From assembly GCF_902652985.1 (NCBI RefSeq), contig NC_047015.1:45818001-45882000 (forward strand): DNA of 64,000 bases, given 5' to 3'. The first letter of the stretch is position 1, and every line of letters begins with the position of its first letter. This DNA comes from Pecten maximus. Lineage: Eukaryota. The notes under the pieces are model-generated. The model saw nothing but the letters and a program-made list of their open reading frames with translations. It had not been told where the DNA came from and ran no database searches. Both the position numbers and the translations under genes were made by a program. Shown one piece after another: positions 1 to 64,000 of this stretch.

Positions 1-317
1 ACGCCGTCATAGTCGTTTGGATCCCACGTGAGCTGGCTTGTCCAGCTAATGTCCAGTATACCCACAGTAGCCAGGGTTCCGGCCAGCTCGTCAAACTCGG
101 TGATTGCTCTGATGGAATAATCTATGGTGACCACGAGGGTATTGCTAGTGTCATCTGTCGGTATCACATCGTCCTGGTATGACGCTAGAACTGCCGAGTA
201 CCAAGTTCGTACCTGACTGGAGGAAACGTTCAATGTCCCTGCACCGGATACCGTACCGACGAGACTGATCCACACTAATAAAGACAAAAATGGCGTTAAA
301 CTCACACCTTTGTTCAT
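1..317 (-). CDS. Cys-loop ligand-gated ion channel / nicotinic acetylcholine receptor-like subunit, N-terminal part (continues beyond the left edge)
   Basis: Not in the ORF track because its stop lies outside the window. Manual translation from ATG at 317: MNKGVSLTPFLSLLVWISLVGTVSG (signal peptide) ...SYQDDVIPTDDTSNTLVVTIDYSIRAITEFDELAGTLATVGILDISWTSQLTWDPNDYDG. This matches the Cys-loop LBD pattern Y..xP....V.V......DE....L.......W...L.WDP.DY.G. No intron in the visible part. Confidence 0.85.
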   Translation of the reverse strand, partial: MNKGVSLTPFLSLLVWISLVGTVSGAGTLNVSSSQVRTWYSAVLASYQDDVIPTDDTSNTLVVTIDYSIRAITEFDELAGTLATVGILDISWTSQLTWDPNDYDG

Positions 318-927
318 TGTCGGTTAGCTGATCAAAACTGTCCGTTTCAAAACAAAATGTCGTCCATTAAGACAACGTCTCTCCACATGAAGATGGCCTC
401 TGGTGTATGCGCCCTTTGTTTTAATACAAATCGTTCCGTTGAATAGCTTCCTTTTGTGACGTTTGCCGTGTTCTTTTAATATATATATATGTGCGGGTAT
501 GTCTGTAATATGCATAATTGATATTGGCTATACATTTACATATTCTATCCAAAAATTATGCTGATATATATTAATTAAAATAAAAGTGTCTTTGCATTTA
601 AAAAATTTGAAATAGACATAGTGGGTATATATACGAAATGACTCAATACTTCGGACTTTAAAGGATCTTAACTACCTGATAATTACTTGTGTTAGATTTA
701 AAAAGACCATTTCGGTTAGGCTACACGGAGAACCATCCTTACTACATTAACTGACATCTGAAATGTTATTTATATAGCTGATGATGACAGACTTGACAGG
801 TAATGATGCGTATTGAACCAGAACTACTCCAACTGAAAACACGTGCTCTTCTCAAGTGTTATCCTTTAGAAATATTTAAACTTTTCATTCAAAGATACAG
901 AATTTATATTGTTAGTTAGTTTATAAA

Positions 928-981
928 CCCTGGCTGTTAATAGGACGTTAAACAAAAAAACAAAAACAAAAAAAAACAAAA
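928..981 (+). mobile_element. Severely 5'-truncated SINE 3' tail with A-rich end and TSD
   Basis: ccctggctgttaataggacgttaaac + A-rich tail, flanked by direct repeat tagtttataaa (917-927, 982-992). The same tail occurs on the minus-strand SINE at 53540-53737. Confidence 0.7.
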
Positions 982-1373
982 TAGTTTATAAAACTACATC
1001 CTTGAAAACATACTCTAGCTGGGAAATATGAATTAATTCTCTCCACGGTGATCGGTCGATGCTTATTGTAACAATTCGTTATTGTCAGTAGTTAAAGGTA
1101 GACAACTCCCGTAACTGCTCGTAATTTCCAAGCAAAGAAGATTCTACTTAAAACACAAGGTGGGGTTTCGACTTTATGCATACACAATGTTTACTTATTA
1201 ATATATATATATATATATATAAACCTATTAATCCACATAGATAAGGGTTACCCCTCCCTTCATTTAACTTTGTCCCCTCCTAGGTATCAATATATTAGTT
1301 TCCTTATCATTGACTAGTCGCATAGTTAATTTAGTTCCAGAAGTTGACCGTAACCTGAATGTGATATTTGTAT

Positions 1374-1505
1374 CCTCGGTGGCCTAGTGGTTAAGGTGTC
1401 CCGACACATTATCACTAGCCCTCCACCTCTGGGTTGCGACTTCGAAACCTACGTGGGGCAGTTGCCAGGTACTGACCGTAGGCCGGTTGTTTTTCTCCGG
1501 GTACT
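1374..1505 (+). mobile_element. tRNA-derived SINE 5' half (family A), truncated at the hammerhead array
   Basis: A-box-like TGGCCTAGTGG (1380-1390), B-box-like acTTCGAAACC (~1439-1449), then ggcagttgccaggtactgacc...tttctccgggtact. Homologous to the copy at 53540-53737 (-). Confidence 0.8.
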
Positions 1506-2253
1506 CACCGACGAGTTCTAGAAGGACGAAACAGCTGCATGATGTCCCTAACATCACCGACGAGTCCTAGAAGGACGAAACAGCTGTATGATGTCCCTAA
1601 CATCACCGACGAGTCCTAGAAGGACGAAACAGCTCGATTGTGTTCCTAACATCACCGACGAGTCCTAAAAGGACGAAACAGCTGTATGATGTCCCTAACA
1701 TCACCGACGAGTCTTCGACGGACGAAACAGCTGTATGATGTCCCTAATATCACCGACAAGTCCAAGAAGGAAAAAACAGTTGCATGATGTCCCTAACATC
1801 ACCGACGAGTCCTAAAAGGACGAAACAGCTCGATGGTGTTCCTAACATCACCGATGAGTCCTAGAAGGACGAAACAGCTGTATGATGTCCCTAATATCAC
1901 CGACAAGTCCAAGAAGGAAAAAACAGTTGCATGATGTCCCTAACATCACCGACGAGTCCTAAAAGGACGAAACAGCTCGATGGTGTTCCTAACATCACCG
2001 ATGAGTCCTAGAAGGACGAAACAGCTGCATTATGTCCCTAACATCACCAACGAGTCCTAGACGGACGAAAAAGCTGGGTGGTGTTCCTAACATCACCGAC
2101 GAGTCCTAGAAGGACGAAACAGTTGTATGATGTCCCTAATATCACCGACGAGTTCTAGAAGGACGAAAAAGCTTTATTATGTCCCTAGCATCACCGACGG
2201 GTCCAAGAAGGAAAAAACAGCTGGGTGGTGTTCCTAATATCACCGACGGGTCC
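1506..2253 (+). ncRNA. Tandem array of 15 (plus 1 partial) minimal type-I hammerhead ribozyme motifs, 49-bp period
   Basis: Unit: ACATCA-CCGAYGA-GTCC-TAGAA-GGAC-GAA-ACAGCTGT-A-TGATGT-CCCTA. Helix I ACAUCA/UGAUGU; core C3-(U4>C)-G5A6N7G8A9; helix II GUCC/GGAC; GAAA; palindromic helix III ACAG/CUGU; GUA cleavage triplet. Units start at 1506, 1555, 1604 ... 2241. Confidence 0.8.
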
Positions 2254-5200
2254 TCCCCTGTATGCATATTTGATATTCGGGTGGCGACTCTCCCCTGTAT
2301 GTATATTTGATATTTGATATTGGTGTGGCGACCCTCCCCTGTATGTATATTTGATAGTGGTGTGGCGACCCTCCCCTGTATGTATATTTGATATTGGTGT
2401 GGCGACCCTCCCCTGTATGTATATTTGTTATTCGTGTGGCGACCCTCCCCTGTGTGTATATTTGATATTCGTGTGGCGACCCTCCCCTGTATGTATATTT
2501 GATATTCGTGTGACGACTCTCCCCTGTATGTATATTTGATATTCGTGTGGCGACCATCCCCTGTGTGTATATTTGATATCCGTATGGCGACCCTCCCCTG
2601 TATGTATATTTGATATTCGTGTGGCGACCCTCCCCTGTGTGTATATTTGATATTTGTGTGGCGACCATCCCCTGTGTGTATATTTGATATTCGTGTGACG
2701 ACCCTCCCCTGTATGTATATTTGTTATTCGTGTGGCGACCCTCCCCTGTGTGTATATTTGATATTCGTGTGGCGACCCTCCCCTGTATGTATATTTGATA
2801 TTCGTGTGGCGACCCTCCCCTGTATGTATATTTGATATTAGTTGTGGCGACCCTCCCCTGTATGTATATTTGATATTAGTTGTGGCGACCCTCCCCTGTA
2901 TGTATATTTGATATTCGTGTGGCGACCCTCCCCTGTGTGTATATTTGATATTCGTGTGGCGACACTCCCCTGTATGTATATTTGATATTCGTGTGGCGAC
3001 CCTCCCCTGTATGTATATTTGATATTGGTGTGGCGACTCTCCCCTGTGTGTATATTTGATATTCGTGTGGCGACCCTCCCCTGTATGTATATTTGATATT
3101 CGTGTGGCGACCCTCCCCTGTATGTATATTTGATATTCGTATGGCGACCCTCCCCTGTATGTATATTTGATATTCGTGTGGCGACCCTCCCCTGTGTGTA
3201 TATTTGATATTTGTGTGGCGACCCTCCCCTGTATGTATATTTGATATTCGTGTGGCGACCCTCCCCTGTGTGTATATTTGATATTCGTGTGGCGACCCTC
3301 CCCTGTATGTATATTTGATATTCGTGTGGCGACCCTCCCCTGTGTGTATATTTGATATTCGTGTGGCGACCATCCCCTGTGTGTATATTTGATATTCGTT
3401 GTGGCGACCCTCCCCTGTATGTATATTTGATATTCGTGTGGCGACCCTCCCCTGTATGTATATTTGTATATTTGATATTCGTGTGGCGACCCTCCCCTGT
3501 ATGTATATTTGTATATTTGATATTCGTGTGGCGACCCTCCCCTGTATGTATATTTGTATATTTGATATTCGTGTGGCGACCCTCCCCTGTATGTATATTT
3601 GTATATTTGATATTCGTGTGGCGACCCTCCCTTGTATGTATATTTGATATCCGTGTGGTGACTCTCCCCTGTATGTATATTTGATATCCGTGTGGCGACC
3701 CTCCCCTGTATGTATATTTGATATTTGATATCCATGTGGCGACCCTCCCCTGTATGTATATTTGATATTCGTGTGGCGACCCTCCCCTGTATGTATATTT
3801 GATATTCGTGTGGCGACCCTCCCCTGTATGTATATTTGATATTCGTGTGGCGACTCTCCCCTGTATGTATATTTGATATTCGTGTGACGACCCTCTCCTG
3901 TATGTATATTTGATATTCGTGTGGCGACCCTCCCCTGTATGTATATTTGTTATTCGTGTGGCGACCCTCCCCTGTGTGTACATTTGATATTTGTGTGGCG
4001 ACCATCCCCTGTGTGTATATTTGATATTCGTGTGGCGACCCTCCCCTGTATGTATATTTGTATATTTGATATTCGTGTGGCGACCCTCCCCTGTATGTAT
4101 ATTTGATATCCGTGTGGCGACCCTCCCCTGTATGTATATTTGATATCCGTGTGGCGACCCTCCCCTGTATGTATATTTGATATTCGTGTGGCGACTCTCC
4201 CCTGTGTGTATATTTGATATTCGTGTGACGACCCTCTCCTGTATGTATATTTGATATTCGTGTGACGACCCTCTCCTGTATGTATATTTGATATTCGTGT
4301 GGCGACCCTCCCCTGTATGTATATTTGATATTCGTGTGGCGACCCTCCCCTGTATGTATATTTGATATTCGTGTGGCGACCCTCCCCTGTATGTATATTT
4401 GATATTCGTGTGGCGACCCTCCCCTGTATGTATATTTGATATTCGTGCGGCGACTCTCCCCTGTATGTATATTTGTTATTTGATATCCGTGTGGCGACCC
4501 TCCCCTGTATGTATATTTGATATTCGTGTGGCGACCCTCCCCTGTATGTATATTTGTATATTTGATATTCGTGTGGCGACCCTCCCCTGTATGTATATTT
4601 GATATCCGTGTGGCGACCCTCCCCTGTATGTATATTTGATATCCGTGTGGCGACCCTCCCCTGTATGTATATTTGATATTCGTGTGGCGACTCTCCCCTG
4701 TGTGTATATTTGATATTCGTGTGACGACCCTCTCCTGTATGTATATTTGATATTCGTGTGGCGACCCTCCCCTGTATGTATATTTGATATTCGTGTGGCG
4801 ACCCTCCCCTGTATGTATATTTGATATCCGTGTGGCGACCCTCCCCTGTATGTATATTTGATATCCGTGTGGCGACCCTCCCCTGTATGTATATTTGATA
4901 TTCGTGTGGCGACCCTCCCCTGTGTGTATATTTGATATTCGTGTGACGACCCTCTCCTGTATGTATATTTGATATTCGTGTGGCGACCCTCCCCTGTATG
5001 TATATTTGATATTCGTGTGGCGACCCTCCCCTGTATGTATATTTGATATTCGTGTGGCGACCCTCCCCTGTATGTATATTTGATATTCGTGTGGCGACCC
5101 TCCCCTGTATGTATATTTGATATTCGTGCGGCGACTCTCCCCTGTATGTATATTTGTTATTTGATATCCGTGTGGCGACCCTCCCCTGTATGTATATTTG

Positions 5201-5750
5201 ATATTCGTGTGGCGACCCTCCCCTGTATGTATATTTGTATATTTGATATTCGTGTGGCGACCCTCCCCTGTATGTATATTTGATATCCGTGTGGCGACCC
5301 TCCCCTGTATGTATATTTGATATTCGTGTGGCGACTCTCCCCTGTATGTATATTTGATATTCGTGTGGCGACCCTCCCCTGTATGTATATTTGATATTCG
5401 TGTGACGACCCTCTCCTGTATGTATATTTGATATTCGTGTGGCGACCCTCCCCTGTATGTATATTTGATATTCGTGTGGCGACCCTCCCCTGTATGTATA
5501 TTTGATATTCGTGTGGCGACCCTCCCCTGTATGTATATTTGATATTCGTGTGGCGACCCTCCCCTGTATGTATATTTGATATTCGTGCGGCGACTCTCCC
5601 CTGTATGTATATTTGTTATTTGATATCCGTGTGGCGACCCTCCCCTGTATGTATATTTGATATTCGTGTGGCGACCCTCCCCTGTATGTATATTTGATAT
5701 TCGTGTGGCGACCCTCCCCTGTGTGTATATTTATAATTTGATATTCGTGT
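2254..5750. repeat. 37-bp minisatellite (attcgtgtggcgaccctcccctgtatgtatatttgat), ~90 copies, with a 681-bp higher-order duplication
   Basis: Direct reading. Identical ORF-track peptides at 4399 and 5080 mark the 681-bp duplication. Confidence 0.95.
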
Positions 5751-6269
5751 ATTGATAATGGAACAGCTATCCTCGATGTTTGTGTCCGTTCTGTCATTAT
5801 AACACGATGGTTTAGACGTGTTTGGGAGTTCCATACACCTTTGTTACTTGCGTGCTCGCATGCTGGTGTTAATGAAATGGATTATAAAATGGGCGTATTT
5901 TACTTTATCAAATACTAGAGTCACGATTTTTACTTATTCTAAATTTTAATCATTGACACGTTAAAGAAGATTGCCTGTCTGGAGTACTTGGTGATGTTGA
6001 GTTGACGAAGTGCTGAACTACAGTCAATAAACTATCTGCATTATAAAGATGTTATAATATACCTGTCTATCACTAGTATGTCAACGTTTCTATAAAATCC
6101 CTTCGCGACACATTTTTTTGTTTTTTTTTTTTTTTTTGACACATTTTTTTTTTTTTTTTTTGCACTCAGAGCATAGAGCAAAGACTTTTTTTGCATTAGC
6201 AGACTATAAAATTACAAACTTTATTATACAACGAATTTTCATATCTGCTTAGCTTAAACTTGCTTACAC

Positions 6270-6740
6270 TCAATGATTATACATACCACAAACAGAAAGA
6301 CAGATAGACACATAGTCCGACATATACACACAGATGCAAACACTGACAGGTAGACAGACACACACACGCAAATACAACAAACCCACACATACACCCTCAC
6401 CTACAGACTGAGACACACAGGAAGACAGACAGACACATAGCATACACACCGCGACACTCACACGCGCCGACAGACAGACATTTTTTACATACATACCGAT
6501 GCACCGCCACACACAGACTGTTACACACATGCAAAAGACACACACCCTGGCATTCCTACACGCCGACAGACAGACACACTCACAGTCAGAAAGATAGACA
6601 TACACACATAGACACCCACTTACATAGATAGACACCAACAGACATATACGCACAGACACACCCTCTCTTATAACACACCCTCATACCAACAGATACACAC
6701 AAACAGATGCACCACATGCATAGACAAAACACACACTTAC
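6270..6740. repeat. Degenerate CA/GACA microsatellite region within the LINE 3' UTR
   Basis: Low-complexity cacaga/cacaca tract; the C/V-rich ORF 6270-6659 is an artefact of it. Confidence 0.75.
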
Positions 6741-7325
6741 TATATACTTACGTTATATATTTTTTCTCGGAATTATAATCTGCTTTTGCAATCTTTTTTT
6801 TTCTCATCATAGTGCTTCATTTTTTTATTTCAAATTTTACATCAATAATATAATTTGAAAAATCATAATAATAGTCAAATTAATCTACTTTCAATTTTTG
6901 TTCTTATATAATGACTACAATTTATTCCATTTTTTTAAATTATTATTCTGGACATGATACCTTGTCAATTAATTTCATTATATCAACATGTGTAATATAT
7001 AGATAAATGTATATCAACTCTATAATCACATTCGCTACGTTATCGATATAATCGATCAGACTATGCAATGTCTTACTAATTGACATTTTCACATATATAC
7101 ACAGTAAATAATAGGAAGAGGCATATATATATAGTAAAGTGCACATGTCTGTTATGCAAAAGTCCATTACATAGAGTTACAGACAGTGATAATTGCCTCT
7201 TTCGTTTGCAATATAATATATTTTCTATTTTAAACTAATTATACATTATTAGTTGATATTTTCATACATGTGTGATACAATATCAAGGAGAATTATTTTC
7301 CTGTATTTTACAATATAACCAAAGC

Positions 7326-9857
7326 TCATTTTTTAGTTGTCTTCGTACTTGTATTTTCGTTCGTACTGTTTGTCTGACTGTTGTTGTGTTTAATATCATT
7401 TCTTGCCTTCCATATTACCCATTTCACAGTGCATATTATTGTGTTTATCAAAAGAGAAAATGTGTTATTTCCTGGATATCCCAGTATTACATTTTCTTCT
7501 TTATCAAGTATTTCGTTAGTATAACCTGGGACAATATCCCTCATTAGGGTCTCCACAGAGTTCAATATATTTCTAGTGTGTGCACATTTAAAGAATAAGT
7601 GTTGTATGTCTTCATTTTCGGTTTTACAGAAATGACATTTTCCATCAGAATTTCCGAATTTTTTTATTTTCATTTCTGTGTATAATATTTTGTGTACACA
7701 TTTCCATTGAAATTCCTTAATCTTTAAGGCTGTCAATATATTAAAACAGTTTTGCCAAATTTCATTCCATGGGAATTGTTTTTTATATATATTCTCCCAT
7801 TTCATTTGTATTGTTGGCTCAATATTACCATTTATTTTCATTATAAGTGTTTTTAATTTTAGTTTCTTATGTACGATATGTTTATTGTGTTTATCGACAA
7901 TATTTAATGTTGTATCTATTTTTGGATACATAATGACATCATGAATGATTTCTTCTTTTAATATTCTTTTATATCTTTGCGGAATAGCAGACTTCAGTCT
8001 TGCTAATTCAGATATACAATTTCTTTTATCTATAAGTCTCCCATATATATCATGGTCATTCTTGAACGTATCTTGCCCTGAATCCCATAAATCCTCTATG
8101 GTGTATATTCCACTCTTTGTGAAGGAACTAAAGAACATAGGTTTTCTGTTGAAATGTATCATAGGATTGCCAAAAAGTTCTTGTTTTATGACTTCGTTTT
8201 TATCAATTAGTGTATTGGTTTTTAATAATTTGGACCATGCTGTTAAGAGATTTCTGTAAAAGTTTGATATATGCGTCAGCTTTAGCGTACTGGTGTCGGA
8301 GCATTTGCATAAGAAATAGTTTAGTTGGTATTTATCATCTAGCGAATGTAGCCAATATTGTCCTATAGCATTCCATGTGGTAGTGTTTGTTTGCATGATT
8401 TTGTATATCAATTTTATTTGTTTGCTCAATGTGAATAGTGTTATATCCATAATATCCATCCCTCCGTTTGATTGTTCTGAGCAGACTACATTTCGCTTAA
8501 CTAATTCTAATTTCCCATTCCATATAAATTTCCAGATAATTGTATTTAATTCTTTCAAATATTTATCAGGTATGCCACGAGCTTCTATTTCATAGCCAAC
8601 CTTAGATATTATTAACGATCTTATAATAACATTTTTTCCGAATAGTGACAGATTTCTTGTTTTCCATACCTGCACACAACTATTGATCTTTTGGATTTTT
8701 TCTTTCCGTAGTTTATCATCATCTATTATGTGTCCATGATATACTCCTAGCGCTTTTATATTTGTTTGTGTCCAACTGATTGCTCTGTATCTGGGAACAT
8801 TTTGTTTCCATCTTCCAAGATAGATACCGGTAGTTTTATTCAAGTTGACCTTCGATCCTGATGCTTTTTCGTATGTACTTAGAACTTTAAGAGATTCTAT
8901 TATTGATTGTTAATCTTTATTGAATAGTTGTGTATCGTCTGCAAACACATTTAATTTAGCTTCAATGTGACCTGGCAGTACTATTCCGTTGATATCTTTA
9001 TTCTTGCGGATGGAGCATGCTAGAGGTTCCGCTTGTATGATGTATAAAATTGGCGCGATCGGGCAACCCTGCCTCGCGGATCTCGATATATTAAAATATT
9101 CCGAGATAAAACCATTTGTTTTTATGCATTTTTTGCATCTACTAATAACATTTGCACCCATCCTCTAAATATTTTTCCGAAATTTAACCGTTCAAGACAT
9201 TTATCTATACCCATCCCCATTCCACCCTATCAAAAGCTTTTTGTTGGTCTAAGAAAATAACTGCTCACTCCTTATTTTCCATATCGGTATATTCAAATAT
9301 GTCTTGTATTAGCCTATTTGCATCCGCAATATTTCTTCCCGGTACAAATCCTTTCTGGTCCGGATGAATAATGCCTGGGAGTATTTTTTTTAATTCTATT
9401 TGCGAAAAATTTCGCTATTATTTTATAGTCAACATTTAAAAGCGTCAGCGGTCTCCAATTTTTTATATCCTCACGCTCTCCGTTTTTGTACAACAATGTT
9501 AAAATACCCTTTGCCTGCGATTCTGCTAACTTATTTGTTCTACATATTTCATTTACAAGTTCTAAAAATTCATTCTTAATGACATACCAATAAATTTGAT
9601 AAAACTCGGCTACAATGCCATCCTCCCCAGGAGACTTGTTCTTTTTTCATATCTTGGATACTTTAAATACTTCCGCCTCACTTAATTAAGTTTCCATATA
9701 TATACTTCATTTGTTATACGCGTTTCCATATTGGATAGTAAAATATGTGCTGCTTCTCTGTCCCACCCTTCGGAGCTAAATAATGTTTTGTAAAATTGCA
9801 CTTGCTCCTGTTGTATGGATTTTATGTCATTTTTATATTCCCCTTCTGAAGTTTTGA
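7326..9857 (-). pseudogene. Disrupted LINE ORF2 (reverse transcriptase, zf-RVT)
   Basis: Four ORF fragments in different frames, each carrying non-LTR ORF2 motifs. Confidence 0.85.
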
Positions 9858-10069
9858 TTCGCGACACATTTTAGTACTCTTTTATAAGATAAAATGAAAC
9901 ACAATTCCATAATTTGGAAATGGAAATGTTACATTTTGACAAGCATTAAGATGTTATCGGACGACATAGTAACTTACATGTTACGAGTTAACGGTAGAAC
10001 CCCTAACTGCACAGCAATTGACATGTTCTCACTGCCATATACCTGAAACACGTACCCGGGTCTTGTTTC

Positions 10070-13000
10070 CATTTACCTACAGCATGTGACATGCTCTAAC
10101 TGTCATTTACCTACAACATGTGCCATGCTCTAACTGTCATTTACCTACAGTATGTAACCTGCTCTAGCCGCCATTTATCGCGGCAAGTAACCTGTTCAAG
10201 CTGTCATCTACCTGCAGCAAATGAACTGCTGTAACTACCACTTACATACAACATGTGACCTACTCTAGCTGTCATATACCTGCAGCATGTGACCTACTCT
10301 AACTGCCACCTACCTACAATATGTGACCTACTCTAACTTCCACCTACCAACAGCATGTGACCTGTTCTAGCTGCCATTTACCTACAGCATGTGACCTACT
10401 CTAACTGCCACTTACGTACAGCATGTGACCTACTCTAGCTGTCATTTACCTACAGCATGTGACCTACTCTAACTGCCACTTACCTACAGCATGTGACCTG
10501 TTCTAGCTGTCATTTACCTGCAGCATTTGACCTACTCTAACTGCCACTTACCTACAGTATGTGACCTACTCTAGCTGTCATTTACCTGCAGCATGTGACC
10601 TGTTCTAGCTGCCATTTACCTACAGCATGTGACATGTTTTAGCTGTCATTTACCTGCAGCATGTGACCTACTTTAGCTGTCATTTACCTGCAGCATGTGA
10701 CCTACTCTAGCTGTCATTTACCTGCAGCATGTGACCTACTCCAGCTGCCATTTACCTGCAGCATGTGACCTACTCCAGCTGCCATTTACCTACAGCATGT
10801 GACCTACTCCAGCTGCCATTTACCTACAGCATGTGACCTACTCTAACTGCCACTTTTATGCATGTGACCTACTCCAGCTGCCACTTACCTACAGCATGTG
10901 ACCTACTCCAGCTGCCACTTACCCGCGGCATGTAACCTACTCCAGCTGCCATTTACCCGCGGCATGTGACCTACTCCAGCTGCCATTTACCTACAGCATG
11001 TGACCTGTTCTAGCTGCCACTTACCTACAGCATGTGACCTACTCTAGCTGCCACTTACCTACAGCATGTGACCTACTCCAGCTGCCATTTACCTGCAACA
11101 TGTGACCTACTCCAGCTGCCACTTACCTACAACATGTGACCTACTCCAGCTGCCATTTACCTGCAGCATGTGACCTACTCCAGCTGCCTTTTACCTACAG
11201 CATGTGACCTACTCTAACTGCCACCTACCTACAGCATGTGATCTACTCCAGTTGCCATTTACCTGCAGCATGTGACCTACTCCAGCTGCCTTTTACCTAC
11301 AGCATGTGACCTACTCTAACTGCCACTTACCTACAGCATGTGACCTGTTCTAGCTGTCATTTACCTGCAGCATTTGACCTACTCTAACTGCCACTTACCT
11401 ACAGCATGTGACCTACTCTAGCTGTCATTTACCTGCAGCATGTGACCTACTCTAGCTGTCATTTACCTACAGCATGTGACCTACTCCAGCTGCCACTTAC
11501 CTACAGCATGTGACCTGTTCTAGCTGCCACTTACCTACAGCATGTGACCTACTCCAGCTGCCACTTATCCGCGGCATGTGACATACTCCAGCTGCCACTT
11601 ACCTGCAACATGTGACCTACTCCAGCTGCCATTTACCTGCAACATGTGACCTACTCCAGCTGCCATTTACCTGCAGCATGTGACCTACTCCAGCTGCCAT
11701 TTACCTGCAACATGTGACCTAATCCAGCTGCCACTTACCTACAGCATGTGACCTACTCCAGCTGCCTTTTACCTACAGCATGTGACCTACTCTAGCTGTC
11801 ATTTACCTGCAACATGTGACCTACTCCAGCTGCCTTTTACCTACAGCATGTGACATGCTCTAACTGTCATTTACCTACAACATGTGCCATGCTCTAACTG
11901 TCATTTACCTACAGTATGTAACCTGCTCTAGCCGCCATTTATCGCGGCAAGTAACCTGTTCAAGCTGTCATCTACCTGCAGCAAATGAACTGCTGTAACT
12001 ACCACTTACATACAACATGTGACCTACTCTAGCTGTCATATACCTGCAGCATGTGACCTACTCTAACTGCCACCTACCTACAATATGTGACCTACTCTAA
12101 CTTCCACCTACCAACAGCATGTGACCTGTTCTAGCTGCCATTTACCTACAGCATGTGACCTACTCTAACTGCCACTTACGTACAGCATGTGACCTACTCT
12201 AGCTGTCATTTACCTACAGCATGTGACCTACTCTAACTGCCACTTACCTACAGCATGTGACCTGTTCTAGCTGTCATTTACCTGCAGCATTTGACCTACT
12301 CTAACTGCCACTTACCTACAGCATGTGACCTACTCTAGCTGTCATTTACCTGCAGCATGTGACCTGTTCTAGCTGCCATTTACCTACAGCATGTGACATG
12401 TTTTAGCTGTCATTTACCTGCAGCATGTGACCTACTTTAGCTGTCATTTACCTGCAGCATGTGACCTACTCTAGCTGTCATTTACTTGCAGCATGTGACC
12501 TACTCCAGCTGCCATTTACCTGCAGCATGTGACCTACTCCAGCTGCCATTTACCTACAGCATGTGACCTACTCCAGCTGCCATTTACCTACAGCATGTGA
12601 CCTACTCTAACTGCCACTTTTATGCATGTGACCTACTCCAGCTGCCACTTACCTACAGCATGTGACCTACTCCAGCTGCCACTTACCCGCGGCATGTAAC
12701 CTACTCCAGCTGCCATTTACCCGCGGCATGTGACCTACTCCAGCTGCCATTTACCTACAGCATGTGACCTGTTCTAGCTGCCACTTACCTACAGCATGTG
12801 ACCTACTCTAGCTGCCACTTACCTACAACATGTGACCTACTCCAGCTGCCATTTACCTGCAACATGTGACCTACTCCAGCTGCCACTTACCTACAACATG
12901 TGACCTACTCCAGCTGCCATTTACCTGCAGCATGTGACCTACTCCAGCTGCCTTTTACCTACAGCATGTGACCTACTCTAACTGCCACCTACCTACAGCA

Positions 13001-14350
13001 TGTGATCTACTCCAGTTGCCATTTACCTGCAGCATGTGACCTACTCCAGCTGCCTTTTACCTACAGCATGTGACCTACTCTAACTGCCACTTACCTACAG
13101 CATGTGACCTGTTCTAGCTGTCATTTACCTGCAGCATTTGACCTACTCTAACTGCCACTTACCTACAGCATGTGACCTACTCTAGCTGTCATTTACCTGC
13201 AGCATGTGACCTACTCTAGCTGTCATTTACCTACAGCATGTGACCTACTCCAGCTGCCACTTACCTACAGCATGTGACCTGTTCTAGCTGCCACTTACCT
13301 ACAGCATGTGACCTACTCCAGCTGCCACTTATCCGCGGCATGTGACATACTCCAGCTGCCACTTACCTGCAACATGTGACCTACTCCAGCTGCCATTTAC
13401 CTGCAACATGTGACCTACTCCAGCTGCCATTTACCTGCAGCATGTGACCTACTCCAGCTGCCATTTACCTGCAACATGTGACCTAATCCAGCTGCCACTT
13501 ACCTACAGCATGTGACCTACTCCAGCTGCCTTTTACCTACAGCATGTGACCTACTCTAGCTGTCATTTACCTGCAACATGTGACCTACTCCAGCTGCCTT
13601 TTACCTACAGCATGTGACCTACTCTAACTACCACTTACCTACAACATGTGCCTACTCTAGCTGTCATTTACCTGCAGCATGTGACCTACTCCAGCTGCCA
13701 CTTACCTGCAGCATGTGACCTACTCCAGCTGCCACTTACCTGCAGCATGTGACCTACTCTAACTGCCACTTACCTACAGCATGTGACCTACTCTAGCTGT
13801 CATTTACCTGCAGCATGTGACCTACTCTAGCTGTCATTTACCTTCAGCATGTGACCTACTCTAGCTGTCATTTACCTGCAGCATGTGACTTACTCTAACT
13901 GCCACTTACCTACAGCATATGACCTACTCCAGCTGCCACTTACCCGCGGCATGTAACCTACTCCAGCTGCCATTTACCCGCGGCATGTGACCTACTCCAG
14001 CTGCCATTTACCTACAGCATGTGACCTACTCTAACTGTCATTTACCTACAGCATGTGACCTACTCCAGCTGCCATTTACCTACAGCATATGACCTACTCT
14101 AACTACCACTTACCAGCGGCATGTGACCTGCTCCAGCTGCCATTTACCTACAGCATGTGACCTACTCCAGCTGCCATTTACCCGCGGCATGTGACCTATT
14201 CCAGCTGCCACTTACCCGCGGCATGTGACCTATTCCAGCTGCCATTTACCTACAGCATGTGACCTACTCCAGCTGCCATTTACCTACAGCATGTGACCTA
14301 CTCCAGCTGCCACTTACCCGCAGTAAGTAACCTGATAATATACCTACAGC
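10070..14350. repeat. 31-bp minisatellite (consensus tttacctacagcatgtgacctactccagctgcca-like), ~135 copies, with a 1764-bp internal duplication
   Basis: Direct reading. The rare-variant pattern at 10081 recurs at 11845, and 11821 recurs at 13585. Confidence 0.93.
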
Positions 14351-14623
14351 ATGTAAAGATTGCCTGTATTATGGAGTGTGTGGTGATATCGAGTTGACTT
14401 CGTGTTATCATTGTTCAGACTACCATTTACCGGCAGCAAGTGACATGTTCTAGCTGTCATTCGCCTGCAGAATGCACACTGCAGCATGTTTACCTCGTAT
14501 TTGTTCAATTCATTTTTACGTTATTTAAAATGGTCTAACAAATGTAAGATGGATCAATCTACATGTATCACTATTCTACATTGTTAGAGATACACATAAG
14601 TGGGTATACATCATCATAAATAG

Positions 14624-15580
14624 TTCACTTCAATTTCAATTTATTTATTCCAAATGCAACACAGCATATAGGATAACACAATATTCATATATATGTATAC
14701 ATATTGCAACTTGAATGACAAGATGGCGGAGGGCCCAACACAGGCAATATACTTACGACACATAATAATGAATAACATAATGATTTTGAAAACTTGTAAC
14801 TGATGCATAACAATTACAGCGTTTACGTATTGCATGCCTATGACGTCATGACAGTATGACGACATAATTTAAACATGTACTATTCAATATAAATAACATA
14901 CTTTCTAAATATATACAAGAACACTATGTATGAAAACTGTGATCATAATTTCCAAAACGTTAATTTAATTACTTACAAGGAGAGTTTTTCTTTCTGCAGT
15001 GGCATGTAACAAAAATTTACCCAATCTATTCAAAGTTTTAACACTTTTACTGGAAAATAATTCTATCAGTTTATAAACACTTGGACGAGAATAATAATAC
15101 TTTTTGATGTATGTTTTTCTTAGTTCAGAATATGCAGGACAAAGAAGCACAAAATGTACTTCGTCCTCGACGTCATTTTTGTCACAAACTGTGCAAACTC
15201 TTTGACTTCTAGGTATTTTATTGTAGCGCCCAGATTCAATATTTAGACTGTGTCCTTGCATACGGAATTGACTCAATAACTTTTTAAATTTATAATTAAT
15301 TGGCTTAACAAGATAAAATTGAGTATTGAAGGTATCCACAATATGTTTGTATAAATAACATTTCGACGATATATCAAACGCACTGCGTAATTCTTGAATA
15401 AATACATCATGAACACGCTGGACATATACTTGCATAAAATGACTTTCATTTAAAACGTATTGGCTGTTCCAAATATAACCAAAACCTAAACTACAAAGCT
15501 CATTTTTAATATGATAAACCCAATTACTTTTACAATTAGGTTTTTTATTATGCAATTCGACAAGTGCGTCATAACATGAC
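14624..15580 (-). mobile_element. 3' end of a non-LTR retrotransposon (RTE-X-like) with C-terminal Cys/His motif and (TTGAA)n-like tail
   Basis: ORF 14965-15555: FRMQGHSLNIESGRY..IPRSQRVCTVC....VEDEVHFVLLCPAY. Minus-strand 3' end reads aataaattgaaattgaagtgaa. Confidence 0.8.
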
Positions 15581-15624
15581 TAGGTGTCTCGCATAGCAAC
15601 AGGAAAATTGAAACGAGGTATCTC

Positions 15625-17395
15625 ACACACTAACAGGTAAACACCGGTGAACACACACTAACAGGTAAACACCAGGTGTACACACACTAACAGGTAAACA
15701 CCAGGTGTACACACACTAACAGGTAAACACCAGGTGAACACACACTAACAGGTGAACACACACTAACAGGTAAACACCAGGTGAACACACACTAACAGGT
15801 AAACACCAGGTGTACACACTCTAACAGGTAAACACCAGGTGTACACACACTAACAGGTAAACACCAGGTGAACACACACTAACAGGTAAACACCAGGTGA
15901 ACACACACTAACAGGTAAACACCGGTGAGCACACCCTAACAGGTAAACACCGGTGCACACACACTAACAGGTAAACACCAGGTGTACACACACTAACAGG
16001 TAAACACCAGGTGTACACACACTAACAGGTAAACACCAGGTGTACACACACTAACAGGTAAACACCAGGTGAACACACACTAACAGGTAAACACCGGTGA
16101 GCACACACTAACAGGTAAACGCAGGTGAATACACACTAACAGGTAAACACCAGAGGTGAACACACACTAACAGGTGAACACACACTAACAGGTAAACACC
16201 AGGTGAACACACACTAACAGGTAAACACCGGTGAACACACACTAACAGGTAAACGCAGGTGAATACACACTAACAGGTAAACACCAGAGGTGAACACACA
16301 CTAACAGGTGAACACACACTAACAGGTAAACACCAGGTGAACACACACTAACAGGTGAACACACACTAACAGGTAAACACCAGGTGAACACACACTAACA
16401 GGTTAACACCGGTGAACACACACTAACAGGTAAACACCGGTGAACACACACTAGCAGGTGAACACCAGGTTAACACACACTAACAGGTAAACACCGGTGT
16501 ACACACACTAACAGGTAAACACAGGTGTACACACACTAACAGGTAAACACAGGTGTACACACACTAACAGGTGAACAGGTAAACACCGGCGAACACACAC
16601 TAACAGGTAAACACCGGTGAACACACACTAACAGGTAAACACACACTAACAGGTAAACACCGGTGAACACCAGGTGAACACACACTGACAGGTGAACACA
16701 CACTAACAGGTAAACACAGGTGAACACCAGGTGAGCACACACTAACAGGTGAACAAACACTAACAGGTTAACGCCGGTGAACACCAAGTGTACACACACT
16801 AACAGGTAAACACCGGTGAACACCAGGTGAACACACACTGACAGGTGAACACTGGTGAACACCAGGTGTATACACACTGAAAGGTGAACACCTGTGAACA
16901 CCAGGTGTACATACACGAACAAGTGAACACACACTAACAGGTAAACGCCGGTGAACACCAGGTGTACACACACTAACAGGTGAACACACACTAACAGGTA
17001 AACGCCGGTGAACACCAGGTGTACACACACTAACAGGTGAACACACACTAACAGGTAAACGCCGGTGAACACCAAGTGTACACACACTTACAGGTGAACA
17101 CACACTAACAGGTAAACGCCGGTGAACACCAAGTGTACACACACTAACAGGTGAACACCAGGTGAACACACACTAACAGGTAAACGCCGGTGAACACATA
17201 CTAACAGGTAAACGCCGGTGAACACCAGGTGAACACACATTAGGCCTAACAGGTGAACACCGGTGAACACACACTAACAGGTAAACGCCGGTGAACACCA
17301 GGTGTACACACACCAGGCCTAACAGGTGAACACCGGTGAACACACACTAACAGGTAAACGCCGGTGAACACCAGGTGTACACACACAAACAGGTA
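15625..17395. repeat. Modular ~16-28-bp minisatellite (acacacactaacaggtaaacaccaggtg)
   Basis: Direct reading; the V/C/H/L-rich minus-strand ORFs are repeat artefacts. Confidence 0.95.
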
Positions 17396-18971
17396 AGCTG
17401 GTTTCCTTTATCGGATTGTACGTTACGGTAAATGTGCTAGTAAGTGAAATGCTGACTGGTAGCAGCAAGGACAAGCTGTTGCATGATATCCACTGCAATG
17501 AGATAGAAGGATAATTACGTGTGACATTGATTTTATGATTATCCCGCACAGGGTCACAGTGAGGCCCATGCACAGTCTTACACTGGACGGCGGGGCCGCT
17601 GGTGTGTCAACACCGACCGGTGCATAAATTACAGTATTTAGGAGAAAAGTGGGTTTGTGTGATTGTGCGCCTGCAAAACGTCGGCCTCAATTCTAGTCAT
17701 TGTCCGTCTCGGCGTCATCGATCGAACGTCAATACAGACAAATCGCAGTCATGGCGTCAACATGGTGGACGAAGGTAGGTGGCAAGCGTTTTTGTTTCCG
17801 TCATGCATCTCTCAATATTTATTGTCAATACAGACTACACATCATATCGTAGAATATGGTCGATCTGCTTTCCTACAATGGACTCGTATTTAATCATAAA
17901 CAGACACAATATGGAGACATTTGCATTACATGTGGACAGCTTATCATCAGGGGCTGTCATATAGTAATGCGCGACTGTGTATGGAAAAGATTATCAGATA
18001 ACCGTAGCGGAAGAGCAAGACTACATCTCTTGTTGATGGCTAGCGAATGTCTTTATTCTATTGCTGATATCTACTAAGATTCATATCGGCATAGATTGGC
18101 GGCTTCGCCTTTTTCCAACGAGCCATTATTTTTCGTCTTTTGGTTGTAATGTGATCGCGTATGGAATGTGTTAACATGTAAGATATGTTGATGCATTTTG
18201 ACCTGTTGCTTATTTATGCTAATTCGTCTTCATCTCGTAGATTAACATTGAGCATGCGTATACGAAATCAAACGCGCTCGTGATCGAATTCTTCTGAAGA
18301 TTCCAGGGACAAGTAGGCCTACTTCCGACTGGATTGTTTCTGCATGTTTTCGTGGCCGACTTGTTATTAGAAGCCTACAGTGACAAAAGCATGGCACATA
18401 TCGACCAGTATACATTATAGACTTAACGTAATCATTTCTTTTAGTATCATTATATTTGATTTTGCTGTTGTTGTTTTGGCTTTTTTATAGTTTTTTTTTC
18501 AGTATGACTTACAAGATTTAAATGATAGACTTTTTCCGTTAGATTATAACATTTTTAATGCTTAATGGAACGAAAATGTATTGCAAAGAGGTGACATTCC
18601 CTCCTGAATAAATGAAAGAATTGCTTCCTTTTCTAATGCTTATCGAGAATTTAAATTATAATGACACAAACTGTCTAGACTGCACTACAACTCGCCTCGC
18701 GCAGTGATATAGTTTGAGATGATTTTGTTCTTTACTTATACATAGGTAGGACAAAAACATGAAACACGTGTGGCAATGAGTTTAAGATGTATACCACAAA
18801 TCCAAGTATATTTTACAGTAACATATCCTTATTGCTCAATAATTCAAACAATCAAACATAGCATTGGACACACGTGTAAATAGAAAATCATTCAGTAGTC
18901 TATTTTTAATCTGATTGGCTGATGAAATGAAATTTGGTATTTTCATCTGAAGTCCATGTATAACACTTGAT

Positions 18972-19052
18972 TGTCTCTTTACTACCTATCTGGTCTACCT
19001 GACATCGGTGTGTCTCTTTACTACCTATCTGGTCTACCTGACATCGGTGTGT
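18972..19052. repeat. 39-bp tandem duplication
   Basis: tgtctctttactacctatctggtctacctgacatcggtg occurs twice. Confidence 0.85.
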
Positions 19053-19159
19053 ATAAATGTTTCCGTCTCTTGGCCACCTTAATTCATCATAGATGTTTGC
19101 GTCCTTTCATTTCTATTAGGTTAAAACTTTAAAACTCACAAAACAAAAGGTCTTTTATA

Positions 19160-21390
19160 AGGTTACACCACGTGTAATATATATACCATGTACACCACGT
19201 GTTGTAATACCGTCTCGTGTACCATGTACAAATCGTGTTGTTACCATGTACAAATCGTGTTGGTAATACCGCCTCATGTATCATCAACACCACGTGTTAT
19301 AATACCGTCTCGTGTACCATGTACAAATCGTGTTAGCAATACCGCCTCATGTACCATGTACACCACGTGTTATAATACCGTCTCATGTACCATGTACAAA
19401 TAACGTTAGCAATACCGCCTCATGTACCATGTACAAATCGTGTTGTTACCATGTACAAATCGTGTTGGTAATACCGCCTCATGTATCATCAACACCACGT
19501 GTTATAATACCGCCTCATGTATCATGTACACCACGTGTTCAATACCGTCTCATGTACCATGTACAAATCGTGTTAGCAATACCGCCTCATGTACCATGTA
19601 CACCACGTGTTCAATACCGTCTCGTGTACCATGTACAACTCGTGTTAGCAATACCGCCTCATGTACCATGTACACCACGTGTTGGTAATACCGCCTCATG
19701 TATCATCAATACCACGTGTTATAATACCGTCTCATGTACCATGTACAAAACGTGTTAGCTATACCGTCTCGTGTACCATGTACAAATAGTGTTAGCAATA
19801 CCGTCTCGTGTACCATGTACACCACGTGTTGGTAATACCGTTTCATGTACCATGTACAAATGTACAAATAGTGTTAGCAATACCGTCTCGTGTACCATGT
19901 ACACCACGTGTTATAATACCGTCTCGTGTACCATGTACAAATAGTGTTAGCAATACCGTCTCGTGTACCATGTACACCACGTGTTGGTAATACCGTTTCA
20001 TGTACCATGTAAAAATAGTGTTAGCAATACCGTCTCATGTACCATGTACAAAACGTGTTAGCTATACCGTCTCGTGTACCATGTACAAATAGTGTTAGCA
20101 ATACCGTCTCGTGTACCATGTACACCACGTGTTATGATACCGTCTCGTGTACCATGTACAAATAGTGTTAGCAATACCGTCTCGTGTACCATGTACACCA
20201 CGTGTTATGATACCGTCTCGTGTACCATGTACAAATAGTGTTAGCAATACCGTCTCGTGTACCATGTACACCACGTGTTGATAATACCGTCTCGTGTATC
20301 ATGTACAAATAGTGTTAGCAATACCGTCTCGTGTACCATGTACACCACGTGTTGATAATACCGTCTCGTGTACCGTGTACAAATCGTGTAAGCAATACCG
20401 TCTCGTGTAGCATGTACACCACGTGTTGATAATACCAACTCGTGTACCATGTACAAATAGTGTTAGCAATACCGTCTCATGTGCCATAAACATCACGTGT
20501 CGGTAATACCGTCTCGTGTACCATGTACAAATAGTGTTAGCAATACCGTCTCATGTGCCATAAACATCACGTGTCGGTAATACCGTCTAATATGCCACGA
20601 ACACCACGTGTTGGTAATACCCCCTCATGTAACATGTACACCACGTGTCGGTAATACCCCCTCATGTACCATGTACACCATGTGTTGGTAATACCCCCTC
20701 ATGTACCATGCACACCACGTGTTGGTAATACCCCCTCATGTACCATGTACACCATGTGTTGGTAATACCCCCTCATGTACCATGCACACCACGTGTTGGT
20801 AATACCCCCTCATGCACCATGTACACCATGTGTTGGTAATACCCCCTCATGTACCATGCACACCACGTGTTGGTAATACCCCCTCATGTACCACGAACAC
20901 CACGTGTTGGTAATACCCCCTCATGCACCATGTACACCATGTGTTGGTAATACCCCCTCATGTACTACGAACACCACGTGTTGGTAATACCCCCTCATGT
21001 ACCATGTACACCATGTGTTGGTAATACCCCCTCATGTAACATGTACACCACGTGTCGGTAATACCCCCTCATGCACCATGTACACCATGTGTTGGTAATA
21101 CCCCCTCATGTAACATGTACACCACGTGTCGGTAATACCCCCTCATGCACCATGTACACCATGTGTTGGTAATACCCCCTCATGTAACATGTACACCACG
21201 TGTTGGTAATACCCCCTCATGCACCATGTACACCATGTGTTGGTAATACCCCCTCATGCACCATGTACACCATGTGTTGGTAATACCCCCTCATGTACCA
21301 TGCACACCACGTGTTGGTAATACCCCCTCATGTAACATGTACACCACGTGTCGGTAATACCCCCTCATGCACCATGTACACCATGTGCTT
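19160..21390. repeat. 37-bp minisatellite (aataccgtctcgtgtaccatgtacaccacgtgttggt) with an alternating-dimer middle block and a homogenised aataccccctc right-hand block
   Basis: Direct reading. Confidence 0.95.
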
Positions 21391-22399
21391 GTAATGACGT
21401 TGGTAAATACAATGTACGTCAGCATGTCTGAGATTTAAATCTTTTTGAAATGGTTCACTCATCAAGGTGGATACAACTCCAGCCTCTTAATCCAAAACCG
21501 GGTGAACAGTATTCAACCAACTTTCCTCTCAGTCCCGTAGAATGAAAATATACATTGACCTTTGTACCACTGCAGCACTTACGTTATATTCAAACTGAAA
21601 TTTACTCGGTCATCTGGTGTTCATTCCGGTAAGTACATGTACCTCACAAAACTTGAATTTCCCTGGCTTAAACATCAAATGAACAGTTTTGTTAATTTAG
21701 TGAGATTAACTACAACGTTCTGACAATGAACCATGACAAATCCTAGAATTTGAATGAATAGGATAATGAAACATTGTATAACAATATCAAGCATACAGCG
21801 TCAGTAAGAATTATATTTAATTAAGCGATATTCGATATTTTATTGGATACTCAGACAGTTGATATTTACAGTTTTACAACCGAATTCGTGTTGTGCTTGT
21901 ATTTTTGTTACTGTACGTCATGTCACCAGAGCCGTTTATTGACATATTCGATGGTATAGGATTCGGCGTGTACGATGTATACATATCGGGAAGAGCCTGA
22001 AGCCTAGCACACAAATCTCTATCGTTCATTAGCGTGGAGATTTCATACTCTCTCACCGAAAATCAATATCACCTTTCGCAGATTCTCGACAGATTTATTG
22101 GTAATGCTGGGTGTACCGTTGACAGCCACCTGAGGTGACCATGGCCACCTCGAGAGTATCTCGTGTCGAGTGTACTGATGACGTCATGGAATCGCTGTTA
22201 ACGACCTTTCGGGCGCCAAATGCCCATTACTGTATGTTGGAGACCGGTGGGCAATGTTGATAAATATCTTTTATTGTCCTCAGAAGATTGGACAGAATTG
22301 TGCACAGAATGAACCGCCGTTTATGTTTTTTCCCCCAACTAATGATTGTATTTATATGTAACTAGACACAATACCGACTGTCAATTAAGCAACGTAGTC

Positions 22400-23640
22400 T
22401 CGTTAATACAGGACCCGTGACCTTATTAATACAGGACCCGTGACCTCGTTAATACAGGACCCGTGACCTTATTAATACAGGACCCGTGACCTTATTAATA
22501 CAGGACCCGTGACTCGGTTAATACAGGACCCGTGACCTTATTAATACAGGACCCGTGACCTCGTTAATACAGGACCCGTGACCTTATTAATACAGGACCC
22601 GTGAACTTATTAATACAGGACCCGTGACTCGGTTAATACAGGACCCGTGACCTTATTAATACAGGTCCCGTGACCTCGTTAATACATGACCCATGACTTG
22701 GTTAATACATGACCCGTGACTTGGTTAATACAGGACCCGTGACCTTATTAATACAGGACCCGTGACCTTATTAATACAGGACCCGTGACCTCGTCAATAC
22801 AGGACCCGTGACCTCGTTAATACAAGACCCGTGACTTGGTTAATACATGACCCGTGACTTGGTTAATACATGACCCGTGACTTGGTTAATACAGGACCCG
22901 TGACCTTATTAATACAGGACCCGTGACCTTATTAATACAGGACCCGTGACCTCGTCAATACAGGACCCGTGACCTCCTTAATACATGACCCATGACTTGG
23001 TTAATACATGACCCGTGACTTGGTTAATACAGGACCCGTGACCTTATTAATACAGGACCCGTGACCTCGTCAATACAAGACCCGTGACCTCGTTAATACA
23101 AGACCCGTGACTTGGTTAATACACGACCCGTGACTTGGTTAATACAGGACCCGTGACTTGGTTAGTACACGCCCCATGACTTGGTTAATACAGGACCCGT
23201 GACTTGGTTAATACACGACCCTTAACCTCGTTAATACACGACCCTTAACCTCGTTAATACACGACCCGTGACTTCGTTAATACAAGACCCGTGACTTGGC
23301 TAATACAGGACCCGTGACTTGGTTAATACAGGACTCATGACTTGGCTAATACAGGACCCGTGACTTGGTTAATACAGGACCCTTGACTTGGTTAATACAG
23401 GACTCATGACTTGGTTAATACAGGACCCGTGACCTCGTCAATACAGGACTCGTGACTTGGTTAATACAGGACTCGTGACTTGGTTAATACAGGACCCGTG
23501 ACTTGGTTAGTACACGACCCGTGACTTGGTTAATACTGATCCCGTGACTTGGTTAAAACAGGACTCGTGACTTTGTTAATACAGGACCCGTGACTTGCTT
23601 AATACAGGACCCGTGACTTGGTTAATACAGGACCCGTGAA
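22400..23640. repeat. 23-bp minisatellite (ttaatacaggacccgtgacttgg), ~53 copies
   Basis: Direct reading. Confidence 0.95.
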
Positions 23641-23759
23641 TTCAACTGTCAGTTTACAGCGTATCCTCGTTAATAGAGGACCCAGAAATCATAGCATGTT
23701 GTTGTACATTATTACAACGAACTTAAAATGGGAATCAGTATGTTGACATTGTTACTAGA

Positions 23760-23950
23760 ATTTTGATGTACCCGCCATAAAAAAAAGGGGGGGGGGGGGG
23801 GGGGGGGGGCATACAGTGTTACCCATGTCCGTCCCGTCTAGTCCCGTCCCGTCCAGTCCCGTCCTGGTGCAATGCAACTTGTTAATCCCAGGAACTACTG
23901 AGGTTTCGGGGTGCCAATGGCAGCGTGGCCATTTAGGTGTTGCAGACATT
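23760..23950 (+). mobile_element. HINE/DINE-1-like (Helentron non-autonomous) head fragment
   Basis: T-run, gtacccgcc...gggggcatac, then a gtccgtcccgtc microsatellite; resembles the non-autonomous Helentron head layout. Confidence 0.45.
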
Positions 23951-24516
23951 TGCTAGGCTAGTCTTTAATTGTATGGCATGTCGACAATGATAATTATCAA
24001 TTAAAGATATGAACCCCCGGCATAACTTAAGTACTGTACTTTGCTTTCACTAAAATGTGTATCACATAAGGATTATTGAACAGTAAAACTTGTGATATTC
24101 TGTAAAGCTTATTGATATGAAATTACATTTTTATTAAGATCTTTTCTTCTGATGAATCTGATGAATTTGGTGACCTATCAATGTTGATCCACTATCAATG
24201 TTGATCCCCTATCAATGTTGATCCCCTATCAATGTTGATCCCTCATCTACGACAGAACATTCCTTCGGTATTTTGATTCGTGAACATTTTATGTATTCAA
24301 AGTATTGAGATATCCTAAATACATAGCCCTGTTTATCTTACCTACACGTGATACAGTAAAATCAACATGGAAAAGGAGCATTTTTACGTGCAAATATAAG
24401 AATGTATACTTACTATTTACTTGTCTAAAACTGCATGGTCCATGCGTGTGTTTTGCAAGGAATGACATTGTTTTTTTGGTTGTTGATGTGCTTTTTCTTC
24501 TCTGTTGTAGTCACAG

Positions 24517-27500
24517 ATGTGCGCGCAGAAGATTGTCGAGTATGTCTGCTGTCAAGATGGCGGTTGTTGTGAGTGTTGTCTTAATGGAAAAAAGCAGAAA
24601 CTCACTAAATCTGACATTCAGCACTCCTTCAGACATTCAAATTCAAGGCTTGATTCCACTAGTTCAAATGCCGAGAGCTACAAAAGTTTCCGAGATCGCG
24701 TGGAATCGGATTCCGCGACTTCACGAACGGACTCGGTGTCGTCTGCCTCTCAGATCAGCGGCGACTTCCGGAAGGGAATGAACACGCCCATTATTGATAT
24801 GAAGCCAATTGAATTTTGGGCGGCAAACAAAGAAAGTGTTCAACCGCGCCAAGGTCGACGACGTCTTCCAAGTGAAACTGAAATTAGCATCGAAAACTTC
24901 CAGAGAGATTTGTACGAGGTTGAGGAAGATGCCGAGCCGTGTCTGACGGACGAAGAAAAGTTAGCTAAGTTTCAGCTTGGCCAAATACATATAGGTCTAC
25001 AGTACGAAGTATCCACGAAAGTTCTTGTCGTCAAGGTGATTGAATCTAAGGACTTGCCGCCGCCATATTGTTTAGATGAAAACAAACAAGACATGGCTCA
25101 CTCCAATCCTTACTGTAAGGTTTGCTTGTTACCAGACCAGAAAAATTCACAGCAGACTTCCGTACAACGTAAAACACAGAATCCGACTTGGAACGAGTAC
25201 TTCATGTTTGAAATTCCATTCCATGAAGCACAGATGAGAACTCTGGAGATTCTCATCAAAGATTTCGACAGATTTTCGCGCCATTGTATCATTGGACAGG
25301 TGTACCTGCCTCTCTCCAACATCAATCTCATTAAGGGAGGTCACATGTGGAAGCCACTGATGCCAAGCACTAAGGTAACCAAAGTTATGTTATAGATTGG
25401 GACTGTCATGGTCTGGTACACATTCGGGGTTAGGTAACCAACGTTATGTTGTAGATTGGGACTGGGATGGTCTGGTACACATTCGGGGTTAGGTAACCAA
25501 AGTTATGTTGTAGATTGGGACTGGGATGGTCTGGTACAAATTCGGGGTTAGGTAACCAAAGTTATGTTGTAGATTGGGAATGGGATGGTCTGGTACACAT
25601 TCGGGGTTAGGTAACCAAAGTTATGTTGTAGATTGGGACTGGGATGGTCTGGTACACATTCGGGGTTAGGTAACCAAAGTTATGTTGTAGATTGGGAATG
25701 GGATGGTCTGGTACACATTCGGGGTTAGGTAACCAAAGTTATGTTGTAGATTGGGACTGGGATGGTCTGGTTCACATTCGGGGTTAGGTAACCAAAGTTA
25801 TGTTGTAGATTGGGACTGGGATGGTCTGGTACACATTCGGGGTTAGGTAACCAAAGTTATGTTGTAGATTGGGACTGGGATGGTCTGGTACAAATTCGGG
25901 GTTAGGTAACCAAAGTTATGTTGTAGATTGGGAATGGGATGGTCTGGTACACATTCGGGGTAAGGTAACCAAAGTTATGCTGTCATTAAGTGTATGGTGT
26001 ATGATATTTCATTAAGTGTATGGGGTATGATATGTCATTAAGTGTATGGGGGTATGATATGTCATTAACTTTATGGGGTATGATATGTCATTAAGTGTAT
26101 TGGGTATGATATGTCATTAAATGTATGGGGTATGATATGTCATTAAGTGTACGGTGTATGATATGTCATTAAATGTACGGGGTATGATATGTCATTAATT
26201 GTATGGGGTATGATATGTCATTCAGTGTATGGGATATGATATGGCATTAAGTGTATGGGGGTATGATATGTCATTAAGTGTATGGGGGTATGATATGTCA
26301 TTAAGTGTATGGCGGTATGATATGTCATTAAGTGTACGGGGTATGATATGTCATTAATTGTATTGGGTATGATATGTCATTCAGTGTATGGGATATGATA
26401 TGGCATTAAGTGTATTGGGTATGATATGCCATTAAGTGTATTGGGTATGATATGCCATTAAGTGTATGGGGTATGATATGTCATTAAGTGTATGGGGTAT
26501 GATATGTCATTAAGTGTATGGGTTATAATATGTCATTAAGTGTATGGGATATTATATACATGTAAATATGTTTGTGTTTACGGATGCGATACGATATATT
26601 ATGTGGGCGATGGGATGACACAGTGGTAACACAAGTTTACCTTTCAACTAGACAGCTGAGGTTCTTAGTATTCCCCGATCGATTTGGCGTGATAAAATAT
26701 GCGGTCACTAACCTGACCTCATGGGTTTTCTCCGGGAATTTCAGTGTCATCGCAAGATAAGACCCCCCACGTGCTGCCATCTGGACCAATATGAGTAATC
26801 TATAAGTTGGTATAACTTGGTTTGCAATTGTTGTTAAATAAATAACATTTCATTTAATGTGTATGTGATGCCCAAACGTTATCAAGGTATTTTCTCTCAC
26901 TTATATAGTATAAAAAGTAGGCCTTAGAATACATAAACATAAGTTGTGACTTAATTTAATTAACCTATATAGTCTCTATTTATTATGCTGCTTCAAAATT
27001 TCGCACGTGCAGCGCCTTTTTTTTTTTATTTTATCCAGACGCACGCAGTCGATGTCACAGGGACCTGAGAATTTGTTAGTGCTATACATACTAGGGAAGG
27101 TCCAAATGCTGAGATTGTAACAAATTCTCAGGTCCCTGTGATCAATGTGACATTGATTTCATAGTAGATTTGTAGAATACACGTGGTGTTATATTTATAT
27201 ACGGATGTGCTGAGCTATCATAGTTCGATGTGTAAATGCTATCGGAGTAAATGTACATTTAAGCATTGAACAATTTACAGTATACATTTAAGCATTGAAC
27301 TGTTACCAAATGGTAGTATACAGTCGATATGAATGATACTGATATATATATATATATTGACGATTGATAATCACTGGCCGACAGTTACCTAATGCCTTTT
27401 ATGTCTCCTCTCTTATCATCATATCAAGTTATTTTAGATTTTACCCGGTTTTCAATTTAAGTAATTTAAGATTTTTTATCCATGCAATGATATTCATCGT

Positions 27501-30500
27501 GACATGAAATCGTTACATATCAGCTGGGAATTATCGCCGTAAATCGACATGGTACAACATATGGCCATCGTTGTCCTTACTCGATGACTGACCGTAAATG
27601 TTTCAGAGAACATTGTCAATAACAAATCCCAGCCTCGATTACTGTTACTTTACTCAAGCATGCAATACAATACATTACGTATATAATGGCCAATGAAACT
27701 GTTAGCGTAACTTCCGGTACACATTGTATTAGTTAAACATGTAAGTCGGAGCACAGGTGTCTACATCTGGTTATATGGTAGGAGTAGGGACTGATAATTT
27801 CTTTCTATAAATACTAACCAGATACCTGTGGTCGGAGCTACTTGTTGCTATTTTCTAAAATGCGAATTGATTATATCCGCAAGGTCGGGATTTAATTTTC
27901 GAAGGGCACGTTCGTCGTGTCTTCCATTTCGAGGTTTGATGTTACGAAGCTAATGATTCGCGGTTTTCACACTCTCGCGCAACAACGCCTAAACATTCCG
28001 CATTAAATATGATTGAAGATTAGCTGAATGCTTATTTTCGCGCTATATCTAATAACTGCGAATAAAACGGAATTAAACTCGGATATTTGTTTTCTTCTGT
28101 TAATACTAACCAGAAGCAGACGCCTGTAATTATACACATAGTACTTATCAAAATCACTGATCAGACTATAAGCTCTGTTAATTAAATCTTGATTGATTTC
28201 TCTGAATTTGGCTGTGGATAAAAAAACCCATCTGTTTCGTTGCTAATTAATACATACCCCCCCCCCCCCCCCCCCTCTCCCCACACCAGCACCATTACCC
28301 CATTTTTCACTTTTCCATTATAGTTACAATATGTGCTCGCAATCACAGATCCACTTGCGCGGTTGTATAAGGCGACTATGTCTGTTATGTCAATGCCGGG
28401 GAGTGGGGTGGGGGGTGGGAGTGGGGGTTGGGGGTTTGGGGGTTGGGGGGTGGGGGCTGGGGGTGGGGGTTGGGGGGTTGGGGGGTGGGGGTTGGGGGGA
28501 GGAGATCAGACCCAAGGGCGAATAGGCCTTTCCTTTATTGTACATGTATCTTTGTCTGCCCGGATAAAACTAGTAAGGTGTCATTCTAAATATGTCGACC
28601 AACCCGCAGACCACTTGTGTATAACTCAACAATATCTGTGATATATCAATATGTCATTTAATTAAGATTAATCCATATCACAACAATTTTGAAATAAGCT
28701 ATACGCAACTCGGATTCCCGGAGAAAACCCACCTTTTCACTCCTCGTCTTCTTAAATGATGAATGCGCATGTGTTGTAAACTGTGCCACCTGGCAACTGA
28801 CACATATATTAGTGTGGGTTTATTGGAGATATTCGTTGGTGATATATCTTGGTGAAAAGTTGTTGTGTTGGCGGAGTGATTTGATCAGAGTAAGTTGTAG
28901 GTATTTTACTGGAATATGAGTGATGTCTTGGCGGAGTGATTTGATCAGAGAGTAAGTTGTAGGTATTTTACCGGTTATGAGTGATGTGTTGGCGGAGTGA
29001 TTTGATCAGAGAGTAAGTTGTAGGTATTTTACCGGTTATGAGTGATGTGTTGGCGGAGTGATTTGATCAGAGAGTAAGTTGTAGGTATTTTACTGGAATA
29101 TGAGTGATGTGTCGGCGGAGTGATTTGATCAGAGAGTAAGTTGTGGGTATTTTACTGGATTATGAGTGATGTGTTGGCGGAGTGATTTGATCAGAGAGTA
29201 AGTTGTGGGTATTTTACTGGATTATGAGTAATGTGTTGGCGGAGTGATTTGATCAGAGAGTAAGTTGTGGGTATTTTACTGGATTATGAGTGATGTGTTG
29301 GCGGAGTGATTTGATCAGAGAGTAAGTTGTGGGTATTTTACTGGATTATGAGTAATGTGTTGGCTGAATGATTTACAGGAGCGACAGGACCTTGGTGAGA
29401 TTCTCCTGTCCCTGAACTACCTGCCGAGTGCTGGACGACTGAACATCGACGTGATCAAGGCCAAACAGCTCCTACAGACAGACATGGTCGGGGGATCAGG
29501 TAAGTTAGTGATCTGGATAGTCAGACAGACAGACATGGTCGGGGGATCAGGTAAGGTAGTGATCTGGATAGTCAGACAGACAGACGTGGTCGGGGATCAG
29601 GTAGGTTAGTGATCTAGATAGTCAGACAGACAGACATGGTCGGGGGATCAGGTAAGTTAGTGATCTGGATAGTCAGACAGACAGACAGACATGATCGGGG
29701 GATCAGGTAAGTTAGTGATCTGGATAGTCAGACAGACAGACAGACATGATCGGGGGATCAGGTAAGTTAGTGATCTGGATAGTCAGACAAACAGACATGG
29801 TCGGAGGATCAGGTAGGTTAGTGATCTGGATATTCGGACAGACAGACAGACAGACATGATCGGGGGATCAGGTAAGTATGTGATCTGGATAGTCAGACAG
29901 ACAGACAGACAGACATGGTCAGGGGTTCAGGTAAGTATGTGATCTGGATAGTCAGACGGACATGGTCGGGGGATCAGGTAAGTATTCAGACAGACAGACA
30001 CACAGACATGGTCGAGGGATCAGATAAGTATGTGACCTGGATAGTCAGACAGACAGACAGACACACACACAGACATGATCGAGGGATCAGATAAGTATGT
30101 GACCTGGATAGTCAGACAGACAGACATGGTCGGGACCGACAGGCATACTTCGTCGTGGATCAGGTATGTGATTAGGACGGACAGACATACGTGATCGGGG
30201 AATCTGGTTTGTAATCAGGACGGACGGACGGACGGACAGGTGAGGACCAGGTAAGTACATGTATGTAATCTGGACGATCACAGACAAATTGTGGGTCATG
30301 TAAATATGTTATATTGTGACATATACTCTGTTCACGTGTTAATCGTCTTGGTTTTGTATTAGTAATATCAAAGTGACTAATTGTAGTTTTGTGAATTAGA
30401 CTAAGCCTCGAACGGATGTGTTCAATGGTAACGTTGGATTAATAGATGCGCCCAGTGAATGTAACCATGGTATCCAAGACAACGCGTTAACACTCGCTGT

Positions 30501-31335
30501 TTGCTACGAGAGCCCAGATCATATAAAATATTAATATTGACATTTGAATATACATATATAACGTCTTTGTTGTGATGCTGAGCCGCACAGATCAGTCGCT
30601 GTGCCCGAGATACATTCACTCGATTCACAGACTAATTTGAGTGGTCGCTGTCTCACTATTTCTTTAAATCAGCATTAACGTACCTGGTTATAGATAGAAT
30701 CTCCGTAAATTCTTCATTCCCGTGATGTCTACATTATCACATGTACGAAAATTACGGGGGACTTTATTACATTAATTCAGCGTTACCAAATAAAAGCTGC
30801 ACTACATGCATCTGTCCATGCGTACAGTAGCACGTGTGGTAAACAAAGACATTAACAGATGATTGACACTTTGTAGTCAGGTCGCTCTATACCTTGGTAG
30901 ATTGAATTCGATTTATTTATTGACTTTTGGTCCAACAACGATAATAGGAAGATATGTAACTCAATTTAATTACTGTTTACAGACCCTTTCGTGAAGGTCA
31001 CCATGGTTCACTTCGAGAAGCCGATCAAGACCAAGAAAACCACCTGTAAGAAAAATACGATTGACCCTGTTTTCAACGAGTCGGTCAGTTTCAACGTAAC
31101 ACCACAACAGTTGGAAAATACTAGCATCGTTGTAACGGTGTGGGATTATAACTCCAAAAGCCGGGATGATTTCGTGGGTCGAGTAGTTATTGGCAAATAC
31201 GGGACGGGCCCGCACGAGTTCACTCACTGGAGCCGGATGTTAAACTCGCACCGATCACCGGTTGCGCAGTGGCACTCGCTGCGGACCCGCCAAGAATGCG
31301 ACCAGGTTTCACCGGCATCGATAGCTGTGCCATGA
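24517..31335 (+). CDS. SYT17: Synaptotagmin-17 (B/K protein), tandem C2A-C2B
   Basis: Exons 24517-25374, 29379-29499, 30983-31335 join in frame (phases 0, 1; ~443 aa from Met 24517). An acceptor at 24510 suggests an upstream exon. N-terminal Cys cluster, no TM helix; PIIDMKPIEF, LTDEE.L.KFQLG, QDMAHSNPY, LPDQKNS, LSLNYLPSAGRLNIDVI, QWHSLRTRQECDQVSPAS match vertebrate SYT17. Confidence 0.93.
25375..25979 (+). repeat. 59-bp minisatellite, 10 copies, starting exactly at the SYT17 splice donor
   Basis: gtaaccaaagttatgttgtagattgggactgggatggtctggtacacattcggggttag repeated; unit starts 25375, 25434 ... 25965. Confidence 0.95.
25980..26550. repeat. 26-bp minisatellite (atgatatgtcattaagtgtatggggt), ~22 copies
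   Basis: Direct reading; abuts the 59-bp array. Confidence 0.95.
26603..26855 (+). mobile_element. tRNA-derived SINE (family B), degenerate
   Basis: gacacagtggtaacac A-box region, gggttttctccgggaa core, tail ataagttggtataacttg...taaataaat. Homologous to 38585-38800 (-). Confidence 0.7.
27055..27141. mobile_element. 87-bp element with perfect 24-bp terminal inverted repeats (mini-MITE)
   Basis: tcacagggacctgagaatttgtta ... taacaaattctcaggtccctgtga. Confidence 0.75.
28865..29370 (+). repeat. 61-62-bp minisatellite, ~8 copies, running into the SYT17 exon-2 acceptor
   Basis: gtgttggcggagtgatttgatcagagagtaagttgtgggtattttactggattatgagtgat. Confidence 0.93.
29475..30290 (+). repeat. ~51-60-bp minisatellite built from the SYT17 exon-2 3' end plus donor
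   Basis: acagacagacatggtcgggggatcag|gtaagttagtgatctggatagtcag repeated ~12 times with progressive decay. Confidence 0.93.
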
Positions 31336-33049
31336 TGACACTTGGACGTTTCCTAGAAAACTCCCACCGGCAACAACATACTGCAGGCCAGCTAAATGGG
31401 CACAAACAAGCCGACTTTGCTTGTGCTCCAACTCAACACTAATGCTAACAAGCGCCACTTATTGTCCCTCAATTTGGACAAGATGCTGTTTGGTTTATCA
31501 GGATACTTTCAAAACAAAAACAGTATTATAGAACATGCTAATAACATTCCACACGCGAACTTGGTATACAATCTCAATCCTGTCCCCGATATTATATATA
31601 TTTATGGTGTATGAATTTGTACCAAGTCCCTGTGACAAATCATGACAGTTTTATAACTTCAACTCCTGGTATTGTCGTCAGCGATACACACCACTGGGTG
31701 CAACGGAAAACAATAATTATACCGCCGTTAACGGGGGGAAACGACCGCCTACATGGAATCATTTGGTTTATTAGTGTCCGGGGAATTCGTCCAAGTCCAA
31801 GTCACAACTATCCACTTTGTGGTGAACTTTGTGGTGTATAATTTAATGTGTGAACTACACTGTACTTTTATTTCCCTTTAAAAGTATTTTGTCGTGTATA
31901 AAATATGAAATCCATTAAAAAGAAATCCAGCTTAACGTAAAATTTCAGAAGCATGATTTTAACAGGATTTGAGATTGAAGATTTTCAAAATAAGTTTTCT
32001 TGCAACTTATTAGGCTTCCTAGAAATGTGTTTGCTGTTGATATAAATATGTTCTACACTTTCTAGATAACATTTTTTGTTAATCATAACCTCTTTATATA
32101 TGGTATACTTAGTATTCAATAACAAGCAATATTACACCAACTCACAAATATTTGCTAATTGAAGAAACATTGATATAATTAAAGGGTTGGAATAGATACA
32201 TCCTGTTACAATTTGTCTTTATAACACACGCGTTGAGCACCACACACCACTAACTACATCGTGTGTCGAGGATTTTTACTATATTGTTTTTGTTTATGAA
32301 AATGATACGGAACTGCTGGGTGATGCTGATAAATATTGTAAGTGTTGTGGCATTACATTAATTCCTGTTGGTGTGCCGTTAAAATGATGTGACTATTTAA
32401 CCAAGTTATATCTAGATGTACATGTACCGGAACAGGAAGTTTGTGCACAAATTCTAAGATCAAAATCTACATCCGGCGTAGAAAACATGAACACATGGAC
32501 GCTACTTGTGATTAGATGAAAAGTGTTGTCTGCTATATAGTGATTGTTGTAGCAGCCCAACTGATAAAGAGGACATATTTAAATTTAATTTTAGAATATA
32601 TATATTTTTTTCGAAATGACCTGTGTATTATGGAGTATTATGAATTTGTGTCAAAGTACATGTACTGTATATTTTGCGCTGTCGTTATTTATTGAACACA
32701 GATTTATTGACTCTAATCCCACATGTCACCATGGTTGTGTTATTGGTGACAAATGTTGTACAGATGTATGTGTGTTTGCGGCAGACAGCTATATGAATTA
32801 TGTGTGCATTGTTGTTTTAACGATTAGTAAGGTGGAAAAGATAAAAGTTATTTTCCTGTGGAAATGTGACATGATAACTTCATGAATCTATCAGGGATTT
32901 GTATGTGAAAAGTTCTATGTGTCCCGTACTTAGATCACCGTGTCATGATTCGGTCAAATCAAGATGTCGTTATTACAACTCCAGATATCAAATGTCATTG
33001 CGTGTTTGTTCGGTGTTAAAACACACAACTTGTTAGTCAAACCATCACT

Positions 33050-33300
33050 GTTTTAGCTCACCTGACCCTAAGGGCCAAGTGAGTTCGTGACATTCTGTGG
33101 CGTCCGTCCTCCATTGGTCAGTCAACTTTTTTCTATGAATCGCTACTTGTCATAAACACCTTGATCAAATTTGGTGAAGGAGGGTGTTAGCTCAATGGGC
33201 ATATCCTTCATGTTCTGTAGAAATGATAGGATTTTATCCACATTTTGTCTTCGTTGATGAAGGGACTCGCTTTAGTATCAATGGGATCTGACAGTAGGTG
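33050..33300 (+). mobile_element. HINE/Helentron non-autonomous element head
   Basis: ttttagctcacctga...caagtgagtt subterminal inverted repeat, followed by gcgtccgtcc and gtcaactttt. Confidence 0.6.
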
Positions 33301-33389
33301 GGGATGGGGGAACAGGTCTGTATAGCTACGATAAAAGGTCGGGGATTGTGTGCAGGAAACGACTGTAGTTGTGGCGACAGGTTTGAAGT

Positions 33390-36300
33390 GGGGATATGTC
33401 AGTTGTGTGGGTATGTCAGTTGTGGGGATATGTCAGTTGTGTTGGTATGTCAGTTGTGGGGATATGTCAGTTGTGTTGGTATGTCAGCTTTTCTGTGGGC
33501 AGGTCTATAGTGTGGACAGGTCTATAGTGTGGACAGGTCTATAGTGTGGATAGGTCTATAGTGTGGACAGGTCTATAGTGTGTACAGGTCTATAGTGTGG
33601 ACAGGTCTATAGTGTGGACAGGTCTATAGTGTGGACAGGTCTATAGTGTGTACAGGTCTATAGTGTGGACAGGTCTATAGTGTGGACAGGTCTATAATGT
33701 GGACAGGTCTATAGTTGTGTGGACAAGTCTATAGTGTGGACAGGTCTATAGTGTGGACAGGTCTATAGTGTGGATAGTTCTATAGTGTGGACAGGTCTAT
33801 AGTGTGGATAGTTCTATAGTTGTGTCGACAGGTATATAGTGTGTACAGGTCTATAGTGTGTACAGGTCTATAGTGTGGACAGGTCTATAGTGTGGACAGG
33901 TCTATAGTGTGGACAGGTCTATAATGTGGACAGGTCTATAGTTGTGTGGACAGGTCTATAGTGTGGACAGGTATATAGTGTGGACAGGTTTATAGTGTGG
34001 ACAGGTATATAGTGTGTACAGGTCTATAGTGTGGACAGGTCTATAGTGTGGACAGGTTTATAGTGTGTACAGGTATATAGTGTGGACAGGTCTATAGTGT
34101 GGACAGGTCTATAGTGTGGACAGGTCTATAGTGTGGACAGGTCTATAGTGTGGACAGGACTATAGTGTGGACAGGTCTATAGTTGTGTCGACAGGTCTAT
34201 AGTGTGGACAGGTCTATAGTGTGGACAGGTCTATAGTGTGGACAGGTCTATAGTGTGGACAGGTCTATAGTGTGGACAGGTCTATAGTGTGGACAGGTCT
34301 ATAGTGTGGACAGGTCTATAGTGTGGACAGGTCTATAGTGTGGACAGGTCTATAGTGTGGACAGGTCTATAGTGTGGACAGGTCTATAGTGTGGACAGAT
34401 CTATAGTGTGGACAGGTCTATAGTGTGGACAGGTCTATAGTGTGGACAAGTCTATAGTGTGGACAGGTCTATAGTGTGGACAAGTCTATAGTGTGGACAG
34501 GTCTATAGTTGTGTGGACAGATCTATAGTGTGGACAGGTCTATAGTTGTGTGGACAGGTCTATAGTTGTGTGGACAGGTCTATAGTTGTGTGGACAGGTC
34601 TATAGTGTGGACAGGTCTATAGTGTGGACAGGTCTATAGTGTGGACAGGTCTATAGTGTGGACAGGTCTATAGTGTGGGAAGGTCTAGTGTGGACAGGTC
34701 TATAGTGTGGACAGGTCTATAGTGTGGACAGGTCTATAGTATGGACAGGTCTATAGTGTGGACAGGTCTATAGTGTGGACAGGTCTATAGTGTGGACAGG
34801 TCTATAGTATGGACAGGTCTATAGTGTGGACAGGTCTATAGTGTGGACATGTCTATAGTGTGGACAGGTCTATAGTGTGGACATGTCTATAGTGTGGACA
34901 GGTCTATAGTGTGGACAGGTCTATAGTGTGGACAGGTCTATAGTGTGGACAGGTCTATAGTTGTGTCGACAGGTCTATAGTTGTGTCGACAGGTCTATAG
35001 TTGTGTCGACAGGTCTATAGTGTGGACAGGTCTATAGTGTGGACAGGTCTATAGTGTGGACAGGTCTATAGTGTGGACAGGTCTATAGTGTGGACAGGTC
35101 TATAGTTGTGTCGACAGGTCTATAGTTGTGTCGATAGGTCTATAATGTGGACAGGTCTATAGTGTGGACAGGTCTATAGTTGTGTGGACAGGTATATAGT
35201 GTGGACAGGTCTAGAGTGTGGACAGGTCTATAGTGTGGACAGGTCTATAGTGTGGACAGGTCTATAGTTGTGTGGACAGGTCTAGAGTGTGGACAGGTCT
35301 ATAGTGTGGACAGGTCTATAGTTGTGTCGACAGGTCTATAGTGTGGACAGGTATATAGTTGTGTCGACAGGTCTATAGTTGTGTGGACAGATCTATAGTG
35401 TGGACAGGTCTATAGTTGTGTGGACAGGTCTATAGTGTGGACAGGTCTATAGCGTGGACAGGTCTATAGTGTGTACAGGTCTATAGTGTGGACAGGTCTA
35501 TAGTGTGGACAGGTCGATAGTGTGGACAGGTCGATAGTATGGACAGGTCTATAGTGTGGACAGGTCTATAGTGTGGACAGGTCTATAGTGTGGACAGGTC
35601 TATAGTGTGGACAGGTCTATAGTATGGACAGGTCTATAGTATGGACAGGTCTATAGTGTGGACAAGTCTATAGTGTGGACAGGTCTACAGTGTGGACAAG
35701 TCTATAGTGTGGACAGGTCTATAGTGTGGACAGGTCTACAGTGTGGACAGGTCTATAGTGTGTACAGGTCTATAGTGTGTACAGGTCTATAGTGTGTACA
35801 GGTCTATAGTGTGGACAGGTCTATAGTTGTATGGACAGGTCTATAGTTGGGTGGACAGGTCTGTAGTTGTGTGGACAGGTTTATAGTTGTGTGGACAGGT
35901 CTATAGTTGTATGGACAGGTTTATAGTGTGGACAGATCTATAGTTGTGTGGACAGATCTATAGTTGTATGGACAGGTTTATAGTTGTATGGACAGGTTTA
36001 TAGTTGTATGGGCAGATCTATAGTTGTGTGGACAGACACGTAGTTGTGTGGACAGATATATATAGTTGTATGGACAGGTTTATAGTTGTATGGACAGGTT
36101 TATAGTTGTATGGACAGGTCTATAGTTGTGTGGTCAGGTCTATAGTGTGGACAGGTCTATAGTGTGGACAGGTCTATAGTTGTGTGGTCAGGTCTATAGT
36201 TGTGTGGACAGGTCGATAGTTGTGTGGACAGGTATATAGGTATGTAGGTATGTAGGTATGTAGGCAGGTCTATAGGTATGTAGGCAGGTCTATAGGTATG

Positions 36301-37625
36301 TAGGCAGGTCTGTAGTCTGTGCGCCTGTCTATATGTATGTAGGCAGGTCTATATGTATGTAGGCAGGTCTATAGGTATGTAGGCAGGTCTATAGGTATGT
36401 AGGCAGGTCTATATGTATGTAGGCAGATCTATAGGTATGTAGGCAGGTCTATAGTTGTATGGGTAGGTCTATAGTCTGTGCGCCTGTCTATATGTATGTA
36501 GGCAGATCTATAGGTATGTAGGCAGGTCTATAGGTATGTAGGCAGGTCTATAGTTGTATGAGTAGGTCTATAGGTATGTAGGCAGGTCTATAGGTATGTA
36601 GGCAGGTCTGTAGGTATGTAGGCAGGTCTGTAGGTATGTAGGCAGGTCTTTATGTATGTAGGCAGGTATGTAGGTATGTAGGCAGGTCTATAGGTATGTA
36701 GGCAGGTCTATAGGTATGTAGGCAGATCTATAGGTATGTAGGCAGGTCTATATGTATGTAGGCAGGTCTATAGGTATGTAGGCAGGTCTATATGTATTTA
36801 GGCAGGTCTATAGGTATGTAGGCAGGTCTATAGGTATGTAGGCAGGTATGTAGGTATGTAGGCAGGTCTTTAGGTATGTAGGCAGATCTATAGGTATGTA
36901 GGCAGATCTATAGGTATGTAGGCAGGTCTATAGGTATGTAGGCATGTATATATAGGTATGTAGGCAGATCTATAGGTATGTAGGCAGGTATGTAGGTATG
37001 TAGGCAGGTCTATAGGTATGTAGGCAGGTCTGTAGGTATGTAGGCAGGTCTGTAGGTATGTAGGCAGGTCTATAGGTATGTAGGCAGATCTATAGGTATG
37101 TAGGCAGATATATAGGTATGTAGGCAGGTCTATAGGTATGAAGGCAGGTATGTAGGTATGTAGGCAGGTCTGTAGGTATGTAGGCAGGTCTATAGGTATG
37201 TAGGCAGGTCTATAGGTATGTAGGCAGGTCTATAGGTATGTAGGCAGGTCTGTAGGTATGTAGGCAGGTCTATAGGTATGTAGGCAGGTCTGTAGGTATG
37301 TAGGTAGGTCTGTAGGTATGTAGGCAGGTCTGTAGGTATGTAGGCAGGTCTGTAGGTATGTAGGCAGGTCTGTAGGTATGTAGGCAGGTCTGTAGGTATG
37401 TAGGCAGGTCTATAGGTATGTAGGTATGTAGGTAGGTCTATAGGTATGTAGGCAGGTCTGTAGGTATGTAGGCAGGTCTGTAGGTATGTAGGTAGGTCTA
37501 TAGGTATGTAGGTATGTAGGTAGGTCTGTAGGTATGTAGGCAGGTCTATAGGTATGTAGGTAGGTCTATAGGTATGTAGACAGGTATGTAGGTATGTAGA
37601 CAGGTCTATAGGTATGTAGGCAGGT
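33390..37625. repeat. Compound satellite: ~19-bp gggatatgtcagttgtgt, then 17/20-bp gtgtggacaggtctata (33500-36230), then 20-bp taggtatgtaggcaggtcta (36230-37625)
   Basis: Direct reading. Confidence 0.95.
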
Positions 37626-38584
37626 CCGTGTCGCTAACCCAGTGTGACAATGTCCTATCAGGGTATGGTGACTTCTCCACTCGCTACACTGAGAGACGAT
37701 ACGCCGACAGAAGCGTAATTTTGATCAAAATAGATTTTTCGAATGTAACGTTAGGCATATTAAATTGGGAGGACGGGCGATGGTTGTGTTGTGAAATGTC
37801 TTTTACTGAACATTTTATTACTTCAGAATATGTTGTATTTAGTTATACAGCAACCACAACGAGAATTGTGTACAAACCACGACTCGTATCTACTTCTCTA
37901 AATGTACCCATTCCTTGATTGGTACACAAGATAAAAGCTTCGATTCCATTCGAGATGGATCAAAGTTAACGATTTCAACAAAACTTTGATTTCTAACATC
38001 GTAAAATATGTCATATTTTGTTTTCTGTATAAAACTAATGTAGAAGTATAGGAAACTGAAATAAAAAGGAAATATTTTCAACCATTGAAAAATAGTTAAT
38101 TAAACTCACCTGTCACTCTGTCAGACTAGAACGCGTGGTTTCCGAACTGGGCGATTTCCGACACTCGTCTACGCAGAACTAACACTCTGTTCAATATTGC
38201 AATATACAGTACAGGAAAATCTACCGTTGGATTTGTGGATTTCTCCCAAAACCATACCGGCACAACTAGCTTATCTTTGGTGATGATGGGTTAAATGTTA
38301 AGGTTAATATTGTGGTTTAAACGTGACCAGACAGATACCAATGACATTTTAACTGTTACTGAGGTTTAATTGGCTGTATAGCTTCTTGTTGTTTCAATTG
38401 TGATGATATGGTACGGTGAAAATATCGCCATTTTAGATTGACGAAATTATGTTTTTCGCGGATATTTCCAAACATATTTTTGTTATGCGATAAACAATAT
38501 CTTAAATTAGTTGCCATTTCATTTGAAATTCATGAAACTCGTTACGAAATTAATGTTCATTCAAACTCGCCAGAGGCTTGATGT

Positions 38585-38800
38585 AAACTTTATTTATTTT
38601 ACAACAATTACGAAACAAGTTATATCAACTTATATTTATCACGCTTGTTGGCCCGAATAAAAGCGCGCGAGCGTCTTACTGTGGCAGAGAACCCACGTGG
38701 TTGGGTTAGGTGACCCCATATGTTTTTCACGTCCATTCTGGGAATCGAACTTCGACCGTCTTGTTGAAAGGCAAGTGTGTTACCACTGTGCCACCCGAGG
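38585..38800 (-). mobile_element. tRNA-derived SINE (family B)
   Basis: Minus strand: ggtggcacagtggtaacac (A box) ... gttcgattccc (B box) ... ataagttgatataacttg...taaataaa. Confidence 0.75.
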
Positions 38801-40639
38801 CTCGACGAAATGGAGAACTCTTAAGACTCGTTACATGCATTTCATATGAAAATGGAACTTATTGGAGATAATCTAATGTAATATGTATTGAAAGTTGGTC
38901 ATCATTTAACAGGATATGGTGACACGTTTACGAATTAAATTCGCGAGATTATTTGATGTACTCTTTGCCAATATCAATATGTGAAATAACATCTCCAAAC
39001 TGGTTTCAGGGTACAGCGTATTGAAGTCTATTTTACGTGTACTTTTCCGAATGATAATTGTCTGTTACCTTTGCATTATATGTACTTATCGTCAATACCT
39101 GTTTATTATTGAAATTGTTTTTGTGTAATAAGTCACGTGTTGTTATAAAATGTTCTAAGTTGACCATAGTTCTGTCCATGTCGAGAAAAGACACTCGTAT
39201 TTTTGTAAAAACTGATGCCAAAATTTGCCGTACCATACATATAAGTTTGTATAAAATTAGTATGACGTTAGACTGATGTTCAAATTTCGTTTGTTGATCA
39301 ATATCTGCAGTTGTGACTTACGTTAGTTATAACAATAAGCCAAAATGATATATATGACATATTTTAGGTTGTCTTCATTTATTTTTATATGCTACAGTAA
39401 AGACGTTTTTAGTGCGCTATTAACGATGATAAATGTCCATGACCTATATACATGTATGTACAGTTCATTGTACGTAACGTATTGGTTGTTATAAATAACA
39501 TAATAAAGTGATTTTACGTAATAGCTGATATCGTGTCTGTTGTTTCATTTTATTTTTTCTTTTAGTTTTTATTCACTCAAATGTCCATCCATCTGTCTAT
39601 CTGTCTTTTTGCTATCGACTATATGCCTCTGCCATGAATTCGAAGGCATACACTTTTATCCGTCGTCCGTCCGATTTTCAATGCAAAGAAAAAATGGCTT
39701 GCTTGTAGTTGAAGGTTTTACGGTAATGCCTTTATAAAAGTGACAGCGTGCTGATATTTTGCCCATTTTTAACGACCAGACATCAGTGTTGATGAAAATA
39801 TATATTAAGATTTTGACACGATTTGGACGGCAGATACACTGGCATGTAGTCTAGCTTCATTTTCTTTACTGATAGACTAAGGCGACATTGTCAGAAAATA
39901 ATTTACTGCTGTAGGCCCATATTAGTAAAATACATGTCGGACGTGTTCGCACTGCATCTACGTAGGTCATTGGACAGCTTTTTAGCTGATAACATTTTTT
40001 TTTATTGTAATGTTCATCATTCGATCACTAGGTTTGCGCATGTCTATTCACAGTCTACTGAGTAGGCCTACTGATATAAACAAATAGTTATTAACAATAT
40101 GATAGTCTAGCAACTGTTTATAACAAAGTACTTGAAAAATAACTTATTTTAGTGTTTTATTCGAGTGGAAGAAATACTAGCTCACCTCTGTAGGAGCCAC
40201 GTAATGAATGCTTATCATAATGATAATAATCCAAAATAGAGTCGAGATCACTAAGTTAGGTCCTAGTTATACTGAACAAATTATTATCATTGCTGTTTTA
40301 TAATCATTCATTACAAACCCCAGCGGTTTCTAGGACAATTTACCCTAATAAGCACTGGATAGCATGCGATGGGTCTCCCGCGTGTTGTTCAGTGAGGTAG
40401 TTACCAACTACTACAAGAAGACTCCCGCCTCAATATATAAATGATAAACCCAGAATCATACTTAACGATATCATTCAAAGGGAAGCAACTCCCAAACCAA
40501 ATATAAATATTAAATGTAGTGCATATTTCTAATAGTACATGAAATTACTCTAGGATATTGCATGTGAAAATTATACAACTTTACAGAGTTTTGAAATATT
40601 TTCAAATATTGTACATACTTGATATATACAACAGAACTA

Positions 40640-40725
40640 GCGTATCCAAATAACATTAAATACTAACTGCTCCCTGGCGGAAGTTGATATATTCTTACCG
40701 GAAGCTGTCCGTATCCAAGCAACAT
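40640..40725 (+). promoter_or_regulatory. Putative promoter of the EF-hand gene with two RFX X-box-like and ETS motifs
   Basis: GTATCCAAATAAC (40642-40654), GTATCCAAGCAAC (40711-40723), CGGAAG twice between them. A non-coding exon probably ends at cacag|gtaatg (~40812). Confidence 0.5.
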
Positions 40726-41168
40726 TTCAACATCTGACACTGCTTTGTGGTCTTCAAGAACGTTTCCCTGATTACAAGGAACAGAAGGAAATTTGACAGC
40801 TGCTTCGCACAGGTAATGCAATGTGATGTTTCAAGACGTTTCCTTTTAAATTTCTAAGGAAAGATTTGATTAAATCAAAACGATATGCACTGCTATTAAC
40901 CGTTCCATAATTGACTTGTTTTGTTGACTGTTTTCCGATACAGTCAATGACAGGAGACCTACTACATATTATGGAAGTGTTAAAAGATACCACATATTAC
41001 GTAACCAATAATCCCTTTAGCAACATCTGCATAATCACCGCCTTTGAAAAAGAGTAAGCGGGGCTTGGAGCAGACTTATATATTATATAGAACAGATCAA
41101 GGCAATATACTTATGTATATATATACAGTATGCATTAGCTACTTCATTTTCTCTTGAAGGAAGTCAAC

Positions 41169-44100
41169 ATGCCTGCTGCTGTAGTAACTGCGACAGACCT
41201 AGAGAATAATATCCGTACTTTGTCGCAGACAAAGAGGATACGAGTCACTGAATACTTCCAGGATTTCGACAAACACCGGTCTGGATATATTTCAGGTATA
41301 CTAAATACAGCATAAACCACTTTGTAACATTAATGAATTAATGAGCATGAATGTAATGTTTTGTTTGAAATACAAATCGTTTGTAACTTTATTGTACAAC
41401 ACATTGAAATTTCAAAACATTGCTTTCCATTAGCATGCCAACTGGATATGTTTTTAAGATTATATAATTTCAAATATTTGAAGTATAATCTCTGATATAC
41501 AAAATTTGCTCCTTTATTTTTTACAGACCAGCAGTTTTTCCGATGTTTATGGCAAACTTTTGAACTCCAGTTAGATGCTGAACAAGCAAATGTTTTGCGA
41601 AGAAAATATGATTTAAAGCGCGATCAAAGAATCCACTACAAGTCTTTCTGTGAAGAAATAGAGAAAAACTTCAACCCTGGTGATCTTACAATCGATCCTA
41701 AATTACAGAAAAAGGCAGCTCCAGAATTGTGAGTTTCATATTTTATAACAAAATTAATTATGAAGTACATGTATTTGATATGAGACCTATTTGTTATTTG
41801 TATATGGTTATATATAAAAATAGAATTTTATCCATTATATTTCACAAACTGAATCTGACACTGTAAAATGATATGTGGTAACTTAATCAGTATTTTTCTG
41901 TGCTTGAATTTGTATTCAGTTATCATCCAGGGGATATAATTGTATGTAATGGAAATAGGGCAATGTAGGGTGGGGTTTGAGAAATTTGGGACATTCATAT
42001 TTGAACACATTGCCATTTTGTACAGGGATGAATTCCAGATGAGATAAAACATGCTTTTCAAATATGCAGTAAGAATAAGTACCTTCAATATCATCTTTTT
42101 ATAATATTGCAGTTTGGGAACCAAACGGTCTGTCAGGCCATTGAGTCCGCAGACAGAAGATAAAATCTTGAAGCTCCTCCAGAGAATGCAACAGTTCTAT
42201 CAGTACCATGGGATCAACCTGAGGACTTGTTATGAGGACTTTGACCGTCATCACATGGGTGTAGTCACTGAGAGTCAGGTAAAAACTTTTCACAAAAACA
42301 CTTTTTGGGCAATTATAACGAGAAAAAAAAGGAAAAAAAATACTAATTTATATACATTGTTCAATAGGATTTATGCTGCAATTTAAAAAAAAATGAATTC
42401 ATGACATATGTCAATAACTATCTAATATTTATCTAAAATCCCTTTTTTTTTTGTTATTGTTGTTTGGGAAGACATGTAATATTAAATAGTAGCAATCAGT
42501 GACCATGGTAATTGATGCATAGTAGTTTTGAATTTCCAAGCATATTTTGCTGATAAAATGCTAATTCTTATATAATAGTACCAAGTATTTTTTTGCGTAT
42601 GTGCAGTTTTACAGAAGTTTTCCTGGACCCCCAGATGTTAATGACAATGAAATGAGTATGCTGGTGATGAAATACCGTGACCCTGACAAGCCAGGTCTCC
42701 TCAACTATCTCAATCTGCATCACGACATTGTGGCTATCGGGCAGCAACTCATAGGGTCTGTCAGCAGTGTCTTGGACAGGAATGTAGATCTGGTCCCGTT
42801 GATGGTAAGCTTCTACATTTACTTTTCATTGGTTGATATATATATTTTAACATTGGACATTTCCAATGGACAGTCAAGCTATATACTTTGCTTTTTGATT
42901 ATGAACTGTCAAAAACAGATACCAGCTCAGATCCTAGTTGTAATCACAAAATTAAATGACCATGTCAAATGAAGCCACATAGGCACAGTTGTAATGTATA
43001 CACCAGTCGGCAGGCATGCATGGTGAGCGGTGACCGACTCCCCTCTCTCACCAAGCCCCAGGCTAGGGCGGCTACACAGGTGGTGGGGGTGTTTTGTTTA
43101 CATAATCAGTTCAGGGTCGAAGTGTCTGAGATTTCCGGGGTTTTATGAGGGAAGACTGCTCAAATCCGGGAGAAATTTAACCCCGATTCGGGAATTGTAC
43201 CAAATCTGGATTTAGGGGAAATTTTAATGATTTTCCGGGCACTTCCCGCGTAATCCGGGATGGTTGACACCTATGCAGCTGGGTACATGTATTGAGTGTG
43301 TCAGGATCAATATCAGATACCGGGATATTCATTTGTAAGTAAGTTGAGTGAGCTTAGGGCTTCTAACTGAGACTTTTGTCAATCTTTTGATGGTGCAGTA
43401 AGCATTCTAACATTTTAGAATTTAAAAAATGCAATTATGTATTCATTATTTTCCAATAAATAATACTTATACATGTACATAGATAACTGTTTCAAACAAC
43501 ATGCTCCCATTTCTGATGATTAAGGTACATATGTTAATTTTTAGCCACATATATTTAGTTTGCATGACATGATTAAATGTTAGAATACAGAATATCATGT
43601 CTATGACTTGTTTTCCTGTGAAATGAATAATCTTTAATTCATAGATGTAATCACTCAGTTACTATCATGTTGAACAATCGATAATCAATTTCTCATCATA
43701 TATTGTAGCCAAACGTGGATCCAGCTCTCAACACAATCTTTGACAAGATTCGTGTAGCCGTGTTTAAAAATGGAATCCGTACACCAGAGTTTTTTAAGGA
43801 CCATGACAAGCTGAGGAGTGGGATAATCACAGAAAACCAGTTTGTGTGTGGGCTGGCTCTGGCGGTGGGTAAGGAGGCCCAGCTCTCACGAGCAGAGATA
43901 CAGAAGGTGGTGGAGTATTACAGACAGTCAGACGGCCGAGTCCAATACCATGAGTTCTGTGACATGATGGAAAATGGTAAGTCAAAAATATTCAATACCT
44001 GTAAATTTAACATGTCCAAATGGTGATCAGAAATTATGGTTAATATTAATTACATTCTGAATTTACTTAATCCTGATTTTTTGTACATTCAATTGTTATC

Positions 44101-47100
44101 AGTCTGGGTTTTTATGTACATATATATATAGCACTATTCAAAATGATTTGATTCTTTCTGTATATATGTACATACAATAAGTGTTTGCTCAGAAATGTTG
44201 AAGAAAAAATACTGTGCACAGATGATGTCTTTTGTAGTTCTAAAGAATCTATTAACACATGTTGTTTTATTCACAGCATTCAATATCCCCCATTTGGACA
44301 AGAAACCACTTCAGAATGTTGTACGGCCATTGAAGGGAACATTGCATAGAGTGAGTTGGATTGCAGTCGTACAACTTTCCTCTTTAATTACACATGTATA
44401 ATTTAGATGCTTTTCTTTTTCAGACTAGTAACTTATCTAATTTAGAGTCAACTGATTCAAATTAAAGTTGCTGCTGTAATTACAAAAACAAATTACAATG
44501 CGATTGTTTTTTTTCCCAAATTTTTCAAATATATTCCTAACTTTAGATATGTTGGCATTAATCAAACAGAATATTGTACGACCAGAACACTGGTAAATAA
44601 GTGGGTGACATCATCATTATAATTACCAGTAATGGAAAAAATGTGTTGGTTATTATAGGGACTGAAGCCTTTGACAGATGAACAGGAAGCCCGTATCAGG
44701 GTCATCCTTGGGGAAATTGCGGAGCAGGTCAGGAGGAGGCGACTCTTGATGTATCCATACTTCAAGGATTATGACAGGGTAGGAATCCATGTATAGAAAT
44801 ATTATATAATGTACAAATATATATATCTAAATCATAATGAGGGTAAGGACTGGTAGCAGTGATTACAAGGTATTAATGAGGGATAGAACTGGTGGCAGTG
44901 AGTACAGGGTATTGATGAGGGTGAGGACTGGTGGCAGTGAGTACAGGATATTATTGATGAGGGTGAGGACTGGTGGCAGTGAGTACAGGATATTATTGAT
45001 GAGGGTGAGGACTGGTGGCAGTGAGTACAGAGTATTATTGATGGGGGTGAGGACTGGTGGCAGTGAGTACAGGATATTATTGATGGGGGTGAGGACTGGT
45101 GGCAGTGAGTACAGGGTATTAATGAGGGTGAGGACTGGTGGCAGTGAGTACCGGGTATTGATGGGGGTGAGGACTGGTGGCAGTGAGTACCGGGTATTGA
45201 TGAGGGTGAGGACTGGTGGCAGTAAGTACAGGGTATTATTGATGAGGGTGAGGACTGGTGGCAGTGAGTACCGGGAATTGATTGGGGTGAGGACTGGTGG
45301 AAGTTATTATAGGGTATTAATGAGGGTTATGGCTGGTGGCCATGATTGCAGGCTATCGATGTGGTTTATCATTTTTGGTTTTATTTACAGGGTATTGCCT
45401 ACACCAGAATTGTGACTAAAACCCAGTTTGGACGTATCCTCCACTTCCTCAGTCTAAACATAGCTGCAGAGGACTTTAAATTAATCTGTTGTAAGTTTGA
45501 GGACCCAGCAAGTGGCGATGTCAACTATCCTGCATTTGTCCAGGCAGTGGATCAAGGTATGGGCATTTGAAAATACCAGTTTCTTCGTATGTCATATGTC
45601 CTGACACTAATCCCTTTATATCAGGACTTGTACATATACCACTTGTGTCATGACTTATGAACTATATATTTATCCCTCTAGCCTACTGTTTCCTCCATCA
45701 ATCCCCAATGTCATATACTCCCCACCATACAGTCTCCATCTTTCAGAAGAGCATTCCTTCAGTATAGATATCAATGTTACGTTAGGAATTAAGTTTACCA
45801 CCTTACTTTACACAGAATTTGTTGGCCATACTCTGGATGATGCAAATATGATGGACAAAAACCGTACCAACACACCAGTACCCTCCAGACCGGTCAGTGC
45901 CTCAGACAGCAATGTCAGCTATGAGGACCTAATGGCCAGGATCAGACATATTGTCCTCACCAACAGACTTCGGGTAAGTTTTCATCGGACATATCTTCAT
46001 TACCGACACGGTTTAGGTAGGCCCCAATCAGACATCATCCTCACCAACACACTCTAGGTAGGCCCCAATCAGACATCCTCACCAACACACTCTAGGTAGG
46101 CCCCAATCAGATATCCTCACCAACACACTCTAGGTAGGCCCCAATCAGACATCATCCTCACCAACACACTCTAGGTAGGCCCCAATCAGACATCCTCACC
46201 AACACACTCTAGGTAGGCCCCAATCAGACATCCTCACCAACACTCTCTAGGTAGGCCCCAATCAGACATCCTCACCAACACTCTCTAGGTAGGCCCCAAT
46301 CAGACATCCTCACCAACACACTCTAGGTAGGCCCCAATCAGACATCCTCACCAACACACTCTAGGTAGGCCCCAATCAGACATCCTCACCAACACACTCT
46401 AGGTAGGCCCCAATCAGACATCCTCACCAACACACTCTAGGTAGGCCCCAATCAGACATCCTCACCAACACACTCTAGGTAGGCCCCAATCAGACATCAT
46501 CCTCACCAACACACTCTAGGTAGGCCCCAATCAGACATCATCCTCACCAACACACTCTAGGTAGGCCCCAATCAGACATCATCCTCACCAACACACTCTA
46601 GGTAGGCCCCAATCAGACATCATCCTCACCAACACACTCTGGGTAGGCCCCAATCAGACATCAACATCCTTACCAACACACTCTAGGTAGGCCCCAATCA
46701 GACATCCTCACCAACACACTCTAGGTAGGCCACAATCAGACATCCTCACCAACACACTCTAGGTAGGCCCCAATCAGACATCCTCACCAACACACTCTAG
46801 GTAGGCCCCAATCAGACATCCTCACCAACACACTCTAGGTAGGCCCCAATCAGACATCATCCTCACCAACACACTCTAGGTAGGCCCCAATCAGACATCC
46901 TCACCAACACACTCTAGGTAGGTAGGCCCTAAATATCCACTGATAACTTCTATGAAGTTGAGGTAAGCTGATGAAACATGTTTGTTTTATGTCCCTAGGT
47001 GATCGAGTTCTTTGGGGACTATGATACCCTAAGGACTGGCTCTATCAGTAAGAGCCAGTTTCGGCGGGGCCTTTCCCTGCTGGGCCTCAGTAAGCTAGGT

Positions 47101-50100
47101 CAGCATGACCTGCTGGATCCCCAGTACCAGGTCCTCATTGATTATTACCAGAATCCTGCCAAGGAAGACCAGGTCCTCTGGACCAAGTTCACCTACGATG
47201 TGGAAACAGGTGAGTAGAAACCAGATCCCGAGATAAGTCTTTACATACCATATATTTATCTTGTAGTAAGCCCAGGGACCACTGCATAATCTTTTACTCA
47301 TAGTAGGGTGTCCTGCTGTCGCCTTTTTACTAGTACAATGAAATTAGCATTTTAGGAACACCACCTTGAAGGTAACAAACTTCAAGGAGGCCGATTCCAA
47401 AGGCTCATAAGGTGCATGCATAGGGGAATCGAGCACCAAAGTCAGATTCCACTGTGGAGCTAATTACCGTACCCTAGGCCTGTCCAGACCAAACCCCCGA
47501 ATCAGAGCAGATAGAGAGGAGGATGTACTTAGCTGGAAAATTGACAAGAGTAGGCTTTCTATATATATATATATATACATGCAGGCCTGGGTTCACTGCT
47601 GGATACATTTAACTATATAGGTAATGACAGTCATGTAGAAGTAATTATCAAAATGTATCAATATCAACAATTGACTAAACACTTGCACAAGATATATGTA
47701 AATAAGAAACTATCTAATGTTGTTGTAATGGTTTGAAACGGATGTATTCCATAAAACCATGTAAGCTATAGATCCATTCATAATATGACTCTATATTTGT
47801 GTTGTTATTGTAGTTTTCACACAGCCAGGGTTAGAAAAGGAGCCAACCTACCAGGTCCCCCCTGTGGACATGTTCAGGGTCCCCAAACCTGGGAGCATTG
47901 ATTGGGTGAATGCCACAGAGGACCACAAGACGCTGTTTGAGAGCACCATGGAAAGGTTGAGACAGAGGATAAACCAACGCAGAGTTCTGGTTAAACCAGT
48001 ATTCCAGGACTTTGATAAGTAAGAATTTACCGATGTTAATTACCCATTTTTCAAAAAGTAACACTGCTCTACCTCAATATCAAAGTAAAGTGGAAGTTGT
48101 TGAGATATACAGTACAACATAGTTTTAGCTGTAATTTCAGTGATTTATTCATAAGCTATACATCACATCTGTACAGCATAGTGTTTTTGTTGTACTGTCA
48201 GTCTTTACATGTATTTTAAGAAGCACCTTTTTATATTAGAGGCCAAAGGTGAAGTTCTAATGTTGTTATATAGTGTTACTGTATTTCTAGACTGGTAAAC
48301 ATTATGTTATGGCATTCTGAGCAATGTTTGGTGCAACAATTCAATTAAGAGACCAACTGAAAAAAGGTCAAGGTCATTGAGTGACGATGCCTAACCTATA
48401 AGCATGCATTTGTGATCACAAACAGTCAATGTCGTATCATTACATGAACTTTGTCTTGTGTTTTAAATCACTCCTCTAGTTTTACATCAGTCAAGTCAAG
48501 CTCACTATTGGCCATCTGGTATTAAGCTCTTTAACTTTGACATGTCTGTATAATCACTCTTATCATCCTTACAGACACAACAATGGCCATGTCACCAAGG
48601 CCCAGTTTCGACAGTGTCTAACCATGCTGGAGTTGCACTCCACAGAGGCAGAAATGTCTGGTCTGGAGGCAAAGTTCTGTAATGATGTTGGCTTCAACTA
48701 CATACACTTCCTCAATGAGCTGCAGCCAGTCATACCACCAAAGTTTATGTATGAGACTCGTCTTGAGGAACTGCGTCTTACAAACAAGAAAAACAAATTG
48801 CCAGAAATCAACGTCGCAAATGATTTGGAGGAAGTTCTCATGAAAGTGAAAACAAAGGTAATGCCACAACAGTAGATCATTTGGTTTTGATGTATTAATG
48901 GCTTAATGCCCTATCAGTCTATCAACTCCTCAGTCACACCTCCACTTTAATGCATTTAAGTCTTTTCTTAGTCATTAATGGTGATAGGACTTTTTCCATT
49001 AAAGATGTAGTACGGCATTCATGTTTCTGTCTACATAGCTAGATTTTCTTTTCACACAAAATAACAACATGATTTTCCAAAGAACAATATATTACATTTT
49101 GATAGCTATGAATTCAGTTTAAAAATTCAATTTGGTCTAAATAATGATGAAACCATCTAAAATACTTCCAACAAAACTCACACATGCATGTATATATTAT
49201 ATACTAGTATCAACACTCTATGTAGCCATATGTATCATCACCATTGTGGACGGTAATTTATTAATGATTTAATGGTGAACTACAATGTACATATTTTGTT
49301 AGTTTTTTGAGTAATTGATTTTAATGGAGACTAAATTCCACCATGGTTCTTGCTTTTCAGGTGATGAAGGAGCGTATCCGAGTAATAGATTATATGAGGG
49401 ACTATGATAAACTGAGATCTGGTAGAATGCTGAAGACATCATTCAGGAGAGCTCTGGACCTGTGTCGCTTTGAGCTGAAGGAGAGTGAGGCCTCTATACT
49501 GGAGGACAGGTGAGAATTTATCAGCATTTGTCACTGTACACACTGTACAGAGGACATTTTACGGCTTTGGCATCTGGCCCCGTTTTAAAGTTATAGCATT
49601 TCTTATTTAATCGGTTCATCTACTTGTCAATGGGTTTTCTTTAGGTCTAACCAAGGGAATCGTGGTGCTAACCGTAATATTCCTGTAGATCTTAAAGTTA
49701 TTGGTACAGTATATTATAAATTTTGAATTATTCACGAGTCTTCCAATTAATCAGGTATATAAACAATGGCATTTTCACAACCCTATTACAATGTACCCTC
49801 TAAATGTCTCTGTTATAAATGGACGGACTGGATAAAAAAATCTATTTGAAATTCTTCTTTGATGGAGGCATGACTACAAATCAAACTCCCTACCATTAGG
49901 AAAAGGGTCCTATAATATTCTTATTTTTTTCTGTAGAACAGCATTTTCAACCGACAAATCTGACATTTAATCACATGTATCTGATTGACATGTTAACTGT
50001 GTAGGTATGAATTAAATGTTGATTCACCTGTGTTGTTGTAGATACCAGTCCTCTCAAGATATTGATTATGTAGACTACCTGAGATTCTGTGATGAAGTGG

Positions 50101-50825
50101 AGTCTATTTTCACCTTTAAGGAGCTAGAAAAGGCTCCTCTGCAAGACCCAGTTCAGTTCAAACCTCCAAAGGAGTGGGCCCTCAACAAACTGACAGGGGA
50201 AGCTGAAATCAAATGGCAAGCCTGTATGAATAGAATAGCAGAGAAGGTAGGCCATACTGCTTCTCCATAATATGTTGTACAAATTTGTTTGGAGGATAAT
50301 TTTTTTTGGTCTTTTCTCAGTACTCTAAATTAACAAATTCATATGTCCAGAAATTTTGAAAACTGTTGAAATTTGATATGACTCTTTAATATTTGTAGCT
50401 GATTTTGGGATACTATTAGTCCACAAAGCCATGCTCCCAAGAAATTCATCAAATCCATGAAATTAAAGTCCCACAAAAATAGGATTTTACTGTACATCTC
50501 AATACAACCTGGATATAATTCTCCTCACCTTCATTAACCTGGATATAATTCTCATCATTCATTTAAATTGTAGGTGAGGAAACACCAAATGCAATTGTAT
50601 CCATTGTTTGAGGATTATGACAGGGTCCACAATGGTACAGTCTCACGATCACAGTTCCGCAGAGTGCTAAGTGAGCTGGAACTGGGCAGTCTCGTCAATG
50701 AGCAAGAGTTTGATTTACTGTGGTTCAAATTTGACGTGAAGATTGGCGGCAAGGATGACGTTGAGTATATAGCTTTCTGTGAGATGATCTATGAGCTGGC
50801 TAAATTTGAATGGAGGAAGCCATGA
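41169..50825 (+). CDS. Uncharacterised multi-EF-hand protein (~927 aa), EFCAB6/FAP115-like, probably ciliary
   Basis: 15 GT-AG exons join in frame: 41169-41295, 41527-41728, 42113-42278, 42607-42804, 43709-43976, 44277-44350, 44659-44778, 45391-45556, 45816-45973, 46999-47209, 47814-48018, 48575-48857, 49361-49509, 50042-50246, 50574-50825 (2784 nt). Repeated RIRVxEFFxDxDxxRxGxIxxxQF...V.Y..F EF-hand pair modules. Family name is inferred. Confidence 0.88.
43100..43275. mobile_element. Probable hAT-type MITE fragment
   Basis: Clustered ccggga/tccggg motifs ending in ggttgacacctatg. Confidence 0.4.
44837..45335 (+). repeat. 39/42-bp intronic minisatellite (gagggtgaggactggtggcagtgagtacagggtattgat)
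   Basis: Direct reading; unit length is a multiple of 3, giving a spurious 192-aa ORF. Confidence 0.93.
46015..46928 (+). repeat. 38/41-bp intronic minisatellite derived from the upstream exon end and donor, ~23 copies
   Basis: atcagacatcctcaccaacacactctag|gtaggcccca versus exon end atcagacatattgtcctcaccaacagacttcgg|gtaag. Confidence 0.93.
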
Positions 50826-51679
50826 TGGAACTAACAGACAGTAAAATGAAATTTTAAAAATCAACAATTAAAAAAAAAAACAATCTAAAATACTAATTAA
50901 GAATACAGAAAAAGAGTCGAAAGTGGACGTGAAGCTTGGATTTGGAAAGGGAAACTTAGTATATTCCCATATCATCTAAACCTGTGATCATTTACACAAA
51001 CATAATATGTTGGACTGGAGGGTGTCCGACACATCCTTGTTTATCTATTACTCTGTTCAACTGCTGCCTACTTTACATGTTGTCAAAAATAACTGAAAAC
51101 ATCTGTGGACATATATCTTTTGTGATGCTCTTCCGACAGAAGGATTTTCATACAAGGTTTAAAATGGCGGAAATGGAGAGTATGACTGCAATACACATTT
51201 CTGACTAATGTTATTCTAGCATTGGTTTTGTTTGTATTGAAGATATATAACCATTATTTACAAACCTATACCATTGTTGGAAGTGCTCTTATGACTAGTG
51301 ATAAGTAATATCTTAAAGGATCTTTGTTAATGCAAAATGTTACTTTACAATTTATTTTGCTGATTTAAGATTTGTCTTATATAGTTTTATGTTTACAACT
51401 GTTTTATAAATTATGACTTGTATTTTCTTTATGTCTGACAGTTTCAGCTGTGAAATGAGTCTGTGATATCAGTTTACATCAGTATTTTTATGATTGCCAT
51501 AACTATGCAGGCATATATCTATAAAGCATGTGATGGTAGTATTACTTAGATGATAATGTAACACCACATTGGGTAGGTCACAGGTAACATGTCACTAGAT
51601 ATCAATACTATGTACTTGTGTTTATATTGTAAAGAACAAATAAATATCACCTGTAAATAAGTCAGCTTGATTTATGTTT

Positions 51680-52430
51680 TTTTTTACCTGAACATTTCAT
51701 GATTACTTAGGGTTTATACAGTGTGTGCATGTGTCTGTCAATAAAAAGCTTGTGTAACAAGATATCTCATGAACCCCTGGACAGATAAAAACTTGGCATC
51801 TTTAAAATCAAAAGCTCTGTATAAGATATCTCAGGAACCTTTGGACTGATCAAAACTTGGCATCTTTGAAGCAGATGCTTATGTACAAGATATCTCATGA
51901 ACCCCTGAACAGATCAAAACTTGGCATCTTTGAAATCAAAAGCTTAAATTGTGTACAAGATATCTCATGAATCCCTGGACATATCAAAACTTGACGTCTT
52001 TGAAATCAAAAGCTCGTGTATAAGTATATATCTCATGAACCTTTGAAATCAAAAGCTTGTGTACAAGATATCTCGTGAAGCCCTGCATGGACAGATCAAA
52101 ACATGACCTCTTTGAAATCGAAAGCTTGTGTACAAGATATCTCATGAAGCCCTGGACATATTTAGATCACACCGTAAGACCATAAAGGTCTACACCTGAA
52201 CAGATTTTGGTGGTCATAGGTCAAGGTCAGACTTTACATCTTTTGAAATCAAAATTTGTGTATAAAACATCTCTTGAATACTTGACCACATTTGAAATCA
52301 AGAGCTTTTGTACAAGATACATTTTGAAAAATTGACCACATTTGAAATTTAAAGAAAATTTTATACAAGATATCTCTTAACACTTGAAGATCACATTTGT
52401 AAAAAAAAATTGACCATATTTGAAATTGTT
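51680..52430 (+). mobile_element. HINE-like element with ~55-65-bp internal tandem repeats
   Basis: T-run head, then repeats of aagcttgtgtacaagatatctcatgaacccctggacagatcaaaacttggcatctttgaaatca, and a ggtcaaggtca motif. Confidence 0.55.
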
Positions 52431-53539
52431 TGAAAAAAGGGTGTGTGTATTATTTGATTTACACACAAAGAGTTGTTGCATTCGTCAGATGTGGCACTTT
52501 CCACAACGCCTTGGGTCCTGAGGTCCGACGATGTGACATTGAATGACATATTATTTATGCTATATATGAAGTTCATTCGTTTTTACAAGTTTTCTTCTTT
52601 TCGGGCTTTGTCATTCAATGTATTTTCTCGAAATTCCATACACTAGTAGACAATAATCAGCTGTTTCACTCGATATGATTTACATAATTTCTCTTTGCTT
52701 TATTTCCCTGGAATAAAAGAATGTAAAGTATATGTATCGTGACAAAAGTGTGGCGTTGTTTTGTTCTTTATGCTTACGTGATAACACTGTCACTGAAAGG
52801 TAACATGTTTTGTCTCTTGAAAGCAGCTACGGACAATTATACAAACATTATCGGAGGAGGGAACAAATAATTATCTACTTGGCTGCTGTTTGTGACATTT
52901 CAATAAAACCCATTGAAAAAAAAACATAGTAATAAAATTCATTGAAATTTTGTCAAGATGAATGAATATAAGGTGTGCCTCCCAATACATTTTGGACGTC
53001 TCTGTATAATATAATGAGGAAATGCATAAATTATATCGATTTGACGTCAAATATGAAACCGGTGCAAAGTGAATAATCTAATTCGAATAATTTAATAATT
53101 GGAGAGAATGTGAAAATATTCTTGAGTCCAACATTGAACATGAAACAGTAATGCATGATTTTTAAACGTTTAATATGGAATCTGATTTATTTGAAACAAT
53201 TTAACGTCAAATGTTCGTTATGAGATGGTGGGCTATTCAATCGCCATTCGTCCTTGGCTCATTGTCGGTCCTTATTTTTACAATCCTGTTATCGCTATTT
53301 CGTGAGACGTGCTGGCAACCAGGATATATTCCTCGACCTTCCTATGTATGTTCTCCTTAGTCCCGTGTTGTGGCCATTCAATTTTCAGTCAGGAAAACAA
53401 AATGGCCAACAGGTGACCACCTTGGATTTTGATAGTTGGTTAAGTTTGTTATCGCTATTTCTCGAGAATTGATGGACGGATATTTCTCAAACTTCATATA
53501 TATATGTCCGTGGTCAGGAAACCAAAATGGTCGTTTGGT

Positions 53540-53737
53540 TTATTTTGTTTATCGTCCTATGATTAACGGCCAGGGTCATTTAAGGACGTGCCATATAGCA
53601 TCGCCGAGGTGGAGGAAAGCCGGGGTACGCTCAGTACCAGGCAACTGCCCGGCACGTTGGATTCGAACTCGCGAACATGATGTGAAGGGTTAGTGATAAA
53701 GTGTCGGGACACCTAACCACACGGCCTCCGCGGCCCC
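53540..53737 (-). mobile_element. tRNA-derived SINE (family A) with both head and tail, inserted into an older repeat
   Basis: Minus strand: ggccgtgtggttaggtgtcccgacac...gttcgaatcc...ggcagttgcctggtactga...ggcacgtccttaaatgaccctggccgttaat..ggacgataaacaaa. Confidence 0.8.
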
Positions 53738-54329
53738 AGAATGATCGACAGGTGGCCGTGCATCTTGGATTTTGACAGTTGACATTTATTTTCGCTATTT
53801 CTTGGGATGAATTTATGAAATAAATAGATGACAAAAAACCAAATCCCTAATCCCGCACGGTATCCCAAAATTAGTCGCCTCTTATACACACATAATTATA
53901 ATATACTGTAATTACACAGGAAGATTATGTATTATATATTGGGTGTGTTGATAGAGAGAAGCGAGTATACGTACCTGACCTGTGGTACATGTATTCCTTT
54001 CTCGTCATCCGACCTGCAGAGAATGAAATTGCCGGGGGACAAATTATTCTTGTTTCATTATATAATAAGTAAAAATAGAGTATATATATATATAGGTCTC
54101 TTCTGACGCTAACTAGATATAAAGATGTCTAGAAAAATTGGAGATACATGATTAGTTCTAAAACCGCGCTCGATTTTGTATCCATTGTGCTTGCTATAAG
54201 TGAATGGCGCATTTTTTATTTATTTTTTATTGAAGTAAAATGTATAGTTGTTTTCATTGCCGAGTCAAATAGATAGGGATTTGATTCTGTACTTACGTCC
54301 GTCCGTCGCCCGTCAACTTCTCCTTCAAC

Positions 54330-54510
54330 ACGCTGATATTCAGAATGACCAAACATATTTTATTACATTTTTACCAGTGAAATATCAAAAATTATTCATT
54401 CTATAAAAGTGATATTTTTCACTGCGCACTCGTGAAAAATATCAAAATATTAGCCCCACTCGTGAAATATATTTGGTATTACTGAAGACACTGTTAGATA
54501 TCCTCTGTTT
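54330..54510. mobile_element. Fragment of a non-autonomous DNA element with internal palindrome
   Basis: gatatttttcac...gtgaaaaatatc hairpin and repeated cactcgtgaaa, ending ttagatatcctct. Confidence 0.45.
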
Positions 54511-55754
54511 ATCAGATGTCTTTGACGGCACTAAGGTGAAGGTATGCTGAATGGGAAAGAGCACGATAAAATTAAAATAATTCAGTTCGAACGCGATTAC
54601 ATATTTTACATACAAGACTGTTGAGATATTCATGCAGTAGTTTGAAAAATGACCATTACAGAGTTAATATTATAAATAACCCATCATGTTGTCTTCGGAA
54701 ATCAATGTGAAAATGTAGCACATTATTTGTTTGAATGTAGTGTGTATACTTTACAGCGACAAGTTTTATTTGATAGTGTTTTATGACATAGTATTATTAT
54801 TTTTATTCTGTGTAAACCTTTATCAAAGGAAACAAGCGTTTTTAAGTTAAGCCTGTAATAAACAACATTTCCCCAATTTTTTCCTTTTTTATTTTCGTTC
54901 GTTCTGTCTTCCTTCCTTTAGTTATAACATTTATCAATGTTACTGCTGCTCACTATTTCTGTATAATGTTGTATTGCAGTGAAGGCTTTACTAAGCTTTA
55001 ATTACGTATCCCTAATCCAATTATAACATTTATGACAATACAATATGTTTTAATTGAAAGAGAATTGCGTAACTTCCACGCAATAATAGTTCATTCGAAC
55101 ACAATAATTTTATTTTTTTATTATGTCCATTCGAAGTCTAACCTAACGGAGGCCAAACACCATTAGACCAGAGGGATGGTAAGACTAGATTTTACAATGC
55201 TCATATATGTAATTTAATTTAATTAACAGTAGGTCAATTTGACACAATCACAATCAATTCTGTAATTAATTATGCGTGAAGATTCATTGAATGAATGAAA
55301 ATGTGTGAGAGTTAAATTGTTTATGTTTGACATATTTGCATTGTTATAAAATTGAGAAAAAAAAATTACAAAAAAAAAGACTGGATTTTAAACCTATATG
55401 ATTGGTTATTTTTAATTAATGGGATGTGAAACACTTATAAAATGCTATCTCCTAATAAAAGATTCTCAATCAAATGTCAAACCTATACGTTTGAGCACAG
55501 CTTGTCATAGTCACCATGACCCCCTATCAAATGATGAATATTAAAATAGTTATAGGAGGCACATTGGGTTGTGGCACTAAAGTGAACGCAACAGAGTATA
55601 AAAAATGTATATAAAGATATCCTTATTAAAATCCCTATTTTTGAATTTGCATATTATTTTTTCCAAAATGTCTAGAATTCGAGAAAATTAGCATGAAAGG
55701 AATGGCATTTTTTTAACAAAGCAATAGTGGTGAAAAGATCTCTCATGTAAATAT

Positions 55755-55939
55755 CAGGGCTTTTTCTCACTGGTTTGGGAAAGGGCCTTTTGTCTCATTT
55801 TGGGAAGAAAATTGGTGAATTGGAAAAGATTTTTTCAAGAGTAAACTGCAAATTTTGGGAATTTGGCTAAAATGTGAAATAATTTCAATTGGGAATGGGG
55901 CCCATTAACGGCCCCAAAAAGCCCCCAGAAAAAGCCCTG
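55755..55939. mobile_element. hAT-like MITE (TIR cagggctttttct / agaaaaagccctg)
   Basis: 13-bp perfect TIR; a second, inverted copy lies at 57331-57498. Confidence 0.75.
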
Positions 55940-56324
55940 AATATAACCCAGTTTTTGTTTTGAATTATCGTTTGAACTAAAACAAAAGCATGTCAGATAA
56001 AGGAAATGTGATTTTTTAAATCTAATATCTCGACAAAATAAATGAAAACATGATTATTATCTAAAAGATTCGTAGGCCTAATGTATTTTCGAGAGGTTCG
56101 TGTTATCAGATATGGCGACGCAGGCCCTCTCGGCCTCTTCATACCGAAAAACACCGGAAAATTACGAACAATAAACGACGTATTGATAAACTGACACTGC
56201 TCGTAAGAGTGAAAGGTAATATATTTCACTACATAAATTAAGTCAAAATATCGCATCCATATTCTAAATCAATTAAATAAAATAGATTAAACAATAATTA
56301 TATGTGGTTAGAGGTTATTTTGAC

Positions 56325-56456
56325 CGAACGTCATCGCCGACCAATCAAATCTCGGCCTTTGGAACACGTGCTCAAACCAAGCAGCGTGAATCGGCCATTC
56401 TCCTAAGCCAGCCCGCCGACAAAGAGCAAGACACAACGATCAGACAAAATAACAAC
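56325..56456 (+). promoter_or_regulatory. hnRNP gene core promoter / 5' UTR
   Basis: CpG-rich; acgtca, CCAAT (56341-56345), YY1-like cggccatt; aaatggcg and tcacgtgac in intron 1 (56806-56834). Confidence 0.45.
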
Positions 56457-59400
56457 ATGGCAGAAGAAGGGGGCGAGTACAACTATGAGGCAAATGGTGA
56501 AGGTTTCGAACAGGGACAAGGTTATGAAAACTTCAGTGGTGATGCTGAAGCGGCAGAGCCAATGGACGACTCAGAAAAAGCTATCGGCGACACCGGAGAA
56601 GGTGGAGAAGACGATGAAGACGACCGGTATGTTCCATTGTGTCTTGTGAAGCATTATAATGCATGCAGCTTTAATTTTAAAGTTTCCTATTCCTTAATTA
56701 AGTGCATAAAACGTATAGAAAGAAATTATTTATTAATGGAATATCGTATTTTTTGTAAATAGCTGCTTTTATGCTATTTGAGCCTCAAAGGCAAAGCCAT
56801 GGAACAAATGGCGCCCATTATAATATCACGTGACCCACCGCGTGGGTAAGCACCAAGTAGCTATTAATGCACCGTAGACCCACGAAAGACAAAATAAGAA
56901 TAATTTAGCAATAGGGATTCAGTTTTTATATGACAAAACTAAATTTGCACCCATAAATCTGCGCTTTGTCTCTTTGAACTTGGTCAGTCATGGAAAAATG
57001 AAATGTTTTTTCGAATATTTGTGAAATGGAAAATCTACCCATAGTAACATAGAGAATGATGGTAAGAGACGAATTAACCATATACTTAAGTTGAGTAAGT
57101 TAATTATAAAACACCATAGTAACATAGAGAATGATGGTAAGAGACGAATTAACCATATACTTAAGTTGAGTAAGTTAATTATAAAACATCTAGAGCTTGT
57201 TTATCATGGATTCCCACGGAAGAAACTTAGAAAGCACATACTTTGATGCACGTCTCTGTATCTGGTGTCGGGACACAGAGACAAAGACTCGCTGAACATA
57301 ACCACGATGGATTGAGATTTAATAAGTCGATGGATTTTTCTGAGGGCTTTTCGGGGCCCCATCCCAATCGGATTTTTTTTCATTTTAAAGCCAATTTCCC
57401 AAATTTTGCAGTTTACTTATGATTCCTCCTCCCAAGTTCACCAATTTTATTCCCAAAATGAGACCAAAATGCCCCATTCCAAGCCAGAAAAACCCCTGTA
57501 AGTAGTTATCATCCACTAAATCATTTAACGGCGCTGGAATTCAAATATATCCCCTACCGTCTACTGAACCTGGCTGGCCCTGTTATTATACCAAGTGACC
57601 AGACAGTCCTTGAATGGGCCCAGGGGTATTATTATGTAACCAAATATACTTGATACCTCGACTGGAGTATAAATATACCCCAATTGTTGTTATAGCAAGG
57701 TTATTTACATACAGCATTAAAAGCTTGCTTTTTCAAGGAACAACATCCTCTTCGCATGAAAGGCCTTGACATCATTATACATCAAGCATGTTGCAAGTTT
57801 TACAGAATTGTGATCTTTGTCTCAAAATATGTTTAAGTTTCAAAATTACCTGCATTGTCACCCAATATATGTTGATAAAAAAACTGAAAAGAAATGAATG
57901 AATAATGAATTCCTTGCTTCGGTTGAAACTGCTGTTATGTCTTATGAAGTTTCTAGAAAAGAAATAAACGATAGATAGAATTTTCAGATCTTTTATTGAC
58001 ATGTATGTGGGATAATGCAGGTAAAATAAAGATTCTACTTTAAAGTTTTGCCCAAAACCTGTTTGATGTATAATCGGATGGTGCCTATTACATTTAAAGA
58101 TCATTCCTTTATTGATTTCATTGAAATTCTAGTTCACTTATGACCATTTATGGTATTAATCAAATAAGAGATAATTGTTTACACACCACAAAAATGGCAA
58201 CGCTTCATGACTGCATGTTCAAATCTAAAGAAATGGATAGAAAAGAGTATTATCAGTGAAATATTATTTAAAAAAATTAAGGCCAAAAATGAAATTAAGT
58301 TTGCTTGGCATTGACCGACTGACTGGGAAATTTTTTGCTTTCCTTTTTTTCACAATTAAAAAATTTACAAATCTGGATTCAGTTCCCCTTTGTGTATTAG
58401 AAACTCGGGTCAGTGAAGCGCTTAAAGAGCATGTAAACTTTATATTGATAAGTGCTTTAAGGATCGTGACATATTCTTACATACTCTTCTTTAAAAAAAA
58501 GTGTTCGTGTTAGTTTTGATTTGACGTTGTATAAAATGTTTATTTTCTTAATATTATGTTTTCTTGTGTGAATTTTATATAAATATTTCTATTTTGAAGG
58601 GGGAAAAATAAGATCAACCTTGAGAGAGGTGGGGTGGTCAATGCCAAAGTAACTATATTTTAAGGTTGGCTTAAGTAAAATCAGATTGGGAATTTCACAA
58701 ATCAAGTTAGTTTTAGTAAGTCATAACAATGTATATCCTTCTTTCCAGCAAACTGTTTGTTGGGAACCTGAGCTGGGAAACTGCACAAAGTGAGTATACT
58801 TTTTCATCAAGAGATAAAATTATGGTTTATCGGAGGTACAAGACAAATGCTATTTGTAGTTTATGAATGAATAACTACCTACATTGCTGGAGATCAAATC
58901 ATAGTTTCTTAGCTTGTATTTTAATAATCTGCTGTAGCTTGTTGATGAATATGTATTTCAACATAGTTAATTTTCTTAATTTGAAATCTTCCAGAATTTA
59001 CTTAATTTTTACTTTTTATTAATTTTGGTAACGATCGTTAACATTTAACTTATTCTGTAGTTGAGCAAGTACTTGGTAACTTGTGAATTTAGCAATGAGC
59101 ATGTTTATTTTTCGCCAACAAAGCTGATAAATTGTATCCTTATTTGCAGAGGACTTAAAAGATTACTTCACAACATTTGGAGAAGTCACAAGTTGTACAT
59201 TAAAAACAGATCCAGAGACTAGAAGGTCAAGGGGATTTGGATTTGTTGTATTCAAAGAGCCAGCATCTGTAGATAAGGTAATTAATTAAATGCACCTGCT
59301 TAACTTTCAGTTGCACAACACAGTGGTTGACACTAACTTTATCGCCTTGACACTGCTGTGCTGCCAGGTCTTGAAAAAAAGCAGTCGGCTACCAATGGTG

Positions 59401-62400
59401 AAGCTTCTAGTGGGGGATTTGGGAACATGTACCTACAGCCCCCAACTCCAACACATGTGGAAACAATTGAATTCTAGATGCAGTTTCCTGCTGTCTAGTT
59501 CATTTTGAGCATAAAAATATTCTTTAAAAAAAAATAGAAAATAAATAAGTGAAGTAAACAGAAGAAAAGTTTAGCTGTACACAAGACATTTGGCTGAAAA
59601 TGTTGGCAGCCCATGGGCTACTGTTAATGGTGATCCCTGACACAACAGATAATCCGGAGTTGAAAGACACCTTATAATTCCTGAATTATAGTCCCAACCT
59701 AGACAATTCATGTTCAAAACGAAGGTCACTTTTTCCATTTTTGGCATATAATTTCAGGGAAGCTTGTTAGTCTTTTAATAGGAAACTTATGAAACCGCAT
59801 AAGAAATGTTTATTAATGTAGAAATATCGAGAATAGACGAAAGCATGTTGAGGATGAATGAATTGTAACTTTTCCTTGATCTTCCTTGTTTGTATTGAAT
59901 TCAGGTTTTAGCAGAAAAAGAACATAAACTTCAAGGACGTGTAATAGATCCAAAGAAAGCAAATCCCAGAAGAGAAGTAATAAAGAAAATATTTTGTGGA
60001 AAAGTGGATCCAGGTGTACCAGAAGCTGACATTAGGGAATATTTTGAAAAATTTGGAAAGGTATGTAATGTTTTAATTTCTTATGAACAGCCAATAAAAG
60101 TAAAAGGAATATTTTAAAGATGCATATTTTACCAATTACATGGACATAATGCTGTCTCTAGAATAAGACAATACAATCTTGTATGCTTGATAGACATGTA
60201 GCAGAATTGACACCCGCAAAACGCTTAAGTGTAATTCTGATTTCACAACGAAATAATCAATTTCATTAGCATATCTGGTTAATGGTGATATGGAAAACTA
60301 GTGATAGTGGGTACAAGCTTTTATTGATTAAAGTTTATTAAAAGCTGTCAATATTTCAATTGCCTAACATAATCATGAATGTTTTTTTTTATACCAGATT
60401 GAGAAATTAGATCTGCCATTCGACAAAATAAAGGATCAGAGGAGGGCATTCTGTTTCATTGAATTCGAGAAGGAAGAAACTGTGAAAAAAATCATAGACT
60501 GTTGTCCACACAAACTTAATGACCAAGAAGTAAGTATGCTATGTTCCTGTTTGCAGAAAAGTTTTTTCACATTAATGAAAACTGCAGACTGAAATGATTC
60601 ATGTCTTCTTTTTTCTCGTTACAGGAAAGAATAAATTAAAGTGTTTGACTTTAAAAAGATTTATTTATGCTTTTTAATAGTTTGCACGGGAATGTAAAAA
60701 GCAGTCAAACCTGCTTCTGAAATCAACATCTCTCAAAGAATTTTCTGTTGGGATAAGTTAAGCGGTAAGATTAGATCATGCTGGTAAAGGATGAATGATA
60801 ATGTGAAGGTTAACATGTACCATGTGACTGACACTATCCTCCTTTTATTCCACTTTCCAGCAAGATGCCGGTAATGAGTGGATGCAAAGGAGCCGAAACA
60901 GTTGATTGAGGTCTTGGGCTAGAGGTACCAAATGAACTAAATGAAAGTTCCCAACCACAGCATCTTATTTTCTTTAACAACTGTTGAATTATAAGCTGAA
61001 GAAAATAGGGTTGCGATTAAATTTTCAATATCATTCACTTTATGTAATTAATGTCTTTTTGTTTTGAAACTCTTCCAGCATAAAGGATCCTGGTTCTTCA
61101 CATCAACAGGTGCTTTATATTCATAACTGCCCTGGCTAACTGGACCTCCTTAAAGGCGTTTCTAGTTGTCCAATTTGCTCGCAGCCCTGTAAAGCATCTT
61201 GTTAGTCTTTTAATGTAAAGTTTTTAAAGTAGCAAATGTTTTATTGTGTTGTTGGTAATTTAGTTATTTGTTCCTTTTAGATTGATGTGAAGAAAGCCAC
61301 ACCCAACAACCAAAACAAGCGAGGAGGCCGTGGTGGATTCGGTGCCTGGGGAGGCGGATGGGGTGGTGGTCGTGGTGGTGGCGGCCGTGGAGGACGAGGC
61401 AAGAATCACTTTATAATTTCATGCGAAAAATTCATTTAATGAACGGGAAGTTCATCCTTGAACATTGTAATTTGTTTGATTATGAAAGCTACTTGTTTAA
61501 CTTGAATTAATTGAAAAATAAATTCCTAATTTCAGGCGGTGGCTGGGGAGGCCAAGGCTATAACAATAACTACTACAACAACTACAACCAAGGATATGGA
61601 GGGTATGGTGGATACGGAGGATATGGTGGATATGACAACAGCTACTACCAAGGATATGGTGGTGGATGGGGCGGATATGATCAGAGCTATTATGGAAGCT
61701 ACGGTAAGTCTTATCTTAATTTCAAATTTACTGGCTCATAATTTTAACTAAACATTTCATTATATCCAGAAGAAACCATGTTTAGCCTCTTATAAAGTCT
61801 TCTATGTTCTCTTTACTAGAAATTTTGTTGAAGTTGCATGTTATTACAGGAATTTGCTGAAGTGATGACTATTAAACTGTGTTTGTTGTTTATGTGCATG
61901 GTCTTGTGTTTTCATTTTATAGATTTTTAAATTGTCAACTTTGAGAAAATAAAGCAAGCTGCTGCTGGATTTGCTAGATATATCCTTGTATTCTTTTAAT
62001 GCCACATTTTTTTAACAAAACTAGTTCTTTTTTTTCTTCCTGTATCATATTATTAAATAGTCCCAATTATTTTTGCTAATTATAGATGTATCTGATGCTT
62101 CACAAAAATCATAGATTAAATCTTGGATTTCTCCAGAAACATGTTCAGTGAAGTTTTAAGATCGGAGAATGATGAAAGTATAGTACATTAAGCTGCACAT
62201 ATAAAAATAGGGGGCTAGTTAGAGATTGGTGATAGATGAGAATACTGAATAAGGGTTGTGAAAAAAAAGGATAAAATTCTTAATTTAGAAAAAGCTTCTT
62301 ATTTTGAACATGATTGAATCATAAATACTAAAAAAAAGTTATGGAGCTTGTGGAAGTAGAATTGAATAATGAAAATAGTGAAGAAATCAGGTAGCCATTG

Positions 62401-63717
62401 TAAGTAACAAGACTACCTTGATCTTTTATAGGAGGTGATTATAATGGAGGATGGGGCTATGACCAAGGTGAGTTGAAAGAAAGATGTACGAGAATAATGA
62501 CGGCCTTTAAAGATTGAATATTTAGTTTGTTAAGTGAAGCCTTTTCAAAATTTTACCAAGCTATTTAAAATTTGAAAAAGGAACTAGTTTAGAATTATCC
62601 TCAAAGATTAGCTGAATTTGCTAGGTAATGAGAAAGATGTAAAAAAAAAAAACAAAAAAAAACTACAATTTTGAGAGAACGGACATCATTAATAGACATC
62701 AAGATGGATTATTTTGTTTCTGTTGCTTAAATAATAGATGCATATTGCACTTTCTAATCATCACAAACTGGTTGACTGATCAGACATTGGTAATATTTTG
62801 CATGAAGCATTCAATTCCTTTGATGATGCATTTGTAGCATCAAGGACCTCGCGCACAGTCAGGTAACTGCTGTTACAGTTTTGCTTGCAGTTTTGTTTCC
62901 TGTTCATATATATACTTGAACCATTGTATAAAAAACACCAGCTTTCAATGTACTATAACAAAGGGTATTTTACTATCCATGAAAGATAAGAAAGCAGTGT
63001 GTTTGGAGTTATATAATGGTTCAAGATGAGAAATATTGAATAACATTTCATTTCTGGTCACTTGAGATAGACAGGAGCTTGCTTTTTTTTTGGAATGATG
63101 CATTTTTATTGGCAGTGAAAAAGCTGGAGGACAGCTTTTCTATATATAAAATACCCGAAGTGTTTCCAATTTGTGACCAGAAATCAAGTGTTTGTCATTT
63201 TGTGACATTTTTTGTAGTTCCTTCTAATGTGCACTGCAAGTTTGCAAGAATTGACCTCTTGGATAATAGAATTTTGGATGTGAAATATAAAATATTTGAA
63301 AAACAATTGTATCATAACTCAACATTTCATTAAAATCAACTTTTTACTTGATATTTCTCACCATGTAATAATGTTTTGAATAATTGTATAACCTTGCAGA
63401 GTGCATTTGATCATAAAATCACCTTTCCACAGGTACAGATCTTTCTGGTCACTAGCTAACTCAAGGTCTGTCAAGGTAACTCTGCAAGGTTTCTGAGTAG
63501 GTTGGGGTGTTAGTGGATCCTAATGACAAGAGGTCAGTTGTGCTAACCTTTGTAGTGTGTAGTAGTACTCCATGTAAATAGCAATAAAAACCAACCGATG
63601 GATAAAATCAATCAATTTCTATCCGTATTCACAGGAAATCAGCAACAGAGCACCTATGGCAAATCACAAAAAGGAGGCCGAGGGGCTGGTGGTGGGTACC
63701 ACCCATACAGCCGATAA
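56457..63717 (+). CDS. hnRNP A/B / hnRNP D-like (squid/hrp40-like) 2xRRM + Gly/Tyr-rich protein, ~343 aa
   Basis: Exons 56457-56626, 58749-58789, 59150-59277, 59905-60060, 60398-60529, 61281-61398, 61536-61703, 62432-62467, 63635-63717 join in frame. RNP2 [12 protein letters not shown]1 [10 protein letters not shown]; second RRM KKIFCG / RRAFCFIEF; RGG region; YGK...YHPY PY-NLS C-terminus. Confidence 0.93.
57039..57188. repeat. 75-bp perfect tandem duplication in hnRNP intron 1
   Basis: ccatagtaacatagagaatgatgg...attataaaaca occurs twice. Confidence 0.9.
57331..57498. mobile_element. Second, inverted, diverged copy of the hAT-like MITE
   Basis: Reverse-complement similarity to 55755-55939 (cccaaaatgagac, ttgcagtttact, agaaaaacccctg). 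Confidence 0.65.
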
Positions 63718-64000
63718 ACAGGTAGGCGTAATTTATGGATTGTCATATCCATCATGGTATACTTGCAGAGTGGGGTTTTAGTGTTACAATATAGACCTTG
63801 TTATTGTGATTAGGAAGTTTACCTGTGGTAAGGTGATCATAGATGTTTGCTGCTGGTTCATCATGATTGGCTTGATTTATTTAGTTTCATTTTACGACTT
63901 GCAACCAGCTGCAGAAAGATCGGGACCACATGGCAATTGGTTGCATTATTTTGATAGTTAAGTTTTAAAAGATATTTTCACAGTAATTTGATGTTAATCT

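What the first reader, a model, noticed from the sequence alone, without database searches (positions are those of the whole stretch)
1506..2253. Head-to-tail array of ~15 minimal hammerhead ribozymes forming a 49-bp minisatellite
Seen: the unit contains all type-I hammerhead elements in order: helix I 5' arm ACATCA, core CCGAYGA, helix II GTCC-TAGAA-GGAC, GAA, loopless palindromic helix III ACAGCTGT, cleavage base A, helix I 3' arm TGATGT. The motif takes ~44 of the 49 nt. Many variants keep pairing through G.U wobbles (TGGTGT, AATATCA, GTCT/GGAC, ACAGTTGT) or fall in loop II. Units at 1555, 1653, 1702, 1849 and 2094 look intact (GUA); others have GCA or core damage. Established: minimal type-I hammerheads with a palindromic helix III occur in Penelope-like element repeats and satellites/retrozymes, and are thought to cleave as dimers, which a tandem array favours. 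Unusual here: the repeat is little more than the ribozyme (known retrozyme monomers are longer) and all units carry U4>C. Inference: a transcript could self-process into 49-nt-multiple RNAs, possibly circularising, i.e. an ultra-minimal retrozyme-like unit.
Basis: partly seen in the sequence, partly recalled or inferred. Interest (0 to 1): 0.92.

Follow-up and report, generated by a model that had tools for sequence, protein, structure and literature searches.

The report
Minisatellite of tandem hammerhead ribozymes
Fifteen head-to-tail 49-base copies of a self-cleaving hammerhead RNA motif form this array, which is a mutated and probably crippled member of a scallop-genome-wide family of such arrays, the most compact ribozyme-bearing repeat I could find described.

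Summary
Window 1505-2254 is a 49-bp x 15.3 indel-free array whose unit is a complete type-I hammerhead. Rfam Hammerhead_1 scores one unit above its gathering score and four just below. All units carry C at core position U4.

It is not a one-off. The genome, whose statistics equal the published Pecten maximus assembly, holds about 3,900 near-consensus units in dispersed 49-bp arrays. Nearly all have the canonical CUGA core: 237 exact canonical 41-mers against 8 with U4C. This array is therefore a rare mutated lineage, and only 6 of its 15 units have U4C as their sole core defect.

Consensus multimers fold into nested double hammerheads. Adjacent units share an 8-bp helix III and excise exactly 49 nt.

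The 49-mer is not the mobile unit. Many sister arrays (about 10 of 24 sampled keep the tail) sit between a conserved leader and a tail with a fixed 3' end. Older relatives carry a single hammerhead, giving a roughly 350-430-nt retrozyme or Penelope-style non-autonomous retroelement.

Copies decay neutrally. RNA-library contigs hold canonical units, but cleavage is unproven.

Verdict: a real feature and a new compact variant of a known kind. This copy is likely a fossil. The scan flagged the same family in eight other windows of this genome.

The parts
1505..2254 (+). 49-bp minisatellite of 15.3 units, each a complete type-I hammerhead motif with C at core position U4. Contains a 147-bp higher-order repeat.
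   Evidence: TRF; unit table; Rfam.
1551..1594 (+). Hammerhead unit with U4C as its only core change. All helices intact, GUA cleavage triplet.
   Evidence: RF00163 32.7 bits. This is one of only 8 exact U4C 41-mers in the genome.
1649..1692 (+). Best-scoring hammerhead unit, with U4C as its only core change.
   Evidence: RF00163 35.2 bits, above the gathering score of 34.
1698..1741 (+). Hammerhead unit with U4C only. Helix II and loop II are altered but still paired.
   Evidence: RF00163 27.4 bits.
1845..1888 (+). Hammerhead unit with U4C only. The variable position N7 is U.
   Evidence: RF00163 30.7 bits.
2090..2133 (+). Hammerhead unit with U4C only. Helix III keeps pairing through a G.U pair.
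   Evidence: RF00163 30.0 bits.
2139..2182 (+). Hammerhead unit with U4C only in the core. Helix III carries a doubly compensated palindrome (AAAGCUUU). Helix I has 5 of 6 pairs.
   Evidence: RF00163 16.7 bits.
1374..1505 (+). Left boundary: a 3'-truncated copy of an ordinary tRNA-derived SINE. It is not part of the hammerhead element.
   Evidence: About 40 scored copies at 92-97% identity continue with a different SINE body and an (AAACA)n tail, never with hammerhead units.
2252..5732 (+). Right boundary: an unrelated 37-bp minisatellite of 91.5 copies that abuts the last, partial hammerhead unit. The family's 3' tail is absent.
   Evidence: TRF; no tail match at 2200-2400 or 5700-6100.
1277..1322 (+). 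Possible remnant of the family's leader end plus a degenerate first hammerhead half-unit, lying upstream of the SINE fragment. This is tentative.
   Evidence: Motif match at 1277 and visual alignment. BLAST of the element consensus finds no significant leader or tail in the window.

Best explanation
The array is a locally expanded, mutated copy of a scallop-specific family in which a canonical metazoan type-I hammerhead, plus a 5-nt spacer, has been amplified into 49-bp minisatellites.

These arrays sit inside a short non-autonomous retroelement with the layout leader - hammerhead(s) - tail.

In a transcript, neighbouring units swap helix-I arms and pair their palindromic helix-III strands. 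The result is nested double hammerheads that present every GUA site, so canonical arrays should cut themselves into 49-nt (and multiple) RNAs with 5'-OH and 2',3'-cyclic phosphate ends.

What is shown and what is inferred:
- Shown: motif, family, architecture and folding.
- Inferred: that cleavage occurs.

This particular array descends from a founder unit that already carried U4C, and it then grew by DNA-level duplication, as the 147-bp higher-order repeat indicates. Nine of its 15 units have further core lesions. It has lost the family's leader and tail and lies between a SINE fragment and another minisatellite. It is therefore most likely a weakly active or dead fossil.
For: - Motif and array.
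- Family size: 173 listed matches from 1,107 candidates on many chromosomes; 3,917 near-consensus units against 0 for the control; Hammerhead_1 up to 42.1 bits with 21 hits over the cut-off.
- Canonical core dominates.
- Double-hammerhead minimum-free-energy folds. All 49 nt are used (8+1+17+7+13+3). The real sequence folds with z=-3.3 against -1.9 for the antisense strand.
- Conserved tail and leader in sister arrays.
- Older relatives, 70-77% identical in the leader, carry a single hammerhead.
- Fixed 3' end and variable 5' start. Of 40 tail+connector hits, about 22 stop at tail position ~71, about 11 run on into the connector, and 4 are connector-only. The upstream tail copy has z=10.6 in L072 and z=12 in L074.
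- Penelope-like elements form partial tandems and prime reverse transcription internally (PMC8557442; PMC11167929).
- Neutral decay of copies.
- Contigs from two runs recorded as RNA-Seq, and two guessed to be RNA, hold family units. They read T where the window has C at 1558, in over 90% of depth. There is no depth on the neighbouring unique flank or the 37-bp array.
Against: - No cleavage, RNA ends or circles could be observed. Only assembled contigs were available, and DNA carry-over of a multi-thousand-copy repeat cannot be excluded.
- No covariation supports the helices.
- No autonomous partner was identified. Nothing beyond the short flanks is shared among three 10-kb loci. Ten GIY-YIG loci show no similarity to the unit, leader or tail.
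- The retroelement classification rests on end patterns only. Target-site duplications were not determined.
- U4C is tolerated in vivo in a viroid (PMC3088659), so the six otherwise intact units may retain some activity.
Confidence: 0.8

Rival explanations
1. Active ultra-minimal retrozyme. The 49-nt RNA excised by two neighbouring hammerheads is itself the propagating unit. It is circularised by a host RNA ligase and copied by rolling-circle reverse transcription, which is what creates the arrays. The window's array would be a functioning example.
For: - The unit length equals the cleavage-to-cleavage distance, and every nucleotide belongs to the ribozyme.
- Arrays always contain whole units between leader and tail.
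- Solo-hammerhead ancestors exist.
- Animal retrozymes are proposed to move via circular RNAs (PMC7229834).
Against: - This array is uniform for U4C and contains a 147-bp higher-order repeat. Both are signatures of DNA-level duplication that does not depend on catalysis.
- Arrays travel with a leader and tail, so the mobile unit is larger.
- Core positions are not protected in copies.
- No RNA evidence for 49-nt species exists.
Confidence: 0.1
2. Host-exapted processing element. Arrays lying in introns or near genes are retained because self-cleavage or their strong nested structure regulates host transcripts, or seeds small RNAs.
For: - Family units occur in RNA-library contigs.
- Other first-stage notes place arrays in introns on both strands (unchecked).
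- One sister locus holds head-to-head inverted arrays that would form long double-stranded RNA (L010).
Against: - Copies decay neutrally, with no excess of intact cores.
- This array sits among other minisatellites and a SINE fragment. The nearest long ORF downstream is the retrotransposon-like one at 7326-8843; the region upstream of the array was not examined for genes.
- No orthologous conservation could be tested.
Confidence: 0.06
3. Chance resemblance. This is an ordinary minisatellite whose unit merely looks like a hammerhead.
For: - Only one unit in the window passes Rfam's gathering score, and all units break the U4 rule.
Against: - Sister arrays match the covariance model at 41-42 bits with a fully canonical core.
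- 3,917 genome matches against 0 for the control pattern.
- Every nucleotide of the unit maps to a hammerhead element.
Confidence: 0.01

Closest known systems
Metazoan non-LTR retrozymes (Cervera & de la Pena 2020, PMC7229834)
   Same: Non-coding tandem repeats carrying canonical type-I hammerheads with a 6-bp helix I, a 4-bp helix II and a short palindromic helix III. They occur in molluscs, co-occur with Penelope-like elements, and have dispersed multi-copy loci. The ancestral solo-hammerhead element here (~350-430 nt) falls in the size range of mussel retrozymes (350-390 bp).
   Different: Reported repeat units are 150-450 bp with one ribozyme each. Here the repeated unit is the 49-nt ribozyme itself, amplified inside the element. 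GC content is 47% against a reported value below 45%. No circular RNA has been shown here.
Minimal hammerheads in Penelope-like element pseudo-LTRs (Cervera & de la Pena 2014, PMC4209133; Lunse et al. 2017, known to me only through the review PMC6765202)
   Same: A type-I motif with a palindromic stem III that is expected to act as a dimer when copies lie in tandem. Insertions show a fixed 3' end, variable 5' truncation and partial tandems.
   Different: Penelope-element min-hammerheads have a long helix II (6-8 bp), a short helix I (2-5 bp), and lie about 3 kb apart flanking an RT/GIY-YIG ORF. Here the helices are canonical, units are 49 nt apart, and no ORF is associated.
Double-hammerhead satellites and viroids: newt satellite 2 and avocado sunblotch viroid (Forster et al. 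1988, as cited in PMC4209133), Schistosoma Sm-alpha, cave-cricket satellite
   Same: Weak monomeric helix III. Activity comes through pairing of two units into an extended helix III. The sequences are transcribed satellite-like repeats.
   Different: Those repeat units are about 250-500 nt with long non-ribozyme spacers. Here consecutive ribozymes are separated by 5 nt, which become loop I of the neighbouring fold.

Membership tests
Hammerhead ribozyme, type I (Rfam RF00163) | Covariance-model score at or above the gathering score (34 bits) | tested here: met
   Unit 1649-1692 scores 35.2 bits; four other units score 27-33 bits. Sister arrays score 41-42 bits.
Hammerhead ribozyme, type I (Rfam RF00163) | Invariant core: C3 U4 G5 A6 N7 G8 A9, G12 A13 A14, A15.1-U16.1, and H17 not G | tested here: not met
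   All 15 window units have C at U4, and 9 have further core changes. In the family the feature is met: 237 exact canonical 41-mers, and 158 of 423 sampled units have all 11 core nucleotides intact.
Hammerhead ribozyme, type I (Rfam RF00163) | Three helices around the core; helix III stabilised as a dimer when it is short and palindromic | tested here: met
   Helix I has 6 of 6 pairs and helix II 4 of 4 in most units. Dimers give an 8-bp helix III.
Hammerhead ribozyme, type I (Rfam RF00163) | Site-specific self-cleavage | not testable with these tools
   Only assembled contigs were available, so no RNA ends could be seen.
Metazoan non-LTR retrozyme | Tandem repeats of 150-450 bp, each with one type-I hammerhead | tested here: not met
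   The period is 49 bp. The carrier element with one hammerhead is ~350-430 nt, but it was seen as solo or partial-tandem copies and not as long tandems.
Metazoan non-LTR retrozyme | Non-coding, dispersed, multi-copy, without LTRs | tested here: met
   The only long ORFs overlapping the array boundary or lying in the neighbouring 37-bp minisatellite are repeat-derived artefacts, and none lies within the hammerhead array.
Metazoan non-LTR retrozyme | [quoted passage not shown] | tested here: inconclusive
   Family units are present in RNA-seq-derived contigs, mostly with canonical U4. Neither ends nor circles can be read from contigs.
Penelope-like element pseudo-LTR hammerhead | Located in repeats flanking an RT plus GIY-YIG ORF | tested here: not met
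   Nothing beyond the short flanks is conserved among three 10-kb loci. Ten of at least 150 GIY-YIG loci show no similarity. The sampling is limited.
Penelope-like element pseudo-LTR hammerhead | Insertion signature: fixed internal 3' end, 5' truncation, partial tandems | tested here: met
   compared with PMC8557442 and PMC11167929.

The most novel reading that the evidence does not exclude
The 49-nt unit is the smallest natural self-excising and circularisable ribozyme module. Array transcripts would chop themselves into 49-nt RNAs that are ligated into circles and copied by a Penelope-type reverse transcriptase running round the circle. The arrays would then be rolling-circle cDNA products, making this a retrozyme reduced to nothing but its ribozyme.
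Probability: 0.1. Interest if true: 0.9.

Novelty: new variant of a known kind. Interest (0 to 1): 0.58.

Why it matters
Hammerheads in animal genomes are known from repeats of a few hundred bases, where most of the unit is spacer. Here a whole family has shrunk the repeat to the ribozyme alone: thousands of units on many, probably all, chromosomes of a scallop.

This gives a natural test bed for several questions:
- How double hammerheads fold and cleave when packed head to tail.
- Whether very small (49/98-nt) ribozyme RNAs or circles exist in animals.
- How a satellite is born from a functional RNA motif inside a retroelement.

It also bears on annotation. Such arrays are easily masked as anonymous minisatellites. 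Arrays uniform for a crippling mutation, like this one, show that their growth does not need catalysis.

Tried and rejected
1. The upstream tRNA-like sequence as the head of a hammerhead SINE (as in Schistosoma Sm-alpha). Rejected: other copies of that SINE never continue into hammerhead units.
2. My idea that the leader begins with a diverged copy of the tail. Pairwise scores were no better than shuffles, so I dropped it. The separate observation of a true tail copy upstream of some elements is significant.
3. Covariation in helices I-III, both within units and between neighbours. There were only a handful of double changes and no signal.
4. Extra conservation of the core. None was found.
5. 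A link to Penelope-like elements via ten GIY-YIG loci. No similarity and no hammerhead there.
6. Leader or tail in the window itself. No significant match; only weak remnants at 1277-1322 and 1340-1369 (z=1.7).
7. Exact unit in metagenome and viral contig collections. No hits.
8. Literature. I found no report of a roughly 50-nt hammerhead repeat or of scallop hammerheads. Lunse et al. 2017 is not held.
9. Larger flanks for 20 loci, and further loci.
10. ARAGORN finds no tRNA in the window.

Full report
**What is there.** TRF finds a 49-bp repeat at 1505-2254: 15.3 copies, 84% matches, no indels, score 1059. Cut in register, the 15 units show a 147-bp higher-order repeat, with units 1747/1796/1845 repeated as 1894/1943/1992.

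At curated thresholds, Rfam reports a single family in the whole 64-kb window: Hammerhead_1 at 1649-1692, 35.2 bits against a gathering score of 34. A permissive scan adds four units at 27-33 bits and two at 15-17 bits. It also gives type-III hammerhead hits that straddle unit junctions.

Every unit has C at core position U4. Six units have that as their only core change. Nine also lose U16.1, G8, G12, G5 or A9.

**The genome and the family.** The assembly behind the window has 918,306,378 bases in 3,983 contigs. These are exactly the figures published for Pecten maximus (PMC7191990), so I take it to be the king scallop.

A 197-nt piece of the array finds 173 listed matches from 1,107 first-look candidates on most chromosomes, at 80-92% identity and always as 49-bp arrays. 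The Rfam model finds 21 hits above its cut-off among only 72 scored candidates, the best at 41-42 bits. A 37-nt pattern covering the core, helix II, helix III and the 3' arm occurs 3,917 times within two mismatches. The reversed control occurs 0 times.

In 423 units from 24 arrays, U4 is T in 79% and C in 15%. Exact 41-mers number 237 with the canonical core and 8 with U4C, one of them in this window.

Eight other first-stage notes of this scan describe the same 49-nt hammerhead minisatellite elsewhere in this genome. I treat them as agreeing leads only.

**How the RNA would fold.** All 49 nt are accounted for by the ribozyme:

| Element | nt |
|---|---|
| Helix-III strand | 8 |
| Cleavage nucleotide | 1 |
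| Helix-I arm - 5-nt spacer - helix-I arm | 17 |
| Core | 7 |
| Helix II hairpin | 13 |
| GAA | 3 |

A single unit cannot form the loopless helix III. In two or more units the minimum-free-energy structure changes. The 3' arm of one unit pairs with the 5' arm of the next, making a hairpin closed by the spacer. The two palindromic strands pair into one 8-bp helix III, and the outer arms close the whole.

This is the classical double hammerhead, nested along the array. It presents each GUA site and releases exactly 49 nt. The inner junction is formally a type-III hammerhead, which explains the Rfam type-III hits: 23.7 bits here and 30-35 bits in a canonical array.

The real segment 1551-1746 folds the same way, with z=-3.3 against shuffles. 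The antisense strand gives z=-1.9.

That metazoan type-I hammerheads with short palindromic helix III act as dimers is established (PMC4209133; PMC3088659). U4C is reported to lower activity considerably in vitro while still being tolerated in a viroid in vivo (PMC3088659).

**What carries the arrays.** The sequence just upstream (1374-1505) is a 3'-truncated copy of an ordinary tRNA-derived SINE. Its other copies never continue into hammerheads. Downstream, an unrelated 37-bp minisatellite begins inside the last unit.

About 10 of the 24 sampled sister arrays are followed by a conserved tail of about 75-85 nt that ends at a fixed motif (...TGTACAATCC). Several are preceded by a conserved leader. 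Nothing else is shared among three 10-kb loci.

Searching with the leader finds older relatives, 70-77% identical. In these a ~225-nt leader is followed by a single hammerhead and then the tail. The array therefore appears to be a later internal amplification of the ribozyme plus the last 5 nt of the leader.

Some copies start inside an upstream tail copy followed by a ~70-nt connector (z=10.6 and z=12). A genome search with tail plus connector gave 40 hits:
- about 22 stop at the tail end,
- about 11 run on into the connector,
- 4 start in the connector.

A fixed 3' end, variable 5' truncation and partial tandems are the insertion signature described for Penelope-like elements (PMC8557442). 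That signature is explained by internal initiation of reverse transcription (PMC11167929). A 2026 preprint argues that animal retrozymes are non-autonomous Penelope derivatives.

I could not identify the autonomous partner. The genome has at least 150 GIY-YIG matches, but ten sampled loci show no similarity to the unit, leader or tail. The window's own array has no significant leader or tail.

**Selection and growth.** Substitutions per site are 0.082 in the 11 invariant core positions, 0.104 in loops and 0.079 in stems. The core-minus-loop difference has a 95% interval of -0.055 to +0.010. Units with an intact core number 158, against 168 +/- 9 expected if the same mutations fell at random. 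Compensatory double changes are rare.

Copies therefore decay neutrally, as transposon copies do. The ribozyme is visible in the consensus, which is the same in solo-type and array-type elements apart from the first base.

This array is uniform for U4C and contains a higher-order repeat. That shows it grew by DNA-level duplication after the mutation, without needing catalysis.

**RNA evidence.** Only assembled contigs of public runs were available. Two runs recorded as RNA-Seq and two guessed to be RNA hold family units. At 1558 they read T, the canonical U4, in over 90% of depth. There is no depth over the unique flank 1100-1350 or the adjacent 37-bp array, while the SINE is far deeper.

This suggests that canonical sister copies are transcribed. 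It cannot exclude DNA carry-over of a multi-thousand-copy repeat, and it says nothing about ends, strand or circles.

**Verdict.** The feature is real and of ribozyme origin. It belongs with metazoan type-I hammerhead repeats (retrozymes, and Penelope-associated repeats by insertion style). It differs in that the repeat unit is the ribozyme alone: 49 nt against the 150-450 nt reported (PMC7229834).

I found no description of such arrays or of scallop hammerheads in the searchable literature. This is an absence in a partial library, not proof of novelty.

The window's copy is a rare U4C lineage, largely decayed and stripped of its flanks. It is probably a fossil. Whether canonical arrays really process themselves into 49-nt RNAs or circles is the open and testable question.

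Noticed in passing
window 1374-1505 and 925-985: There are two pieces of one tRNA-derived SINE family: a 3'-truncated head next to the array, and a separate 3' end with an (AAACA)n-like tail. Full copies are about 215 bp with target-site duplications. The family is by far the deepest feature in the RNA-library contigs.
   Followed up: partly
window 2252-5732, 10069-14318, 15624-17396, 19242-21395, 22402-23639, 33494-37626, 46014-46922 and others: The window is unusually rich in unrelated minisatellites with periods of 17-74 bp and up to about 220 copies. By my rough sum of the TRF rows they cover about a third of the 64 kb.
   Followed up: no
window 7326-9161, minus strand: There are long ORFs (505 aa plus an adjacent 83 aa) whose sequence looks like the C-terminal part of a non-LTR retrotransposon protein. 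I did not search them against protein families.
   Followed up: no
L010 (G000 C5:37224513-37227556), 893-1221 and 1227-1604: Two hammerhead arrays lie head to head on opposite strands. A read-through transcript would form a long perfect hairpin.
   Followed up: no
L013 (G000 C15:28066986-28070069), 1429-1663: This is a 40-bp variant of the hammerhead minisatellite: the same core and helix II, with a shortened unit.
   Followed up: no
G000 C6:21852742-21855331 and 21866191-21866427: A large array holds dozens of units identical to the canonical 41-mer. It is probably among the youngest arrays and is the best template for a cleavage assay.
   Followed up: no
window 2139-2187: This unit's helix-III palindrome changed on both sides (C to A and G to T) and is still a perfect palindrome. 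It is a rare compensated change in an otherwise neutrally decaying array.
   Followed up: partly
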